A stretch of DNA of 64,000 bases, taken from contig CBDFJR010000002.1 of NCBI GenBank assembly GCA_965248535.1, positions 1,760,001 through 1,824,000 of the forward strand. The letters are read 5' to 3'. Shown piece after piece: positions 1 to 64,000 of this stretch. Within the stretch, counting starts at the first letter, position 1, and every line of letters starts with the position of its first letter. A program made the position numbers and the translations under genes. The DNA comes from Phormidesmis sp. Its GTDB lineage: Bacteria; Cyanobacteriota; Cyanobacteriia; Leptolyngbyales; Leptolyngbyaceae. The notes under the pieces are model-generated. The model saw only the letters and a list, made by a program, of their open reading frames with translations. It did not search any database and was not told the origin of the DNA.

Positions 1-399
1 ACGGGGGCGATCAACAGTCAGTTGCGCGACACCTTAGAGCTTGAAACAGACCTGTCTTATCACCTGCTCAACCTAGAAATCTTTAAAGCCTGGAAGTTTG
101 ATCTCAAAGGTGAGTTAGACCTGGGTTCGATCGACGATCTGCGGGTAGGAATGACCCTTAACCCCTATATGCAGGTTTACATTACTCACGGACTTTTTGA
201 TCTGGTCACGCCCTATTTTGCCTCTAACCATTTAGCTGATCTGATGAAACTCGATCCTGAGATTCGCCCCAATCTCACGCTGAGTCACTATCAGGGTGGT
301 CATATGTTTTATGCGTGGGATCAGTCGCGGCAAGCTTGGTTTGCGGAGATGCAATCTTTCTATCGACAGGCGATCGCGCCAGAAAACTCTAACGGATGA
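1..399 (+). CDS. Peptidase S10 (serine carboxypeptidase) family protein, C-terminal part; the 5' end lies outside the window
   Basis: Frame is open from position 1. Motifs HGLFDLVTPY (catalytic Asp region) and YQGGHMFY (catalytic His) are typical of bacterial S10. Confidence 0.8.
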   Translation, partial: TGAINSQLRDTLELETDLSYHLLNLEIFKAWKFDLKGELDLGSIDDLRVGMTLNPYMQVYITHGLFDLVTPYFASNHLADLMKLDPEIRPNLTLSHYQGGHMFYAWDQSRQAWFAEMQSFYRQAIAPENSNG

Positions 400-467
400 C
401 AGACTTCTAGTTGTGACAAATGCGTTACATTACGTGATGTAAGTTCACATTAGAAAGACGTTTAGCC

Positions 468-731
468 ATGATTCCTGATTTGATGGCGGCAACCCGCGAC
501 TATTGGCACCAGCTAGACCAGCTAGAAGCCGCCTATCAGCGAGGCGAAGTCTCAACGGCTGAGGTCAACGCCAAAGTTAAAGCATTAATGGCTGGTTTGA
601 GCCGATCGCGCCGCGAGTCTTTCACCGCTTTATGGAGTGGAATGGGTCGATTTTGGGAGGATCAGCGAGACGCGATCGTAGGTGTTGCCGGGCTAGGCGT
701 TTTGACCTATGGTTGGCTTCTCGCTCGCTGA
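468..731 (+). CDS. Small hypothetical protein with C-terminal hydrophobic helix
   Basis: 87-aa ATG ORF filling the gap before acnB; C-terminal AIVGVAGLGVLTYGWLL. Confidence 0.65.
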   Translation: MIPDLMAATRDYWHQLDQLEAAYQRGEVSTAEVNAKVKALMAGLSRSRRESFTALWSGMGRFWEDQRDAIVGVAGLGVLTYGWLLAR

Positions 732-739
732 CCAGGGTC

Positions 740-3346
740 TTATCGAACCGCCGCAGGCATTCCCAAAATGTCTTCAATGCGAGGCATTTCCTCAAGCGGA
801 ATCACGCGACCCTCATCGGCAAACCCCGCCATCTGATCGAAGTTGAGATAACGATAGAGATTATCCGCAAACGGGTTGATCTTGTTCGCCATCATCTCCA
901 AATATTCCGGCACCGTGGGAATGCGACCCAAGAGCGCACAAGCCGCCGCCAGTTCCGCAGAGCCGAGATAGACTTGAGCGCCTTTGCCCATGCGGTTGTT
1001 GAAGTTGCGGGTTGAGGTCGAAAACACAGTCGTGTTATCCCCGACTCGCGCCTGGTTGCCCATGCAGAGAGAACACCCTGGCATCTCAGTGCGAGCACCC
1101 GACGCGCCAAAAATGCCGTAGATGCCTTCTTCTTTAAGCTGGTGCTCATCCATGCGGGTTGGTGGACAGATCCACAGCCGACTGGTCACGGGCGGAACAC
1201 CTTCTAAAACCTTCGCAGCAGCGCGATAGTGACCGATATTGGTCATGCACGAGCCGATAAAGATTTCGTCGATTTTGTCGCCCGCCACTTCTGACAGCAG
1301 TTTGATGTTGTCGGGGTCATTGGGAGCGGCCACGATCGGTTCTTTAATCTCGTTCAGGTCAATCTCAATAATCTCCGTATATTCTGCATCGGCATCGGCT
1401 TCGAGCAAAATCGGGTTTGCTAGCCATTGCTCCATTTTGGCGACGCGACGCATAATCGTCCGGGCATCTTCATAGCCGCGAGACACCATGTTAGTCAGCA
1501 GCGCCACATTCGATCTTAGATACTCCGACACCGTTTCGATGCTGAGTTTAATCGTGCATCCTGCACACGATCGTTCGGCGGAGGCATCGGTTAGCTCAAA
1601 GGCTTGCTCAACTTTGAGATCTGGCAACCCTTCGATTTCTAGAATCCGCCCCGCAAAAACGTTCTGTTTGTTTTCTGTGCTAGCGGTCAGCAACCCTTTT
1701 TGAATCGCCACATAGGGAATGGCATTCACCAAATCTCGCAGCGTGATGCCGGGCTGCATCTCGCCCTTAAAGCGGACGAGAACCGATTCGGGCATATCGA
1801 GGGGCATGACCCCGATCGCCGCCGCAAAGGCCACCAGTCCCGACCCTGCCGGAAAAGAAATTCCCAACGGGAAGCGGGTGTGAGAATCGCCCCCAGTGCC
1901 CACGGTGTCAGGCATCAACATCCGGTTAAGCCAAGAGTGAATGATGCCATCTCCCGGACGCAGCGCTACACCGCCCCGCGACGAGATAAAGTCGGGCAAG
2001 TCGTGATGAGTTTTGATGTCAACGGGTTTGGGATAGGCGGCAGTGTGACAAAAACTCTGCATGACTAAATCAGCGCTGAAGCCCAGACAGGCAAGCTCTT
2101 TGAGTTCGTCGCGGGTCATGGGCCCCGTTGTATCTTGAGATCCGACAGTGGTCATTGCAGGTTCACAAGACATTCCCGGACGCACACCCGGCAGACCGCA
2201 GGCTTTGCCAACCATCTTTTGCGCTAGGGTAAAGCCCTTACCCGTATCCACAGGCAATGTGGAACGAATGAACAGATCACTAGGTTCTAGCCCTATTGCA
2301 GCGCGGGTCTTGTCGGTCAAACTCCGCCCAATGATTAACGGAATTCGTCCCCCAGCCTGCACTTCATCGGTGATCACTTCTGGCTGCAAATTAAAGGTTG
2401 CAATGACTTCTCCCGCTTCGTTCGTCACTTCACCTTTAAACGGGTGAATCGTGATCACCATGCCCGTCTCCATCTTTGAGACATCACACTGGATCGGCAG
2501 CGCGCCAGAATCTTCGGCTGTGTTGAAAAAGATCGGCGCGATCGTGCCGCCCAAAACATAGCCGCCCGTGCGCTTGTTGGGCACAAAAGGAATATCTTGT
2601 CCAATGTGCCAGAGCACCGAGTTAATCGCAGACTTGCGTGACGATCCCGTCCCGACAACATCGCCCACATAAGCCACGGGATGTCCTGTTTGCTTAATCT
2701 CCGCCAGAGTTTGCAATCCGCCGGGCATCCGCGTCTCTAGCATTGCCAGGGCGTGAAGGGGAATATCGGGGCGAGTCGTGGCGTGAGTGGCCGGAGACAA
2801 ATCATCGGTGTTGGTTTCGCCGGGCACTTTAAAGACCACCACCGTGATCGCGTCTGCCAACGAGGGACGATCGGTAAACCACTTTGCCTCAGCCCAAGCC
2901 TCTATCACCTGTTTAGCATAGGCATTGGTTTCTGCTAGCACCTGCACATCGTGAAAGGCATCAAAAATCAGCAGCGTTTTGCTGAGGGCGGCTACCGCTT
3001 CGGCCGCTAACTCTGCATCGTCAGATTGCAGCAGCGCGATCAGCGAGTGGACGTTATAGCCGCCCATCATCGTGCCCAGCAGCGTCACCGCATACTTAGG
3101 AGAGATCAAAGGACTCGTGATAGTTTTTTGGGCGATCGCCGTCAAAAACCCCGCTTTGACATAAGCCGCTTGATCAACGCCGGGAGGAACCCGATCGCGC
3201 AGCAGTTCTAGTAGCGTCTCTGCTTCGCCTGCGGGGGGAGTTTTGAGCAATTCACACAGCTCAGAGGTTTGTTGAGCACTAAGCGGCAGTGGCGGAATGC
3301 CCAGAGTGGCGCGCTCGGCAGCGTGTTGGCGGTAGGATTCAAGCAT
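740..3346 (-). CDS. acnB: Bifunctional aconitate hydratase 2 / 2-methylisocitrate dehydratase
   Basis: 868 aa. N-terminal HEAT-like domain ([14 protein letters not shown]), [19 protein letters not shown], and Fe-S cysteines in FIGSCMTN and [10 protein letters not shown]. Confidence 0.97.
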
Positions 3347-3544
3347 GGTTTGATAATCTCATACGATCGGCATTCAACGATTTTGCGGGGTCAGTCGCCC
3401 AGTTTCAACCTTTAGAGAAATTCTGTCAGGTTTCCGCTCTTCTTTTAGTATGAAAAATTTCTTTATGGGTTGGGGTTAAATGCGCGATCGGGCGATCAAT
3501 CGATCGTTTGTGGGGGTTTCTAGACAAAGCTCGAAAAGGGTGAG

Positions 3545-5305
3545 TCAGCGGTCAAAGAATGCCGCGATCGATTGCTTTAAATATTCCAACTGAAAATATT
3601 CAAATAAGCGATCGCCAGAATCGGCTCTTACTAGCCCTAAAATCACCTCTGGCAGCGCCGCTCGACCCGGAAACACGAGATAGCGTGGCTCCCACTGTGG
3701 CTGAAATTTTTCCTTAAATTGATGCAGCCCTTTGAAGTTATAGAACTGGTTAAGGTGGTTAAACAGATAATTTAGAGCTTTCTCAACCCTGCGAGCAGTC
3801 GGCTTTGCGCCAACGCCTGCCAGGGGTGAAAGACTGAGATTAAAACTGTCGTATTTTGCCTCTTTAAAGTGTTGAAACATTGAGACAAACAAAAAATCCA
3901 TGGTGCCTTTTTCGGCATCTAATCGGTGACGCATTAGATCGATCGTCACTTCTCTGCGGTTATAGCCAGACAGCAAGTTTGCAAAAGCGACCACCTGATT
4001 GTCAGCATCATAGACGACGGCGATCAAGCAATCGCCCAAATAGTCTTCATCAAACCAGCCGATCGAAAACTGTTTTTCTGACCCTTGCTTGTCTTTTAGC
4101 CATTCGTCGCTGACGGGTTTTAGCTGCTGAAATAATTCTGGTGGAATCGGCGATTCATACAGGCTAAAACGGTAGCCTGCTTTGGCCGATCGATTCAGCG
4201 CTGTGCGGAGATTTTGCGCTGCTTTTCCTTTGAGGGTAAAGGTGGTTAAGTCTACGATCGCTTCTTCGCCGATTTGAATCTGCTGAAACCCTAGCTTAGA
4301 GTAGCGCTCTAGCTGATCGGTTGCGGTTTCATAAAAAGCGGGAAACCAGTCGTTGCGATCGCAAAATTGACTAAAGGTAAGAATTGCTTCGACCCGATCT
4401 TGCACCGGACCGATGGGATCGCCCAACGCGATCGCGGCTCGGCCTTTAGACACATAGGCGATCACACTTTGCCCAGACGGACTGAAATAGTAGCTCTTAT
4501 CTTTGAGCAACGCCAGCCGCGCTAGCGAGGTCTGCCCAGATTGGTCGATGATCTCTCTAGCGCGTCTACGATCGCTCACAGTTGCCGGAGCACCCCGCAG
4601 CAACACCGGCCGCAACAGCATGAACAATGCATAAATTAATGTGGTTGCACCGACAATATAAATAGAATTAATGAAAAACGCGCCATAGCGAGTGGTGGGT
4701 TCTAGCCCAGCGTTATCTTCAGTAAAAAAGATCGCTAACGTTTGCTCGATCGAGGCAAACAACCCAAAATTAATGGGTTCGCCATTGACTTTAAAGCGTC
4801 CATCCAGCACATAAAAGCCAGCCGTTCCATAGGCGATCGTAAACAGCAGTGCCCCAATCAAAACGCGAACGCCTTGAAAAATAGACGGGCGATCGGAGCG
4901 CGCCGTAAACGTTTTCCGCATCACGATGAGTTGGATGAGAGGCACGATCGCAAACAAGCCTTCTTCATAGTCCAGCCCTTTGATCAGATGGCTGGCGATC
5001 GAGAGTCCCAGCAGAGCCACCGTCAGCACCCAGGCCACATGCTTACGTCGTAAAAGATTGGCAGACAGCGTGAGCAGCAAAAAGCCCGTCAGTGCCGCAA
5101 AGACGTGCCCCCCCGCTCGAATCGGAAAGGGGAAAACAGGCATGAGCCATCTGACCCGTTCGGGGAGGCTGGGTGACACCGCCGACAATACATTCACTAA
5201 GCCGACTAAGCCCGTCCAGATCGAGACAGTCCATAGCGCGATGCGAGTTCGATGTTTTAGCCCGATCGACATGGGCTTAGGTTTGGGCCGCTCCTGTGCG
5301 CTCAT
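3545..5305 (-). CDS. MprF/LysX-like aminoacyl-phosphatidylglycerol synthase (DUF2156 domain), short form without full flippase domain
   Basis: About 6 N-terminal TM helices. ALGDPIG, IGEEAIVDL, EKQFSIG, IDLMRH, GTMDFLF and YNFKGLHQFKEKFQPQWEPRYL are characteristic DUF2156 motifs. Start overlaps the esterase stop (ATGA). Confidence 0.9.
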   Translation of the reverse strand: MSAQERPKPKPMSIGLKHRTRIALWTVSIWTGLVGLVNVLSAVSPSLPERVRWLMPVFPFPIRAGGHVFAALTGFLLLTLSANLLRRKHVAWVLTVALLGLSIASHLIKGLDYEEGLFAIVPLIQLIVMRKTFTARSDRPSIFQGVRVLIGALLFTIAYGTAGFYVLDGRFKVNGEPINFGLFASIEQTLAIFFTEDNAGLEPTTRYGAFFINSIYIVGATTLIYALFMLLRPVLLRGAPATVSDRRRAREIIDQSGQTSLARLALLKDKSYYFSPSGQSVIAYVSKGRAAIALGDPIGPVQDRVEAILTFSQFCDRNDWFPAFYETATDQLERYSKLGFQQIQIGEEAIVDLTTFTLKGKAAQNLRTALNRSAKAGYRFSLYESPIPPELFQQLKPVSDEWLKDKQGSEKQFSIGWFDEDYLGDCLIAVVYDADNQVVAFANLLSGYNRREVTIDLMRHRLDAEKGTMDFLFVSMFQHFKEAKYDSFNLSLSPLAGVGAKPTARRVEKALNYLFNHLNQFYNFKGLHQFKEKFQPQWEPRYLVFPGRAALPEVILGLVRADSGDRLFEYFQLEYLKQSIAAFFDR

Positions 5306-6351
5306 TGGTTGGGTTCTCCCTGGGGTTGAGCGGTGGGTGCTGCTAAAGTCTTAGGCATCTCTGGCTGACGAGTTCCCTGGGTTACTGGCGGTTGCATGTC
5401 TGTTTTGGTTGCGGGAGGGGCATCAGCGGGCGATTTGGGAAGAGAAGCTCTAAATTGTTTGCCGACAAAGGTCAACGAGTCAGCTAAATGAGTGTGCCAA
5501 TAATTCCAGCCTACGTTTTTTCCGACGATCCCGTGTCCTCCAGGAAACACGTTGAATTGATTGGGAATGTTCAACTGATCAAGGGCTTGGTGAAACTGCT
5601 GAGTTGCCTGCAAATATTTAGCATCTTCTTTTCCTGCATCTAAGTACACCCGCAATTGAGGACGAATTTCTAGGGGAATTTGCTGAATAAACAGTTGAGG
5701 GCTGTTGTCTTCGCCACTATTATCTTTAAAGTAGCCCGTGTGGCTGAAGAGGATATGAAATTCATTGAGGTAGCGCAATCCAATATTCAACGCTCCCCAA
5801 CCGCCAGACGATAGCCCCCCGATCGCCCAAAATTGGGGTTCTCTAAGCGATCGATAGCGAGTTTTTACATCGTTGACCAGATCTGAGCCAATGAGGGTGG
5901 CCACTTTGCCGTTATCTCCGTCGTAGTATTGAGGATCCCATAATGGGCTACTGCCTCGATGGTCGTTGCCATCGGGTGTGATGATGATTGAGGGCGGAAG
6001 CTTACGATCGCGGTAAAGGTCATGCAGCACTGAGGTGAGGGCAGCTTTATCTTCAAAGTCTCGCTCGGTGCCGTGCCCTCCGTGCAGCAACACAATCACG
6101 GGATAGCGTCGATGGGGCTTTTTGCCATAACCAGGCGGCAGCACCACTCCATATCGCCGTTCACCACCCATTGCCTCGCTGTTAAACGTTTGGACTTTGA
6201 AGATCAGTCCTGTTTCTGGCTCGGCTTGCGGCGCGTCGATTTGAGGCGCACCTTCTATAAAAATATACCAATAGCCTGCGGCAGCTAAAGCCGTTAGACC
6301 GAGAGCACCGCCGATGATCAGGTTGCGATAGAGGTTTTTAGAACGCTTCAT
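5302..6351 (-). CDS. Membrane-anchored alpha/beta-hydrolase, esterase (antigen-85/Fes-like) family
   Basis: Likely ATG at 6351 (MKRSKN) followed by a TM helix. YPVIVLLHGG, nucleophile elbow GLSSGG, YLDAG..D, PGGH. Confidence 0.85.
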   Translation of the reverse strand: MKRSKNLYRNLIIGGALGLTALAAAGYWYIFIEGAPQIDAPQAEPETGLIFKVQTFNSEAMGGERRYGVVLPPGYGKKPHRRYPVIVLLHGGHGTERDFEDKAALTSVLHDLYRDRKLPPSIIITPDGNDHRGSSPLWDPQYYDGDNGKVATLIGSDLVNDVKTRYRSLREPQFWAIGGLSSGGWGALNIGLRYLNEFHILFSHTGYFKDNSGEDNSPQLFIQQIPLEIRPQLRVYLDAGKEDAKYLQATQQFHQALDQLNIPNQFNVFPGGHGIVGKNVGWNYWHTHLADSLTFVGKQFRASLPKSPADAPPATKTDMQPPVTQGTRQPEMPKTLAAPTAQPQGEPNQ

Positions 6352-6884
6352 GCAGAAAGAGACATAGCAAGACAGTTTGACCCATTTAGGATAGACGCAG
6401 TTTGCAGAAAATCTCAATCTGGCCTTGTCAGTTCATTTTTTGGGTACAGACTCAGGGTTTTTGGGCTTGGAGCGAGTTTTCTCAGACTCCTCAGCCTTCT
6501 ACGACGTGATGGTCTCGATTTGGGCACCCTAGTGCTAGACAGTCAGAGGCAAGTTTGGGGCAACTCTAACTGACTAACGAGATGAGTTTAGCGACTTATT
6601 CTGATGAGTGTCACCGTTGCTCTAGGGCTTTTTGCCTGCTTTATAAAGTGACAGAATTCATGAATAGAGCGGACGGGAAATCGGAATATTTGCTTCAGAG
6701 TAAACCCGTAGAACTACCGTGGCATGATCCCAGAGAGGATGTTAATTCTCTATAAAGACTAGAGACGCTTCCAAAACAAACCTTGACGACGCTGATGAGT
6801 TAACGACTTGAATCTTATCTGGATTTTTGAGTTAACTGATTGATCGAACGTCTCTTAAACAGTTAGTTCCTAAAGCATTGAGGC

Positions 6885-7520
6885 ATGACGATGAGCGAGA
6901 TTACTAAAGAAGAAGTCCGTGAAAAGCTCGGTAATATTGACCAAATTCGTGACATTATTTTTGGGTCACAAATTCGGGAATACGACAACCGCATCAGCAA
7001 GGTTGAGTCTGATCTCTTGATGGTGCAGCAAGACCTGCGCGATCGCCTTGAGCAGGTCAAAAACGGGGTTTCTATTGAGCTTAAAGCTGCCGTCGAAGCG
7101 ATAGAGAAAAAGCTGAAGCTGTTCAATTCTTCTTCTCAAGAAGAGTGTGCAGATTTACGGCAGCAGATCGATCGCGCCAATCGCAGATTTTCTAGCAGCA
7201 TCCAAGCGCTAGATGAAGCGTTAGATTCTCAAACTGCCTCGATTCGCAGCGACTTGGGTGACACCAAGAACAAGCTTCAAGACGATGCAGGAGCGCTAAG
7301 AGATTTGGTGTTAGGAGAACTCGATCGGCGGTTTTCTCAGTTAAGAGAGACAAAAGTCTCTAAAGATGACATCGCAGAAAGCTTGTTTGAGCTTGGAATG
7401 CGGCTAAAGGGAACAGAGTTTGTGCCTAAACTGCGAGAAGTTGCCAACAGCAGCCATCATACCTCTGTGCCTTTGTTAGAAACACGCAAATTTTCGGAAG
7501 AGTTGACTCATTCAACTTGA
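6885..7520 (+). CDS. Coiled-coil hypothetical protein
   Basis: 211 aa with heptad/apolipoprotein-like pattern and N-terminal IDQIRDIIFG motif; first gene of the + strand run. Confidence 0.8.
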   Translation: MTMSEITKEEVREKLGNIDQIRDIIFGSQIREYDNRISKVESDLLMVQQDLRDRLEQVKNGVSIELKAAVEAIEKKLKLFNSSSQEECADLRQQIDRANRRFSSSIQALDEALDSQTASIRSDLGDTKNKLQDDAGALRDLVLGELDRRFSQLRETKVSKDDIAESLFELGMRLKGTEFVPKLREVANSSHHTSVPLLETRKFSEELTHST

Positions 7521-7600
7521 GGTTTCTTCCTCAAAATGGATTGCTATCAACCTTCTAAATCTGCCATTTGTCACTGGTCGATAGCCTCCTACGCAAATCT

Positions 7601-7667
7601 GCCTCCTAAATCTCCTGATTCTGGAGGGCTTTGATTCCGGTTCCCTCAGAATTGGGGCTAGGTGGGC
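7601..7667. repeat. Degenerate cyanobacterial dispersed GC-rich palindromic repeat (REP/MITE-like)
   Basis: CCTAAATCTCCTGATTCTGGAGGGCTTT...TTCCCTCAGAATTGGGGCTAGG: imperfect inverted repeats resembling the CCCCCAATTCTGGGGG-type repeats of filamentous cyanobacteria. Confidence 0.5.
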
Positions 7668-7719
7668 TTCCGACGATTCGCATTTGGTGAATGGCAGACT
7701 GCGAATGCCGAACCCGTGA

Positions 7720-9948
7720 ATGAGCCTTGCCCCAACTATGGCTGAGACAAACGATCTTACCGTTGAGTCATCTCAATTTAGCCCGGCTGAAGTCGATCAG
7801 CTTGGGCGTTTTTTTGATCTGCTGGTTGACTTAGAAATCATTGATCTACCTGCAAAGTCTCTTGGCTCTGTTTTGGTTGATGCGATCGCGGCTGATGATT
7901 CTCTAGCTGCACCAGAGCCGGATCTGCCCGTTCAATTAGCTGACGCTCCTTTAGTTGCACCAGAACCAGATTTGCCCGTTCAACTTGAGTTCGGGGCGGC
8001 TCTCTGGGCTGACTCAACCGAGGCTGACTCAACCGAGATAGTGGCGATCGCACCGCCTGCTTTAGAGCCACCCGAAGATGCGGTGATGGCCCTAGATCTG
8101 CTGCGAGGGCTGGTGTTGGGGGCTGAAATGTCTGAGGTTCCTCAAAAACTGAGTCAACTAGAGCAACAGATCTATCAGCCCAATGAGTTAAAAAATCTGT
8201 TGCTGCCCTTGGTTGCAGAGCTTTTGCGTCAGACCGTGATCGACTCTCAAGAAGACGTTGTGCAAGCGATCGCGCCCATTATCGATCAAGTGATTCAAAG
8301 TCGAATGGATCACGATCGAGCCTTGATGGGTTTGGCCCTGGCTCCAGCAATTCCTGGGGCAATCACTGAGCAGATTCGCATTTCTCCTGAAGAGTTATCG
8401 ACGGCAATTTCGCCTGTGATAGGAAAAGCAATTCAAAAGCAGATCGTCATTGAGCAAAATACGATCGTCGATGCGCTATACCCCATCATTGGCGGCACGA
8501 TTTCTAAGTACATGGTGGAGACGATCCGAGCGATTAACCAGCAGGTTGAAGAAGCTCTCAGCCCCGCCGGAATTAAACGTAAAATTCGGGCAAAACTTCA
8601 GGGGGTTTCAGAGGCAGAACTCATTCTCAGAGAAGCGGCCCCTTTTACAGTGCAGGCCGTTTTTTTGATTCACAAAGGGTCGGGTTTGGTGATTTCAGAG
8701 ATCCAACGAACCGACAGCCAGCGACTAGAGTCCGACATGATTGCAGGAATGCTGACGGCAATTTGCAGCTTTGCCAATGACTGTATTTCTCAGGCTGGGG
8801 CTGTCTCAGAGCTAGACTCGATCGACTATGGCATGTCTAAAATCATTTTAGAAGTCGCTGGGCATTGCTATCTAGCGATCGTGATTCAAGGAGAGCCAAC
8901 GAAGCAATTTATTGAAGAAATTCGTCAAACACTCCGCAGTTTAGTGACTAACCATAGCACCGTGTTTGAGACATTTAATGGTGATCCTGACTCGGTGCCT
9001 AGTGCAGTCAACACGATTCTAGAATCGCTCAGAAACTCTAGTGCCCCAGACGAGAAATCGTCAGAAAATCGACCGTCTCCACTGGTGCTGATTGGCTTGG
9101 GCGTGTGCAGCTTAATTGCCATTCCATGGGGTTTTTTGCAGTATCGCGGTCATGTGAATCATCAGGCTGAAGTGACCACCACTGCTGCACTGTTATCGGC
9201 TCCAGAATTGGCGGTTTATCGGTTGATGGTGGAGGCTCACTCTGGCAAGCTCAAGTTAACTGGGCAGGTACCCAATCTTGAGTTGCGGCAGAAAGCAGAA
9301 CATCTTGCCACAATCGCCGCGCCCAAAAATTGGTCGATCGAGAACGATATTTTAGCGGTTGAGATTCCTCCAGATCCGGTTTTGACAGCGGCTGAGGTGC
9401 AGCGAGTCACGACTCTGTTTAATCGGATGGAGGGCGCTGCGATCGTAACTCGATACACAGAGGCTCAGATTTCAGTTGAGGGAAGCGTTCTTCGTCTGGC
9501 AGATGCCAAAACCATCACCCAAGGATTTCAGCGCATTCCGGGCGTGAAAGCTGTGTTTAGCACCGTGCAGGTGCAGCCATTAAAAATAGACTCTCGACTC
9601 TATTTTCCAACGGGTTCAGCCCTGTTAAACGCTGAGGATCTAAACAGCAAACTTCAGTCAGTCAAGTCTTTTCTTGATCTGCATTCTCAGACACCGTTGA
9701 AAATTATTGGCTATGGCAGTGCTAGCAATCGCCCGATCGCCGATCAAAAGCTGGCGCTTGAGCGTGCGATCGCGGTACGGACAGCCCTAATTGAACTGGG
9801 AGTTGCGCCCGATCGCTTGCAGGTCAGTGGGGCAGGGGGGTTGCCTCCGGGCATTGAGCCAACTCAACCTGATTGGCTGAGTCGATGCGTTGTGTTTGAA
9901 GTGATCCCTCCCAAACCAGGATCAAACCCATCAAATAAAGAAAGATAA
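7720..9948 (+). CDS. Inner-membrane protein: helical repeats, longin/roadblock-like domain, TM helix, BON domains and C-terminal OmpA-like peptidoglycan-binding domain
   Basis: TM segment LVLIGLGVCSLIAIPWGFL. BON-like KLKLTGQVPN..LRQKAEHLA and ISVEGSV..IPGVKAV. OmpA-like LYFPTGSALL..IIGY..LALERAIAVRTALIELGV..RCVVF. Confidence 0.85.
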   Translation: MSLAPTMAETNDLTVESSQFSPAEVDQLGRFFDLLVDLEIIDLPAKSLGSVLVDAIAADDSLAAPEPDLPVQLADAPLVAPEPDLPVQLEFGAALWADSTEADSTEIVAIAPPALEPPEDAVMALDLLRGLVLGAEMSEVPQKLSQLEQQIYQPNELKNLLLPLVAELLRQTVIDSQEDVVQAIAPIIDQVIQSRMDHDRALMGLALAPAIPGAITEQIRISPEELSTAISPVIGKAIQKQIVIEQNTIVDALYPIIGGTISKYMVETIRAINQQVEEALSPAGIKRKIRAKLQGVSEAELILREAAPFTVQAVFLIHKGSGLVISEIQRTDSQRLESDMIAGMLTAICSFANDCISQAGAVSELDSIDYGMSKIILEVAGHCYLAIVIQGEPTKQFIEEIRQTLRSLVTNHSTVFETFNGDPDSVPSAVNTILESLRNSSAPDEKSSENRPSPLVLIGLGVCSLIAIPWGFLQYRGHVNHQAEVTTTAALLSAPELAVYRLMVEAHSGKLKLTGQVPNLELRQKAEHLATIAAPKNWSIENDILAVEIPPDPVLTAAEVQRVTTLFNRMEGAAIVTRYTEAQISVEGSVLRLADAKTITQGFQRIPGVKAVFSTVQVQPLKIDSRLYFPTGSALLNAEDLNSKLQSVKSFLDLHSQTPLKIIGYGSASNRPIADQKLALERAIAVRTALIELGVAPDRLQVSGAGGLPPGIEPTQPDWLSRCVVFEVIPPKPGSNPSNKER
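7909..8037 (+). repeat. Intragenic tandem duplications (APEPDLPVQL x2; perfect 15-bp GCTGACTCAACCGAG x2 at 8008-8037)
   Basis: Read directly from the sequence and its translation. Confidence 0.9.
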
Positions 9949-10031
9949 ATTTCTGTTTATTTTAGCGACTTAATTGAGCATTCTTGTAGTGTGTTCTTTA
10001 GAGAGCGCACTTATCGAATTTGAAGTGGATA

Positions 10032-10562
10032 ATGTCTATAATTTCCAAAAAAGTGTGTTTAGTGGGTGACTTTGGGGTTGGTAAAACAAGTTTAATTCGT
10101 CAGTTTGTCGATCGCCAGTTCAGCGATCAATATCTTTCCACAGTGGGCGTTAAAATCTCTCGAAAGGCCATCGACGTTTTGAAGCCTAAATCACAGTTAA
10201 CTCAGAGTTTGCAGCTTTTAATTTGGGATCTTGAGGGCAACACTAAGTTTAAAGCGATTACTCCCAGTCATCTGCAAGGAGCGGCGGGGGTAATTATCGT
10301 GGGAGACGTGACTCGATCGGAAACTCTAGATCACCTATCTGGGCATATCCAGAGTTTTTTAGCCATAAATTCTCAGGGGGCGATCGTGCTGGCCCTAAAC
10401 AAGTCAGATTTGATTCAAGAAGAAGATCTAGACGTTTTGCTAAAACGACACTATGGAGATCAACCAAACCTCTTGGGCATTTATCCTACCTCGGCAAAAA
10501 CGGGAAATAATGTTAACCAAATTTTTGAAATCTTATCTCAAAAGCTAGTCGAATCACTATGA
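10032..10562 (+). CDS. Rab/Ras-like small GTPase
   Basis: G1 GDFGVGKT, G2 YLSTVG, G3 WDLEG, G4 NKSD, G5 TSAK; likely ATG at 10032. Confidence 0.92.
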   Translation: MSIISKKVCLVGDFGVGKTSLIRQFVDRQFSDQYLSTVGVKISRKAIDVLKPKSQLTQSLQLLIWDLEGNTKFKAITPSHLQGAAGVIIVGDVTRSETLDHLSGHIQSFLAINSQGAIVLALNKSDLIQEEDLDVLLKRHYGDQPNLLGIYPTSAKTGNNVNQIFEILSQKLVESL

Positions 10563-10732
10563 AAACGCGCCTAAAACAGCCCCTATTGATCCAAAAACTT
10601 GAATAAAAAATCTTTAAAATCAGGGATTCAATTTTCTTAGTTAGGCGTTTACAGTCTTTTGCTTATCAGCCATTGGTCGCTCTAACTTTAACTGCACTTG
10701 CTCCGATAAATCTTGAATAGCTCTACACTGCT

Positions 10733-13123
10733 ATGACTCTTTCTTCTGACCTTAATCGTCTGTGTCTCTTTAGTAAACTTTTAACGTCTCGATCTATCGA
10801 ATATCTGATCGTAGATCAAGAGTTAAAGATTAATGAAACCTCTGCTGGGGCACATCGATATGTCCAATCACCGAGTGATGTAGCACCCGGAAGAGATGTT
10901 CGTGATAGTTTTCCTGAGCTATATGGCTATGAAGAGACTCTCAATGATGTCTTGCAAAAACGGCAAGAGAGACTTGACATTACAGAAATTGCCCGATCGC
11001 TGACGCGCAGCGCTGAAGGGTCATTAGACTTGCCGACCCTTGTTTATATCGATCTCCATATTCTCGAAAATCAGTCTCTTGAAAATAGCTTTGTGATCTT
11101 GATAGAAGAGATTACAGAAGCGATGGTTTTGAGACAATCCCTCGTTCAAGCTGCCAATGAAGCGAATCTTTTATTGAGACAATTAGGGGCTTCTAAGAAA
11201 TATACCGATCAGATTATTACCGCTATCCCTGATGCCTTGATCGTGACAACGCGATCGGGAAAAATTAAAACAATTAATCCGGCTGCAAAAATTCTGTTTG
11301 AATACACAGAAGACGAGCTGCTGGGGCAACCGATTTCAAGTCTTCTTTCAGAGTTGCAGTTTCCCTATCCTACGATCGCTCAAAGTCCTCAAGCTTCAGA
11401 GTCTAGTGAACTTCCTAAAGAAATTGAAACCGTCTGTCAAACAAAGTCAGGTAAAAAAGTCTCGATCGCTGTTTCTTGCTCGACTCCACAGGTAGATATC
11501 GAAGACTTTCAAAGTGTGGTTTATATCGTTCGAGATATGACCGATCGCAAGCAAGCAGAACTGGCAAAACGTGAGTTTTTAGCCATGATTAGTCATGAAA
11601 TTCGCACCCCGATGAATGCTGTCATTGGCATTGCTGGCTTATTGCTAAACACTGAGCTAACGCCTCAACAGCGCGACTTGATAGAAATCATTGGAACCAG
11701 TGGCGATGCACTGCTCACGATCATCAATGACATTCTCGACTTTTCTAAAATGGAGTCTAACAAACTGGAGTTAGAAGAACACCCGTTTAATCTTAGAACT
11801 TGTGTTCAAGAAGCGCTGAATCTACTCACGCCCAAAGCGGTAGAAAAAGGACTCAAGCTTGCCTTTATTGCTGACGCGACTCTGCCGACGCTCGTCGTCG
11901 GAGACAGCACTCGACTTCGCCAAATTTTGATTAACTTACTCGGCAATGCCATCAAGTTTACGCCAACCGGAGAAGTGACAATATCCGCAACGGCCGTGTC
12001 AATCACGCCTACTCCCCAATCGACGCTCCTTTGCGGCATTGAGTTTGCAGTTAAAGATACAGGCATCGGAATCTCCCACGATCGCCGCAATTGTCTATTT
12101 CAAGCCTTTAGTCAGGTAGATGCCTCGATTACCCGGCAATATGGTGGCACGGGGTTGGGGCTGGCGATTTGTAAACAACTCAGCAACCAAATGGGCGGGA
12201 AAATCTGGGTTGAAAGTGAGCCAGGGCAAGGCAGCACGTTTTACTTTACGATCGTGGTCGAAGCGCCTTCTGAACCCGCCATCCCAGAGAGCACACGTCC
12301 TCGACTGTCAGTAGATACTCAGTTTGCTCAACAACATCCTCTGCACATTTTGTTGGCTGAAGATCATCTAGTTAATCAAAAGCTGATGGTGATGGTCTTG
12401 CAGCAGTTAGGCTATCAAATTGATGTGGTCAACAACGGCTTAGAAGTTTTAGACGCTCAACGCAAACAGCCCTATGATGTGATTTTGATGGATGTGCAGA
12501 TGCCCGAAATGGATGGCATCACGGCTACGCAACAAATTTGCCAAACTTGGGCACCGGACGATCGTCCCTACATCATTGCCATGACGGCTAATGCCCTGCG
12601 AGACGATCGTCAACGTTGCCTAGAATCGGGCATGGACGACTATATTACCAAACCCGTCTGCCTAGAAGCGTTAATGCAAGTGTTAAGCAAATGCAAGCCT
12701 CATAGACGTGCTCAGACCCAAGCCCAGCCAGAAAACACCTCCGATTTACATCTCGAATTAGCGCCTCAGACAGTGCGAATTGATTTAGATGCGCTGCAAG
12801 AAATCTATCAAATTGGCGGAAACTCGACAGAATTTTTGGTAGAGATGATTGACTGCTATCTCGAAGAAGCTCCTAAGCTTTTGAAAGCCGCAAGAGATAG
12901 TCTGCTCCAACAAGACCTTATAAAGTTGAAACGAACTGCTCACACGCTGCAATCGAGTAGTGCAACGCTGGGTGCAACAAAACTAGCAATGCTGTGTATA
13001 GAGCTTGAGTCAATGGTCATGACCGATTCACTAACGGCAGCCGCCCATCACGTTGCAGCGCTAGAACTAGAGTATCAGGAAGTAGAAACTGTTTTGCAGC
13101 AAGAACGCCAAAAGCTTCTATAA
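10733..13123 (+). CDS. Cytoplasmic hybrid histidine kinase (PAS-PAS-HisKA-HATPase-REC-HPt)
   Basis: [46 protein letters not shown]. Confidence 0.95.
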
Positions 13124-13207
13124 ATGAGACTTTTGAGACAACAAACCTCTCCTCAAGTTTTGCCAAATTTGGGGGAGCATTTTTTGGCGTTAGCTTTTAA
13201 CTGATTT

Positions 13208-13216
13208 GGTCATACT
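13208..13216 (+). promoter_or_regulatory. Candidate group-3 sigma (SigJ/SigF-type) -10 box GGTCATACT
   Basis: Resembles the GGGaAtacT consensus; 33 nt upstream of the 13250 start. Confidence 0.3.
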
Positions 13217-13249
13217 AACTGAGTAGTATCTACCCAATATGCTTGATGT

Positions 13250-14410
13250 ATGACAACCTTTTTTAGGGATCAGGTTTTTTTTGAGACCCGATCGCGTCAG
13301 ACGTTAAACCTGCGATCGTCTCAACGGGCTTGGGCCGTTCTCTGGCGTTTGGCAAAGCCCCTTATTGGCAGTGTGAGCCTGTGTCTCAGCGCTGTCTACC
13401 CAGTTCAATCCGTCCCTAAAATTCCTGTCTCAAATTCGGCTAAGTTTTTGATTGCTGGGGCAGATAACTTTAACCCTGGCTTAGAGTTGTTGCCCGTCAA
13501 ACCAGAGCAGCCTAGTTCAGCTAGGGATCTGATAGAAGCGCCATCTCCTAAAGTGGGACTAGAAAGCCTGAAAACTGACTTTCGCAACGATCGAGACAGT
13601 TCAGGTCAGCGGAATCGATTTCTGGGCGAAACGGCTCAGTTTCGCTTAAAAAATGGCAACATGGTTCAGTTTAAAACAGGGTTGAATTCCTTTAAGCAAA
13701 CGGGAGCAGAATCTGTCATTAATAGTCCGCTTCAAGTGGGCTGGGAGGGCAAACTTGGTCATTTTAAGGTGCGCGCAGAGGGCGGCGTTGACCTATTTGA
13801 TCGGTTGCCTGTCGCCCCTAACTTTAGCATTGAAGCCAGTGTTCCTATTTTGCCTAACGCTACGTTATCAGCAGTGTTAGAGAAATCGCCTTATAAGTTT
13901 AATGCTAAAACGCTCAATCATCAAATCTCAGCATTGCGGTTTGGGCCAACGTTGTATGTGCAAATCGATCGCAACACGAGTTTATTTTCTTTTTATCGTC
14001 GAGGCAACTACAGCGACGGCAATCACGAACATCAGTCTTTTACGAGACTAGAACATAAATTTGGACAGTTTTCTGTGTCAGCTAATCTATTCACTTGGAA
14101 CTACGAACACAACGCGCTGGATCGAAAGGGATATTTTTCTCCTCAAGATTTCTTGGTCTATAACGGCGAAATTGGTTGGGAGGGAGATGTGTTTAAGTTT
14201 CTGCGATGCGGACTCACTGCCTCCTTGGGGCGGCAACGGCTAAAGGGTGATTTCTCGAATGCAAACACCTATCAAGCTCACTGCATGGCTCAGGTATCCC
14301 CTCATGTGGAAGCAGGCTTGGGTTACACCTTTAGCAATGTCAAAACTCAAGGCACAGGAGATAGTTCCAATAGTCAGGCGCTGACAGGTCAACTACGCAT
14401 TACGTTTTAG
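13250..14410 (+). CDS. Putative outer-membrane beta-barrel (BcsC/PgaA-type polysaccharide export pore)
   Basis: Amphipathic alternating beta-strands, YSDGN and GYFSPQDF motifs, terminal Phe (GQLRITF) typical of the BAM signal; lies upstream of the glucan genes. Confidence 0.65.
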   Translation: MTTFFRDQVFFETRSRQTLNLRSSQRAWAVLWRLAKPLIGSVSLCLSAVYPVQSVPKIPVSNSAKFLIAGADNFNPGLELLPVKPEQPSSARDLIEAPSPKVGLESLKTDFRNDRDSSGQRNRFLGETAQFRLKNGNMVQFKTGLNSFKQTGAESVINSPLQVGWEGKLGHFKVRAEGGVDLFDRLPVAPNFSIEASVPILPNATLSAVLEKSPYKFNAKTLNHQISALRFGPTLYVQIDRNTSLFSFYRRGNYSDGNHEHQSFTRLEHKFGQFSVSANLFTWNYEHNALDRKGYFSPQDFLVYNGEIGWEGDVFKFLRCGLTASLGRQRLKGDFSNANTYQAHCMAQVSPHVEAGLGYTFSNVKTQGTGDSSNSQALTGQLRITF

Positions 14411-14511
14411 CATCGGGATGTGAATCTTAGGATTAATATCACGTTGATTTCAGTGTTTGTATGAAAACGATTGAGTTAAATCGCATCTAACAGCGTTTTC
14501 AGACCATTGGC

Positions 14512-14520
14512 GGGAACACT
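14512..14520 (+). promoter_or_regulatory. Candidate SigJ/SigF-type -10 box GGGAACACT
   Basis: 8 of 9 match to GGGAATACT; 37 nt upstream of the 14558 start. Confidence 0.5.
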
Positions 14521-14557
14521 AGACATAATCGTTAACAACAAAATCAAGAGCTAGCTC

Positions 14558-16882
14558 ATGAATTCTGATTTTGAGCCACCACCAAAGGGATGGTCAATTC
14601 TAGCTTCTGTCGGCGGAGTAATCACTGCGATCGCAGTTGTGACCAGTCTAGAATCGCTGTCAAGTTACTTTCATAGAACAGATTCTGCATCCGTGTCGAA
14701 AGCGGCAATGATCACGCAGCGCGAATCAGAGCGATTGCTAGATCACACAGTCGAGCAGCAAGCGGCTGCCTGCAAATTTAACCAAAGTATGGCCCCCGAT
14801 CGGGGGATCAAGTTTGAGACTAAAACGTTTCTTAGCCAAGCGATGGGGCAAGTGCGTAGCTATGGTGTGGTGCTGCCTCCCGGCTATGATCAAACGTCTC
14901 AAAAGCGTTACCCGGTGATTTTCTTACTGCACGGCGGGCACGGAGATGCAGGTGGATGGCAAACCTGCGCAGCGATTACCGAAGTGCTGCATAAACTCTA
15001 TAGCAACGGCAAGCTTCCACCTGCAATTATCATCACACCCGATGGCAACGATCGCCGAGGATCAAGTGCCCGCTGGGACCCTGAATATTTTGACGGGGTG
15101 AATGGACGAGTCGCTACCCTAATTGGCTCTGACCTAGTGCAAGAGGTGAAATCGCAGTATCAAGTGCTGAATGATCCCGAATTTTGGGCGATCGGAGGGT
15201 TGTCTTCGGGCGGCTGGGGCGCTTTGAATATTGGGCTGCGCTATGGGGATCAGTTCCACCTTTTGTTTAGCCATAGCGGTTACTTTACTGATGTTAGTGG
15301 GCCCGAAAATAGCCCCGCTGAGTTAGTGCAAAAAATTCCGGCTGAACAACAACAGCAGCTAAAAATTTATTTGGATGCAGGCGCTTCTGACAAACGATTT
15401 TTAGACTCTACTGAGCAATTCCACAAAGTTCTTCAGCGCTTGTCGATCGAGCATGAGTTTCATATGTTCACAGGAGGACATGGCACGACGGGTCAAGACA
15501 GTGGCTGGCGTTATTGGCATGAACATCTAGCTGACTCATTGAGCTATGTCGGCTCTAAATGGCTTGGCAATAGCATAGCTATGTCGCCCGTGGAGAGGGC
15601 TAGTTTAGATGCTCAATTTGCAAAGGTGCTTGACAAAGGGATGGGCGCAAAACCGTCTGAGGTGAAGGTGCAAAATGGGGGTGAGGCTAAAATGTTGACC
15701 GCACAAGAGCTTCAAACAGCACGTCTAGCTTGGAAATATTTTCAGCGCAACTGGAATGAGAAGACGGGCTTGATTAATTCGGCTGATGACTTTGCATCGG
15801 TAACGTTGTGGGATCAGGCTGCCGCGATCGCCGCGATCGTCAGCGCTAGAGAACTCGATTTGATTTCAGACGTAGAGTTCAACGCCAAAATGAATGGGAT
15901 GTTAACCACATTGGCAACGCTGCCCCTCTACAAAAATGAGTTGCCCAACAAAGTTTATAACACCGAAACGCTGCTACCCGTGGATTATGGAGAGTTAACT
16001 AAACGCAAGGAGATTGGTTGGTCAGCGATCGACCTAGGACGTATGGCGCTCTGGCTTAAAATTGTGGGTTCAAAATATCCTCAGTTGCGGACTCAAACAG
16101 AGGCGGTTTGGCAACACTGGAAGGTCGAGCGATTGGTTAAAAATGGGCAACTGTATGGAACAACAGTCAGCGCCCGCGGCGATGGAACAGTCCAGACTAA
16201 AGAACAATATAACCAAGAAGGACGCTTGGGCTATGAAAACTATGCGGCTTATGGGTTAAAGCTGTGGGGCTTAGATGTCAAACAAGCGCTTGATACTCAG
16301 TCAAATGTGGCATTTGTCAATCTCTATGGGCAGGATGTTCCTTATGACCAGCGAGACTATCAGACCTCAGGAGCCAACAATTATGTTCTTAGTGAGCCTT
16401 ATATCTTAGACGGCATTGAGACAGGGTTTCAGGCATTGCCTAAAGCCTATGCCGATCGCGTGTTAGCGGCTCAAGAAGCTCGCTATCAGGCAACCAAACA
16501 GTTGACGGCGATTACTGAAGATAACCTCGATCGTGCGCCTTATTTTGTCTATAACACGCTGTTTGTCAATGGTGAATCTTGGGCAACCATCACCGACACG
16601 CGCCAAAATCGCAACAATCTGCGGTTTCTCAGTGCAAAAGCGGCGATCGGTTGGCACGTTCTCTATAACACGGCTTATACTCAACAACTATTTGAGTTTG
16701 TTCAAGCCAAGCTAAAAAGCGAAACAGGCTGGTACAACGGTTTCTATGAATCTCTGAATCAGCCTAACCGATCGCTGACCGCAAACAACAATGGCGTGAT
16801 TTTAGAAAGTCTGCTCTACAAAAAAGTTGGGCAGCCTCTCACCGTTTGGGCAGGCATTCCATCCTCTGAGCAACCTCATTAA
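14558..16882 (+). CDS. Esterase-DUF3131 fusion protein with N-terminal membrane anchor
   Basis: TM helix, then esterase (LLHGG, GLSSGG, GGHG), then DUF3131 (ARLAWKYF, TLWD, LPNKVYN, GWSAIDLGR, EGRLGYENY, TANNNG). Confidence 0.85.
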   Translation: MNSDFEPPPKGWSILASVGGVITAIAVVTSLESLSSYFHRTDSASVSKAAMITQRESERLLDHTVEQQAAACKFNQSMAPDRGIKFETKTFLSQAMGQVRSYGVVLPPGYDQTSQKRYPVIFLLHGGHGDAGGWQTCAAITEVLHKLYSNGKLPPAIIITPDGNDRRGSSARWDPEYFDGVNGRVATLIGSDLVQEVKSQYQVLNDPEFWAIGGLSSGGWGALNIGLRYGDQFHLLFSHSGYFTDVSGPENSPAELVQKIPAEQQQQLKIYLDAGASDKRFLDSTEQFHKVLQRLSIEHEFHMFTGGHGTTGQDSGWRYWHEHLADSLSYVGSKWLGNSIAMSPVERASLDAQFAKVLDKGMGAKPSEVKVQNGGEAKMLTAQELQTARLAWKYFQRNWNEKTGLINSADDFASVTLWDQAAAIAAIVSARELDLISDVEFNAKMNGMLTTLATLPLYKNELPNKVYNTETLLPVDYGELTKRKEIGWSAIDLGRMALWLKIVGSKYPQLRTQTEAVWQHWKVERLVKNGQLYGTTVSARGDGTVQTKEQYNQEGRLGYENYAAYGLKLWGLDVKQALDTQSNVAFVNLYGQDVPYDQRDYQTSGANNYVLSEPYILDGIETGFQALPKAYADRVLAAQEARYQATKQLTAITEDNLDRAPYFVYNTLFVNGESWATITDTRQNRNNLRFLSAKAAIGWHVLYNTAYTQQLFEFVQAKLKSETGWYNGFYESLNQPNRSLTANNNGVILESLLYKKVGQPLTVWAGIPSSEQPH

Positions 16883-16884
16883 TC

Positions 16885-19563
16885 ATGCAGCACTACCATC
16901 AGCCAAATTGGGTTAGGTCGATTGCCCTGTTTCTAGTCGGGGTCAGTCTTCAGTTTTTGTTCCATGCGTCTACACCCGCCTCAACCGTTGCTCAACCGCC
17001 GGGTATGATCCCTAGCAATCAGTGCGCTGAGTTGCTTGCACCGCTGACTTCTGAAGAAGAAGGCTATGCTCGAACGGCCTGGCAATACTTCCTCAACAAT
17101 TATCAGACCACAACTGGGTTTACTAACTCTGTTGGAAATTATCCTTCTGGCTCAATGTGGGATATGGGAAACTATTTGATGGCATTGAATGCTGCGCGCT
17201 GGCTGAATCTGATTAACCAGGCAGACTTTGACAATCGCCTCAACAAGTTTTTGACCACCCTCAGCGGACTGAAACTGTTTGATAATGCTCTGCCCAACAA
17301 AACCTATAATGCGGCAACTGGAGAATTGGTGGACTATGGCAACAAAGCTGTAGAACGAGGCATCGGTTGGTCGGCGCTAGATATGGGACGAATGCTGTCA
17401 GCGTTTCACGTCATCCGCACTTGTCATCCTCAATATAACGATTGGCTCAAAGGCATTGTGGCGAAGTGGAAGCTGGCAGACTCGATTCGAGATGGGCAAC
17501 TCTATGGGGCGATCGTGACTCCAGAGGGCAAAACTCAACTAGTTCAAGAGGGGCGGCTGGGCTATGAAGAGTATGCGGTGAGAGGCTATGAGCTTTGGGG
17601 CTTTAAGGCAGACAAAGCACGATCGCTTCAGCCCTATAAATTTGTTGATCTCTACGGAATTCAAATTCCTGTTGACAGTCGCGATTTTCAAAACTCAGGT
17701 GCCAACAATTATGTAGTCAGTGAGTCCTATATCCTAGACGGAATTGAGTTTGGTTTGCAGGGCGACATGGCAGATTATGCTTCTAGAGTCCTAGAGGTTC
17801 AAAAGCGGCGCTATGAAACCACTCAACAGTTAACGGCCGTCTCAGAAGATAACCTCGACGGCCCGCCCTACTTCATTTACAACACAGTCTATGCCAATGG
17901 GGTGCCTTGGGCAGCCATCACAGATGCAAACCAGCCTTATCCACAGTTTCGCAACATTAGCACTAAGGCGGCCTTTGGCTGGCGCTATTTGTTCCCGACT
18001 AACGACTATGCTCAAAAGGTCTTTGATGCCGTCAAAACTTTGCGGAGTGACGATGGCGGCGGCTTCTTGGCGGGACTCTATGAAGAATCGAAGCAGCCCA
18101 ACAAAACTTTAACAGGCAATACTAATGGCTTGATTTTGGAGATTTTGTACTACAAAGCTAGAGGGAACCGATCGCTGATAGGCGGTACTCCTTCGACGTT
18201 GACCCAGATTGCTCCGATCGTGGCTGTTGGCACTCCACAGCCTTCGCCCAATTCTGCGCTCAGTCAGCCTTTGTCAGAAACAGAACGCCGCTCTGCTCAG
18301 GCTGCGTGGCAATACTTTAAAACCAACACTCAAGCCACTGGGTTAGTCAACGATCGTAGTGATTTCAAAGGTGCATCGCTCTGGGGCATCGGAGATTATC
18401 TTGCAGCCCTGCACGCAGCGCGATCGCTCGATATCATTTCGGGTCAAGAATTTGAGCAGCGAGTTCGGCAGAGTTTGAGCACGATCGAGCACTTGCCTCT
18501 CTTCGCCGGAGAGTTGCCCAATCGCGGCTATGATCCCTGGTCGCTGCAACCTGTTGATTATGGCGACAACCCAACACTGGATGGAACAGGCTGGTCAGCT
18601 TTAGATGTGGGTCGATTGTTGTCAGCTTTATATAATCTCAAAACAGGTCATCCTGAATATGCTGCCGCCGTTGATCGCATTCCCCTTGATTGGTCTTATC
18701 TGCGAGTTGTGCGCGATCAGAGATTGTTTAGCGCCAAAGTGAGTCGAGATAGCCGCGGGCGATCGCTGACCCGGTTAGTTCCAGAAACTCGCCTGGGCTA
18801 TGAAGAATATGCCGCCCGCGCTTTACAGCTTTGGGGATTTGACGTTGATCGGGCCACGATCGGAGGACATTATCAAACCCTATCGATCGCAGGCATAGAG
18901 GTGCCGACTCAGCGCCAGCGATCGGGCCGCAACCCAGACCCCAATCTCCACACTGTCAGCAATCCTTTTTTACTCTATGGTTTAGAGTTTGGCTTTGATC
19001 CACAGATGCGATCGCTGGTTCAGCCCCTTCTCAAGGCGCAGGCAGAGCGCTATCGCACCACCCATACTCTCACGGCTGCGGCAACCACCGTAATTGACCG
19101 CCCTCCCTACGTGATTCACAGCACGATCGTGGGTCAAGGCGAACCTTGGGCAACGCTAGCAGATGATGGTCGATCAGTTCCCGATCTGCGAATGGTCAGC
19201 ACCTCTGCTGCCTTTGCTTACCATGCCTTGTTTCCGACTGAGCCATATACTCAGGCATTGCGGGCAGCGATCATAGACCTAGCTAATCCCTCCCAGGGCT
19301 ACCCAGAGGGTCGTGATGAAAAAACTGGCAAGGCGGCTACGGTGTTCACGGCTGAGACAAACAGCCTGATTTTGCAATCTATTTTGTATCAAGCCACGCG
19401 GCAGCAGCCGTTGACCCAATCTACCCCAGCGCTCAATTCTCCTTGGTGGGAAGCATTAACCAAAGGAGACTTCGATCGAGGGTTGCCCAAAGTCACTCAA
19501 CAAACGGCCCAACGGGTCACGGATGACACCGGAACCTATTGGACTTCGACCCGGCACAAATAA
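16885..19563 (+). CDS. Secreted protein with two tandem DUF3131 (putative glucanase/transglycosylase barrel) domains
   Basis: Signal-like N-terminus; AWQYF..LPN..Y..GWSALD.GR..RLGYEEY occurs twice. Confidence 0.88.
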   Translation: MQHYHQPNWVRSIALFLVGVSLQFLFHASTPASTVAQPPGMIPSNQCAELLAPLTSEEEGYARTAWQYFLNNYQTTTGFTNSVGNYPSGSMWDMGNYLMALNAARWLNLINQADFDNRLNKFLTTLSGLKLFDNALPNKTYNAATGELVDYGNKAVERGIGWSALDMGRMLSAFHVIRTCHPQYNDWLKGIVAKWKLADSIRDGQLYGAIVTPEGKTQLVQEGRLGYEEYAVRGYELWGFKADKARSLQPYKFVDLYGIQIPVDSRDFQNSGANNYVVSESYILDGIEFGLQGDMADYASRVLEVQKRRYETTQQLTAVSEDNLDGPPYFIYNTVYANGVPWAAITDANQPYPQFRNISTKAAFGWRYLFPTNDYAQKVFDAVKTLRSDDGGGFLAGLYEESKQPNKTLTGNTNGLILEILYYKARGNRSLIGGTPSTLTQIAPIVAVGTPQPSPNSALSQPLSETERRSAQAAWQYFKTNTQATGLVNDRSDFKGASLWGIGDYLAALHAARSLDIISGQEFEQRVRQSLSTIEHLPLFAGELPNRGYDPWSLQPVDYGDNPTLDGTGWSALDVGRLLSALYNLKTGHPEYAAAVDRIPLDWSYLRVVRDQRLFSAKVSRDSRGRSLTRLVPETRLGYEEYAARALQLWGFDVDRATIGGHYQTLSIAGIEVPTQRQRSGRNPDPNLHTVSNPFLLYGLEFGFDPQMRSLVQPLLKAQAERYRTTHTLTAAATTVIDRPPYVIHSTIVGQGEPWATLADDGRSVPDLRMVSTSAAFAYHALFPTEPYTQALRAAIIDLANPSQGYPEGRDEKTGKAATVFTAETNSLILQSILYQATRQQPLTQSTPALNSPWWEALTKGDFDRGLPKVTQQTAQRVTDDTGTYWTSTRHK

Positions 19564-19626
19564 GGGCAGGACTGGCTCCTACTGTTGCCCTCACTCCCAT
19601 CTGTCACGTTCACCTACCAAACTGGT

Positions 19627-21624
19627 ATGACTACACCCACCGCTATTGTCGAAAATTTTCCGGCGTTCTCTGGCAACCTGCGATCGCGACTCAAAGAACG
19701 AACCCTGCTTTTTCGCTACCTGGCTGAGATCAACCTGATTCTCGGAGCGTGGTATTTGCAATGGCGGATCGGTCATTCAATTAACTTCAGTGCGTTGTGG
19801 TTAGCAATCCCCCTTCTGTTGACAGAAATTTATAGCTATGTTGGCGGAGTCATGTTCACGATCGGACTCTGGCGACCCCTAGTGCGTCAGGTCAAATCGC
19901 TAGATCAGTTAACCCCGCCGTTACGTCGCGCCGATTGGTCAACGGTTGATGTTTTTGTCACCTGCTGCGGTGAGTCGCCCCAACTCGTTGAGCAAACCAC
20001 GCGAGCAGCGTTAGCGATCGACTATCCCGCGACTAAACTGCGCGTTTATGTCTTAGATGATGGAAACTCGCCTGAAATTCGGGCGGTCGCTCAAAAGCTA
20101 GGAATGGAGGATCTCCAGTCGCCGTTGCTGCAAACTGAGATCCAGCGAATTAAAACGGAGCGATCGCACCTGATTGAGCAATTGGAACAACTCAAACATT
20201 TAGCGTCTGATATTGAAGCGGCCGAACAATTATTGCAAACCTCACCCGGTGACAATGGCGCTCTAGAGGCGTTGCAGTCGCTTGAAAAATTGGTGCTGCT
20301 GTTAAGCCCCAATCATTTGAGTATGCACGATCGCCTCAACTCTGAACAACTCAAGATTGAAGCCGCGATCCATCAAAAAGAACTAGAGCTAACTGAACTT
20401 GTGCGCTGTCACTATATTGCTCGACCCAAGTCTGCGGGCAAGCCCCATCATGCTAAAGCAGGCAACATTAACTACGCTATCTTTTCAGGAGAAACCACTG
20501 GAGACTTCATTCTGACGCTGGATGCTGATCATATTTGCAAGCCGCAGTTTCTCAAGCGAGTGTTGCCCTACTTTTACACCTGCAACCCCCAGACAGGGCG
20601 CTACGAGAACAACCGCATTGGCTTTGTGCAAACGCCCCAAGACTTCTATAATCTCCCGTCGGGTGATCCCTTTGGGCATCAAGCACACTTGTTCTACGGC
20701 CCGATTCAACAAGGCAAAGACGGACTCAACTCAGCATTTTATACAGGCACCAATGCGGTTTTGAGACGAGAAGCGCTCGTCAGTGTCGGGCTGAAATATT
20801 TTTCAGAAGCGTTTGCAAAAGACGAAACTCGCCTAGACGAATTTGAGTTGATTGGCGGAATGTCTAGCAGCAGCATCACCGAAGATATGAACACGGCGAT
20901 GCGACTGCATGGGGCAGGGTGGCGATCGGTCTATCACAGTGAACTGTTGGCAGTCGGGCTAGCGCCTGATGATCTTAGCTCTACGCTCAAACAGCGACTG
21001 CGCTGGGCCCAGGGCACTATTCAGGTGTTGCTCCAAGAAAATCCTTGGAAGAAACCAGGGCTGAGTTTTTGGCAGCGACTCCAATATTTTCAGACAATGT
21101 ATAGCTATTTTTCTGGGTTTGCTACCCTGATTTTTATTGCTTGCCCAATCCTCTACTTTTTTTCAGGGGTGATTCCGGTCAGCGCCTATGGCAATGACTT
21201 TGCGCTGCACTTTTTTCCGGCGTTTGTGGTGAATCGATTGACGTTTATGGCTGCCACTTGGGGCATTCCGGCTAGTGAGGTCTGGCGCTCTGAGCAGTAT
21301 GCGATCGCGCTATTTCCCCTGTTTATTCAAGCGGTCTGGAGTGTTTTCACGAACCGCCCCATCAAATTTCAGGTTACGCCAAAGCAGAGACAATCAGGGG
21401 TTTATCTAAAACTGGTTTTGCCCCAAGTGTTGATCTTTGGTCTAACGATTTTAGGACTGGGGTGGAGTTTATTGTTATTGACAATGGGCAAATTGCAAGA
21501 TCCCTGGATTCACCTGCTTAACAGCGCTTGGGCAATTTATAATCTGACCCTTTTGTGGGCAGTGATTCGGGCGGCTGTGTGGCAGCCTAAATTAAGTGTC
21601 GGCGCGATCGAGCAATTCGATTAG
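19627..21624 (+). CDS. Cellulose-synthase-like processive GT2 glycosyltransferase without PilZ domain
   Basis: VDVFV, LDDG, HAKAGN, LDADH, VQTPQ, ITED and QRLRW (D,D,D,QxxRW); FQVTPK; C-terminal TM helices. Likely ATG at 19627. Confidence 0.92.
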   Translation: MTTPTAIVENFPAFSGNLRSRLKERTLLFRYLAEINLILGAWYLQWRIGHSINFSALWLAIPLLLTEIYSYVGGVMFTIGLWRPLVRQVKSLDQLTPPLRRADWSTVDVFVTCCGESPQLVEQTTRAALAIDYPATKLRVYVLDDGNSPEIRAVAQKLGMEDLQSPLLQTEIQRIKTERSHLIEQLEQLKHLASDIEAAEQLLQTSPGDNGALEALQSLEKLVLLLSPNHLSMHDRLNSEQLKIEAAIHQKELELTELVRCHYIARPKSAGKPHHAKAGNINYAIFSGETTGDFILTLDADHICKPQFLKRVLPYFYTCNPQTGRYENNRIGFVQTPQDFYNLPSGDPFGHQAHLFYGPIQQGKDGLNSAFYTGTNAVLRREALVSVGLKYFSEAFAKDETRLDEFELIGGMSSSSITEDMNTAMRLHGAGWRSVYHSELLAVGLAPDDLSSTLKQRLRWAQGTIQVLLQENPWKKPGLSFWQRLQYFQTMYSYFSGFATLIFIACPILYFFSGVIPVSAYGNDFALHFFPAFVVNRLTFMAATWGIPASEVWRSEQYAIALFPLFIQAVWSVFTNRPIKFQVTPKQRQSGVYLKLVLPQVLIFGLTILGLGWSLLLLTMGKLQDPWIHLLNSAWAIYNLTLLWAVIRAAVWQPKLSVGAIEQFD

Positions 21625-21639
21625 TCTCGCCTATCTGCT

Positions 21640-21648
21640 GGGTACACT
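21640..21648 (+). promoter_or_regulatory. Candidate SigJ/SigF-type -10 box GGGTACACT
   Basis: Resembles GGGaAtacT; 41 nt upstream of the STAS start. Confidence 0.45.
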
Positions 21649-21689
21649 AATCGAAGTCTAAAGTTATTCAAATTACTGGGTTTATTCTC

Positions 21690-22013
21690 ATGAGCTTAAT
21701 GGTCAAGGTCATCCAACCCTCTGGAATTTTGGACAGCATCAATGGAAACCGTCTCCGTCGGGAAATCAGCGATATGGTCGAAGATGGGGCTAAAGCGGTG
21801 CTGATTGACTGCCGCGAGGTCGAGTTTATGGACAGTTCTGGTTTAGGTGCTTTAGTGATGTCGCTCAAGACTGTTCGAGAAGCAGGGAGTAAGCTTTCAA
21901 TTTGTTCTATTAATGATCAGTTGAGAATCTTGCTTGAGCTGACGAGCATGGATGATATTTTTGAGATTTTTGCTACTCAGGAAGACTTCAATCAGACTGT
22001 GTTGGCAGCGTAA
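21690..22013 (+). CDS. STAS-domain anti-sigma factor antagonist (RsbV/SpoIIAA-like)
   Basis: VEFMDSSGLGALV phospho-Ser motif; 107 aa. Confidence 0.95.
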   Translation: MSLMVKVIQPSGILDSINGNRLRREISDMVEDGAKAVLIDCREVEFMDSSGLGALVMSLKTVREAGSKLSICSINDQLRILLELTSMDDIFEIFATQEDFNQTVLAA

Positions 22014-22077
22014 CGCTATTTGAAGAGTACAAAAGGTCAGATTACCCATTTGTCTGATGAAACAGCAGATCCACCGG

Positions 22078-22102
22078 AGGGCACGGGCTATCGTGCCCTT
22101 TT
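22078..22102 (+). terminator. Hairpin terminator / REP-like palindrome
   Basis: AGGGCACG-GGCTAT-CGTGCCCT followed by a T run, between convergent genes. Confidence 0.55.
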
Positions 22103-22217
22103 ACGATCGCTTGTCCCATAATTCTGTCAGTTTAACGAGAGTTTGATGGAATTTCCCGCGGGGGTTTCTCCTCTAAAAATGCTTCTAGAATGCGGGGAAA
22201 GACTGACTGAACTGACG

Positions 22218-23366
22218 TTAATTTAGCTGAATCTTGAGCAGTGAGCAGTCATCTTCAAACGGGATGCCACTGTTCAGCGCTAACACTTTCTGAACGATCT
22301 GATGAGGACTATTGAACGTTTCAGCAAAATCATGATTTGAAAGCAAATTGACAAAGCTATCTAGACTCCAAAATGTGTCATCGTCTTGCTTAATTTCATA
22401 AATTCCGTCACTAAAAAGATAGAGGGTGCTCGAAGCCTCAATGGTGCAAAAGCCGTTGACATAGCTGCTGTCCTTTAACATCCCGATCGGGGTGCCTCGT
22501 GTCTTTAACCGTTTGATTTGTGGGTCTGCATTTGGCTCTTGAGACAACAAAATTGCGGGTGGGTGTCCGGCGCTGGCATAGGTTAAAAGCCGCTTTTGCC
22601 GATTGTAAACGCCATACCAGATCGTAAAGTAGCGATCGTTTTGTCCATCCATTTGAAAGATTTCATTGAGCGCTTTCAACACATGGCTAGGCTGATAAAA
22701 GTTAACCCTATCTAGAGACTGCGATCGCAGCACATTTTGCATACTCACTGATGGCAGAGCCGAGCCTAAGCCATGCCCAGAAACGTCAAGCAGGTAGATC
22801 ATTAAATAATCGGGATCTAACCAGTAATAATCAAAACAGTCACCGCCCAGTTGTCGCGACGGAACAAATTGAAAGTCGATCGAAACCTCGCCGACTAGAG
22901 GCTTAGGAAGCAGCGATCGCACATATTCAGCCGCTTCGGTTAGTTCTGCTTCTAAGGTTTGTTTTTGAGCTTGCAGATCTTGGGCTAACTGATAGAGACG
23001 CAAGCCCGATCGCACCCGTGCTTTTAGCTCACTGACTTCGATCGGCTTTGAAAGAAAGTCGTCTGCTCCCGTATCTAGCCCCATAATCCGATCTTCGACG
23101 GTCGATCGAGACGTGAGCAAAATGAAGAATGTTTTAGACAATGACGCATCTGCTTTGACGTGGCGACAGACAGCTAACCCGTTCATTCCAGGCATTTGCC
23201 AGTCACAAATAATTAACGCTGGAAGATGATTTTTAGCTTGAATGATCCCTTCTTCACCCGTGCGCGCTAACAGCACTTCATAGCCCTGCTCTTGCAGCGT
23301 TCGTCTCAACACCATTTGAATAATCGGATCATCGTCAATAATTAAAATTTGTACCATATTAATCAA
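22218..23366 (-). CDS. Response regulator with PP2C/SpoIIE phosphatase output (RsbU/RsbP-like)
   Basis: REC (IIDDD, CDWQMP, KP) plus LGGDCF, DVSGHG, SAGHPP, FSDGIYE, EDDCS. Confidence 0.95.
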   Translation of the reverse strand: MINMVQILIIDDDPIIQMVLRRTLQEQGYEVLLARTGEEGIIQAKNHLPALIICDWQMPGMNGLAVCRHVKADASLSKTFFILLTSRSTVEDRIMGLDTGADDFLSKPIEVSELKARVRSGLRLYQLAQDLQAQKQTLEAELTEAAEYVRSLLPKPLVGEVSIDFQFVPSRQLGGDCFDYYWLDPDYLMIYLLDVSGHGLGSALPSVSMQNVLRSQSLDRVNFYQPSHVLKALNEIFQMDGQNDRYFTIWYGVYNRQKRLLTYASAGHPPAILLSQEPNADPQIKRLKTRGTPIGMLKDSSYVNGFCTIEASSTLYLFSDGIYEIKQDDDTFWSLDSFVNLLSNHDFAETFNSPHQIVQKVLALNSGIPFEDDCSLLKIQLN

Positions 23367-23564
23367 AAATCCCTGAATAAAATTCGTTATCTAAGAAGTA
23401 ACAATTAGGCAATGTATGTATCAAAGTCAATTAATTGAGTGTAGCCTAGGGAGAGCATTAGAAACTCATAAAAACCAGTCTTGTAGCGCTGAAATCTGAG
23501 CACTTGAAGATGAACTAATTGACAATAGGTTTCCCATTATCTACTAAAAAATCACTCGCTGAAA

Positions 23565-23990
23565 ATGGTTAGCAAACATCAAATTCGAGTTAAATCTGCC
23601 CTGACTGAGCTAGGTCAGCTTTTGTCGTGGTTCAATCAATTAAATCAATCTATGATTCCCTCAACGGTGTGGGTGCAGTGTCAAACAGCGCTAGCTGAAG
23701 GGTTTACTAACGCGGTGCGTCATGCACACAAAAATAAGTCTGTTGAAACTCCCATTGATGTTGAAGTAACGATTCAAGAGGGGTTTCTAGAAATTAGAGT
23801 GTGGGATTATGGTGCCATTTTTGATTTAGCTCAAAAGCTTGAAGCAACCTCTAAAATCGTTGATCAGATCTCCATAGGCGGACGGGGCTTAGTGTTGCTT
23901 AATCGTATTTCTGACCGCCTTAGCTATGATCGAACAGCAGACCAACGCAACTGTTTGCTAATTGTGAAAAAATACTCGCTTACTGTTTAG
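23565..23990 (+). CDS. Anti-sigma factor / Ser kinase (RsbW-like HATPase_c_2)
   Basis: [23 protein letters not shown]; overlaps the convergent kinase end by 11 bp. Confidence 0.92.
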
Positions 23991-26900
23991 TTCTCGCTAG
24001 CTTTTGAATCTGGTCAAACTTCTCTATCAGTTCTATAAATAAGCTCGAAGCTCCTTTGAGGTCACCTATTCTGGCTTTGCTTTCTAGCTGTGCGGCTGGA
24101 GCTTGAATGGCGATCGCGCCCATGTTTGCGCTAGAGCCTTTGATGTAGTGAGCTTCAAGCTCAACCGTGCGACAATCGTGTTCACAGATAGCCAACTCTA
24201 AGGCTTTTAAGTGATTGGGCAAAGTTTCAGATAGTGTTTTTAAAAGCTCTAACTCAAATGCCTCATTGCCATTAGAGAGATTGTGAAGATAGTTCCAGTC
24301 AATTAACTGATTGTGCTCTGATTGACTAGCATTTTTTTGACTAGAAGGCTGAACTGCGGCGGCTTGAATGACTTGACTCCAGTGGATCAGTTTAGCTGCT
24401 AGCTCTTCTTTGCGAACAGGTTTGCTAATGTAGTCGTCCATTCCAACATCTAAGCAGCGTGCTCGATCTTCTTTCATAGCATTTGCTGTCATAGCAATCA
24501 CGATCGTGCTGTTGACTTGACTTTCTAAACGACGAATTTCTTGAGTGGCTTCATACCCATCCAGTTCGGGCATTTGACAGTCCATTAAAATCAGATCGTA
24601 GTGAATTTTTGTGAGCAGATCTAAGACTTCTTGGCCATTGGCAGCCACATCTGCTTCATATCCTAAGTTTCTTAACTGGTTTAGGGCCACTTTCTGATTT
24701 ACCAAGCTGTCTTCTGCCAATAAAATCTTAAGTTTTATCTGACTCTTTGGGTTGATCGAAGCGGTTAGATTTGATGAATCAGGAACCACTTCTAAAACCG
24801 ATTGATTTGAGAGATGATCCGATTGATTGATGACTTCCATTAAGCAATCAAACAGACGAGACTGTTTAACTGGCTTGACCAAATAGGCAGCAAACCCAAG
24901 CTCTGCTGCATGATCAGTTCCTCTTTGATTGCAGAGGGAAGTCATCATCACTAACCGCGTCTCTGAGAGCGTTGAGTTAGCTTTAATTTGCTGGGCTAAC
25001 ATCTCTCCGTCTATCTCTGGCATCTGCATATCAAGAATGGCGATCGGGTAGGGGCTTTTTTGCTCGACTGCATTCTGCATAGCTATTATTGCGGCTCTGG
25101 CCCCTTCGGCTTCATCGACCTGCATTCCCCACGCAGAGACTTGGTGACGAATAATTTTGCGATTAGTGGCATTGTCATCTACCACTAAGAGTCTGAGTCC
25201 TTTTAAGCTGGCAGTCATTAGCTGCGTCGGCTGACTTATTATAGGATGAATTTGCTTCTTAAAGGAAATGACAAACCAGAACCTAGACCCTTGCTCTATC
25301 TGGCTTTCGACTCCAAGAGTGCCTCCCATTAAATCTATGAGTTGTTTGCAAATGGCTAATCCTAACCCGGTTCCTCCATACTTCCGGGTGGTCGAAGCAT
25401 CGACTTGAGAAAAGGGTCGGAATAGCTTTCTTTGCGCGTCTGGTGCGATGCCAATTCCTGTATCATTGACCGAAAATGAAATGGTGGCAGTGGTTGAAGT
25501 TTCTGATAGCAGAAAAGCCTGAATTAGGACTTCTCCAACGTTGGTAAACTTGACGGCATTTCCCGCTAAATTCATCAGCACTTGACGTAAGCGGCTTACA
25601 TCTCCGCGCAAATAATTTGGAACTTTTTTGTCAATTAATATCCCGATCTCAATGCCTTTTCGATAGACTGGCAATGCCAATAAATCAACGATTTCTTCGA
25701 TGCAGTTTTTTAGATCAAAATCCAAAACTTCTAGCTGCATTTCACCTGCTTCTAGCTTAGAAAAGTCTAAGATCTCATTGATTAACGTCAGCAGCCCATC
25801 GCCGCTCACCCGGATGGTTTCAGCAAAATCTCGCTGCTGTGAGTCGAGGTTAGAGTCTAAAAGTAAGCCCGTCATGCCGATAACAGCATTCATCGGCGTG
25901 CGAATCTCGTGACTCATGGTGGCTAAAAACGAGCTTTTCATCTGAGTGGCTTGCTCGGCTTCTCTGCGGGCGTGTTCTAACGCTAGGTTTTGTTGGGCGA
26001 GTTGTTCTCGCTGTTGAGTTTCTTGGGTTAGGAGACGAGATTGTTCTAGAGCAATGCTCACCTGATTGGCGAGTTGGCTGAGAAAATCGATTTCAAACGA
26101 TCGCCAGTGGCGAGGGGCAGAACATTGATGAGCAATCAGCAACCCCCACAACCCGTTGATTTCTAAAATGGGAACAATTAGGGTTGCCTGCACCTGAAAC
26201 TGGGCTAGCATCTCTTTGAGATCAGGCGAGAGATCTGCTTCTTTAACGTGGTCGATCGCCCAAGTCTGACCTTGCCGATCGGTCTGTTGATAACCACACT
26301 CAAAGCAGGTTCCTGGAATGGTGGAGTCAAGGGCAGAAGTCCAACTTGTGCCAACTGATTCTACAGCGATCGTGCCCTTCCGGTCTGGGCCAAATTGATA
26401 AATCACGACGCGATCGGCTTGAAGAAACTGGCGAACTTCTTGAACTGTTGTGGTGAGAATCTCTTGCAGATCGAGAGACTGACGAATGCGAAGGGTCGAA
26501 GCTGAGAGCAACTGCGCCCGATCGCTTTGCCGTTGCACCGATTCTTCGGCTTGTTTTTTCTCAACAAACTGACCAATTTGTTGCCCGATCGCGGTCATCA
26601 TCTCCAGCAGATCGCGATCGGGCTGATGAATTTTGTGGCTAAAGAAGGCAATCACCCCAAACACTTGATGGTTGCCTGAGATGGGGAACCCGATCGCCTG
26701 GTTCAACCCGGCGTGGCGGGCGGGAATCGATCGTAAAAACGTTTCATCCTGCACTAGGTCAGTCAGCCAGAGGGGTTTGCTGCCCTCCCAAACTCGCCCC
26801 GGCAGCCCCACCCCAGGGGCAAAGGTAAACGACTGGGTGACGGTTTGAAACTCGGCTAAGGGAGTCAGAGGCGCAGACCAAGCTTCGGTGAGCCGAAGGA

Positions 26901-28971
26901 CATTGGCTTGGGCATCGACTCGCCAAAATTCGCTCAAATCCCACCCTAAACGGTCACAAATTGTTTGAAGAACTCTAGAGATTGCCTGACACAGGGTGGA
27001 AGACTCGGCCAAAACACGAGCGATCGCATACTGAATGCTGCGGCGCTGGTCGGCCAATTTTAGGTCGGTGATATCTCGTGCGACCAACACAACTGACTGT
27101 GAAGACAGGGGAGAAATGCTAGCTGTAAAGTAAACGTCTCGCTCCTCGATCGTTAGACTATATTCACAGTTGAGGGTTTGTTGAGTGCTCAACGCGGTTT
27201 GAATCACCCCTAAGATCAGGTCAGCTTGGGAGGTGGGCAACGCTTCATGCAGGGTTTTACCAAGCATTTTGTCAGAAGGCTTGTAGAGATTGATGGGGTT
27301 AGTCGGAGCAATCTTGATGCACTGCCCCTCTGAGTCTCTGACCAATACCACATCGGTCATGGCAGCAAAAAGCGCTCCTAGCTCTGCTGCTGAGGCTTGT
27401 AGGGCGGTCTCGGCGTGCCGCCGATCGGTGATATCAATGCCCGTGCCAATCACATATTCGACTTGGCCTTGTGAGTCGGTTAGCGCGGTGTTAGACCAGG
27501 CAATGAGACGACGATCGCCCGATCGGGTGAGACAGTAGTTTTCATAATGACTAGGAAACTGTCCGATTTGTAGATCGGCAAAGAGGGCTTTGACTGGCTC
27601 AATTTGTTCATCGATTAAGAACAAATTCCAAAATAATTTGTTCCTGACTTCTTCAAACGAGTATTCGGTGACTTGCTCCGAGGTGCGATTAAACCGAACA
27701 ATCTTTCCTTGAGCGTCGAGAACAATCACGAGCGCATTGACCGTATCCAAAGTCGCCGCAATAAAGTCGCGCTCTTGCTCTAAGACAGTCTGGGTGCGCC
27801 GATGATTAAGAATTTCACGATGAATAAACGAATAAATCCAGACTAGAACCAGAAAGCTGAGTCCAATCCCCACTGAAGAAGTCAAGGTAGCTTTGCGAGC
27901 ACTGGCGATCGTGTCGGTTGATCGCTGTCTCAACAGGACATTTTCTTGGGTTTGCAGTTCATTGATCGCGTCGCGAATGCTGTCCATGACTTTGTTGCCA
28001 TAACCCGTTTCGACGATCGAGGTGGCGGCTTTCAATCCCTGCGTTCGGCGTATCTCGACGGTCTTTTTGAGTTCATCAAGCTTGTTGTTAATCAGTGATT
28101 CAAGAGCGTCTAGCTGTTGCTGCTGATGAGGGTTAGTTAGGGTCTGCGCTCGCAGATCTTGCAGTTCCTGCGCGATCCCTCTAAGCCCGGTGTAGTAAGA
28201 GTTTAAGTAGTGTTCTTTGCCTGTGATTAAATAGCCTCTCTGTCCGCTTTCGGCATCTTTGAGATCAGAGAGAATTTCGGTCAGGTCTAGAAGTATAGTG
28301 CGGGACTGGGCTTCTAAATTTTTGTCTTGAACAAATTCAGCATAACTTTGGTAAGAGACCATGCCCACGATCGCCAAAATCGTAGACGCTAGCCCAAACC
28401 CGATCGCAACTTTTGTAAAAAAATGCCGATTTGTCTTGATTTTCTGTTTACGGATTGTCTGAATTAGCTGTAGCTCTGCGAGATTTTGACGTAGCTCGAT
28501 TTGCCGAACAACCTGATGCGCCAGCGTTTTCAGCGCTTCAATCTGCTCGTGAGTCAGCGATCGTGGAACGTGGTCAAGCACGCAAAGTGTCCCCAAAGCA
28601 AAGCCTTCGGCGGTGATCAGAGGCACCCCGGCATAAAAGCGGATGTGAGGCTCACCTGTCACCAAGGGGTTGTCTGCAAACCGCTCGTCTGCCAGAGCGT
28701 CAGGCACAATAAAGGGTGTTGACTGCAAAATGGCATAGCTGCAAAATGCCAGTCTACGCGGGGTTTCTGTGGCTGCTAGCCCCACTTTTGACTTAAACCA
28801 TTGCCGCTTTGAGTCGAGCAAACTCACGAGGGCGATCGGAGTTTGACAAAGGTAGGCAGCCAGATGAGTGATATCGTCAAACGCCTCCTCAGAAGGGCTA
28901 TCTAAAATCTTGCACTCAAGCAGTGCTTGAAGTCTGGGCGCTTCTTCAGAAGGCGGCTGGGCAGGAATCAT
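23980..28971 (-). CDS. Membrane hybrid histidine kinase (GAF-TM-CHASE3-TM-PAS-PAS-GAF-GAF-HisKA-HATPase-REC-REC-HPt)
   Basis: N-terminal GAF ([14 protein letters not shown]), CHASE3 ([13 protein letters not shown]), SHEIRTPMN, two receivers (LDMQMP, MDCQMP), HPt AHYIKGSS. Confidence 0.95.
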
Positions 28972-29456
28972 AGGTTCTGTCTAACAAGAAAGAGGTCGAG
29001 AAAAGGGCTGTCCCTGAATCGTTAAGCTCAGAGTTTTTTTAACCAACCCTGCCTGATTTGCTTGATCAGGACAGAATCGGCCGTGAGAATTGGTTATTCG
29101 TTATCGCGAGTTCTCTCATCTCAGCGATCGCTGCTAGAATGCCCCATTGATGAATTGAACTGAACTGTTTTGATAGAGAAACTTAGCTACTTTTTTCTAT
29201 CTAAAAAGATTGAATAACTTTTGAGAATACGAAGAAAAATTCTCTCGATTTGTTAACCGCTAGAACAAGGCAATTTAACCTCAAGCAATAGGCGCAAGAT
29301 AACATAACTCCAAGCTAGACATCCAGAGAGCTATGGCTTAGTTTGGTCAGCAGGTTTAGAACACCTAAATTTTGGGCCTTTCTCATTTTCCGGTAATCTA
29401 CGATCGGGCGCAGAAGTTACTCACCATCTCTCTTTGATCAAACCTTAGACACCCTC

Positions 29457-30512
29457 ATGGCACACCAGCAGATTCTCAAGTGGCTTCGGCAACGGCCCTG
29501 GTTGTTATTACCCCTGTTGGGGCTAATTCCCCTCGCAGGGTTGGCGTTAAATCAGCCCGCAGACCACCCTGCACCCCCGGTGAAACCAGCCCCTCAACCA
29601 AGGGCATCAGCTTCAGTGCCCTCTGTGGCTAACTCTCCACAGCCCAAGGCTCCAACCCCTAAACCGACGACCAAACCGATCGCGGCGAGTCCAACTCCGG
29701 TGAATCCGGCGATGTTTACCAAAGAGCAAGCGGCGATTAATCAACAAGCAAAGGCAGCATTTGCGGCCTCGACCGCGACCGTTGACTCGTTTATTGAGAT
29801 GCAGGTAGGGATCGCGATCGGGGTCAGCAGTGCCGCGATCGGGTCTTCGGCAGGGGCTGATTTGAGCGATCAGCAAGGGCATTCTCTGCATCAACTGTCA
29901 TCGGGGACGGCTTACACAGCCCAAGCAAGCGGCAGCGGACTAGATCTCGGTGCGTGGCAACTGCCTGCCTTGGTTTGGGTCGAGCCTGCGGCAGGAGGAG
30001 TGCTGTATTTAGGCAACAAGCCCTATCGCGGTAAGTTTTTGCTGGCGGCTCAAAAAGGGCGAGTCTGGGTCGTCAACTATGTCAATTTGCGGCACTATTT
30101 GTTTAGCGTTGTGGGCAGTGAGGTGTCTCCCAGTTGGCACATGAATGCGCTCAAGGCTCAGTCGGTGGCGGCCCGATCGTATGCCTTAACCTATTATTTC
30201 AAACCTGTTAACTCGCTCTATCAGATGGGAGCCGATGAATATTATCAGGTCTATAGCGGCACTGCCAGAGAAGCCGATCGGACTCAGCAAGCCGTAGATG
30301 CAACGGCAGGAGAGTTTGTCAGCTATCGCGGTGGCATTGTCGAGTCACTCTATGCTGCGTCTGATGACATCGTGGCAGAGGCGTTTCAGGGCAAGGGCAT
30401 GAGCCAGTTGGGGGCGCTAAATCTAGCAGAGCATGGCTATTCTTATCACCAAATTTTAGCTAACTATTACCCTAAAACTGGCGTTGCCCGCATTGAGCAA
30501 GATCATGAATGA
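29457..30512 (+). CDS. SpoIID/LytB-domain peptidoglycan lytic transglycosylase-like protein
   Basis: TM helix and Pro-rich linker; YRG, VNYVNL..YL.SVVGSE, ALKAQSVAARSYA, QVYSG, GMSQ.GA, ILANYY. Confidence 0.88.
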   Translation: MAHQQILKWLRQRPWLLLPLLGLIPLAGLALNQPADHPAPPVKPAPQPRASASVPSVANSPQPKAPTPKPTTKPIAASPTPVNPAMFTKEQAAINQQAKAAFAASTATVDSFIEMQVGIAIGVSSAAIGSSAGADLSDQQGHSLHQLSSGTAYTAQASGSGLDLGAWQLPALVWVEPAAGGVLYLGNKPYRGKFLLAAQKGRVWVVNYVNLRHYLFSVVGSEVSPSWHMNALKAQSVAARSYALTYYFKPVNSLYQMGADEYYQVYSGTAREADRTQQAVDATAGEFVSYRGGIVESLYAASDDIVAEAFQGKGMSQLGALNLAEHGYSYHQILANYYPKTGVARIEQDHE

Positions 30513-30703
30513 ATCCGCAAGTTCGACCCGTTGCTTGTGCTAATTCCGTCCATTTTTAGTAACAAAGGCTTAAATTCAGGAGACTCAGAGAATTGAGCTA
30601 CGTTGTTCATCTGACGATCGCACCCTCAACCGTCTGGGAAAAGTTTTACGATCTGCCCTTTGATATCGGTAAGATAGGCTGAGTCTTTGAGAATCAATCA
30701 CCT

Positions 30704-32734
30704 GTGTTAGAGCTACCCGCGTCTCGATCGAGTCTGTCTTCTCGCACTACCATTCCTGACCAGCGGTGGCATATTTTTCCGAGTCAGGCAGAGCGGGCAG
30801 AGCAGCTTGCTCAAACCACGAGCCTGTCTCCTTTGTTAACTCAGGTGTTGCTTAATCGCAACATTGAGACACCAGAACAGGTCAAGGTCTATCTCGATCC
30901 TGACTCTCAAGATTTACCGTCACCCCTAGAAGACTTTCCCGATCTGCCCCTCAGCTTAGAGTTGCTGATCAACGCCATTAACCAGCGCCAGCGCATTGCC
31001 ATCTGTGGAGACTATGACGCAGATGGGATGACCAGCACAGCGCTGCTGCTGAGAGCGTTGCGGTGTCTGGGCGCACAGGTCGATTATGCGATTCCCAGCC
31101 GGATGAGTGAAGGCTATGGCATCAACGAGCGGATTGTTGAAGACTTTCATGAAGAAGGGGTTTCGCTGATTCTCACGGTCGATAACGGCATTATGGCCCA
31201 CCAGCCGATCGCTAGAGCACGAGAGCTAGGGCTAGCCGTGATCATCACCGATCACCACGATTTGCCCCCTGTGTTGCCCGATGCCAACGCGATTCTCAAC
31301 CCCAAGCTGATTGCCGAAACGTCGCCCTATCGCACCATGGCGGGGGTGGGGGTGGCCTATGTTTTGGCGCTATCGCTGGCCCAGAGTTTTGACCAAACGC
31401 GAGAGCTTCGCGACAGTTTATTGGAACTGTTTACGCTGGGCACGATCGCCGATCTAGCTCCGCTGTTGGGTGTCAACCGTCGATGGGTCAAACGGGGACT
31501 GCAATTATTGCCAAAGTCTAGACTTGCAGGCGTTCAGGCGTTGATTCAAGTCGCGGGGTTGAGCGGTGAAAAAAATCTCAAGCCCGAAGCGATCGGCTTT
31601 CGGTTAGGGCCGCGCATCAATGCCGTCGGTCGATTGGCCGATCCTCAAATCGTGATCGAACTGCTGATCACTGACGATGAAGGGGTCGCCTTAGAGCAGG
31701 CAATGAAGTGTGAGCAAATTAATAAACAGCGTCAGCAGCTTTGCGAACAGATTGAGCAATCGGCGATCGCGGCTTATGAACAAGGCTCGCTAGATGCTCA
31801 AGACGATCGGGTGCTGCTGCTCGTGCAACCGGGCTGGCATCATGGCGTAATCGGCATTGTGGCCTCTCGGCTGGTCGAGCGCTATGGGGTGCCTGTGTTT
31901 ATCGCCACCTATGAAGACGAAGCCCAGCAGCACATTCGCGGTTCGGCCCGCAGCATTCCTGAGTTTCACGTTTTTGAGGCCCTAGAGTTTTGTAAAGATC
32001 TGATGCTCAAATGCGGGGGGCACAAAGCAGCAGGCGGATTCTCGTTTGAGGCCAGTCAGCTAGAGGCGATCCGATCGCGTCTTTGCACCTTTGCCCACCA
32101 GTCTTTAAAACCCGAACACCTCAAGCCGCTGGTCACAGTGGATGCCCAAGCCGATCTGAATCAGATTGACCTCAGCTTCTATGCTCAAATGGATGCCCTT
32201 CACCCCTGCGGCATGGAAAATCCCGATCCGGTGTTTTGGACTCCGAATGTCCGCATTAGTGACCAAAAACTGATCGGCAAAGGACACCTCAAACTAATGG
32301 TGTGCCAAGAAGATTTAGCCGCCGATCGGCTTGTAGCTAGTCAAAAAATGACCGCGATCGCGTGGCGTTGGGGCGAATATTATCCCTTACCCAAGCATCT
32401 AGACATTGCCTATCGCGTCAGAACTAATGAATGGAACGGCGAGGTTTCGATGCAGCTAGAGCTTGTGGGGGTCAGGCTGCCTGCTCAAGCGACAAATTCT
32501 GGGGTTGAGTTTTCCCATAGTCAACGCCAATATACCTGCGTGATTTTAGAGCGAGACGGCAGCAAAGAACTGAGAATTCGCAATTTTAAAGGCGAAGTTC
32601 TAGCCATTCAAAAAGGTCAAAAAATCGGAACGCTGGGCAAGACTCCGCAGACGGTCAAAGAGATAGACGTTTCTCAACCGCAGTTTTATCACTTGATCAA
32701 AGCGGCGATGCGAGCACTGGGATTAGGAGAATAG
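30704..32734 (+). CDS. recJ: Single-stranded-DNA-specific exonuclease RecJ
   Basis: GDYDADG, TVDNG, TDHH (DHH), PRINAVGRL, GGHKAAGG. Confidence 0.96.
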   Translation: MLELPASRSSLSSRTTIPDQRWHIFPSQAERAEQLAQTTSLSPLLTQVLLNRNIETPEQVKVYLDPDSQDLPSPLEDFPDLPLSLELLINAINQRQRIAICGDYDADGMTSTALLLRALRCLGAQVDYAIPSRMSEGYGINERIVEDFHEEGVSLILTVDNGIMAHQPIARARELGLAVIITDHHDLPPVLPDANAILNPKLIAETSPYRTMAGVGVAYVLALSLAQSFDQTRELRDSLLELFTLGTIADLAPLLGVNRRWVKRGLQLLPKSRLAGVQALIQVAGLSGEKNLKPEAIGFRLGPRINAVGRLADPQIVIELLITDDEGVALEQAMKCEQINKQRQQLCEQIEQSAIAAYEQGSLDAQDDRVLLLVQPGWHHGVIGIVASRLVERYGVPVFIATYEDEAQQHIRGSARSIPEFHVFEALEFCKDLMLKCGGHKAAGGFSFEASQLEAIRSRLCTFAHQSLKPEHLKPLVTVDAQADLNQIDLSFYAQMDALHPCGMENPDPVFWTPNVRISDQKLIGKGHLKLMVCQEDLAADRLVASQKMTAIAWRWGEYYPLPKHLDIAYRVRTNEWNGEVSMQLELVGVRLPAQATNSGVEFSHSQRQYTCVILERDGSKELRIRNFKGEVLAIQKGQKIGTLGKTPQTVKEIDVSQPQFYHLIKAAMRALGLGE

Positions 32735-32739
32735 TTGGC

Positions 32740-32880
32740 TTGACACTCCCACGGCTCCGCAAAGCTAAAGCCGTGGGATTCTTGGTTCAATGAAACCACT
32801 TAACCTAGAGTCCTTGCGTCATCTAGACCAGAGGTGGGATTCTCCCCAAGCGTTAATTCGGGTATGCCCTACCCTATTTG
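32740..32880 (-). ncRNA. Putative TnpB omegaRNA (reRNA) scaffold
   Basis: Spans the tnpB 3' relic through the right-end hairpin, the region known to encode omegaRNA in IS605/IS1341 elements. Boundaries are approximate. Confidence 0.55.
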
Positions 32881-32891
32881 CTTTTCTCTTA

Positions 32892-32931
32892 CTCAGTTGC
32901 CTGCGACGGGAAACCCGTCTTCAGCACTGAG
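32892..32931. repeat. Short palindromic dispersed repeat (GACGGGAAACCCGTC core)
   Basis: CTCAGT-TGCCTGC-GACGGG-AAA-CCCGTC-TTCAGC-ACTGAG nested hairpin, similar to cyanobacterial small dispersed repeats. Confidence 0.55.
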
Positions 32932-33056
32932 CGCCGCAAGTCCTGTTTAAGTTTGAAGCAGATAGGCCTCAAAATGCTGTTTGTCTAGCTCCTCTGAATC
33001 GTTTACCTACTGCGAGGGGGAGTCTAGAAAAATGCAGTAGAACCGCATAGATTCAA

Positions 33057-33068
33057 TTTTCAAGGTTC
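33057..33068 (-). promoter_or_regulatory. BoxA antitermination motif GAACCTTGAAAA
   Basis: Exact match to the cyanobacterial rrn BoxA sequence; about 60 nt downstream of an extended -10-like TGTGATAAT (33136-33128). Confidence 0.6.
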
Positions 33069-33261
33069 AGCGTGTCTCTCGACAGCAAGGTTTTTAAAGT
33101 GGTTGGTTACCTTTCCACAAGTACAAAATTATCACAAATCGGAGTGCGATTTCATGAAGATTGCTGGACTCTGCCTGCTGCCGCAGGCGCGAGAACCCTC
33201 GCTACATCCCACGGCTGAAGCACGATGGGTTTTGCGGGTTCTCAGGCTCTCCCGTTTCTAT

Positions 33262-33290
33262 AAAAAAGCCCGATCGTGCGATCGGGCTTT
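33262..33290. terminator. Bidirectional rho-independent terminator (psb30 / recJ)
   Basis: AAAAAAGCCCGATCG-TG-CGATCGGGCTTT; stem with T tails on both strands. Confidence 0.8.
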
Positions 33291-33360
33291 GGAGCTACTC
33301 TCTCTTAAACTTGATAAAACTTTGTCAGGCTAGCTGAATCTAAACTACAGGCGCTAACTT

Positions 33361-33480
33361 CTAGAGGTTGCCGTTCCGCAACGCTAGCAAGAAAATCACA
33401 ATGGGGCCTGCAATCACGATCGCTGCAAGCATTGATAATTGAGCAATCGCCTCAAAGTTGATATTGCTTAGAAACTCCAT
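33361..33480 (-). CDS. psb30: Photosystem II reaction center protein Psb30/Ycf12 (not in ORF track)
   Basis: Manual translation MEFLSNINFEAIAQLSMLAAIVIAGPIVIFLLALRNGNL; GGAGG Shine-Dalgarno upstream. Confidence 0.95.
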   Translation of the reverse strand: MEFLSNINFEAIAQLSMLAAIVIAGPIVIFLLALRNGNL

Positions 33481-33721
33481 TTCCCCTCCCAACAAGCCTG
33501 ATAACGTCTGAACCGAAATCTCAATAGTTAATATCTTATCGGTACGATCGCACCTTTCTTAAAAAGCTTCACAAAACTCTAAAAAACTTAAATCCCAATC
33601 CCATCTGACCGTCAGGGTTTGTTAGAGTGAGTTGTTCCTTCACTCAGATAGTGTCTCATAGTCTCGATCCCCATTCAGTGCAACTCTGAGGCGAAGATCT
33701 TCCTCCAACTTTCTAAACCCT

Positions 33722-34072
33722 ATGGCAACCTGGCTTTGTGTCAAACAGTGTGGTGCTTGCTGTCACCTCGACCCCACCGATCGTCCCGATTTAGAAGACT
33801 ATCTCTCAGCCGCCGACCTTGAGCTTTATCTCAGCATGGTGGGCGACGATGGCTGGTGCATAAATTTTGATTCCAGCAGCCGCGAGTGCCGCATTTATGA
33901 GAATCGCCCAAGCTTTTGCCGAGTCGAAACAAAAACGTTTGAAGCCATGTTTGGGGTTGAGCCTGAAGAACTCAACGATTTTGCGATCGACTGTTGCCGT
34001 GAGCAGATCGAAGGCGTTTATGGCGATCGCAGTTTAGAAATGCTGCGCTTTGATCAAGCTATTGGTCTCTAA
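33722..34072 (+). CDS. YkgJ-family cysteine-cluster (CxxCxxCC) protein
   Basis: CVKQCGACC, GWCINF, CRIYENRP.FCR. Confidence 0.88.
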   Translation: MATWLCVKQCGACCHLDPTDRPDLEDYLSAADLELYLSMVGDDGWCINFDSSSRECRIYENRPSFCRVETKTFEAMFGVEPEELNDFAIDCCREQIEGVYGDRSLEMLRFDQAIGL

Positions 34073-34133
34073 AGATTGCCAATTACCGCAAAGTCCAAGA
34101 TAATGAAAGAAATGTGAAAAGCAGTGTCTATTC

Positions 34134-34535
34134 ATGCCACTAACCGAACTTTCTGCCCCCGGTCTTCCCACTCCCTCAATCGAGCCTGGTTTCTCTGACC
34201 CGTCCATAGCGCTAGAGAAAGAAGACCCCTCGATCGTCGCTCCAGCCTCAACCTGGGACGTTTGGAAGGTGTTTGGTTCCACGTTTGCCACCATCTTTTT
34301 GGCAGAACTGGGCGACAAAACCCAGGTCGCGACGCTGTTGATGAGCGCTCAATCTCAAAACCCTTGGGTCGTGTTTGCGGGTGCGGCTTCTGCTTTGGTT
34401 GCCACGAGTTTAGTGGGCGTGTTGGTTGGTCGCTGGTTGAGCACCCGCCTTTTGCCGAGAACCCTTGAAAAAGCAACTGGAATGCTTTTGCTTGTGATCT
34501 CAGCCTTGCTGGTTTGGGATGTCGCCAGAATGTAG
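34134..34535 (+). CDS. TMEM165/GDT1 (UPF0016) half-transporter, putative Mn2+/Ca2+ transport
   Basis: FLAELGDKTQ signature; 3 TM helices. Confidence 0.9.
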   Translation: MPLTELSAPGLPTPSIEPGFSDPSIALEKEDPSIVAPASTWDVWKVFGSTFATIFLAELGDKTQVATLLMSAQSQNPWVVFAGAASALVATSLVGVLVGRWLSTRLLPRTLEKATGMLLLVISALLVWDVARM

Positions 34536-34551
34536 TCAGGAGTCAGCAGCA

Positions 34552-34848
34552 ATGGATTGGCATCTTCTAGGGTTAAGCTTTATCACCGTTTTTTTGGCAG
34601 AGTTAGGCGACAAAAGCCAGCTTGCGGCGATCGCGCTCAGTGGCGCAAACGCTAAGTTTCCGAGAGCGGTTTTTTTGGGCACGATCGCGGCCCTGATTCT
34701 CGCTAGCTTTTTGGGTGTGATTGTAGGCGAAGGCACGGCTCAAGTGTTGCCTGCTCAATTGGCTAAAGCGATCGCCGCCGCCGGGTTTGCGATTATGGCC
34801 ATTCGGCTGCTCTGGTTTGGCTCTAAAGAGTCAGAGTTGCCCAAATAA
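34552..34848 (+). CDS. TMEM165/GDT1 (UPF0016) half-transporter, partner subunit
   Basis: FLAELGDKSQ signature; ATG at 34552 with AGGAG upstream. Confidence 0.9.
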   Translation: MDWHLLGLSFITVFLAELGDKSQLAAIALSGANAKFPRAVFLGTIAALILASFLGVIVGEGTAQVLPAQLAKAIAAAGFAIMAIRLLWFGSKESELPK

Positions 34849-34906
34849 AAGCCTCCGGTTTTCCGAAGGCTAGATAGAATTTGACTATCTAAACTGGGTT
34901 AGAAAC

Positions 34907-35428
34907 CTAGACTTCTGATGGGCGATCGAGTTGCCAGCTTAAGAGAACGCCGCCGATCGTCAGCTTGACCGCTTCTAAAACCCAATAGCCCCCATGAAGT
35001 TGATTCATGCCAGCGGGCACGTCAACGGCGGTGTCAAACCAATTGAGATGGGCACCTAAAGAACTCATTTGAGGCGATAGAAAATAGGTGCAAACTAGCG
35101 TCACTGACAGCATCAGCAGTGACAGCATCACACTCTGAGCACCGCGAGACTCTCTTGACTTAGACCCTTGTCGCTGAATCAGCAACCCAGTCACAGCAAC
35201 GGCTGCACAGACTAGCTCCAGTCGATTAAAAACCCAAAAAAGCCCATAGCCTGCGGGGACAAAATCAGGCTGAGTCAACATCCCCGATGCTGCGAGACTG
35301 GGCATGATTACTAAGTCTAAAAGGAGGCTGGTGCTTAACCAAAACGCTAGCACGATCGTCAAAACTTTGTGCCAAACAACCGATTTAACCGCATCTGTTG
35401 AGTAAGCAACCTTAGAACTGGAAACCAT
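34907..35428 (-). CDS. Membrane protein, DUF4149-like
   Basis: 4 TM helices; FWVFNRLE, MNQLHGGYWVLE. Confidence 0.7.
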   Translation of the reverse strand: MVSSSKVAYSTDAVKSVVWHKVLTIVLAFWLSTSLLLDLVIMPSLAASGMLTQPDFVPAGYGLFWVFNRLELVCAAVAVTGLLIQRQGSKSRESRGAQSVMLSLLMLSVTLVCTYFLSPQMSSLGAHLNWFDTAVDVPAGMNQLHGGYWVLEAVKLTIGGVLLSWQLDRPSEV

Positions 35429-35539
35429 AACAAGCCTCTATCTCATCTTCTGTTAATAGACTAACAAATTTCTTCTTTGTGACTGATTAATAAATAAGAA
35501 ACTTAGCATTTTAATCTCGCAAACCTGTCTTTAAAAGCC

Positions 35540-35571
35540 GATGAACCTGACGGAAAAGTGTCAGGTTCATC
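35540..35571. other. Perfect 12-bp inverted repeat (terminator or operator)
   Basis: GATGAACCTGAC-GGAAAAGT-GTCAGGTTCATC in a divergent intergenic region. Confidence 0.7.
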
Positions 35572-35962
35572 ACAAAAGATTAAAGAACAAACGAAGGTTG
35601 TATAGGTGAACAGTGACTGCAATTCCGTTGCCATGAAACCAGAGTCATTCCTCCTTCTCCAATAACAGATCAGACTAGTCACAAACTAAGCTGCACTTTG
35701 TGTGGAATCGCAGGTGCTTTGGGAAGGAGACACAGCCCAAAAACAATAATTAAGAGATTGAAGAGTGCATCTCTGGGTGTCTAAATTAACCCTAGCATCG
35801 CTCTCTAAAACCGGGAGGCATCTTTAATAGATAAAGACTGAATTTAACAGAAGTTAATATTTACTCAAACAACGACACACAGCCAGACAAAACTGAATTC
35901 GTTAAGATGAATCTGTCTACCCCAACGCGTTGCCGATTTTAATTTAACCAAAACTATTTCTG

Positions 35963-36538
35963 ATGATGATTCGTCATTTTGCGCTGTCTTTAGGAGCCGT
36001 CTTTTTAGGGGTAGTGGGCCCGATCGTAGCCCCTCTCTCAGCCGCCCAAGCGGTGCAGCTTTCAGACGGCACGGTGTTTTTTACGGCACCTCCTCGACTC
36101 GTGGGAGCCTCTAGCACTAACAACTCTGTCTACGCTTGGTCGGTGACTTATTATTTCACCCTCAACCATTTAGAAAATGCTGGGGAACCCTTGCAGCGCG
36201 TGACGATCGCCCAAGATGAGGGCACCGACACCGTAAGATTTTCGTCTAGAGAGATTGAGGCGTTTGAGGGCAGCCGCGATCGCCTCGGCTCAAAGCTGCC
36301 GTTAGGAGAAGTGACGGTCGATCGCAAATCGCGCACGGTCACGGTGAACTTTGATCCTCCAGTGCCGCCCGGAAGACAGGTTACGATCGCGCTATCTCCC
36401 GATCGTAACCCCCTCTACGGTGGCGTTTATCTATTTGGAGTTACCGCCTTTCCGCCCGGTGAGAAAACTCACGGGCAATTTCTAGGGTTTGGACGACTCA
36501 GCTTTTATGAGGTCGGAAACGATTTCTTTTTTAGATAA
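35963..36538 (+). CDS. Secreted DUF2808-family protein
   Basis: Signal peptide ending in AQA; YYFTL, AGEPL, FDPPVPPG, NP..GGVYLFGVTAFP, FLGFGRL. Confidence 0.8.
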   Translation: MMIRHFALSLGAVFLGVVGPIVAPLSAAQAVQLSDGTVFFTAPPRLVGASSTNNSVYAWSVTYYFTLNHLENAGEPLQRVTIAQDEGTDTVRFSSREIEAFEGSRDRLGSKLPLGEVTVDRKSRTVTVNFDPPVPPGRQVTIALSPDRNPLYGGVYLFGVTAFPPGEKTHGQFLGFGRLSFYEVGNDFFFR

Positions 36539-36889
36539 TCAAAACGTTGAGCCATTCCAGCCCCACAGTGAGCCTTTAGCCTCGGTGAACTCAATATAAA
36601 TGCGATCGCTGGGCACGGCCAGAGCTTGCTGAATGTGTTGGCAAAAGTCTTGACTCATTGCTTGAACCTGAGCAGAACTCATGGAACCCACGCTCTTAAT
36701 CTCGACATAGCACGTTGGCTCGATCGTGCCGCCAAAAGTCATGCTGACCCCCGGTTCATAAGCGGTCATCACATAAGATTCGGGCTTGCCTGTGTGTTTG
36801 GCCAATCGGGCCGAAAGTTGCTTCAGCAGTGGATCGATCGTGGCAGGGTCAGCGATCGTGACCGAGGTTTTAACTTTGATCAAAGGCAT
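36539..36889 (-). CDS. MIF / phenylpyruvate tautomerase family protein
   Basis: N-terminal catalytic Pro (MPLI), GKPESYVM, RIYIEF, WGWNGSTF. Confidence 0.93.
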   Translation of the reverse strand: MPLIKVKTSVTIADPATIDPLLKQLSARLAKHTGKPESYVMTAYEPGVSMTFGGTIEPTCYVEIKSVGSMSSAQVQAMSQDFCQHIQQALAVPSDRIYIEFTEAKGSLWGWNGSTF

Positions 36890-36907
36890 AAGACGCTCAT
36901 CGTTGGG

Positions 36908-37387
36908 TTAACCGCCATATTGCCAGCCTGTAGTTTCGAGCAAAAGCGGGTTGCCCTCGCGATGCACCCCAGCGGCAATCACCTCACCGACAAAAACCGT
37001 GTGATCGCCTTTGTCCACCTGTCCAACCACTTGACATTCGACATAGCCCAGCGAATCAGAAATAATCGGGCAGCCCGTTTCGCCTAGATAAAACTCGACT
37101 TCCTCAAATTTATTGCCGACCCGACGCTGGGGTTTGAAGAAATTCTGCGCCATTTCTTTTTGCCCCTCTTCTAAAAAGCTGAGGGCAAACACGCCGCTAG
37201 AGAGAATCATGGCATGGGATTTTGAGTCTTGCTTGACGCAGTTGATCACGAGCGGCGGCGTAAAAGAAGCCTGCATCACCCAACTGGCCGTAAAGCCATT
37301 GACTTCTTCACCCTCTTTGACCCCGCAGACATATAGCCCGTGAGGAATTTTCCGCAACATCGTCTTTTTAGCCTGTTCGTCTAGCAT
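36908..37387 (-). CDS. Flavin reductase family protein
   Basis: NGFTASWVMQASFTPP, GDHTVFVGEV. Confidence 0.92.
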   Translation of the reverse strand: MLDEQAKKTMLRKIPHGLYVCGVKEGEEVNGFTASWVMQASFTPPLVINCVKQDSKSHAMILSSGVFALSFLEEGQKEMAQNFFKPQRRVGNKFEEVEFYLGETGCPIISDSLGYVECQVVGQVDKGDHTVFVGEVIAAGVHREGNPLLLETTGWQYGG

Positions 37388-37472
37388 TGGAGCCTATGCC
37401 TCGCTGATTTTCTAGGGTTGAGCCTACTCATTCTAGAAGGATGGAACCCAAAAATCATCTTTCTCTGACAGC

Positions 37473-37509
37473 AAAGCCGATCGCTCTGGCAGTCAGAAGC
37501 ATCGGCTTT
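37473..37509 (-). terminator. Probable psbY terminator
   Basis: AAAGCCGAT...ATCGGCTTT inverted repeat downstream of psbY. Confidence 0.55.
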
Positions 37510-37559
37510 GGGAAAGGTCGATCGGTGAACTCAATACTCAATTAAGAACTGAGCCAAGC

Positions 37560-37682
37560 TTAACTTTTTGCTAAGAAGGCTTGAATCTGCTTGATGGCGA
37601 CTGGAGCAATCCGAGAAACTGCCCAACCTCCGGCAGCCAAGATCGGAAGCAAAACTATTAAAATGCGAAAGTCAAATTCCAT
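37560..37682 (-). CDS. psbY: Photosystem II protein PsbY (not in ORF track)
   Basis: Manual translation MEFDFRILIVLLPILAAGGWAVSRIAPVAIKQIQAFLAKS matches the D.R..IVL.P...A.GWA..I...A..Q pattern. Confidence 0.9.
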   Translation of the reverse strand: MEFDFRILIVLLPILAAGGWAVSRIAPVAIKQIQAFLAKS

Positions 37683-37765
37683 AACCTGCGTTCTCTCTTC
37701 AAAAAAAATTTAGAATGCTTACTCTCATTTTTATCTTATTTGGGTGCGTTTTCAAAGCAGTTTTC

Positions 37766-38329
37766 TCAGTTTGATGGCTGCTGCACGTCAAAGCCGAGAT
37801 CAGTCCCTTTGCCAGCATGGACGAGGGCTAACTTTTCATAATGTTGAGCGTGTTGAATGAGGTCGTTGACTTCATCCTCTGACAAGTCACGCAGGGGTTT
37901 AGCGGGCACGCCGATGACCAGCGATCGCGCCGCAACATTTTTCGTCACGACTGACCCGGCCCCGACAATGCTGCCTGCGCCCACCCGCACCCCATCAAGC
38001 ACGATCGCCCCAATGCCAATCAAACAGCCCCGCTCAATGTGAGCACTGTGAATGACAGCCCGATGCCCGATCGTCACATAATCCTCAAGAATGGTGGGTT
38101 TACCCGGATCTCCGTGTAGAATTGCCCCATCTTGAATGTTGGTGCAGGCACCAATTAAAATTCGTTCTACATCGGCCCGGACGACAGCACCATACCAAAT
38201 GCTGGCTCCTAACCCCACGTCTACCCAGCCCATAACCGTCGCATTAGGGGCCACAAAGGCTGCCTGAGATAGGTCAGGCGGCGACCAGTAGGGCGAGGTC
38301 GATAGAAAAGATTCATCAAGGTTGGTCAC
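37766..38329 (-). CDS. Gamma carbonic anhydrase family (YrdA/CaiE-like) protein
   Basis: IWYGAVVRAD, NIQDGAILH, TIGHRAVIHS hexapeptide repeats. Confidence 0.92.
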   Translation of the reverse strand: MTNLDESFLSTSPYWSPPDLSQAAFVAPNATVMGWVDVGLGASIWYGAVVRADVERILIGACTNIQDGAILHGDPGKPTILEDYVTIGHRAVIHSAHIERGCLIGIGAIVLDGVRVGAGSIVGAGSVVTKNVAARSLVIGVPAKPLRDLSEDEVNDLIQHAQHYEKLALVHAGKGTDLGFDVQQPSN

Positions 38330-38420
38330 AGCTATACCGAATTGCTTGAGAGGGCGGGAAGCTTCCCTAGTTATAATAGTTTCACGATGACGCGCACCCT
38401 TACATGAACGCTAGCACTTC

Positions 38421-38930
38421 ATGACCAGTCCAGGCTTTCAATACCCAATTTTTGGCCCAGAGATTCAGTGCCCTCACTGCCGTCAGACGATTCAAGCTTT
38501 GACTCTGACAGACACTTATCTGTGCCAGCGTCATGGTGCGTTTGAGTCCGATCCCGAAACGGGTGAGCTGATTCACCTTCAGTCTGGACGACATTGGCGC
38601 TTGTGGAAAGACGAATGGTATCGTCAACACGTTCACCCCGATGGCATTCGGTTTGAGATTCATGAAGCGCTCGATCGGCTCTATACCCAAGGTTATCGGG
38701 CCACAAAAGTGATCATTGCCCAGCGCTATCAAGACTTGATCAGCACTTATCTTGAGCGCAGCACTCCTTGGCGGGGTCAGAGCGACTCCCCAAAGCCGCG
38801 ACTCTATGGCTTGACGGTGGAGTTTAGCCCCGACCCCAAAGATGAGCCGTGCTGGGATGTGATTAACTTCGATTTAGAAAAAGAACCCGGAGCGCCTGTC
38901 AGATATCCCTATTTTCGATTGTTTGAATAA
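38421..38930 (+). CDS. Conserved cyanobacterial protein (TIGR02652-like)
   Basis: QYPIFGPEIQCPHCRQ..LTDTYLC..HG, HPDGIRFEIHEALDRL. Confidence 0.8.
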   Translation: MTSPGFQYPIFGPEIQCPHCRQTIQALTLTDTYLCQRHGAFESDPETGELIHLQSGRHWRLWKDEWYRQHVHPDGIRFEIHEALDRLYTQGYRATKVIIAQRYQDLISTYLERSTPWRGQSDSPKPRLYGLTVEFSPDPKDEPCWDVINFDLEKEPGAPVRYPYFRLFE

Positions 38931-38976
38931 AAAGTTTTAGGGTCTAGTTGAGAACCCCGATCGTACCCTGCCTGTT

Positions 38977-39390
38977 ATGCACCACGCTTCGATTCGGACG
39001 GCTGATATTTTTCGAGCGATCGCGTTTTATGAGCAGCTTGGCTTCACGATCGAAGAACGATTTACCACGGGCTACACCCTGGCCTGCTGGATGACAGGGT
39101 TGGGGGGACGCATTGAGCTTGTGCAGATTCCTGAGCCACACCCGGCTGCCGATGCCTTTGGAGATGAGCACTACGTGGGCTATTATCATCTGTCGTTTGA
39201 TTTGACTCAAGCCACTGATAGTCTACCGCGCTGGTTAGACGAGTTAAAACGCCGTTTTGCGGATGTGCCGTTAAAAGTGCTTTTAGAGCCGACTCAGCAG
39301 ATGATTGGCGATCGGGTCTACGAAGTCACGTTTATTGCCGATGCCGATGGCTTGCCGCTAGAGTTTATTCGCGAGTTAAGGACACCATAG
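38977..39390 (+). CDS. VOC / glyoxalase family protein
   Basis: MHHASIRT..AFYE.LGF, YYHLSF, FIADADG.PLEF. Confidence 0.9.
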   Translation: MHHASIRTADIFRAIAFYEQLGFTIEERFTTGYTLACWMTGLGGRIELVQIPEPHPAADAFGDEHYVGYYHLSFDLTQATDSLPRWLDELKRRFADVPLKVLLEPTQQMIGDRVYEVTFIADADGLPLEFIRELRTP

Positions 39391-39396
39391 GGGGAG

Positions 39397-40779
39397 ATGC
39401 CAACCGAACCTTTTTTAGACAATTGGGCTTATCTAAAAGTTGAACTTAACTGGCTAGAACGGCTGCTGTTAACCGCCGTAGCCCGACAGCGCAAAGAGAC
39501 GAAAGAACTCGATCGCGTCGCTAAAACCGCCGCCGATCGTGTGACTAGCCACTGGTGGAAAGGGCTGGTTAGCTTAGAGGGACCGATCGCTTACGACTCT
39601 CCGGTTGAGGCGCGAAAAGCGAACCCTTCGGAGTCAAAGGGCAATTATCAGCAGCAGATGGAAGCCAGAATTCGCTCTAGCCAGCAGCAAGGCATAGAAC
39701 TGGCGCTGCCTGCTTTGTGCGATCGCTTCAGCCTCACTCCCTTTGAGAAAAACCTAATTTTAATGGGCCTCGCACCCGAAGTGCATCGCCGCTATGCCCA
39801 ACTCTATGGCTATTTGCAGGGCAAAGACTCTGAGCGCGCTGATCTGCCTAATGTCGATCTGGCGCTGCGGCTGTTTTGTCGCACCGATCCTGAATGGAGA
39901 GCCGCCCGATCGAGCCTCCTGCCCTCCAGTCCGCTGCTGCAAAATCAACTGATTGAGTTGCTCTCATCGACCACACCGTTATTGAATCGCTCGATCAAAC
40001 TCTGCGATCGCTGGGTCGATCTGCTCTTAAGCGATGGAGTTCGCCGTCTTCAAGTTCACCCTCTGGCTGGGTCAGATTTCTCAACAGATTTTGAAAGGTT
40101 GGTGCTGTCTGAGCGGTTGCTGGCTGACCTTAAACATCTTTGTCATCAGATGCAGTTTGGTGCTCAAGTGGATGAAACGTGGGAGTTCCAGAGTTTAGGC
40201 GCGGCACAACATCCTGGCATCGTGGCGCTGCTCGTCGGCCCAACCGGAACGGGCAAACAGACTGCGGCTCGTGCGATCGCTCAGGCGCTCCACACCTCAC
40301 TGGTGCAGATTGATTTAGCAGAATTAAATCCCTCAGAGCACCTAGACTGGATGGGGAAAATTGCCCACCAAGATCCCACCGTTCTCTTGATCAAGTCGGC
40401 TGGGATTGGGTTGAGCAGAACGTCTCCCATGGCTGGAATCGATCAATTTTTGGCAGCCCGACGATCGCGCCGTCGCCTGACTCTGTTGAGTGTCGAGCGA
40501 CTTCCGATTATGGAACAGACGATCCGATCGCAGATTCAGCAAACGCTGCATTTTCCATTACCCGATCGGGCTTCTCGATTAAAACTCTGGCAGCAGGCTT
40601 TTCCGCCCCAAGTTCCTTTAAAGGACATCGATTGGCATGAGTTGGCTAAATTTGCTCTGACGGGTGGAGAGATTGGAGCGATCGCGCGGTCTGCTGCCTT
40701 TTTTGCGGCCGCAGAAGCCTCTGCGACTTTAGACATGAGCCATTTGCACCAAGCCTTGACAAGCCGCCAACGTCATTAA
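39397..40779 (+). CDS. AAA+ ATPase-like protein with degenerate Walker motifs
   Basis: Walker A GPTGTGKQ, FPLPD..RL.LW and LTGGEI lid motifs; Walker B lacks acidic residues. Confidence 0.8.
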   Translation: MPTEPFLDNWAYLKVELNWLERLLLTAVARQRKETKELDRVAKTAADRVTSHWWKGLVSLEGPIAYDSPVEARKANPSESKGNYQQQMEARIRSSQQQGIELALPALCDRFSLTPFEKNLILMGLAPEVHRRYAQLYGYLQGKDSERADLPNVDLALRLFCRTDPEWRAARSSLLPSSPLLQNQLIELLSSTTPLLNRSIKLCDRWVDLLLSDGVRRLQVHPLAGSDFSTDFERLVLSERLLADLKHLCHQMQFGAQVDETWEFQSLGAAQHPGIVALLVGPTGTGKQTAARAIAQALHTSLVQIDLAELNPSEHLDWMGKIAHQDPTVLLIKSAGIGLSRTSPMAGIDQFLAARRSRRRLTLLSVERLPIMEQTIRSQIQQTLHFPLPDRASRLKLWQQAFPPQVPLKDIDWHELAKFALTGGEIGAIARSAAFFAAAEASATLDMSHLHQALTSRQRH

Positions 40780-41132
40780 GGCATTCGGCCAACTCGCCCC
40801 AAGAGCGGCAGATCAATCGCTTTGCGTCGCCATAGCTGCACCATCATCCACAAATTCACCAAAAAATAGCCCGAAGTCAGAAGGCTGCTCGTCAACAGCA
40901 AAGGGAGTTGCAGCGAGTCAGCAGTCGTGGCTCCGGCTCCCAATAAAAAATAGGCGACCAGCCAGCCCAAGGCCAGTTTGATCACCAAACGACTCAGCGA
41001 TCGTTCTGTCCGGGTGCCTTTGTGTCGATAGAGCGTCCACAGCGCCGGAAAAAAGCCAAACACAGGCAGCAGATAGAGAAATAACTTCAGGTGTTGAATA
41101 TCCTGATTTTCGAGAGAATCAAGGTCGTTCAT
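40776..41132 (-). CDS. Small membrane hypothetical protein
   Basis: Likely ATG at 41132 (MNDLDS); 3 hydrophobic segments. Confidence 0.7.
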   Translation of the reverse strand: MNDLDSLENQDIQHLKLFLYLLPVFGFFPALWTLYRHKGTRTERSLSRLVIKLALGWLVAYFLLGAGATTADSLQLPLLLTSSLLTSGYFLVNLWMMVQLWRRKAIDLPLLGRVGRMP

Positions 41133-41234
41133 GAAGAATCGCAACGAAGGAAGATGAACTAGATGCAGCCAGCAGGGGATAATGATGAAGACTCTCGAAA
41201 TTTTCGAGTAGTCACTGTTATTTTTGGCTGCAAT

Positions 41235-42407
41235 ATGCACAAAAGCAACAAACTGCTCAACTGGTGGAATTTGATGACTCCGGTCGCCCGTGCGGTGACG
41301 ATCGGGCTGGTGGCCCCTCTGTTGGTTCTAAACGCTTGGGCGATTTCGTCGATCTTCGACTATTTCCACTCGCTGCTGGTGATTTTAATTGCGGCTTCGC
41401 TGCTGACGTTCCTGCTTAACTACCCGGTGAGCTTTATGCAGGCTCATGGCGCGACCCGCGGCCGAGCCGCGATCGTTGTGTTTCTGTTCACGCTCTCAAT
41501 CTTTTTGGGGTTGGGCGTGACGCTGGTGCCCCTAGCGATCGAGCAAGCCCAACAGCTAGTCTTGCGATTGCCCGAATGGTTTGACTCAGGGCAACGACAG
41601 CTATTTTTGCTCAATGACCAGATCGAGAGTGCCGGGTTTCCGATCAATTTAGATATCTTGGCAGAACAGATCACCGATCGCCTTAAAAGTTCTCTTCAGG
41701 GCATCACGGGCGAAGTCTTAAATCTCGCTGTGTTTACCGTGACGAGCTTGCTCGATTTTCTGTTGACGCTGGTGCTGACCTTCTATCTTTTGCAGCATAG
41801 CGATCTGCTCTGGCAAAGTCTGATCGAGTGGCTGCCCACCCCTATTCGTCAACCCTTTTCTCAAACGCTGCGCCTCAGCTTTCAGAACTTTTTCTTTGGG
41901 CAACTGATTTCAGCGACGTTGATGGGTTCGACCCTAACGATTATTTTTCTCGTGATGCGGGTGCCGTTTGGGTTGCTGTTTGGGCTGACGATCGGCACGA
42001 TGGCGCTGGTGCCGTTTGGCGGCTCGGTGGGCATTGCGCTGGTGACGCTCTTGGTGGCGCTGCGAGATATTGGAGTCGGTGTTGAGGTGTTGATCGCCGC
42101 GCTGATCGTGCAGCAGATTGTCGAAAATCTGATTGCCCCCAGAGTGATTGGCAGCGTCACGGGCTTAAACCCAGTTTGGGTATTTTTGGCGATTTTGACG
42201 GGGGCAAGAGTCGGTGGTCTGTTAGGCGTTGTGATTGCGGTGCCGACTGCGGTGGTGATTAAGAGTGCGCTGGTGGCCCTACGATCGCCCACCCCATTGA
42301 TTGTCGCGTCAGCCGATCATGCCGTGGTTGCTCAAACTAGCCCGATCGCCGAAAAGCCAGAACAAAAACCCAAAGAGGTTGCTTCGAGCCACCCCGTAGA
42401 AAGTTAG
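41235..42407 (+). CDS. AI-2E (UPF0118/PerM) family transporter
   Basis: FLLNYPV, LVPFGG, QQIVENLIAPRVIG..GLNP, GGLLG..AVP; likely ATG at 41235. Confidence 0.92.
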   Translation: MHKSNKLLNWWNLMTPVARAVTIGLVAPLLVLNAWAISSIFDYFHSLLVILIAASLLTFLLNYPVSFMQAHGATRGRAAIVVFLFTLSIFLGLGVTLVPLAIEQAQQLVLRLPEWFDSGQRQLFLLNDQIESAGFPINLDILAEQITDRLKSSLQGITGEVLNLAVFTVTSLLDFLLTLVLTFYLLQHSDLLWQSLIEWLPTPIRQPFSQTLRLSFQNFFFGQLISATLMGSTLTIIFLVMRVPFGLLFGLTIGTMALVPFGGSVGIALVTLLVALRDIGVGVEVLIAALIVQQIVENLIAPRVIGSVTGLNPVWVFLAILTGARVGGLLGVVIAVPTAVVIKSALVALRSPTPLIVASADHAVVAQTSPIAEKPEQKPKEVASSHPVES

Positions 42408-42436
42408 GGCGATCACCAGAGAAAATCCTAAAACAA

Positions 42437-42470
42437 TGCACCCTTTAGCCAAGGCTAGAGAGTGCAATTG
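42437..42470. terminator. Probable bidirectional terminator hairpin
   Basis: TGCAC-CCTTTAGCC-AA-GGCTAGAGA-GTGCA between convergent genes. Confidence 0.5.
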
Positions 42471-42510
42471 AGGGGAGCGATCAAATCCATCTCAGAAACG
42501 CAGGACTCCG

Positions 42511-42861
42511 CTATGCGTCGGAGGTTTCTGCGATCGCGTCTGCGGTAGTTTCTTCTTCAGCGCCCGCGTCTGGCTGAGGTTCAGGGGCGATCGGAGCCTT
42601 CACAGGTTTTGGCCCCCGCATCAAAGCCGGGTTTGTCATCTGTCTGGGTTCATCGTCTTGAGAGCCTCTTTTGCCTCTGCCTGATGAACGGTCATTGCTC
42701 CGCCCAGATGGACGATCGTCGCTGCGTTCGGATGAACTGGATGAACCTGATGAGCGCTGGGGCTTTGAGGGAGCAGAAGGCTTAGAATCTGAGGTTTGGG
42801 AAGGGGCCTCAGACGAATTTTCGGCCGGCCGCTCAGATTTCTTGATGGGACGTTCTACCAT
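42511..42861 (-). CDS. Small disordered cyanobacterial hypothetical protein
   Basis: MVERPIKKSER N-terminus and NPALMRGPKP motif; low complexity. Confidence 0.75.
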   Translation of the reverse strand: MVERPIKKSERPAENSSEAPSQTSDSKPSAPSKPQRSSGSSSSSERSDDRPSGRSNDRSSGRGKRGSQDDEPRQMTNPALMRGPKPVKAPIAPEPQPDAGAEEETTADAIAETSDA

Positions 42862-43045
42862 GGGTTGCTTCTGTTGACTCCTTTGCTATCATATCTTGCC
42901 AAGGGCCAGACTGAACTGATTTCTCGCCGCCAACCGAACGAATATCAGACGGCTTTCACCCCGTCAGCAACCTGAGAAACTATTCACACTTCGTTACACT
43001 AAAGACATCAATCAAGCGTGAACGCTCTATCTCAGAGGTCGCTGT

Positions 43046-44167
43046 ATGAACGGCAATATTCGCATCGGTTCTCTATTTGGCATTCCTTTTTACGTTAACC
43101 CGTCTTGGTTTTTAGTGCTGGGATTATTCACCTGGAGCTATAGCGGCGGCATTGCGGCTCAATTTCCAGAGTTAACGAGTGGCGTGCCTCTGCTGTTGGG
43201 TTTAGTGACTTCACTCCTATTGTTTGCTTCAGTGCTAGCGCACGAGTTGGGACACAGTTTTATTGCGCTGCGTCAAGGGATCGGGGTGCAGTCAATCACG
43301 CTGTTTTTATTTGGAGGACTGGCTAGCCTCGACCAAGAATCAAAAACCCCTGGCGAAGCGTTTTGGGTGGCGATCGCGGGCCCAGTGGTTAGCCTGCTGC
43401 TGTTTGGGCTGTTGAGTTTGACGATAGCAACCGGAGCCACCACTCCACTGACGGCGATTCTGGGTTTATTGGCTTCTGTTAATTTGGCGCTGGCTCTGTT
43501 TAACTTGATTCCGGGGCTGCCGCTAGATGGAGGCAACATTCTCAAAGCACTGGTCTGGAAGGTGACAGGCAACCCTTATAAAGGAGTCACGTTTGCCAGT
43601 CGGGTGGGGCAGCTTTTTGGCTGGGTCGCGATCGCGTCTGGGCTGCTGCCATTTTTCATCTCAGGCAGTCTTGACAATGTTTGGAATCTGTTGATTGGGG
43701 TGTTCTTGTTGCAAAATGCAGGCCGAGCCGGACAGTCTGCCAAAATTCAAGAACAGTTTTTAGGACTGACTGCGGCCGATGCTGTGGCACCCAATAGCCC
43801 GATCGTGTCTGATCAGCTTTCGCTTAGAGAGTTTGCCGATCAACAAATTTTGAGCCGTGACAATTGGCGTAAATTTTTAGTGACTAACCCAGAGGGGCAA
43901 CTGGTCGGAGAGATCGCGATCGAGGCTTTGCAAACCCGATCGGTCGAGCAGTGGATTGACACTCAGGTGAAGGATTTAATGAAGCCGATCGAGCCATCGC
44001 TGACAGTCGCATCGGGTCAACCGTTGCTAGAAGTGGTGAAGCTCCTAGAAGAAAAGCAGTTGCCTGCGTTAACCGTTGTCCGAGATAATGGGGTGCTAGT
44101 TGGCATTTTAGAGAAAGCCTCGATTCGAGATTTGCTCCAGCGTCGCACTCAAGCCTCTCTTGCTTAA
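43046..44167 (+). CDS. Site-2 protease (M50) with C-terminal CBS domains
   Basis: HELGH, IAGP, FNLIPGLPLDGG; CBS pair. Confidence 0.95.
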   Translation: MNGNIRIGSLFGIPFYVNPSWFLVLGLFTWSYSGGIAAQFPELTSGVPLLLGLVTSLLLFASVLAHELGHSFIALRQGIGVQSITLFLFGGLASLDQESKTPGEAFWVAIAGPVVSLLLFGLLSLTIATGATTPLTAILGLLASVNLALALFNLIPGLPLDGGNILKALVWKVTGNPYKGVTFASRVGQLFGWVAIASGLLPFFISGSLDNVWNLLIGVFLLQNAGRAGQSAKIQEQFLGLTAADAVAPNSPIVSDQLSLREFADQQILSRDNWRKFLVTNPEGQLVGEIAIEALQTRSVEQWIDTQVKDLMKPIEPSLTVASGQPLLEVVKLLEEKQLPALTVVRDNGVLVGILEKASIRDLLQRRTQASLA

Positions 44168-44223
44168 ACAGGCGCGGGGTTGATGATTTGACCCTTCGAT
44201 TTCTAATAGACCCCGCTACAACC

Positions 44224-45435
44224 ATGCTGAATCTAAGTCAACTTCTGAAGGAAAAGATCGAGATCATTACTCAACAGTGGGTAGAGTCGGTTTCTGCCGA
44301 TCGTCAGATCAAAAGTGCTGATTCACTGCCACGATCGGCGATCAGAAATCATATTCCCATGGTTCTCAAGGCGCTGGTGACGATTTTATCGCAATCAGCC
44401 GTGAGTGACACTCAGGCAGTGGTTCGTGAAAGCTTGGTTCATGGGTCTGTTAGAGCCGAGCAGGGGTTTGATGCGGCTGAGATCGCACGAGAATATCATC
44501 TTTTGCGATCGACGATCTTTAAAAATCTTCGGGCAGATTTAGTTAAAACAACGCCAGAAGAAGTCTTTAAGATCATGGTGCTGATTGATCAAGTAGTCGA
44601 TGAAGCGATCGCGCAGTGCTTTAAAAGCTATATGCAAGAACGATTGCATGAGCTAGAAAACCTGCAAAGTCAATTGATTTTAAATAATCAAGAATTGAGT
44701 CGATTAATTCGGGCTAGTCAAGTCAATTTATCTCACCTCGCTCACGAATTAAAAACGCCTCTAAGCTCGATTATCAGCTATTCAGAATTATTTTTAAACC
44801 AGCAGCGCCGCGAACCGTTAAAAGATTCTGTTCCTAGTTTGGAGCATATCGATCGGGTGCTGCGAAATGGTCGCCGCTTGCTGCGATTGATCAATGATGC
44901 TCTAGAGCTTTCTCGCCATGAGACGGGCACTATTGAGCTTCGGTTAGAGTGGATAGATGTGCGATCGGTGATTCAGTCTGTGCTCGAAGTGGTGCAGCCG
45001 TTAGCCGACGCGCAAACCCTACACATTTCATGGGACTGCACTCCTGACTTTCCGCCCGTGTGGACTGATTCCTTTCGTCTGCAACAGATTTTGATTAACC
45101 TGATGAGCAATGCCATTCGCTATACGCAAACGGGTCGCGTATCGCTAGAGTGCTGTGCCTTAGACGCGGATCAATGGGCCCTGAAGGTCATCGATACGGG
45201 GGTTGGCATCTTACCAGACATTCAATCCCGAATTTTTGATCCCTTTTTTAGAGGGCTGCCCTCTAAGGCGGGTTCAACTCCTGACGGCACCGGGCTGGGG
45301 TTAGCGATCGTAGATCTGTTGGTCAAGCGACTAGAAGGAACAATCTCGGTAACGTCTGAAGTTGGGGTCGGGTCTGTGTTTACGATCGTGTTGCCCATTA
45401 AACTCTCCAGTGCTGACAGCCTAGCAGTAGAGTGA
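44224..45435 (+). CDS. Histidine kinase with N-terminal RsbRD_N-like helical domain
   Basis: HG..RAEQGFD..EI.REY N-terminal domain; AHELKTPL, NLMSNAIRYT, DTGVG, GTGLGL. Likely ATG at 44224. Confidence 0.9.
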   Translation: MLNLSQLLKEKIEIITQQWVESVSADRQIKSADSLPRSAIRNHIPMVLKALVTILSQSAVSDTQAVVRESLVHGSVRAEQGFDAAEIAREYHLLRSTIFKNLRADLVKTTPEEVFKIMVLIDQVVDEAIAQCFKSYMQERLHELENLQSQLILNNQELSRLIRASQVNLSHLAHELKTPLSSIISYSELFLNQQRREPLKDSVPSLEHIDRVLRNGRRLLRLINDALELSRHETGTIELRLEWIDVRSVIQSVLEVVQPLADAQTLHISWDCTPDFPPVWTDSFRLQQILINLMSNAIRYTQTGRVSLECCALDADQWALKVIDTGVGILPDIQSRIFDPFFRGLPSKAGSTPDGTGLGLAIVDLLVKRLEGTISVTSEVGVGSVFTIVLPIKLSSADSLAVE

Positions 45436-45452
45436 CGATCGAGCTTTTGTGC

Positions 45453-48400
45453 TTAAAGAATTTGCTCCAAAATAGTTGGGTCTTGAATCTCTTTGTCTTT
45501 TGAGAGCAACACCACTTTAGAAATCACTTCTGCGGTTTTTGGATCATTATCAACAAACGGCAGAAAGATGCGACCGCGATGCTGAGAAGAGACTGGAATA
45601 ATGCAAAGCGCTCCGCCAGGCTGACGGTGAACCATCGCACTTCCCAAGTGAATTGAATAGCTTCCTAAGTGCCCCTCAATGAGAATGTGCTGGCTCTGAA
45701 TTTGGACATTTGAGAGCTTCAGCAAGCGACAGGTTTCTCGCACTAAGGTCGATCGCATCTCTACGGTCGAGGCCGTCGCTTCGGGATCGACACCGCCCTG
45801 ATGGGCCACACTGACGACTAAATCTAAATCTCGCATCACCTCACTTAACAAAGCGGGAGGAACGTCGGTTAAAGGTAAGGGTTTCCATTCATCGCGGCGA
45901 TAGAAGCGCACCTCTGCGATCGTTAATCCTTCCACTTCCAGCGGTGTATATGCTCCATTCAGAAAGTCTACTTCTGCGATTAACCCTTCTGTGTGAAAGG
46001 TGCGGCGCACACCTTGATCGGGTGAGGCAATCCAGCCGCGTTGCCCAAATAGCGCGATCGCTTGTCGCGGGTTGACCTGATGCCCTTCATAGCGGCGCGA
46101 CCCGGTTACAGATTGCTCGGCGGCAGTCAAAACATATAGCTCACGGAACACTTGTTTAAAGGGTTGAGCACGCGACTGATTAAAACAATCCTGCTGCCAC
46201 AAAGTCCACTCGTTAGAGCGCAGCAAATCGTAAGGGTGAGCAATTTGGAGCGTGTCGGATTGAATGGCTCGAAGAGTTCCGTCATGGTGACGTAATCCAG
46301 TCTGCTCCAGATAGCCAAGGTCACGATCGGTGTTGCCAAACTCTGTCGGATCGCTCACTAAAATCAGTTGGCTCAACATCGGTGCCAGTACTGGATGATT
46401 GCAAAGCTGAATCAATTCGTCAACGCTAAAGCGATCGCCACGACACATCGCTTTCTCTAACGAAATTCGCATTCGAGACGCTTGTTTGATGATGTCTTGT
46501 TTCCGGCTAGTGAGAGCCTGAATTTGGAGATCTTTCCTGAGTTTGGCAGGAATCGCTTTTAGAGGTTTTCCAGCTTTAGAAACTGCAATTTCGGGTTCTC
46601 CGATCGCGCTGATCGATAAACTCACCGTTGTGGAGTCGATTGTAATGGTTTGCGCCTGACCCACAAGATCAGCAACAGCCGCCGCTTCCATCGCCCATTG
46701 CAGCCGTTGAGGATCGACAAAACCTGCTGTTCTGGCTAGATTTTCTAGACCGATTTCAACCGCAAGTTTTTCGCTGGCTTGACGCTGAGAGCCAAACGCT
46801 TTGCCCGATCGCAGAAACTCTTGCAGCAATTGATAGCGATCGAGTAATTCTGGCCCGCGTTTTTTGCCCTTGGGTAGGGGCAACAATCCCAAAGCGCGAA
46901 CTGCATCTTGGTGGCGTTTTTGGGTGATGCGATCGCGCACCTCTCCAGCGTCAAGATTGCCGAGCATCGCGTCTGCAAATAGCTTTGCGCGCTGATGTCC
47001 GGCTCCGCTTGATGCAAATTGCGCCATCTCATAGATCTGCTGCCAGTGTTCCTTTTTTAACCGCTTGCGAAGGCTCAAAAACCAGGCAACATCGACTGCA
47101 CCATCCATTAAACTTTGGTTTGAGAGCGGCGTGCGTTCGCTGATTTGAGCCGCCCAAGTTTCGCGGATATCTGGCTCAACTGACCAGCTAGTGTCTTTAG
47201 TGTGAGCGTGAATCCACCACACAGCATCTGCAAAGCCAGCCCAGCCTAATGAATGCTCTACATAGTTCACCCACTGCGGCGCATAGAAAGCAAACTGAAT
47301 AAGCTTCTCATCAGAAATTTGGGCAGAAACTACGCGCTGTTTAAACTCCTCTGGCGTGTCATCTGAAGCCGGAAAACTGACGCGCATTAAATGACTCAAC
47401 ACAGCCGCTTTGCTGAGATTGTTATAGCTATAGCCCCGGACTGGTTTTTCTGATCCGAGTGCTTGAATCAGTTGGATCACGGTAGGAATTCCGGTGAGCG
47501 ATCGTAGAGCACACGCTGCACTCGAAGCGGCCGTCGGAAAGTCACCTCGCTGAAGCTCAACAGCAAGAATGCGCTGCCGAACCCGATCGGCGATTTCAAA
47601 CAAGTACGAAAAGGCTTCGTAGTGAGCTTGTGGTTTGCGTCGAGTCAGTTCAGCTAGCTCTAAGAAACTAGTTCTGAAGGTTGCTTTTGCCTCAGCAAGG
47701 CTGCTCTGGGTCAAGTCATGCGCGGCTCGATCGGGTTCTGGTGCGCCGACTAGATGAAAAATCAGATCCGCTTCTTTTGCTTCTCCAGCCTGATAAGCTC
47801 TATAAACATCCCACAGAGTTGTGATTGCATAGTGAGACGGCACCCAACGATCGACCCAACACGCTAACTGCCACCATCGCACTCGATAAACTTGCTGCTG
47901 GTCTTCGGAAATTAAGAACTCATAGACTTGGGCATGACGAATCCATGCAGTGATAAATCCATTAACTCGATTGCGAAATCCCCAGTAATGGTTATTGTGC
48001 CATTCGGGATGAGTTGAGAGGTCGCTAATCGGAATGACCTGGAGAATCTGAGCGATCGCGTTTAAGATGAACTCCGATGATTTCTGAGGGGGATGCAAGT
48101 AGATTAACCATTTTACAATCGAGCGAACGATATAGGGATACTGAAGAGATTCAAACAAAGGTTCTACTAAGTTCTCAAGAGTGATCTGGAGGGAATTCAA
48201 GATCTCTTGATCTTCTACATCAGATAAGTCATCTTGATCACGGTGTTCTAACGCTGGCGAGATCGCTCGAAATAACTCTAACTCGTCGTCATCGCGTAAT
48301 TCAGGAGTTCGCTGTTGCCACCAATTTTCCCAAACGTCGCTCAAAGGCAAATTCGCAACGTTTTCCGATCGAGATAAATGCGGATCAATATCCGAAAATC

Positions 48401-50414
48401 CCCAATTGAGGTTTCCCAGCAGATCTTCTTCTTCACCCTGCCAGGTCTTGACTCTGACTGGGGTTTGGCGATGTTGGTGAATCAGTTGGTCTAGGGCTAC
48501 TAAGCAAGCCATTGACGCAGGTGTGCTAAACCTAACGGGTGAAGTCGGTTCTGGAGTAACGATCGGGGTTAATTCCTCCACAGCCACTAACCCTAGCGCG
48601 TCGGTTAAGGTGGCTGCTTTCGTTTCAGGTTCTAGGATAGTTGTCAACAATTGTTCTTCAGTAACCGTTGGTTTTGATCGCTGCGCCTGATAAGCGATCG
48701 CTAGCTGGCGACAAGGGTCAACCGTTCTCTGACTCAACACCAACTCGCGCAACAGTTCCAATCCGGCTTGTCGCTGGGGGGCTTGTTTGGCTGCCAACAG
48801 TCGTTGGGCAGACGCGATCGCTAGTTCATCAGGTTGATTGAGCAACAATCCTAAAATCCCGCGCCGCAGATCACTGGCTTTGCGGGTCATCAACTGTTCA
48901 ACTAGAGTGCTTTCGGCGATCGTGATCGTGCATTGATGCAATAGTCTAATCACAGCTTGTCGCACCCACTGACTAGCATCGCCAACTAGCCTAAACAGCG
49001 TCTCTCGAATCTCTGCATCCCACGGCTGCACGGCTGCCAACAATTGCGCCACTTCCTGACGTTTATACGCATCCATGACTGATAAAAATGGAATTAATCG
49101 TTTTGGCGATCGGGTTCCTAAATGATTCACCATCGCGGTTGCAACCAGTTCCTGGCTTGATTCCAGTCGTATCCAGTCCCACACGATCGTAGCAATTTTC
49201 GGCTTTTCAGGAAACCGCAGCAAATTGTTCTCTAATTGCTCAAATACTTCAGAGATCTTCATCACCTCATCTGAACAGTAGCGAAATGCCTGAACTGCAT
49301 GAGTTGCAACCCGCAAATCTGGATCGTTAACCGCCTCTATCAAGGCTAATCGCGCTGGTGTCACGTCTAACTGAGTTAGGAAATGAACGGCAACAAAGCG
49401 ATGAGTCGGTTCAGAACGTTGCAACAGAGGAACCGCGATATTGATGGCCGCGATCGCGTCTCTAAACCCAAAACTCCAGAGTGCTAAATAAACCGTTTGC
49501 GGATTAGAACTCTCTAACGCAGCTTGCCGAACTGTTTCGTCGCCCAACAACTCGCTGACTTGAGTCAAAATTTGTTTAGCTAGCTTCTCGTTGAGCGACT
49601 CTAAGCCAAAGCCAAACCAGACATCGATCGCCCGAATCACGGCACTAAATCGAGTTAGATTCTCGGCCACAATCAGCTTTAGCATTCGCTCAAAGGCGAT
49701 CGGGTGGGCTTCATCAATTGTTTCTAAAATTGTTTGTCGCAAACCCTCTTGTCGCTGCGCGGCTAACAACAACCGCTCAACAAACTCCCAGCCTTCGGGT
49801 CGATTGGCTACCAGCAACCCACGAGTAATATGCCGCCCCATTGCCCCAATCTCATGCTCTCCTTGAGCCGAGTCGAGCAAAATTTGAGTAATGCGTTGCC
49901 CTGGCTCATCGCCTTGATCAATTGCGGCTGCAAACAAGATCCCAAACGCATCCATGCCCCTTCGCAGATAAGGAACCCAAGCTGCAAACCACGCTAGATC
50001 TTGATCATATCCCTCGACTGTCTCAATCAGAATTTGGAGCCAACTGTTCCTACTTTGCTGAAACTGCGGGTGATGCGGAGCGCGAAACGATCGCCGACTA
50101 TAGCCCGATTGGTAGGGCAACTGAGCATGATGATGCCAAGCCGCCGCCACGATCGCGCCAAACTTGGGGAACAAACCATTAAAAATCGGTGTGAGATCGT
50201 CAACACTGTCCAACTGTTGCAGCGCGGTTTCTCGGTACTTATGAACTAACTGATAGTCTGTTGACGAATGACCCTGTGCATCACAACCTAACAACCCATA
50301 AGCGATCGGGCGCATCGAGTCAGGCAAGTCCGCTATGTGTTGAAGTCGTAGCGATCGCCAATTTTTGTCATAAACCTGCTTCAGTTGAGCTTGGGCAACT
50401 TCATGATTCAGCAT
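45453..50414 (-). CDS. Giant HEAT-repeat DUF5724/DUF4132-type protein
   Basis: 1653 aa. AAQRQEGLRQ.ILE, HEAT-like repeats, FGSQRQASE, NLARTAG, QPFKQVFRELY, SEVMRDLDL, YSIHLGS, FLPFVDNDP. Confidence 0.8.
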   Translation of the reverse strand: MLNHEVAQAQLKQVYDKNWRSLRLQHIADLPDSMRPIAYGLLGCDAQGHSSTDYQLVHKYRETALQQLDSVDDLTPIFNGLFPKFGAIVAAAWHHHAQLPYQSGYSRRSFRAPHHPQFQQSRNSWLQILIETVEGYDQDLAWFAAWVPYLRRGMDAFGILFAAAIDQGDEPGQRITQILLDSAQGEHEIGAMGRHITRGLLVANRPEGWEFVERLLLAAQRQEGLRQTILETIDEAHPIAFERMLKLIVAENLTRFSAVIRAIDVWFGFGLESLNEKLAKQILTQVSELLGDETVRQAALESSNPQTVYLALWSFGFRDAIAAINIAVPLLQRSEPTHRFVAVHFLTQLDVTPARLALIEAVNDPDLRVATHAVQAFRYCSDEVMKISEVFEQLENNLLRFPEKPKIATIVWDWIRLESSQELVATAMVNHLGTRSPKRLIPFLSVMDAYKRQEVAQLLAAVQPWDAEIRETLFRLVGDASQWVRQAVIRLLHQCTITIAESTLVEQLMTRKASDLRRGILGLLLNQPDELAIASAQRLLAAKQAPQRQAGLELLRELVLSQRTVDPCRQLAIAYQAQRSKPTVTEEQLLTTILEPETKAATLTDALGLVAVEELTPIVTPEPTSPVRFSTPASMACLVALDQLIHQHRQTPVRVKTWQGEEEDLLGNLNWGFSDIDPHLSRSENVANLPLSDVWENWWQQRTPELRDDDELELFRAISPALEHRDQDDLSDVEDQEILNSLQITLENLVEPLFESLQYPYIVRSIVKWLIYLHPPQKSSEFILNAIAQILQVIPISDLSTHPEWHNNHYWGFRNRVNGFITAWIRHAQVYEFLISEDQQQVYRVRWWQLACWVDRWVPSHYAITTLWDVYRAYQAGEAKEADLIFHLVGAPEPDRAAHDLTQSSLAEAKATFRTSFLELAELTRRKPQAHYEAFSYLFEIADRVRQRILAVELQRGDFPTAASSAACALRSLTGIPTVIQLIQALGSEKPVRGYSYNNLSKAAVLSHLMRVSFPASDDTPEEFKQRVVSAQISDEKLIQFAFYAPQWVNYVEHSLGWAGFADAVWWIHAHTKDTSWSVEPDIRETWAAQISERTPLSNQSLMDGAVDVAWFLSLRKRLKKEHWQQIYEMAQFASSGAGHQRAKLFADAMLGNLDAGEVRDRITQKRHQDAVRALGLLPLPKGKKRGPELLDRYQLLQEFLRSGKAFGSQRQASEKLAVEIGLENLARTAGFVDPQRLQWAMEAAAVADLVGQAQTITIDSTTVSLSISAIGEPEIAVSKAGKPLKAIPAKLRKDLQIQALTSRKQDIIKQASRMRISLEKAMCRGDRFSVDELIQLCNHPVLAPMLSQLILVSDPTEFGNTDRDLGYLEQTGLRHHDGTLRAIQSDTLQIAHPYDLLRSNEWTLWQQDCFNQSRAQPFKQVFRELYVLTAAEQSVTGSRRYEGHQVNPRQAIALFGQRGWIASPDQGVRRTFHTEGLIAEVDFLNGAYTPLEVEGLTIAEVRFYRRDEWKPLPLTDVPPALLSEVMRDLDLVVSVAHQGGVDPEATASTVEMRSTLVRETCRLLKLSNVQIQSQHILIEGHLGSYSIHLGSAMVHRQPGGALCIIPVSSQHRGRIFLPFVDNDPKTAEVISKVVLLSKDKEIQDPTILEQIL

Positions 50415-50468
50415 TTTTCAAAGGCTCCTACAAAAACAACGCAGCAGATCACCCTTTAGCCTTCCCAA

Positions 50469-50900
50469 TCACCCACCGACGAGCGGAACTAACCGCAAAA
50501 AAAGCAACTGCGATCGGGCTTTTAGTCTGACCCGCGTCTCCAGATCTTCGATCTGCTCGTCTTCTAAAAACACAAAATACAGTCCATCCACAAACGCTTG
50601 CAGTGCATTATCCACGGCGGTTTGACTATCAACGGCTTGATCTAGCTCACTGCCACCCGCGTCAATCTTGCCGTGTTCTACACCGAGTTGAATCTGATCA
50701 GGACTTAAAACTGTTAACAGTCGCCGTTGACTCTGACGAGCTTCAAACGCTGTGACCTCAGCTTGAACAATATGAGTGAGCAGCGATCGTAGGGTCATCT
50801 CTCCGTCACTCAACTCCGTTGGTAAAGACAATTCCCAACTGGCAAAAGCCGGGCGAGTTTTACCCATCACCTTCCCAGAAATTGTGAGTGTTGTTGTCAT
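50469..50900 (-). CDS. Hypothetical protein with ubiquitin-like (beta-grasp) features and C-terminal GG
   Basis: 143 aa ending FVFLEDEQIEDLETRVRLKARSQLLFLRLVPLVGG; co-oriented 54 bp upstream of the giant gene. Confidence 0.7.
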   Translation of the reverse strand: MTTTLTISGKVMGKTRPAFASWELSLPTELSDGEMTLRSLLTHIVQAEVTAFEARQSQRRLLTVLSPDQIQLGVEHGKIDAGGSELDQAVDSQTAVDNALQAFVDGLYFVFLEDEQIEDLETRVRLKARSQLLFLRLVPLVGG

Positions 50901-51065
50901 AAAAAGAAAATTAATTTAGATCAATTGTACTATAAGTTTGTTCGTCTTGAAGTCCGATAATCTTCAGATTGCCTGATCTTAGTCCTTCTCTCTAACCCGT
51001 TTCATGGCATGATTTCAGAGTCACACCGCTTTTGACACGAGAGCGATCGCACCCAGCCATTTGCC

Positions 51066-51416
51066 ATGAGCGAAACTAACGACACTATTTTCGGCAAGAT
51101 CATCCGCAGAGAGATTCCGGCCGATATTGTTTATGAAGACAATCTCGCCTTGGCCTTTCGTGACGTAAATCCCCAAGCGCCTGTGCATATTTTGGTGATT
51201 CCTAAACAAGCGATCGCTAAACTCTCAGACGCAGACTCTCCAGACCACGCTTTAATGGGGCACCTGCTGCTAACGGCAAAGCGAGTCGCCCAACAAGTCG
51301 GACTCACCAACGGCTATCGCGTCGTGATTAACACAGGCGAAGAGGGCGGACAAACCGTTAATCACCTGCATTTGCATATCCTTGGGGGTCGCCCAATGAC
51401 GTGGCCTCCTGGTTAG
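51066..51416 (+). CDS. hinT: Histidine triad nucleotide-binding protein (HIT/Hint)
   Basis: TIFGKII, PQAPVHILVIPK, GQTVNHLHLHILGG. Confidence 0.93.
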   Translation: MSETNDTIFGKIIRREIPADIVYEDNLALAFRDVNPQAPVHILVIPKQAIAKLSDADSPDHALMGHLLLTAKRVAQQVGLTNGYRVVINTGEEGGQTVNHLHLHILGGRPMTWPPG

Positions 51417-51465
51417 GCAAACCCTTGCCCTAATGCGCTAGGATCTGGACAGAATCGGAGGAAAG

Positions 51466-52077
51466 ATCACGGTTTACACACGCCCCCTCGCTCGTTTAAT
51501 TGAGCACCTGCAACATCTCCCTGGTGTTGGCCCAAAAACTGCCCAACGGCTAGCGCTCCACATTCTCAAGCGCCCCGAAGAAGAAGTCAAAGCCCTCGCT
51601 CAAGCCCTCGTAGAAGCCAAGCTGCAAGTCGGCTTCTGTTCGGTCTGCTTTCACCTGTCGGCTGAACCTGTCTGTGATATCTGCCGCGCTCCCAACCGCG
51701 ACAGCAGCACGATTTGCGTTGTTGCTGACTCTAGAGACGTGATCGCGTTAGAAAAAACCCGTGAATATCGCGGGAAATATCACGTTTTGGGTGGGCTGAT
51801 CTCCCCGATCGATGGCATCGGCCCCGACCAGCTAAATATTCATGCGTTGCAGAGACGAGTCAGTCAGCAAAAGATCGACGAGGTAATTCTGGCGATCAGC
51901 CCCAGTGTAGAAGGTGAGACGACAACCTTGTTTGTGGGTCATTTGCTCAAGCCCTTTACCAGAGTGACGCGGATCGCCTTTGGTCTGCCGATGGGCGGCG
52001 ATTTAGAATATGCCGATGAGTTGACACTGGCCCGTGCGCTAGAGGGCCGACGAGATTTAGAGTTTGGCAGTCGCTAA
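51466..52077 (+). CDS. recR: Recombination mediator RecR (start upstream of the ORF-track call; non-canonical start codon)
   Basis: In-frame upstream translation [27 protein letters not shown], zinc finger CSVC..CDIC, Toprim YHVLGG, EGETT, LEYAD. Exact start is uncertain (51466-51472). Confidence 0.93.
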
Positions 52078-52118
52078 CCCCGGCGAGTGAATTGCTCTAA
52101 CTAGTGGATAGTCTCAAG

Positions 52119-53120
52119 TCAAGAGGGTTCTATGCTGCCATCGGGTAGCGTGGCTCCTTGCAGCATGGCTCCGGTTAATAGGGCGCTGCTAAGTTCTGCC
52201 CCGGCTAAGTTTGCGCCGCGCAAATCAGCATCGCGTAAATCGGCTCGACCTAAATAAGCTTTGATTAACAGAGCTTCTACCAAAACTGCCTCTCGAAGAT
52301 TGGCATGATTAAACTCGGCGCGGTTGAGGCGCGATCGGGTCAGGTTTGCCCCTTGCAGATTGGTTTTGTGCATCGTTGCATCACTGAGGTTGGCATCGGT
52401 CAAATCAGCGCTTGACAAGTTTGCGTTATTTAACTGGGCGCGATTGAGTTTGCTGTTGCGTAATTTGGCCTGGCTAAAGTTTGCCTCCGTCAAAACCGCA
52501 TCGGTCAAAAACGTCCCGTTGAGCGTCGCGTCAGTCAAATTGGCCTCAGTGAGGTCGCCACTTCGCAGACTAGCTTCGCTGAGATTGGCTCCGGTGAGAT
52601 TGGCTCGACTCAGGTCAGCCCCGGCAAGGTTTGCCCCGCGCAGATCAGCCCCCCGCAAGTCAGCCCCCCGCAGGTTTGCCCCCCGATAGGCGCGTTTTTC
52701 TTCTCGCAAATTAGCCCCACGCAAGCAAGCTCCTCGCAGATCTGCGCCGCTAAAATTGACGTTTCGCAAATCGGCTTCTCTAAAATTTGCATCGAGTAAC
52801 GTTGCTAAACCCAGGTCAGCCCCGCGCAAATCAGCCCCATAGAGAATCGCTCCGTGGAGATCGGCATCGCGCAAATTGGCGTTGATCAAGTCTGCTTGGC
52901 TAAGATTTGCGCCACACAGTTTGGTGCCTTTGAGGTTGGCATGGTTGAGATTCGATCGGTTCAGATAGGCAAAAATTAAAATCGAGTGGTGCAGATCTGC
53001 ATGGGATAAATTTGCTCCAATTAAATCTGCTCCCGTCAGATTGATTCCACTCAGGTTTTCCCTAGCGAAATTCATCTCTCCCGATTCATAGCGCTTTAGT
53101 AGATCTTCACTATTCATCAT
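52119..53120 (-). CDS. Pentapeptide repeat protein
   Basis: Continuous A(D/N)Lxx repeats; ends GATLPDG. Confidence 0.95.
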   Translation of the reverse strand: MMNSEDLLKRYESGEMNFARENLSGINLTGADLIGANLSHADLHHSILIFAYLNRSNLNHANLKGTKLCGANLSQADLINANLRDADLHGAILYGADLRGADLGLATLLDANFREADLRNVNFSGADLRGACLRGANLREEKRAYRGANLRGADLRGADLRGANLAGADLSRANLTGANLSEASLRSGDLTEANLTDATLNGTFLTDAVLTEANFSQAKLRNSKLNRAQLNNANLSSADLTDANLSDATMHKTNLQGANLTRSRLNRAEFNHANLREAVLVEALLIKAYLGRADLRDADLRGANLAGAELSSALLTGAMLQGATLPDGSIEPS

Positions 53121-54235
53121 GCTCTCTTTTCGACCCTTGAAATGGATGGCGGGGGAGCAATCAAAACTTGCGTTGAGTCTGCCCGTGTGATGTCAGCCGC
53201 ACTGGTTTCCGAGGCTTGCTGCTGCTGTTGAAGCTCGGCATAACCAGGTTTGATGCTTTTAAAGATCACGCTGGCGACTTCGAGATAGTCTTCGGTTGGG
53301 CTTAAACAGTGGGCCATTTCTTCGAGCTTGACTTTCAACCCTTCTAAAGAGCTGGAGACGGCAGTGACACTGCGAAGCAGCCCTTCTAAACTGTAGAGTT
53401 TTAGGTTTGACCAATCCTGTTCTTTGCCCATGAAGGGATAGTAGAGCAGAGAAAACAGCAAAATTTTCGCCCGCAGAGGGTTAGCAAACTTGATGATCTC
53501 TAGGCGGATGTCAAAAAGGCTGACGGTGGAATCTGCAGTTTGGGTCGGCTGATTGGGAGTTTGAGAACACTGATCATGCGCCGATTCTGAAAGAAGAACC
53601 TCGTCTGCTTGCACATAGAGCTTGCCCATTTCTCGCAAAATCATGTTGGCGATCGGGGCATATTCCGTCGGCTTGTTGAGACTTTTGACGATCGCGGCCA
53701 GCCCGATTTGCAGGCTTTCGATCGTGGGATATTGATGAGCTAAGTCACTCACTAGGTTTTTGATGTCTGCTTGGGCAACTTTAATCGGGTCGGTTTCCCA
53801 ACATTTGCGAGCCGCGCAGATCATTAGTTTTTTGATGCGGCCGGAGTTTGCTTCCTGCTCTAAAGCCTGGGTGATCTGGGTCTGTAGCTCGCCCCCAATG
53901 CCGTCGAGCGGATTGGCATTGATCGTGGGTTTCTCGATCGCCGCCGCCGTTCTATATAACCCTGCTAGATTTTCGATAATCGTGTTGGCGACTTGCAGAT
54001 ATTCGTCTTGTTTGCTGAGGGTGCCCACCAAAAGGTTTAGCTTATATTGCAGATGCTCTAGCGTGGGATTGAGATAGCGCAACTCCTGCACCAGGTTTTG
54101 CAAGCTGATGACATTCAGGCGATCGAGATCATTCTCCCACCAGTTTTTGCAGGCGTATAGAATCAGCTTTTTAATTCGGACAGCATTTGCATCCTGCTCT
54201 AGCTGACCCACGATCGGAGCATATTGATCCGCCAT
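53117..54235 (-). CDS. Hypothetical protein with three internal helical repeats
   Basis: LEQDANAVRIKKLI..C..WEND and LEQEANSGRIKKLM.C..WETD, plus a third degenerate unit ANPLRAKILL; stop overlaps the pentapeptide gene start. Confidence 0.75.
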   Translation of the reverse strand: MADQYAPIVGQLEQDANAVRIKKLILYACKNWWENDLDRLNVISLQNLVQELRYLNPTLEHLQYKLNLLVGTLSKQDEYLQVANTIIENLAGLYRTAAAIEKPTINANPLDGIGGELQTQITQALEQEANSGRIKKLMICAARKCWETDPIKVAQADIKNLVSDLAHQYPTIESLQIGLAAIVKSLNKPTEYAPIANMILREMGKLYVQADEVLLSESAHDQCSQTPNQPTQTADSTVSLFDIRLEIIKFANPLRAKILLFSLLYYPFMGKEQDWSNLKLYSLEGLLRSVTAVSSSLEGLKVKLEEMAHCLSPTEDYLEVASVIFKSIKPGYAELQQQQQASETSAADITRADSTQVLIAPPPSISRVEKRA

Positions 54236-54314
54236 TAGTCAGAGTGGGTGGTGTAGGTGTGTGAGTTTAGGATGCCCGCCTATAAATTGCTTTTCACAGA
54301 ACGCTGCTTTTTGA

Positions 54315-55184
54315 TCAAGATTCTTCTGGCGGCTGACTCAGGGTTTTAGGTTCAGGCGGCGGCGAATTTTCTAGCAACTCTTCTTGAGGGGTTTGCATTG
54401 AGAATTCTAACAAGTCATCGGCTTTGGGTTGGCGAGATTCGGGCAGTTGCAGGCTGCTCTGAGTGGGGGCTAGAGCCTGAAGCTCTTGCTGAAGCTCTGG
54501 CAGGGCGACCAATTCTTTTTCGGTTTCTCTGAGTTCGATCGGGAGGCGCAAGGGCTGCAACTCTTCGATCCAACAGCTTGCCAGGGGCAGAGTTTGATCT
54601 AAATCTTCGAGGGCCCGAGGAATCACCATCACCGAGTGCAGTTCACCAATGCGTTCGGCTTCCTGCATTCCCACATCGATCGCCATAGCGACGTTGGCGA
54701 TCGTGCCGCGAATAATAGCGGTGCATAGCCCTGACCCGATCGTTTCGTAGGCCGTTAGCGTCACATCGGCAGATTTGAGCATCGCATCGGCTGCGCCCAC
54801 CATGGCCGGAAAGCCTCGCGTTTCGAGCAGACCCACTGCCTGATTGCGAAACGGATTGCCGTGTCGGCCTTTGGCAAGCTCGGCGAGTTTGGTGCCGATC
54901 GGCAGGACTGCTTCTAGGTTTGCCAGAGGGCGCGGCACAACGAGAGTAGAAACTTTTTGCCCAAACTGAGCGGCGAGATCGATCCCTTCCTGGACTGCTA
55001 GCCGCACATCTGAAATGCCACCCCGCACCACGGCGGTGCAGAATCCTCCGCCCGTTTTCTCGTAGCCCACCAGCGTCACATCTGAGGACTTGAGCATCAT
55101 ATCGGCAATGCCCACGATCGCCGGAAAGCTCTCGGTAGAGACAAGGCCCAGGGCCATATCAGTAAATCTGTCTAGACGATTCAT
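54315..55184 (-). CDS. ccmO: Carboxysome shell protein CcmO (tandem BMC domains)
   Basis: Two BMC domains (ALGLVST.SFP..ADMMLKS; AVGLLETRGFP..ADAMLKS); last gene of the ccm operon. Confidence 0.9.
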   Translation of the reverse strand: MNRLDRFTDMALGLVSTESFPAIVGIADMMLKSSDVTLVGYEKTGGGFCTAVVRGGISDVRLAVQEGIDLAAQFGQKVSTLVVPRPLANLEAVLPIGTKLAELAKGRHGNPFRNQAVGLLETRGFPAMVGAADAMLKSADVTLTAYETIGSGLCTAIIRGTIANVAMAIDVGMQEAERIGELHSVMVIPRALEDLDQTLPLASCWIEELQPLRLPIELRETEKELVALPELQQELQALAPTQSSLQLPESRQPKADDLLEFSMQTPQEELLENSPPPEPKTLSQPPEES

Positions 55185-55355
55185 CAGCGAAAGGGTGACA
55201 GGGCAGTTCTTATACCTTCAATCTTAACGGGTCTGTAAAGCTCTTCAGTCCTGTTTTGGCTGCTGATCTGAGGGAGAGCGATCAAAGATTAAACCTCGTT
55301 GTCTGAAGTCCAGGCAATGGGCATGGCGCGCTGTATCCTTTTGCCAATTCCGGTT

Positions 55356-55972
55356 TTATGAACCATTCCTTTGATTTTGAGGAAACAGCTTGACGAGAAG
55401 ATTATTCACATAAGACTGTCCATAAACATTGGCGATCGCCGCCGGGTCTGGTTCAGACGATGCGTGCTCAGGAGGCGGAGTTGGGGCGGGTAGCTCTTCG
55501 GGTAAGGCTTCTGGCTCAGAAGCAGCTTGAGGCTCACTCCAGGGATCGGGAGGCCCATCCACCACGGGTGCTGCTTGAGTTTGAGCAACGTCTTTTTGAG
55601 AAGAGCGTCTAGGGGACGGCTGCGATCGCCCACGAGAGAACCCGACGCAACCAGCGCCCCCGCAGCAATGACGCTCTCTAAAATTGTGGTGGCTGCGCCG
55701 ATGCAGGCCCGATCGCCGATCGTCACCTGACCCACGAGCAAAACGCCTGCCCCTAGGCTCACCCCCGCTCCGACGTTCAGAATGCCTTCGTGGACGCGCA
55801 AAACTGAGCCAATGCCAATGCAGACTCCAGCGCCAATGATGATCTGGCTACCAGGGTCTGCAAGCAGCAAAACACCCGGCGCGATCGTGACCCCTTCGTG
55901 AATGGTGACATCGCCACTAATCAGATAATGGGCAGTGTCGATCGGACATAGTTGCAGCGGCAAAAAGTGCAT
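55356..55972 (-). CDS. ccmN: Carboxysome assembly protein CcmN, split by a -1 frameshift (about 55565-55615)
   Basis: Hexapeptide domain in ORF 55406-55972. The Pro-rich linker and encapsulation peptide VYGQSYVNNLLVKLFP are in the other frame, ending at 55356. Confidence 0.88.
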
Positions 55973-56045
55973 CGTTCAAAATTTTGAGTTTTAGAGTCAG
56001 AGCTTTAAATTGACGGGCAACCCAAAACTCAAACTCCAAAACAAG

Positions 56046-58043
56046 TTACTTTCCAGCTTTTTGAATCACAAGCTCAACTAGGCGGCGCTTTGCCTTAGGA
56101 TCGGTGCCCACCAAGCGCACATAGTGACCCGCATAGTCAGACAGCGCAGACTCAAGAGCGGCGATCGCCTGAGACTCAGAATTAGCTTGAATCGATGCCC
56201 CTGTCTGCCAAGCCCCGCCCTTATAGCGACGCACATCGGCATATTCTAAGCCCAGTCGAGCGCCCTGACGCACTAGCTGACGCACCTGATCGAGAGCCTC
56301 ACTACTAAGCTTTTGGCTGCCTTGAGCAGAATTGGTCGGAGAGAACCCTTTTGACGCAGATGGAGCGTAGACCGGAGGATCAAGCACTAGAGACGTTTCG
56401 GGCGTTTTGCCAGGACGATGAATCACGGTTTCTAGCACTCGCTTTTTAGCTTGAGTGTCAACGCCCACCAGCCGGACATAGTGACCACGATGCTCTCCGA
56501 TAAACGATTCTAGGGCCGCGATCGCTTCCCCTTCTGATCGCGTGTGGATCAACGGCGCGCTGCTCCAAGAATTGATCTTAAATCGCCGCTCATCGGCAAA
56601 CTCTAGCCCGATCGCCGACCCTTGAGACAGCAACTGACGCACTTGTTCGCCAACGCTGCCATCAGTGCGAACTGCGCTATGGCTCGCCGCCGCTCCATTG
56701 TGGGCAGGTCGTGCAGCCGAATCAGAAATATGCTGCTTGCTAGACGGCCGCTGCACGATCGACTCTAAAACTCGCTGCTTGGCTTTGGGGTCAATGCCGA
56801 TAATCCGCACATATTCGCCCGCGTGATCTGCCATACACGCCTGCACTTCAGCCAAAATTCCCGACTCGTTGGTTGCCTGAACGGTCGCGCTTTTCCACGA
56901 ACTGGTTTGAAACCGTCGCTCATCGGCAAACTCAAGCCCAATCCGCCCGCCTTTGCTTAAGACTTGACGAATCTGAGCCACGACAGAGCCTTCGATCGCG
57001 CCGTTTGAGGCTGCATGACCATTGCCATTGCCGTTGCTAGAACTATAAGACGGGGACGAATAGCTGCTCGACGCACCGTTAGAAAGCTTGGTGGGTGCCG
57101 CACCAGGACGCTGAATAATCGTTTCTAGCACCCGTTTTTTGGCTTTGGTGTCAATGCCGATTAGCCGCACATAGTCGCCGCTGTGCTCCTGCATACAAGA
57201 GTCGAGAGCAGACAAAACCTCAGACTCGCGATTAGACTGAATGGTCGCGCAGCTTTTCCAAGAACTGATCTTAAAGCGTCGCTCGTCAGCGTGCTCAGTG
57301 CCAATTCGATATCCTTGAGCCAGCAGTTGACGCACGTGCTCAATTACGCCACCATTGCCCAAACCATTGGCAGAGCGGCTAGAAACGTTAGAAGTAGATT
57401 GATTCATTGGGGTGTTAGCCATCTCATTTCTGATTGGGGCAATACAAGCGATATTGTCAGCACAGCGATAACCCGATCGCAGCGCATCGTTGATATGAAT
57501 AATGTGTGAAGCAAACTTAACATCGGCTTCTTGCACGTTGGGTAGGCGGTCAGCCTGCTGCTGGCTCGTGATCACCGCTCCCGAAGGCACATACTTTCCG
57601 GGCGGAATCTCAACATCTTGCACCAGCGCGTGCATCATCACAACACTGCCATGACCCACCCGTGCATTAAACACTGTCGAGCGAAACCCGATAAAACAAT
57701 CGTCGCCCACATAAGCAGGGCCGTGGATCAGCGCCATGTGAGTCAGCGAAGACCGATCTCCCACCCAGATTGAATAGGGTTCGCCATCATCTCCGGCCAC
57801 TCTGCCCTGCTCTAACCCGTGCAGCACCACCCCATCTTGAATATTGGTGTCGTCGCCAATGTGGAACGGATGCCCCTCATCAGCACGAATTGAAGTGCCC
57901 GGCGCAATCATCACGTTTTCGCCCACTCTCACGTCTCCAATGATGTTAGAGAAGGAGTGGACGTAGGCGGTATGGTGAATGTCGGGTTCGGCGAGATCCT
58001 GTGACCAGGGCGTGGGCGGAGCCGCAAAACTACGGACTGCCAT
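56046..58043 (-). CDS. ccmM: Carboxysome protein CcmM (gamma-CA domain plus four RbcS-like SSUL repeats)
   Basis: [14 protein letters not shown] start at 58043 with AGGAG Shine-Dalgarno; four G.E.AD.RR(F/Y)..W repeats. Confidence 0.97.
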
Positions 58044-58191
58044 AAAAAATTCTCCTAACTGACCGTGCCTTCTGAGCCGCGATCGGGCCCATCGCAGGGA
58101 AACGACTCGATCGTGACTTTCGGGCACCTATTCAATTCTGTTGCTGACTGATGACGAACTGACTAGCCGTAGCGTAATGCACCATTGTTGA

Positions 58192-58230
58192 TTGCGTAAT
58201 GCGTTAAGGTTTGCCCAACCCATTACGCAA
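58192..58230. other. Intercistronic stem-loop between ccmL and ccmM
   Basis: TTGCGTAATG-N19-CATTACGCAA, perfect 10-bp inverted repeat. Confidence 0.6.
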
Positions 58231-58245
58231 CTCGTGGCCCGATCG

Positions 58246-58545
58246 CTAATATTGCGTTCCTTTGTTGTAGAGCGATCGGTTATCGACACTCACCGTGTCA
58301 ATAATGCCAATCACTGCCGCATCAACAGGGCGCTGTTCACTACCGGGAACCTGACGGGCAGCGCTGCCCCGACTAACCAGAACCCACTCATCGATCCCTG
58401 CTCCAACGTTGTCAGCCGCCACCTCATACTGGGGAAGCGGTTGCCCCGCGTCGTCTAAAAATTGCAAAAGCAGAAACTTCACGCCTCTTAGACTTGGCTC
58501 TTTTTGGGTGCTGACAACGGTGCCGCGAACTTTGGCAATTTGCAT
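58246..58545 (-). CDS. ccmL: Carboxysome vertex protein CcmL
   Basis: MQIAKVRGTVVSTQK, VAADNVGAG, GSAAR, PVDAAVIGIID. Confidence 0.97.
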   Translation of the reverse strand: MQIAKVRGTVVSTQKEPSLRGVKFLLLQFLDDAGQPLPQYEVAADNVGAGIDEWVLVSRGSAARQVPGSEQRPVDAAVIGIIDTVSVDNRSLYNKGTQY

Positions 58546-58551
58546 CAGGCG

Positions 58552-58893
58552 TTATGGACGGTTAAGCGGGCGAATGCCGCTGACGCTCTCACGGAATGGC
58601 TCGACTGCCTCGGTGTATCGAATCGGCAGCACATATTCCAGGTTTTCGTGAGGACGAGCAATGATATGAGTAGACAGCACTTGTCCACCGTTCACTCGCT
58701 TGACGTTTTCGATGCCAGCCGCAACTGATGCTTGGACTTCTGACACGTCGCCGCGCACGATCACCGTGACGCGACCGCTGCCGATTTTCTCGTAGCCCAC
58801 TAGGGTGACACGAGCGGCTTTCACCATCGCGTCTGCGGCTTCAACCACTGCGGGGAAACCCAGAGTTTCAATCATGCCAACTGCAATAGCCAT
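58552..58893 (-). CDS. ccmK1: Carboxysome shell protein CcmK1 (C-terminally extended)
   Basis: [32 protein letters not shown]; 113 aa with tail. Confidence 0.92.
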
Positions 58894-58958
58894 CGTTAAA
58901 TTCTCCCTTCCAATCAGATTCTAAACACAACAGATTTTAGTTAATCAGCCCAGCGCTG

Positions 58959-59267
58959 TTAACTTCGGAACTGCTCAACCGCTTCGGTGTAGCGAATCGG
59001 CAGCACATATTCCAAGTTTCCGTCAGGGCGAGCGATGACGTGGGTAGATACCACTTCTCCGCCGTTGACCCGCTTGACAGACTCAAGCCCGGCTGCGATC
59101 GAGGCTTGCACCTCAGACACATCTCCGCGAATGATCACGGTCACGCGACCGCTCCCAATCTTTTCGTAGCCAACCAGGGTGACCCGAGCAGCTTTCACCA
59201 TTGCGTCTGCGGCTTCCACCACAGCCGGAAAACCTCGCGTCTCAATCATTCCCACAGCGATCGGCAT
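58959..59267 (-). CDS. ccmK2: Carboxysome shell protein CcmK2
   Basis: 102-aa BMC-H protein; first gene of the operon. Confidence 0.92.
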
Positions 59268-59789
59268 TCTTGATCTCCTGATAAGTGAAACTAATTACAC
59301 CAACCCTAAAAAATGTTGACGAGATAACCCATCTTGTCAAGCTTTATCAAGGCTTTTCAACTGTGCTCTCTATTTAGAATAGGGGGGTTGTTGACGCTTG
59401 ACAATATAACGCTTGATGATAGTTACAAATTTTAGACATAAGCTCAACTAATCTCTTATGCCGCGATTCCTCGTAGTCAGCACTGGCCCACGAGTGGATA
59501 GTGAAGATTGCCTTAAGATTTCGCCTTTAGAATCATAGACGTTTTTCAACGCTATTTATAGAAAACTTTCTTGTACATCAGTGACATTTATCCATAAAAG
59601 TTAGTTTTTCGATACCGTTGCCGCTCTCTCACGATCGCGTTGTACTTTTAAGGGCGTTAGGCGTTAAGCTGAAATTTACGGGGCAGATCGTTCTAATTTT
59701 TTAACAATCATCAAAATTGATGAAGTTCCCAACCGAGCAAGTTTGCTTGGGGGGTGTTTTTGGCAAGTTTTTGAGTGAAGGCAGGTTCG

Positions 59790-61649
59790 ATGCAGCAGTT
59801 TCTCATTGATACAAGTTGGTGGGTTCCTTGTTATGGGTTGCTGGGCGCGATCCTTTCTTTACCGTGGGCAACGGGGCTAATTCGGCGCACGGGGCCGAGA
59901 CCTGCCGCTTATTTCAATATTTTTACAACGGTTTTGGCTTGCATCCACGGCTGGGCGCTGTTTAGCGCTACTTGGGGGCAAGAGTCTCACGAGCTAGTCA
60001 TTCACTGGCTCAAAGCAGCAGACCTTGATTTGTCGATCGCCCTAGGCATCTCCTCGACCAGCGTTGGGGCTATGGAACTGATCACAGGCTTGAGTCTGCT
60101 GGCACAGGTTTTTGCCTTGGGCTACATGGAAAAAGACTGGGCATTAGCTCGATTTTTTGCCCTGATGGGGTTTTTTGAGGCCGCAATGAGCGGTTTAGCG
60201 CTGAGCGATTCGCTGTTTCTCACCTATGCGCTGCTAGAGATTTTAACTCTTTCAACCTATCTGTTAGTCGGGTTTTGGTATGCCCAGCCGCTAGTGGTGA
60301 CCGCCGCCCGCGATGCTTTTTTAACCAAGCGGGTGGGTGATGTGCTGCTGCTGATGGGGGTTGTGACCCTCTCGACTCTATCGGGCACTTTAAATTTTCC
60401 TGAGCTATATGACTGGGCAGAAACGGCCAACCTGTCTCCTACGGTGTCTAGCTTGCTGGGGATGGCCTTGATTGCGGGCCCGATCGGCAAGTGCGCCCAG
60501 TTTCCGCTGCACCTGTGGCTCGATGAAGCGATGGAGGGGCCCAATCCCGCGTCGATTTTGAGAAACTCGGTTGTTGTGGGCTGTGGTGCCTACGTGTTGA
60601 TTAAGCTCCAGCCGATTTTGGTTTTGTCTCCGGTGGCTTCGACTGCGCTGATCGTTCTGGGATCGATGACCGCGATCGGGGCTTCTCTGGTGGCGATCGC
60701 TCAGATCGATATCAAGCGCGCTTTAGCTCACTCCACGAGCGCTTATTTAGGGGTGGTATTCGTCGCCGTCGGTATGAACTGGTCAGGGTTTGCCCTAGCG
60801 CTGCTGTTTGCTCACGGGGTCGCGAAAGCCTTGTTGTTCATGAGCACAGGGTCAATTATTGCCACCACTAGCTGCCAAGATATTACTGAAATGGGGGGCT
60901 TGTGGTCACGGATGCCGGCCACGACGAGCGCTTTTTTAGTCGGCTCTGCGGGTCTGGTGGGAATCCTTCCTCTGGGCGGTTTTTGGGCCTTTCAAAGAGG
61001 GGTAGACGATTTTTGGTATGGCCAGCCGTGGCTGGTGGCCGTCATTCTTGTGGTGAATGCGCTGACGGTTTTTAACCTGACTCGGATCTACCGCTTAGTC
61101 TTTCTCGGTGGGCCAATGCCCAAGACGCGCCGCGCTCCAGAAGTGCCTTGGGCGATGGCAGTGCCGATGGTGACCCTGACAATCTTTACGCTCACGGTTC
61201 CCCTGATCATGCAAACACTGTCGGTGCTTCCTAGTTGGCGATATCTCAATTGGCAAGGCTCGCTGATGATCATCGGGTCGGGGTTAACTGGGCTAGTGGC
61301 TGGGTCGCTGGCGACGTTTAACCACAATTGGTCTAGACCCGTTCAAGCGCCGCTGCGGTTTATGCAAGATTTTTTGGCCTACGACTTATACGTCGATCGC
61401 TTCTACCGCTTTACGGTGGTCTTGGTCGTCAGCACCATTTCGCGATTTAGCGCCTGGTTTGACCAATACGTTGTGGATGGATTTGTCAACTTTGTAGGAT
61501 TGGCCTCTATTTTTAGCGGAGAAAGCCTGAAATATAGTATTTCGGGTCAGTCTCAAGCCTATATGCTGACCATTTTGCTGGGGGTGGGTCTGTTAGGAGT
61601 TGTGCTCACTTGGTCGATGTGGGAACCCGTTTTAAGGGTGTTCTTTTAG
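59790..61649 (+). CDS. ndhF4: NDH-1 CO2-uptake subunit NdhF4
   Basis: RRTGPRPAAY, GKCAQFPLHLWLDEAMEGP; F4 assigned from linkage to cupB. Likely ATG at 59790. Confidence 0.88.
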   Translation: MQQFLIDTSWWVPCYGLLGAILSLPWATGLIRRTGPRPAAYFNIFTTVLACIHGWALFSATWGQESHELVIHWLKAADLDLSIALGISSTSVGAMELITGLSLLAQVFALGYMEKDWALARFFALMGFFEAAMSGLALSDSLFLTYALLEILTLSTYLLVGFWYAQPLVVTAARDAFLTKRVGDVLLLMGVVTLSTLSGTLNFPELYDWAETANLSPTVSSLLGMALIAGPIGKCAQFPLHLWLDEAMEGPNPASILRNSVVVGCGAYVLIKLQPILVLSPVASTALIVLGSMTAIGASLVAIAQIDIKRALAHSTSAYLGVVFVAVGMNWSGFALALLFAHGVAKALLFMSTGSIIATTSCQDITEMGGLWSRMPATTSAFLVGSAGLVGILPLGGFWAFQRGVDDFWYGQPWLVAVILVVNALTVFNLTRIYRLVFLGGPMPKTRRAPEVPWAMAVPMVTLTIFTLTVPLIMQTLSVLPSWRYLNWQGSLMIIGSGLTGLVAGSLATFNHNWSRPVQAPLRFMQDFLAYDLYVDRFYRFTVVLVVSTISRFSAWFDQYVVDGFVNFVGLASIFSGESLKYSISGQSQAYMLTILLGVGLLGVVLTWSMWEPVLRVFF

Positions 61650-61710
61650 CCGAGCCTTCCCCTCAAACTCTAAGCTTCAGACCTCAAACGTTTATATCTT
61701 CAGTTGATCT

Positions 61711-63249
61711 ATGCTCAGTGCTTTAATTTGGATACCTGTGGTGGGAGCCTTGCTCATGGCGGTGTTGCCTGCCACGATCGCCGCCAGTCGAGTCCGTCAG
61801 GTGGCGATCGCGTTAAGCGCGATCGTGCTGGCGGTGACGATCGCGATCGCGACTCAGTTTGACACGCTGACTGTAGGAATGCAGTTTCAGGAGAACATTC
61901 CCTGGCTTGATTCGTTAGGGTTATCCTATCGCTTAGGCGTGGATGGGCTGTCGTTTCCGCTGCTGGCGCTGAGTAATTTCTTAACGCTGATTGCCATTTA
62001 CTGTAGCGATCCGCTCGTTCAGCGACCCAGGTTTTATTATGCGTTGATTCTCCTGTTAAATATGGGCGTTGCAGGCGCGTTTTTAGCTCAAAACCTCCTG
62101 TTGTTCTTCCTGTTCTATGAGCTTGAACTGATTCCGCTCTATCTGTTGATCGGCATTTGGGGCGGAGCGAGACGGGGATATGCCGCCACCAAGTTTTTGA
62201 TTTACACCGCGTTTTCGGGCGTTCTGATCTTGGCAGCGTTTTTAGGATTGACTTGGCTAGGGGGCGCGAGTTCCTTTGAGTTTGATCCCCGGTTGTCTCA
62301 GACGTTGCCGCTCACTACTCAACTGGTGTTGCTGGGCGCAATCTTGATCGGGTTTGGCATTAAGATTCCGCTATTCCCGCTGCATACCTGGTTGCCCGAT
62401 GCTCACGTTGAAGCCTCGACTCCCATTTCTGTGTTGCTAGCAGGGGTGTTGCTAAAGCTGGGAACCTACGGGTTAATTAGATTTGGGTTGCAGTTATTTC
62501 CTGAAGCGTGGGCAGTGTTAGCGCCTTGGCTGGCAACCTGGGCTGTGGTGAGTGTCTTGTTTGGGGCGTTTACAGCGATCGCCCAAACCGACATGAAAAA
62601 AATGGTTGCCTATAGCTCGATCGCCCACATGGGCTACATTCTGATGGCGGCGGCGGCGGCCACTCCCCTCAGTCTGCTGGCAACGGTTGTTCAAATGGTG
62701 AGTCACGGTCTGATCTCAGCTATGCTGTTTGCCCTAGTGGGCGTGGTTTATAAAAAAACCGGAACTCGCGACATCACGATTTTGCGAGGCTTGCTCAACC
62801 CAGAACGAGGGTTGCCCATCATCGGCAGCCTGATGGTGGTTGGCGTAATGGCCAGTGCCGGAATTCCCGGTATGGTTGGCTTTATTTCAGAGTTTCTGAT
62901 TTTTAGAGGCAGTTTTCCGGTGTTTCCCATCCAGACTCTGGTGTCGATGATCGGAACGGGACTGACGGCGGTTTATTTTTTGCTGCTGGTCAACCGGACT
63001 TTTTTTGGTCGCCTCCCAGAGCAGTTTGCTAATCTTCCGCGAGTGCCTTGGTCAGAGCGGGCCCCGGGCTTTGTGCTCGCCGTGCTGATCGTGATTTTAG
63101 GTCTGCAACCCAATTGGGTGGTGCGTTGGGCAGAGACGACCACGACGGCGATGCTGGTCGGTTTTCCGACCCTTGCTGCTAGTAGCGCCTTAGAATCTCC
63201 TCGTCCGGCTGACATTCTCGCGGGTGAGCAGCTCATCATTCACAACTAG
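61711..63249 (+). CDS. ndhD4: NDH-1 CO2-uptake subunit NdhD4
   Basis: LGVDGLS, PLHTWLPDAHVEA, LLKLGTYG, GLLNPERGLP; D4 assigned from linkage to cupB. Confidence 0.88.
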   Translation: MLSALIWIPVVGALLMAVLPATIAASRVRQVAIALSAIVLAVTIAIATQFDTLTVGMQFQENIPWLDSLGLSYRLGVDGLSFPLLALSNFLTLIAIYCSDPLVQRPRFYYALILLLNMGVAGAFLAQNLLLFFLFYELELIPLYLLIGIWGGARRGYAATKFLIYTAFSGVLILAAFLGLTWLGGASSFEFDPRLSQTLPLTTQLVLLGAILIGFGIKIPLFPLHTWLPDAHVEASTPISVLLAGVLLKLGTYGLIRFGLQLFPEAWAVLAPWLATWAVVSVLFGAFTAIAQTDMKKMVAYSSIAHMGYILMAAAAATPLSLLATVVQMVSHGLISAMLFALVGVVYKKTGTRDITILRGLLNPERGLPIIGSLMVVGVMASAGIPGMVGFISEFLIFRGSFPVFPIQTLVSMIGTGLTAVYFLLLVNRTFFGRLPEQFANLPRVPWSERAPGFVLAVLIVILGLQPNWVVRWAETTTTAMLVGFPTLAASSALESPRPADILAGEQLIIHN

Positions 63250-63280
63250 GTTCTGTCTTTTTTAACTTCATCAGACGCTT

Positions 63281-64000
63281 ATGGTTACCACTCCGCTCAA
63301 GCCCTCTAATCATCCGTTAGCTGACATTATCGATCGCTTAGAATCGGGCGGTGCGCTGCTGCCTGACTCTCCAGAGAATGTGATTGAAGTGGTTGGCGTG
63401 CTCAAAAGCTATGGGGTTGTGTTAGATGCCTACTGGCGCAATCTGATTTACATTTCAGAACACCAGTTTTTAGAGTTGTTTCCGTTTTTCAAATATTTCA
63501 ATGGCGATGTTTCAGTGAACAAGTTGCTAAAGCACTGGTGGCACGATCGCTTCAACTATGAGTTTGCCGAATATTGCATGAAGGCCATGTTTTGGCACGG
63601 CGGTGGCGGATTGGATACTTATCTTGATTCGTCAGAATTTTTAGACCTCGTGCAAACAGCGACCACTGCCAAGTTAAAAAATAATTTGCCCATGCGGGGA
63701 GTCGCGAGAGTCTTTCCTGAATTTTTACCCGAACAAGTGCGCCAGCTATGCTACTACAGTGGGCTGGGTCAGTTTTGGAAGATCATGAGCAAAATGTTTT
63801 TAGATCTGTCTGATTCTTACGACGAAGGCACCATTCAATCGATTCCTGAAGTGGTTGAGTTTATTAAAGCCGCGCTAGTGGCTGCCGCCAGTGAACCGAT
63901 TACCTACGCGGTGAAAATTGGCGATCGCTCCTATGATCTGATTCCTAAATCTGCTGGGTTGACGTTTTTGATGGATACGGGAATTCCTTATATCGATGCG
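63281..64000 (+). CDS. cupB: CO2 hydration protein CupB (ChpX), 5' part, truncated by the window end
   Basis: Manual translation MVTTPLKPSNHPLADIIDRLESGGALLPDSPENVIEVVGVLKSYGVVLDAY..HDRFNYEFAEYCM; EVVG.LKSYGVVLDAY distinguishes CupB from CupA. Confidence 0.9.
   Translation, partial: MVTTPLKPSNHPLADIIDRLESGGALLPDSPENVIEVVGVLKSYGVVLDAYWRNLIYISEHQFLELFPFFKYFNGDVSVNKLLKHWWHDRFNYEFAEYCMKAMFWHGGGGLDTYLDSSEFLDLVQTATTAKLKNNLPMRGVARVFPEFLPEQVRQLCYYSGLGQFWKIMSKMFLDLSDSYDEGTIQSIPEVVEFIKAALVAAASEPITYAVKIGDRSYDLIPKSAGLTFLMDTGIPYIDA

Follow-up and report, generated by a model that had tools for sequence, protein, structure and literature searches.

Why should a relative of an esterase that accompanies a putative aminoacyl-lipid synthase be built into a protein of a glucan cluster? 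This question is raised by a window of DNA from Phormidesmis sp., by which we mean the whole stretch of 64,000 nucleotides that was analysed. A gene at 14558..16882 (+ strand) forms a single uninterrupted frame of 774 aa. Pfam matches and an AF2 model divide its product, the fusion protein, into a transmembrane (TM) anchor, an esterase domain, a disordered linker, and a DUF3131 barrel.

The lipid side of the question lies upstream. The gene at 3545..5305 (- strand) encodes a putative short MprF-type aminoacyl-lipid synthase with about five TM segments and a DUF2156 catalytic domain. It matches PF09924 (LPG_synthase_C) over the full length of the model (1-298; E 5.8e-93, 311.7 bits), and its hydrophobic segments all fall inside residues 22-230. 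The flippase half is absent from this protein: NF033480 scores 510 bits, below the cut-off of 600, and only model positions 313-840 are aligned. A genome-wide search for the flippase domain also gave nothing above the cut-off, the best PF03706 match reaching 27.6 bits against 33.4. The neighbouring est1 (5302..6351, - strand) encodes a membrane-anchored, PesT-like PF00756 esterase (E 1.6e-20, 74.4 bits, cut-off 22); its ORF spans 5302-6417, with the ATG at 6351 as the likely start. The stop of est1 and the start of the DUF2156 gene share the 4-nt overlap ATGA, in agreement with the translational coupling claimed by an earlier, sequence-only reading of this DNA.

The co-occurrence of the two families was also checked. 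Esterases of the est1 type adjoin DUF2156 in 29 of the 30 genomes of a phylum sample and in 51 of 56 genomes of the order. Esterase-bearing genomes carry DUF2156 in 30/30 cases in the phylum sample and in 53/56 cases in the order (base rate 56/90), and so do 20 of the 21 order genomes with at least two separate esterase copies; a second, unlinked copy is present in 5/7 DUF2156-positive but 0/5 DUF2156-negative genomes of genus g178. Such counts overstate the association, because duplication presupposes a parent gene and relatives are not independent cases.

Inside the fusion, hydropathy reveals one hydrophobic segment, residues 13-31 (14594..14650, +; peak 2.04), which the model renders as a helix at 15-38. 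The esterase domain (residues 80-338; 14795..15571, +) is followed by a flexible linker with pLDDT <50 throughout (residues 339-374; 15572..15679, +) and by an (alpha/alpha)6 barrel (15680..16879, +) whose domain model has a pLDDT of 95.6; the mean for the whole fusion is 86.9. The Pfam matches cover residues 93-328 for PF00756 (88.4 bits, cut-off 22) and 387-758 for PF11329 (DUF3131). From this layout we infer a bitopic inner-membrane protein in which two independent periplasmic enzymes share one tether. The orientation of the anchor is ambiguous by the positive-inside rule, which counts against this arrangement.

BLASTP aligns est1 and the fused esterase with 158 of 267 residues identical (59%, E 3e-117), and both motifs quoted in the sequence-only reading are aligned; the resemblance is therefore far beyond chance. 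Thus est1 does have a close paralogue within ORF 14558, located between the TM anchor and DUF3131 as had been claimed. The predicted catalytic triad, in fusion numbering, consists of Ser216 (in the GxSxG motif), Asp278, and His308. Asp278 is presumably the catalytic aspartate, judging from an alignment with 5vol and from the fold. The apparent integrity of the triad noted earlier extends to all 13 DUF3131-linked esterases, and the same positions in the other 35 aligned family members hold Ser in 35, Asp in 34 (Glu in one), and His in 35.

The fused domain superposes on 5vol_B with Z 30.2, 243 residues being aligned at an rmsd of 2.3, and on 7xrt_A with Z 30.0. Foldseek gives a TMt of 0.83, and the sequence match to CE1 enzymes reaches an E of 3.6e-24. 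The nearest solved structures are CE1 feruloyl/acetyl-xylan esterases, and several of these form part of multi-enzyme proteins. Profile, fold, and triad agree in classing both the fused domain and est1 as PF00756/CE1-like alpha/beta hydrolases, with an activity predicted from these features. In both fold and sequence, CE1 enzymes (5vol, 7xrt, 1jjf, 1gkk, including modules of multi-enzyme xylanases) are the closest relatives, and like the fused esterase some are joined to a glycan-cutting domain. They differ in being secreted and degrading plant xylan, whereas the fusion is anchored in the membrane, is encoded in a cluster for glucan biosynthesis, and derives its esterase from a lipid pathway. 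Since est1, which is certainly not a xylan esterase, shares this CE1-like fold, the fold does not decide the substrate.

The phylogenetic tree gives the direction of descent. The DUF3131-linked esterases form a clade (SH-aLRT 99), with the fused ones as a subclade (SH-aLRT 100), and nest inside a clade of SH-aLRT 99 whose remaining 20 members are DUF2156 partners. This supports, at the level of sequence, the view that they arose from within the DUF2156-partner clade and are true paralogues. There are very few fixed differences between the two groups, and nearly all conserved positions are common to both. One difference is the loop after the HGGHG motif, which may indicate a changed substrate. 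Cys137, specific to the DUF3131-linked clade, is present in 12/13 members, and the Cys of the AAC(K/Q)F motif in 9/9 fused proteins; both are compatible with an oxidising compartment.

The other half of the fusion belongs structurally among enzymes of beta-1,2-glucan. Its barrel matches 8wy1_B with Z 37.3 over 356 residues, 8rf9 with Z 33.4, and 5gzh with Z 31.8 (4qt9, 5gzh, and 8xul all lie at Z 31-33), so that the beta-1,2-glucan cyclising and cutting barrels of GH189 and GH144 are the closest structures. GH144 matches have E values of 1e-10 to 2e-11, and Foldseek matches to the SGL clan range from 2e-11 to 1e-7. A search of the PDB with the DUF3131 sequence gave no match, and the superposed barrels share only 9-14% sequence identity with it. 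The domain is nonetheless a superposable (alpha/alpha)6 barrel, the fold that characterises the SGL clan (GH144, GH162, GH189, GH192-194). The clan-defining residues are E239, Y367, and F286 of XcSGL (PMC12102758). The DUF3131 alignment of 70 sequences contains conserved acidic columns, and its six invariant columns are all present in the fused barrel. The fused barrel is 74-80% identical to 78 stand-alone proteins and is the orthologue of a single-DUF3131 protein in other cyanobacteria.

An architecture search shows that the fusion is not a one-off, as the sequence-only reading had allowed it might be. PF00756 and PF11329 occur together in 9/9 database matches of 425-1355 aa, representing nine protein clusters that share 70-98% identity. 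An accidental, functionless fusion or an assembly artefact could be invoked for one of the loci, L001, where the gene of a MAG is interrupted (678 aa + 105 aa). The intact frame in Phormidesmis, the eight further intact clusters (760-793 aa) from different sources, and the triad in 13/13 proteins already contradict such an accident, which we regard as highly improbable. The esterase and DUF3131 are also fused in L032. In L005 and L038, a separate esterase gene (350 and 356 aa) lies directly 5' of the single-DUF3131 gene, and the N-terminus of its product is 48% identical to the anchor of the fusion. In L005, the single-DUF3131 gene is followed by a gene with three DUF3131 domains and then by a GT2 gene. 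The observed order of events is thus a separate neighbouring gene and then a fusion. This history in other lineages, together with the 70-98% conservation and the intact triad, supports a fusion maintained by selection, as judged from sequence. The association is narrow: it is found in 3/90 genomes of the order, or 3 of the 10 that bear DUF3131, and 0/50 long DUF3131 representatives from elsewhere carry an esterase Pfam. The esterase is thus an optional extra.

Because its parent, est1, is tied to a lipid-modifying enzyme, the fused copy might still act on lipid and not on glucan. It would then hydrolyse an aminoacyl-lipid or another membrane ester as est1 does, and the fusion would merely position it, for example to adjust local membrane charge. 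The close similarity to est1 in identity and in conserved positions is in line with such a role, as is the anchor that holds the domain at the bilayer. A stable fusion and an earlier conserved adjacency to a glucan-processing barrel would be difficult to account for if the two enzymes had no substrate in common, however, and est1 itself is kept in addition to the fusion in G000, G401/G467, G402, and G404. We consider a purely lipid-directed role quite unlikely.

The surroundings of the fusion point to glucan. The gene at 13250..14410 (+) encodes a probable outer-membrane barrel with a weak match to PF05420 (BcsC_C; E 5.8e-4), and its homologues (50-63% identity) are found at the equivalent place in L001, L005, and L038. 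Downstream lie an exported protein with two DUF3131 barrels (16885..19563, +; two PF11329 stretches, hydrophobic N-terminus at residues 10-28) and a putative BcsA-like GT2 glucan synthase (19585..21624, +; PF03552 and PF13641). A true BcsA was considered for the latter and rejected, as TIGR03030 scores 303.8 against a cut-off of 699.1 and PRK11498 215.5 against 992; no PilZ family is among its Pfam matches. By Pfam, partner-switching and two-component regulators occupy 21690-28971: a STAS protein (21690-22013, +), an RR-PP2C protein (22218-23366, -), an anti-sigma-type kinase (23565-23990, +), and a hybrid HK (23980-28971, -). In G467, a genome of the same genus, synteny with the cluster extends to the STAS, RR-PP2C, and anti-sigma-type kinase genes. 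On the other side, an OmpA/BON protein, a Ras-like GTPase, and a hybrid HK, likewise assigned by Pfam, are encoded at 7720..13123 (+), and G467 (L122) has homologues of these, at 54-70% identity, next to the cluster. The locus is best explained as a synthase-dependent glucan cluster under partner-switching control, made up of the outer-membrane barrel, the fusion, the double-DUF3131 protein, and the GT2. Its DUF3131 proteins differ from the solved beta-1,2-glucan barrels in that their partner is a BcsA-like GT2 and not GT84/GH94.

We put at roughly 0.55 the probability that the fusion is a periplasmic enzyme with two domains on a tether, acting on an ester substituent of the glucan of this cluster. 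According to this explanation, the esterase partnering a short MprF was duplicated and one copy recruited, at first as a separate gene before the DUF3131 gene and later by in-frame fusion. The fused esterase, with its PF00756/CE1 fold, would act as a serine esterase or as a transacylase, and the barrel would be one of the beta-1,2-glucanase/cyclase (SGL) kind. The former would add, move, or remove an ester substituent while the neighbouring barrel cuts or transglycosylates the chain. The fusion hints at an ester-linked decoration of the glucan. The enzyme would act on the glucan, judging from this context, and the ester would be one of two sorts: the family history of the esterase points to an aminoacyl group, and the CE1 resemblance, with an OpgC gene in related clusters elsewhere, points to a plain O-acyl group.

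In the latter case, the enzyme would be a plain carbohydrate esterase that removes O-acetyl, O-succinyl, or similar groups, and the DUF2156 link would reflect ancestry only. This form of the tethered-enzyme explanation is possible, though we would not expect it. It gains from the CE1 neighbours, which include esterases fused to glycoside hydrolases, and from the glucan acyltransferase gene opgC that is described for a related Klebsiella GT2-DUF3131 cluster (PMC12974863). An acyltransferase gene is absent from the window, where the three PF01757 matches of the genome do not lie, and from the cluster and its flanks here and in L001, L005, and L038; a deacylase would therefore have no obvious cluster-encoded source of ester.

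In the other form, the short MprF would make an aminoacyl-lipid from aminoacyl-tRNA, the lipid would be flipped, and the amino acid would pass through an aminoacyl-Ser216 enzyme to a glucan hydroxyl held by DUF3131, or would be removed from it. Such a relay needs no cluster-encoded acyl donor enzyme. It is favoured by the nesting of the DUF3131-linked esterases among DUF2156 partners, by the few fixed differences between the two clades, and by the way in which the esterase family tracks DUF2156. Antigen 85, a PF00756 mycolyltransferase, likewise uses a serine-esterase fold to pass an acyl group on from a glycolipid donor to a polysaccharide, and OpgB takes phosphoglycerol from PG and places it on periplasmic glucans. 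The acyl group of antigen 85 is a very long fatty acid; antigen 85 is not among the best 50 VIA-align entries for the esterase domain, an absence that excludes nothing. OpgB, OpgE, and OpgC/Cgm are membrane-bound decorators of periplasmic or cyclic glucans, with groups drawn partly from phospholipid head groups, and resemble the proposed enzyme in this respect, although the folds differ. Osmoregulated periplasmic/cyclic glucans are not known to carry an aminoacyl substituent. The analogous PesT of Corynebacterium glutamicum has been proposed to transfer from Ala-DAG to PG (PMC6103681), and a sugar lipid is reported as a substrate that MprF can aminoacylate (PMC8893666).

Several observations weigh against the relay. 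The approximately 8-kb closeness of DUF2156 to the fusion is found in this genome only and is not conserved even in the genus (G401/G467, G402, G404), where the DUF2156 operon is distant from the cluster; in G401, G402, and G404 it lies on other contigs than the esterase-DUF3131 gene. In L001 and L005, the 10 kb that precede the fused or adjacent esterase contain no DUF2156, and the genomes G407 and G468 have DUF3131 clusters but neither esterase nor DUF2156. One fusion-bearing genome shows no DUF2156 but is just 60% complete. The missing flippase domain and the altered HGGHG loop count in the same direction, and we regard the relay as unlikely. Accordingly, the earlier proposal that the fusion ties DUF2156 and the esterase to glucan machinery stands for paralogy, conserved fusion, and ancestry in the tree, but the proximity of the operon to the cluster is not conserved, and genomes with DUF3131 clusters but neither of the two genes speak against it.

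Known systems offer partial parallels. In the PesT-AlaDAGS operon of C. glutamicum, a "putative esterase" is encoded with a DUF2156 synthase and given a proposed transferase role (PMC6103681), and est1 shares an operon with such a synthase in the same way. The likeness is one of gene arrangement. In contrast to that system, the MprF here is short and belongs to a cyanobacterium, and one of two esterase copies has moved out of the operon into a glucan enzyme; the adjacency to DUF2156 is found for est1 and not for the fused copy (L001, L005, G401, G402, G404). AcvB/VirJ, AhyD, and the fungal ErdH are aminoacyl-lipid hydrolases of structurally unrelated types (PMC6103681; PMC7334510). They too are exported or anchored Ser-Asp-His hydrolases genetically paired with a DUF2156 synthase, but in these accounts none is reported as fused to a carbohydrate-active domain.

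The fusion, which occurs in a small group of cyanobacteria, joins two puzzles in one protein. For the PF00756-type esterase that goes with DUF2156 synthases, no function has been agreed on since PesT was studied (PMC6103681). For the widespread GT2-DUF3131 glucan clusters, no functional study was found in the literature searched, where DUF3131 was met as a gene label in lists. If the fused domain is a plain deacylase, it adds modestly to the known architectures of carbohydrate esterases. The doubtful alternative is a tRNA-dependent decoration of polysaccharide, in which MprF loads a lipid and a PesT-type domain transfers the amino acid, as an ester, to a beta-glucan that is periplasmic or exported. 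If it is real, this relay would settle the function of PesT-type esterases as transacylation, and aminoacyl-lipids would be donors and not just end products. The fusion could thus lead to a new kind of substituent on glucans and to a donor role for aminoacyl-lipids.

The DUF2156 gene (3545-5305, minus strand) encodes a protein of 586 aa that matches PF09924 in full and has some five hydrophobic segments. Its partner est1 (5302-6417, minus strand, with a probable start ATG at 6351) encodes a PF00756 esterase. The stop codon of est1 overlaps the start of the DUF2156 gene in ATGA, in keeping with the coupling of the two genes proposed in the sequence-only reading. The fusion gene (14558-16882, plus strand) encodes 774 aa with one hydrophobic segment (residues 13-31), PF00756 at residues 93-328 and PF11329 (DUF3131) at residues 387-758; the esterase thus lies between a TM anchor and DUF3131, where that reading had placed it. 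The fused esterase is indeed a close paralogue of est1, with 59% identity in an alignment of 267 residues (E 3e-117) that shows both motifs quoted earlier.

The Ser/Asp/His triad is intact as well. Ser216, Asp278 and His308 are found in all 13 DUF3131-linked copies (fused esterases, separate esterases encoded upstream of a DUF3131 gene, and one orphan) and in nearly all other copies. The DUF3131-linked clade and est1 have almost all conserved positions in common. The differences between them are at W335/F and in the loop that follows HGGHG (GDAGGWQxC versus a charged version in est1). Only the DUF3131-linked clade has Cys137 (12/13), and all nine fused proteins retrieved from the protein collection have another Cys within the motif AAC(K/Q)F. 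Judging from the sequences, these two residues would fit a periplasmic disulfide.

The full-length model of the fusion has a mean pLDDT of 86.9, with a disordered stretch at residues 339-374 between two confident domains. Modelled alone, the DUF3131 domain reaches a pLDDT of 95.6 and a pTM of 0.95. In VIA-align, it superposes best on 8wy1_B, a GH189 cyclisation domain (Z 37.3, rmsd 2.9, 356 residues); Cgs comes next with Z 33.4, then GH144 with Z about 32. Barrels of this kind make up the 'SGL clan' as defined in PMC12102758. The esterase domain most resembles CE1 feruloyl/acetyl-xylan esterases, both by sequence (5vol, E 3.6e-24) and by structure (5vol_B, Z 30.2, rmsd 2.3, 243 residues; 7xrt, Z 30.0; Foldseek TMt 0.83). 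Antigen 85 is not among the 50 VIA-align entries listed, an absence that excludes nothing.

The fusion is a member of a glucan cluster. This cluster also contains a probable outer-membrane barrel gene (13250-14410, weak BcsC_C match), an exported double-DUF3131 protein (16885-19563), which gave no match in a PDB sequence search, and a BcsA-like GT2 (19585-21624), which lacks a PilZ match and scores under the equivalog cut-offs for cellulose synthase. Beyond the GT2 lie genes for a STAS protein, a response regulator-PP2C, an anti-sigma-type kinase and a large hybrid histidine kinase. The upstream flank of the cluster encodes an OmpA/BON protein, a Ras-like GTPase and a hybrid kinase. In G467, a genome of the same genus, most of these cluster and flanking genes are kept together in a rearranged order. 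In the literature searched, DUF3131 is seldom mentioned; in extracts of PMC6382750 and PMC12974863, it appears as a gene label within a list and nothing more.

The Ras/Roc-type GTPase gene (10020-10562) is flanked by the OmpA/BON gene and that of the hybrid kinase. Since a 70%-identical copy adjoins the cluster in G467, the GTPase may be part of the regulation of the cluster. In the window, the multi-barrel protein contains two DUF3131 domains, as against three (1321-1327 aa) in two fetched loci, L001:12305-16288 and L005:12616-16581; one barrel has thus been lost or gained among close relatives. In L001, the outer-membrane barrel gene and the fusion are separated by a GH26-like gene (372 aa), which is absent at this place in the window. 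In a further locus, the outer-membrane barrel gene is immediately preceded by a sugar-nucleotidyltransferase gene (PF00483, L038:4567-5730), which may supply a sugar precursor. Elsewhere in the window, 45453-50414 (minus strand) encodes a protein of 1653 aa in which DUF5724, DUF4132 and DUF7737 domains are combined. A carbon-concentrating block (52119-64000) encodes a pentapeptide-repeat protein, a BMC shell protein and hexapeptide/RbcS-repeat proteins that resemble CcmN and CcmM, followed by NDH-1 F/D-type subunits and ChpXY. With its carboxysome and NDH-1/ChpY genes, the window (G000:C2:1760001-1824000) is cyanobacterial, and the named records closest to it also come from cyanobacteria.

We favour, with a probability of about 0.55, a tethered two-enzyme periplasmic protein. 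The DUF3131 barrel would process the glucan, and the esterase-fold domain, on the same tether, would act on an ester substituent of that glucan. Within this reading, a plain O-acyl esterase is a possible but doubtful refinement, to which the CE1 resemblance and the opgC of related clusters (an extract of PMC12974863) both point.

The fusion is no one-off, yet it is narrow. A search of a 5.8-billion-protein collection with the esterase part (E <= 1e-10) returned nine matches of 425-1355 aa, all of which carry PF00756 and PF11329 at 70-98% identity. In an even phylum sample of 401 genomes, the long frame is found only in G000, the source genome. Within the order, DUF3131 is present in 10 of 90 genomes and the fusion in three (G000, G467 and G448); within the genus, two of eight genomes have it. 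Recurrent fusions in other lineages were looked for and not found. No esterase Pfam was detected in 50 long DUF3131 representatives from elsewhere, scanned out of 150 listed (43 in which the DUF3131 match begins after residue 170, six proteins of 580-810 aa extending beyond DUF3131, and the two-stretch protein P0135), and PF00756 among the best 120 of 1739 DUF3131 matches is limited to eight of the nine fused clusters.

Among the 80 loci kept of 186 found, four carry the esterase, fused in L001 and L032 and separate in L005 and L038. The separate gene (350 or 356 aa) lies directly upstream of a single-DUF3131 gene, followed in L005 by a triple-DUF3131 gene and GT2; the L038 locus ends in an open frame. 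The N-terminus of the separate esterases is 48% identical to the fusion anchor, and the fused barrel shares 74-80% identity with 78 single-DUF3131 proteins that stand alone. The esterase gene was thus likely recruited beside a DUF3131 gene and then fused in frame, keeping its own anchor. That the fusion is a mere accident is very improbable. In the MAG locus L001:9998-12302, the fused gene is interrupted within the DUF3131 part (frames of 678 aa and 105 aa), through a frameshift or stop or an error in the assembly.

The esterase family is bound up with DUF2156. Of the 401 genomes in the phylum sample, 30 encode the esterase, and every one of these also has DUF2156; one copy adjoins DUF2156 in 29, and gene maps cover 19 of these genomes. 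In the order, each is found in 56 of 90 genomes, both in 53, and they are adjacent in 51/56. Completeness is 84, 72 and 60% for the three genomes with the esterase alone, and the three DUF2156-only matches are fragments or divergent. All eight genomes of the fusion's genus have DUF2156.

A quick IQ-TREE analysis (SH-aLRT only) covered 48 esterase domains, namely all 41 copies in the fetched loci and seven fused database proteins. It left out P0001 (near-identical to the window protein), P0005 (the protein of L001) and, from genera g6 and g29, ten near-duplicate genomes. All DUF3131-linked copies group in a single clade with a support of 99 (10 fused, 2 adjacent, 1 orphan; fused subclade 100), which represents few independent lineages (G000/G467, G448, G402, G404). 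It is nested in a 33-row clade (support 99) whose other 20 members are DUF2156 partners: 18 are directly adjacent, one has a flippase gene in between and one is unlinked; the order within the clade is unsettled. Older paralogues outside this clade are orphans, or stand in tandem before est1 in Nostoc-type genomes. DUF2156 is present in 20 of the 21 order genomes with at least two separate esterase copies, and in genus g178 a second copy occurs in 5/7 DUF2156-positive and 0/5 negative genomes. That the older unlinked paralogues follow DUF2156 is only suggestive, since related genomes are non-independent and duplication happens in genomes that have the parent gene.

The operon at L099:8021-11832 (G228) is a split MprF, with a DUF2156 synthase, a separate 320-aa LPG_synthase_TM (flippase-type) gene and the esterase. 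In G316 and G436, a short DUF2156 frame (343-369 aa) is followed by the esterase. Three Nostoc-type loci, L095, L096 and L097 (G306, G234 and G206), have two tandem esterase paralogues before DUF2156, the outer copy belonging to the older branch.

Another refinement of the tethered-enzyme reading, competing with the plain O-acyl esterase, takes MprF-made aminoacyl-lipid as the donor from which the fused esterase would move the aminoacyl group onto the glucan, or would take it off. We regard this as unlikely. It is favoured by the descent of the esterase family and its dependence on DUF2156, by a cluster that encodes no acyltransferase in the window, and by antigen 85 and OpgB, which are cases of lipid-to-glycan transfer. 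It also has a parallel in PesT, a putative esterase in an operon with the DUF2156 aminoacyl-lipid synthase of Corynebacterium glutamicum, which is proposed to carry alanine from Ala-DAG to PG (extract of a review, PMC6103681). A literature search on cyanobacterial aminoacyl-PG found no pertinent work. The observation behind the sequence-only reading is confirmed, and its interpretation is supported in part.

The DUF2156 operon lies 8 kb from the glucan cluster in this genome only. DUF2156 is absent within 10 kb upstream of the fused or adjacent esterase in L001 and L005, and is on other contigs than the DUF3131-linked esterase in G401, G402 and G404. This closeness, being unconserved, was rejected as a sign of a link. 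In same-genus genomes, the DUF2156-est1 operon has other neighbours, and G407 and G468 (both 99% complete) have DUF3131 clusters with neither esterase nor DUF2156. A second short MprF/DUF2156 gene of the source genome (G000:C5:1232444-1233331; L114:6737-8425) encodes 562 aa, 66% identical to that of the window; it has no neighbouring esterase and adjoins a DDE transposase gene. No flippase-domain match above the cut-off was found in the genome. A role of the fused esterase on lipid only is improbable; this role and an accidental fusion are less likely than the aminoacyl transfer and the O-acyl esterase. The tethered fusion protein varies kinds that are already known: the PesT-type MprF partner, the esterase-glycosidase fusion and the GT2-DUF3131 cluster.

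Follow-up and report, generated by a model that had tools for sequence, protein, structure and literature searches.

The window, a 64,000-nucleotide stretch of contig CBDFJR010000002.1 of Phormidesmis sp., carries a non-autonomous element of the IS200/IS605 family (a PATE) without tnpA or tnpB, whose neighbors are recJ, encoding DHH, DHHA1, and RecJ_OB domains, and psb30/ycf12. The element lies on the minus strand from 33260 to 32740 (521 nt), with TTAT as its 5′ neighbor and TCAA at its 3′ end. The features listed in the original prediction were all found in place on the minus strand (Table 1). In the window, the (T)TTAT target is made by the U-tract of the psb30 terminator. In the same-genus genome G002, the recJ stop codon is followed by 8 nt, the same terminator and psb30, and the element is absent. 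The locus is thus unoccupied there, but not a letter-perfect empty site, since the sequence has diverged (about 85% identity).

Table 1. Features of the element and its borders (window positions; leader and scaffold are blocks 1 and 2 of the RNA)
Feature	Position	Strand	Remarks
TTTAT	33265-33261	-	Directly 5′ of the left end; target/transposon-adjacent motif (T)TTAT
Left end (LE)	33260-33167	-	Subterminal hairpins; motif cccatcg..gccgtggg, recurring in the RE hairpin
Promoter-like site	33128..33155	-	ATGAAA-16 nt-GATAAT with upstream TG (alternatively TGaTAATTT); simple consensus scan
Extended -10-like sequence TGTGATAAT	33136-33128	-	
Predicted RNA 5′ end and hairpin GUGG..CCAC	33087..33120	-	Family homology begins here
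BoxB-like hairpin GUC-GAGA-GAC	33074..33083	-	Helix 3
BoxA-like stretch GAACCTTGAAAATTGAAT	33051..33068	-	Follows the covarying hairpin
BoxA 12-mer GAACCTTGAAAA	33068-33057	-	
Leader remainder (block 1)	32970..33050	-	Two nested covarying helices, GAAUC/GAUUC and UCUACUGC/GCAGUAGG
Terminator-like hairpin AUGCGGU-UCU-ACUGCAU	33048-33032	-	Consensus scan; alternative fold
Nested palindromic mini-repeat	32887..32934	-	48 nt; outside the conserved RNA
OmegaRNA-type scaffold (block 2)	32748..32883	-	Includes decayed tnpB C-terminal codons and the RE hairpin
tnpB relic ORF RVGHTRINAWGE..., ending ..RVGHTRINAWGESHLWSR*	32875-32819	-	19 codons
Right end (RE) hairpin	32777-32748	-	gccgtggg arm common to LE and RE
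Right terminus AGTGTCAA	32740..32747	-	Cleavage site TCAA at 32743-32740
Flank GCCAACTATTCTCCTAATCC	32739-32720	-	Guide if the transcript crosses the RE; position-based only

Five copies of the element were found in the genome, three near-identical ones (A, the window copy, B, and C) and two variants (D and E). The boundaries are fixed by copies A, B, and C, which are 98-100% alike from the TTAT junction to the end of TCAA and have unrelated flanks. Read up to the insertion point, the left flanks are TTTTTTAT (A), GATTTTAT (B), GTTCTTAT (C), and TTGTTTAT (E). In copy D, the left end is gone and the terminus is TCAT. Both ends of the element carry subterminal hairpins; terminal inverted repeats and target duplications are absent, the tetranucleotide 5′ of the insertion is fixed, and so is the 3′ cleavage site. 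The mini-repeat is missing in most relatives and differently placed in some; an identical 48-nt copy lies at C5:460122-460169 in opposite orientation.

A resident Y1-transposase element with matching ends is also present. This autonomous IS605 element, termed F, carries tnpA and tnpB and is flanked on the left by AGTCTTAT; its LE is 96% identical over 97 nt (G000:C2:2302811-2302907) and its RE 76%. F encodes a full Y1 TnpA (Y1_Tnp, E 2.4e-36; the genome has 11 Y1_Tnp matches) and a TnpB (G000:C2:2303362-2304516) with OrfB_IS605 and TNB domains, in which the RuvC motifs are present. This TnpB matches the ISDra2 TnpB chains (E 6e-40), and in the one printed alignment from which the motifs were read, GxDxG, EDL, and DRD line up with the designed TnpB-like nuclease 9yyg. 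With several copies and an autonomous partner with matching ends in the genome, the predicted IS605-family derivative lacking tnpA and tnpB is confirmed.

On the RNA strand, the window copy contains no ORF of at least 40 amino acids; the other strand has four ORFs of 46-76 amino acids, which match sister copies only. The description as protein-less stands for the window copy but not for the family: next to the promoter, 21 of its 83 members have an RHH gene of the Arc-like type in divergent orientation. In the window copy, only ∼45 nt separate the LE from the promoter and no arc gene is present, so that it does not qualify as an Arc-containing IS605 element. Copy E has the RHH ORF, whose ATG is preceded in frame by a TGA, and the genome also carries arc-tnpB pairs.

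By sequence and structure, the last ∼145 nt of the element is a true homologue of TnpB omegaRNA scaffolds. A covariance model (R1), for which only foreign copies without tnpB were used (43 in all), gives the window element 139.8 bits and finds 20 matches in the genome at E≤0.01. The element copies account for five of these (135-140 bits), and another 11 immediately follow, on the 3′ side, the zinc-ribbon (TNB) domain of a tnpB; scores at tnpB 3′ ends are 95.3 bits for F and 72.1, 70.7, 63.5, and 51.3 bits for others. The scaffold can also be aligned to the 3′ ends of tnpB in F, J, and K, whose related scaffolds reside in the same genome, and in L031 and L064. The latter, a tnpB-bearing relative whose TnpB ends in ..GHTGINAWGE.., is 74-77% identical over the scaffold. 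Pairing within the scaffold reaches 95-99.7% in helices 10-13 and 15, where both partners have changed at 18 pairs. Model and alignment thus agree on the predicted homology of the right part to real TnpB omegaRNAs. Relatives consisting of LE, scaffold, and RE only also exist.

Upstream of the conserved RNA, the spacing between a TAnnnT hexamer and the 5′ hairpin is constant in 70 of 75 distinct family sequences; TGn precedes the hexamer in 39 of those 70, and its inner letters vary. The promoter proposed for the element hence gains support as a prediction. The RNA unit itself measures ∼325 nt in the family and 380 nt in the window copy because of the nested repeat. Folded as a single sequence, the window RNA reaches a z-score of –3.49, and none of 100 shuffles folds as well. 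The consensus structure contains 73 predicted pairs with 97.3% of the cells paired. Changes on both sides affect 34 of the 73 pairs (20.4±1.9 in shuffles; 0/500) and 280 cells (85.7 in shuffles), and the covariation score is 0.283, compared with 0.135 in shuffles (0/500) and 0.025-0.068 for slid partners. Family members with identities down to 70-75%, from many genera, retain the pairing. G-U pairs are numerous, which fits the named strand. The top strand is also the one that transposes as single-stranded DNA, and some of the pairing could serve the DNA rather than the RNA. In one relative, the copy is interrupted by a group II intron in the same orientation, an orientation hint.

These data bear on the possibility that the element is an inert, decaying miniature transposon, whose apparent RNA features are remnants from the promoter of an arc-tnpB pair and the 3′ end of tnpB, retained only through the youth of the copies or the needs of the single-stranded DNA intermediate. 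Such decay would agree with the truncated copy D, the small repeats and the group II intron inside copies, the short relatives mentioned above, and a promoter region that fits the divergent arc-tnpB layout as far as that is described in a recent preprint (10.64898/2026.09.24.754181). It is hard to reconcile with the pair cells kept at 70-75% identity and the excess of double changes, with a TAnnnT that persists despite varying inner letters, and with family insertions that spare the helices, lying between them or lengthening them. We consider it very unlikely.

Rfam yielded no family at E≤10 in the leader or the scaffold, only terminator look-alikes at 33253-33343, and nothing at the gathering score across the whole window; an IStron, which would have a group I intron core on its 5′ side, was rejected on the same result. 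No description of this cyanobacterial RNA family was found in the literature, the search covering texts outside preprint supplements.

The scaffold is preceded by a leader of ∼180 nt that was never seen adjoining tnpB. Its 5′ hairpin exposes a near-invariant loop, AAGGUAAYCAA, in which AGGU pairs with a downstream ACCU in a predicted pseudoknot (95.7% paired, one covarying pair: AU 36, GC 4). In relatives, the GUGG/CCAC stem is swapped for CAGG/CCUG or GCGG/CCGC, as judged by eye rather than counted by the tool. The BoxB-like helix 3 is likewise 95.7% paired, and all three of its pairs covary (middle pair UA 26, CG 17) below a GAGA, GAAA, or UAAC loop. Pairing amounts to 98.6% in helix 4 and 99.2% in helix 5, and five of their pairs show compensatory change. 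None of the tnpB elements examined has anything comparable to this leader, so its role is guesswork.

Several origins of the leader were rejected. Capture of an rRNA leader is contradicted by the BLAST similarity to the rrn leader and ITS of this genome being confined to the BoxA stretch. Descent from a decayed tnpB would rest on a single blastx alignment to the TnpB of F, which is not significant (E 6.3), and a Pfam search of the open frames of relatives gave no match. A locus with 2.1 kb between leader and scaffold (G002:C93) carries a group II intron RT there instead of tnpB, and apparent leader-only matches in genome G104 are contig ends.

Within the leader, the BoxA 12-mer occurs five times in the 5.03-Mb genome, always in element copies (chance expectation 0.58); in copy D, 5 nt are missing directly after it. 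The stretch resembles the rRNA BoxA of this genome: the 18-mer pattern GAACC[AT][AT]GA[AC]AA[CT]TG[AC]AT has 10 genomic occurrences, in three rrn leaders, three ITS, and four element copies, a 10/10 count that is not an independent test because the two sequences were already known when the pattern was drawn up. It lies on the predicted transcribed strand, 3′ of promoter and hairpin, and is single-stranded in the consensus fold (columns 74-90 unpaired), with its last bases entering helix 4. The 12-mer is thus exact at this site, but across the family no more than 14 of 68 distinct RNAs have it in this form. Of the 68, 60 retain the core ACCTTGAnAA and eight have it broken, and small repeat insertions split BoxA in several.

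In E. coli, BoxA on untranslated RNA is explained by Rho. A NusB domain is encoded in the Phormidesmis genome, but Rho is absent, so that this rationale cannot be transferred. That the stretch is a real NusB/NusE-dependent BoxA appears somewhat doubtful to us.

The same region could instead act as a transcription attenuator. With the U's behind it, the terminator-like hairpin would end most transcripts immediately past BoxA; some would continue into the omegaRNA by way of either the UCUACUGC/GCAGUAGG pairing or a polymerase modified by Nus factors. The consensus scan calls this site as terminator-like, 61 of 68 RNAs have the hairpin unaltered, and the single-sequence fold uses it while the alignment fold uses the competing helix with three covarying pairs. 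However, the U-run is unbroken in only 19 of the 68 RNAs and reads UGUUCU in 31, and a subgroup (e.g. G043, G074, and G071) has lost the hairpin but kept the competing helix by compensating changes. We regard attenuation as quite unlikely.

The RNA unit is widespread in cyanobacteria. In a scan of a genome collection, 72 of 80 fetched loci were family members, none of which had a TnpB match within 2 kb; at the order level, 19 of 90 genomes contained a match. Records with copies include Scytonema hofmanni UTEX 2349, Microcoleus vaginatus, and strains of Nodularia and Nostoc. RNA-library contigs from four libraries of four studies contain relatives of both blocks; one contig of 416 nt joins both, and some extend past TCAA. 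These contigs come from other organisms, carry no information on strand or ends, and may reflect DNA carry-over; parts of the stretch that they leave uncovered are uninformative. An RNA run of this organism was not found, and the share of words present in the RNA runs listed was 0.04-0.06.

At the right end, GTCAA is unchanged in all 46 aligned RNAs, and the flanks diverge right after it. The 16-nt flanks are distinct in 67 of 68 RNAs, reflecting different insertion sites in different genomes; the guides would thus be insertion-specific, not fixed. We propose that transcription starts at the element's own promoter and runs through leader and scaffold and across TCAA into the flank. An F-type TnpB would trim and bind the 3′ part of this RNA. 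After excision by TnpA, the RNA would guide TnpB to cut the resealed TTAT plus flank (GCCAACTATTCTCC.. in the window), and recombination at the cut site would restore the element copy, which amounts to the published homing logic supplied in trans. The leader would be an expression module in the style of an rRNA operon, composed of pseudoknot, BoxB-like hairpin, BoxA-like strand, and two helices; with it, the 5′ end could be shielded and RNA polymerase kept processive along structured untranslated RNA.

Judging from the sequence evidence, we put the probability that the RNA serves as an omegaRNA in trans at roughly 60%. The central scaffold stem differs between the omegaRNA of F and the element, so cross-recognition is not assured. 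Among 12 genomes of the order with the full RNA, five lack a TnpB at least 57% identical to that of L064 (E≤1e-110), and in two of these five (G002 and G043) no R1 match adjoins a tnpB.

The RNA may alternatively have a job independent of TnpB, with the omegaRNA part as inherited baggage: protein binding through the leader, e.g. of an Arc-like protein, or an antisense or roadblock effect on convergent genes. This would suit a leader that is conserved and paired as well as the scaffold yet never linked to tnpB, the five of 12 carrier genomes without the close TnpB clade, and the RHH gene kept beside the promoter in 21 of 83 members. It would also suit the position of the right end, which adjoins a convergent gene at its 3′ end: recJ for copy A, an unnamed ORF for B, a cysteine-desulfurase-like ORF for C, and kaiB for E. 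This position, however, is explained by the TTAT target overlapping TAA stop codons of the other strand. Moreover, every helix of the tnpB-linked omegaRNAs is kept under compensatory change, and the distinct flanks leave no fixed target. A TnpB-independent job seems unlikely to us. In the window, the flank is complementary to the stop codon and last codons of recJ, which the original prediction had described as antisense; any antisense action on recJ would follow from the insertion site alone.

That PATE omegaRNAs act in trans is, as a general idea, already published: PATEs of Geobacillus stearothermophilus carry omegaRNAs usable by TnpB in trans (Meers et al. 2023 preprint; PMC10055086). Like the PATEs described there, the element has no protein genes and has LE and RE as in the resident IS605, and it would depend on TnpA in trans and on a TnpB encoded elsewhere for its omegaRNA. 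Unlike them, its omegaRNA is preceded by a conserved ∼180-nt leader with its own predicted promoter and a BoxB/BoxA-like pair, and the unit is conserved across many cyanobacterial genera, with end hairpins swapped to match different resident elements.

The omegaRNA (reRNA) of ISDra2-type TnpB overlaps the 3′ codons of tnpB and the RE and takes its guide from the flank. The element likewise has a scaffold that overlaps tnpB codons and the RE, ends at TCAA, and would use a flank guide, but it has no upstream tnpB, its coding part is a 19-codon relic, and the RNA would come from a dedicated promoter instead of deriving from the tnpB mRNA.

In Arc-containing IS605 elements, as far as the preprint's account goes, a small RHH gene is divergent from the tnpB-side promoter (Moon, Zedaveinyte, Wiegand, and Sternberg 2026). 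The 21 family members with an RHH gene share this layout; in contrast, their arc-side promoter is predicted to drive a noncoding RNA instead of tnpB, and the window copy has lost arc. Another parallel is the boxA upstream of CRISPR arrays, proposed to block Rho (Stringer et al. 2020, as cited in PMC7862264). There, as predicted here, a long guide-RNA transcript without translation begins with a BoxA or BoxA-like sequence, whereas in our case the genome lacks Rho, the host is a transposon, and Nus binding is putative.

The "70-copy potential DGR1 ncRNA element" mentioned for Nodularia (PMC3610870) led us to consider a DGR template RNA, which was rejected. Within 2 kb of the 80 loci, the sole RT-like ORF is that of the group II intron, two RVT_1 matches in genome G106 lie on other contigs, and 11 Nodularia genomes hold 1-15 matches each, compared with the about 70 copies given in that account.

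Should the proposed production and use of the RNA prove right, guide RNAs would be able to exist and spread as genes in their own right, free of the nuclease, and to recruit the transcription aids of the cell's rRNA, which would bear on the origins of stand-alone guide-RNA genes. More broadly, the family may represent hyperparasitic guide-RNA genes that dropped the nuclease, load a resident TnpB with a guide of their own by means of an rRNA-style, Nus-assisted, strongly transcribed, 5′-protected module, and have their end hairpins repeatedly re-tailored to the resident TnpA. We hold this wider reading to be rather unlikely; were it true, it would provide a natural step from a nuclease-linked omegaRNA to free-standing guide genes of the tracrRNA/CRISPR kind. 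Provided that the RNA works as proposed, the compact arrangement of promoter, leader, and scaffold would also be a natural cassette for TnpB tools in cyanobacteria. The analysis moreover defines a widespread structured RNA of ∼325 nt without an Rfam match, which would otherwise keep recurring unexplained in cyanobacterial transcriptomes.

All features listed in the original prediction are present on the minus strand within 33265..32720 (see table), where the 521-nt element lies between recJ (domains DHH, DHHA1 and RecJ_OB) and psb30 (PSII_Ycf12). We commit to reading it as a gene-less IS605 derivative that, judged from its sequence, would use a promoter of its own to express an omegaRNA for a TnpB made elsewhere.

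Features of the window copy and its insertion site
Feature	Position	Strand	Remark
TTTAT	33265-33261	-	supplied by the U-tract of the psb30 terminator
Left end with hairpins	33260-33167	-	
Promoter-like TGTGATAAT	33136-33128	-	
BoxA-like 12-mer GAACCTTGAAAA	33068-33057	-	
Frame-less stretch, ~180 nt	downstream of the 12-mer	-	
Short open frame	32875-32819	-	ends in RVGHTRINAWGESHLWSR and a stop
Right-end hairpin cccacggc..gccgtggg	32777-32748	-	
Right terminus AGTGTCAA	last base 32740	-	
Flank beyond 32740	to 32720	-	complement of recJ stop and last codons

The proposed boundaries and the assignment to the IS605 family hold. A check of the genome (5.03 Mb, 5 contigs) for copies with identical ends and for cognate tnpA and tnpB returned three copies, 98-100% alike from TTAT through TCAA and with unrelated flanks: A in the window, B (contig C2:1965370-1965894) and C (contig C5:1478687-1479213). 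Two variants have only the inner part in common with these: D (C2:982472-982827), with a decayed left side and the 3′ end TCAT, and E (C5:~1702650-1703244), with different end hairpins and a site between kaiB and kaiC. Copy E is antisense to both genes, its right end is directed into the kaiB 3′ end, and the gap between the genes is widened to 667 nt (C5:1702600-1703266). The right-end hairpin of copy C (C5:1479175-1479206) has the stem of A, B and D and a reverse-complemented loop, which looks like a hairpin flip. Both genes are found in a candidate partner, the autonomous IS605 F (C2:~2302808-2304574, flank CTTAT), which has a complete gene for a Y1 transposase and one for a TnpB that matches ISDra2 TnpB chains (E 6e-40) and aligns to a designed TnpB-like nuclease with the GxDxG, EDL and DRD motifs in register. 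Its left end is 96% identical to the element over 97 nt, its final 62 nt 76%.

An unoccupied site was found in one relative: in G002, of the same genus, recJ is followed after 8 nt by the same terminator and psb30. Three further same-genus genomes have other small repeats at this spot. The spacers at L202-L204 (G007, G006 and G005) contain unrelated repeats of ~170-220 nt rich in ccctctcc..ggagaggg. The recJ-psb30 spacer is a hotspot for small insertions. The TTAT target reads ATAA on the opposite strand and can include the stop codon TAA where a convergent gene ends. Once the element is in place, its TCAA reads TTGA and restores an in-frame TGA (copies B at C2:1965370 and C at C5:1479213; compare window 32735-32743), so that insertion at a stop codon barely alters the protein. 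The window copy contains a nested palindromic mini-repeat of 48 nt (32887-32934), which recurs at C5:460122-460169 and elsewhere, in both orientations; in loci of G002, G006 and G007 it occupies two other sites of the RNA, once interrupting the BoxA-like motif, where CTT seems to be duplicated.

The claim that the right part is homologous to TnpB omegaRNAs was borne out by a covariance model (R1, alignment A3) built from 43 gene-less copies, all from other genomes. Searching this genome with R1 gave 20 matches at E<=0.01: the five copies of the element (135-140 bits), 11 sites directly 3′ of tnpB zinc-ribbon domains (F 95.3, J 72.1, C5:921274 70.7, K 63.5, C5:1039273 51.3 bits and six weaker), one short gene-less element (C2:933288-933757) and three outside these groups. 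The scaffold, the last ~145 nt of the RNA, can be aligned with the 3′ ends of tnpB in F, J (C5:1505272-1506486) and K (C2:2252188-2253423); common to all are a hairpin with a GGGCA loop, the motif AACGCUUGGGGAGA..CCAAGAAUCCC, the end hairpin and the terminal GGGAGUGUCAA. A relative from G067 that kept tnpB (L064, TnpB C-terminus GHTGINAWGETDRYLAEETTLDKSIR before the stop) is 74-77% identical to the element over the ~110 nt that precede the end hairpin. The right part of the element is thus an omegaRNA homologue. The short element on C2 consists only of left end, omegaRNA scaffold and right end, without leader or promoter, as do loci in G014 (at least seven copies), G002 and G056.

DNA searches detected the inner unit in 12 of 41 relatives and, across the order, in 19 of 90 genomes (9 of 27 genera). 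In a species collection, the exact 17-base core motif of the leader, the ~180-nt 5′ part, matched at least 115 stretches, against ~69 chance matches computed for the collection; the 80 loci fetched with flanks comprised 72 family members and eight non-cyanobacterial chance matches. Record names among the members include Nostoc, Anabaena, Dolichospermum, Nodularia, Scytonema, Microcoleus, Pseudanabaena, Phormidesmis, Leptolyngbya, Chamaesiphon and others, and one member lies in a MAG labelled Acetobacteraceae. This locus (L129, uncultured) is complete and 97.6% identical to this genome across the BLAST-aligned scaffold part; its contig is probably cyanobacterial and mis-binned. The scaffold follows 124-300 nt downstream of the leader motif in 64 of the 72 members (BLASTN), and tblastn with 22 TnpBs encoded in this genome as queries (E<1e-5) found a TnpB match within 2 kb at none of the 80 loci.

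The 68 complete distinct RNAs, from first hairpin to TCAA, peak at 323-329 nt, longer ones carrying ~45-nt insertions. For 46 aligned RNAs, RNAalifold predicted 73 pairs, of which 34 show compensatory change. In the pair count, both sides had changed in 34, compared with 20.4±1.9 after shuffling (0/500 reaching 34) and 9-16 with slid partners; 97.3% of cells were paired (89.3% and 32-41%, respectively) and the covariation score was 0.283 (0.135, 0/500, and 0.025-0.068). These figures somewhat overstate the case because the RNAs share ancestry and their alignment also yielded the structure. The exchanges within single helices are still clear and included GGGUA/UACCC, GGGUC/GACCC and ACCGAG/CUCGG as well as CUAGA/UCUAG, CUGGA/UCCAG and UUAGA/UCUAA. 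The window copy folds with z = -3.49, and no family in Rfam matches the RNA. That the element is an inert relic is, next to such paired exchanges, very unlikely.

Family homology starts with the hairpin GUGG-AAAGGUAAYCAA-CCAC (33118-33099); in other members the stem is formed by CAGG/CCUG or GCGG/CCGC. A pseudoknot is predicted between AGGU of the loop and an ACCU located 10 nt downstream, A-U being replaced by G-C in four sequences. A second hairpin (3 bp, all covarying, GNRA-type loop), the BoxA-like stretch, unpaired in the consensus, and two nested helices follow. Upstream, 70 of 75 distinct sequences have a TAnnnT hexamer that starts 18-23 nt ahead of the loop anchor (at two adjacent positions in 63), preceded by TGn in 39; sequence farther upstream differs by subfamily. 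Since T, A and the last T are kept and the letters between them vary, the hexamer looks like a conserved promoter, in agreement with the earlier claim for the window site, which a consensus scan also calls. Transcription is predicted to start about where the conserved RNA begins. The copy of one relative (L043, G002:C93:260-2384) is interrupted 3 nt past the BoxA-like 12-mer by a group II intron, which has an RT/HNH ORF of 542 aa and lies in the orientation of the RNA.

The proposed BoxA stands in part. The GAACCTTGAAAATTGAAT of the element resembles the rRNA operon motifs of this genome (leader GAACCAAGACAATTGCAT, spacer GAACCATGAAAACTGCAT); a pattern spanning the three forms, drawn after the fact, has 10 occurrences in the genome, all in rRNA leaders, rRNA spacers or copies of the element, and we roughly estimate the chance of such likeness in a 528-nt element at ~2e-4. 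The core ACCUUGAnAA is present in 60 of the 68 RNAs, but the exact 12-mer in only 14, GACAA and GAUAA forms being equally common, and a small palindromic repeat interrupts the stretch in several copies. The Rho-related rationale for a BoxA on untranslated RNA does not apply here: the genome contains NusB and lacks Rho, so that a working site would not protect from Rho. If functional, it may serve processivity, folding or read-through of a weak terminator-like hairpin (33048-33032). Such a hairpin would also suit an attenuator, a reading of the leader that we consider quite unlikely; the leader would act as an expression and stability module. A BoxA ahead of the guide-RNA transcript of CRISPR arrays, reported by Stringer et al. 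(2020) as cited in PMC7862264, provides a precedent.

A search of an index of RNA runs returned none from this organism. Contigs of four RNA libraries, each from a separate study (freshwater, mat, ice and biocrust), contained in all four cases relatives (>=85% likeness) covering 32775-32878 and 32969-33113. Summed word depth reached ~2,480 in one run, the contigs carrying no strand, ends or level; one 416-nt contig joins leader and scaffold, and several continue past TCAA into unrelated sequence. These contigs hint that the family RNA is transcribed, DNA carry-over being possible. A TnpB at least 57% identical to that of L064 (E<=1e-110) is encoded in 7 of 12 genomes of the order with leader and scaffold versus 19 of 78 others, a comparison for which kinship makes any statistic unsafe. 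In three of the five carriers without it, R1 matches beside a tnpB zinc ribbon (G068 one, G007 two, G056 one with an internal stop); none of the seven matches in G002 or the two in G043 lies there. A TnpB partner is thus not demonstrably always present. We consider an RNA function independent of TnpB unlikely.

With a custom HMM (E<1e-3), a small ribbon-helix-helix (RHH) ORF was recognized directly upstream of the promoter in 21 of 83 members, always on the opposite strand, its proteins having diverged to ~30% identity. The ORF is present in copy E, where a TGA stands in frame ahead of the ATG; copies A, B and C have none. Divergent arc-tnpB pairs reside in the genome, one at C5:1856253-1856384 (RHH_1 E 1.2e-6). 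A second Arc-like RHH gene (C5:1035924-1036121) is divergent from a tnpB N-terminal fragment. The same layout characterizes Arc-containing IS605 elements, in which, according to a recent preprint, Arc represses the intergenic promoter (10.64898/2026.09.24.754181). The end hairpins of A-C match F, and the shared core is bordered by at least six other types of hairpin in copy E and the relatives from other genomes. Because the ORF placement matches this layout, we propose as the simplest history an arc-tnpB ancestor in which the leader would have replaced tnpB, followed by loss of arc and exchange of end hairpins to suit the resident TnpA.

Following the homing logic set out in PMC10055086, the omegaRNA of the element would be used in trans. 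A literature search found no description of a promoter-leader-scaffold RNA family; gene-less omegaRNAs as a kind are already known, and what is new is this architecture of promoter, leader and scaffold, together with its breadth.
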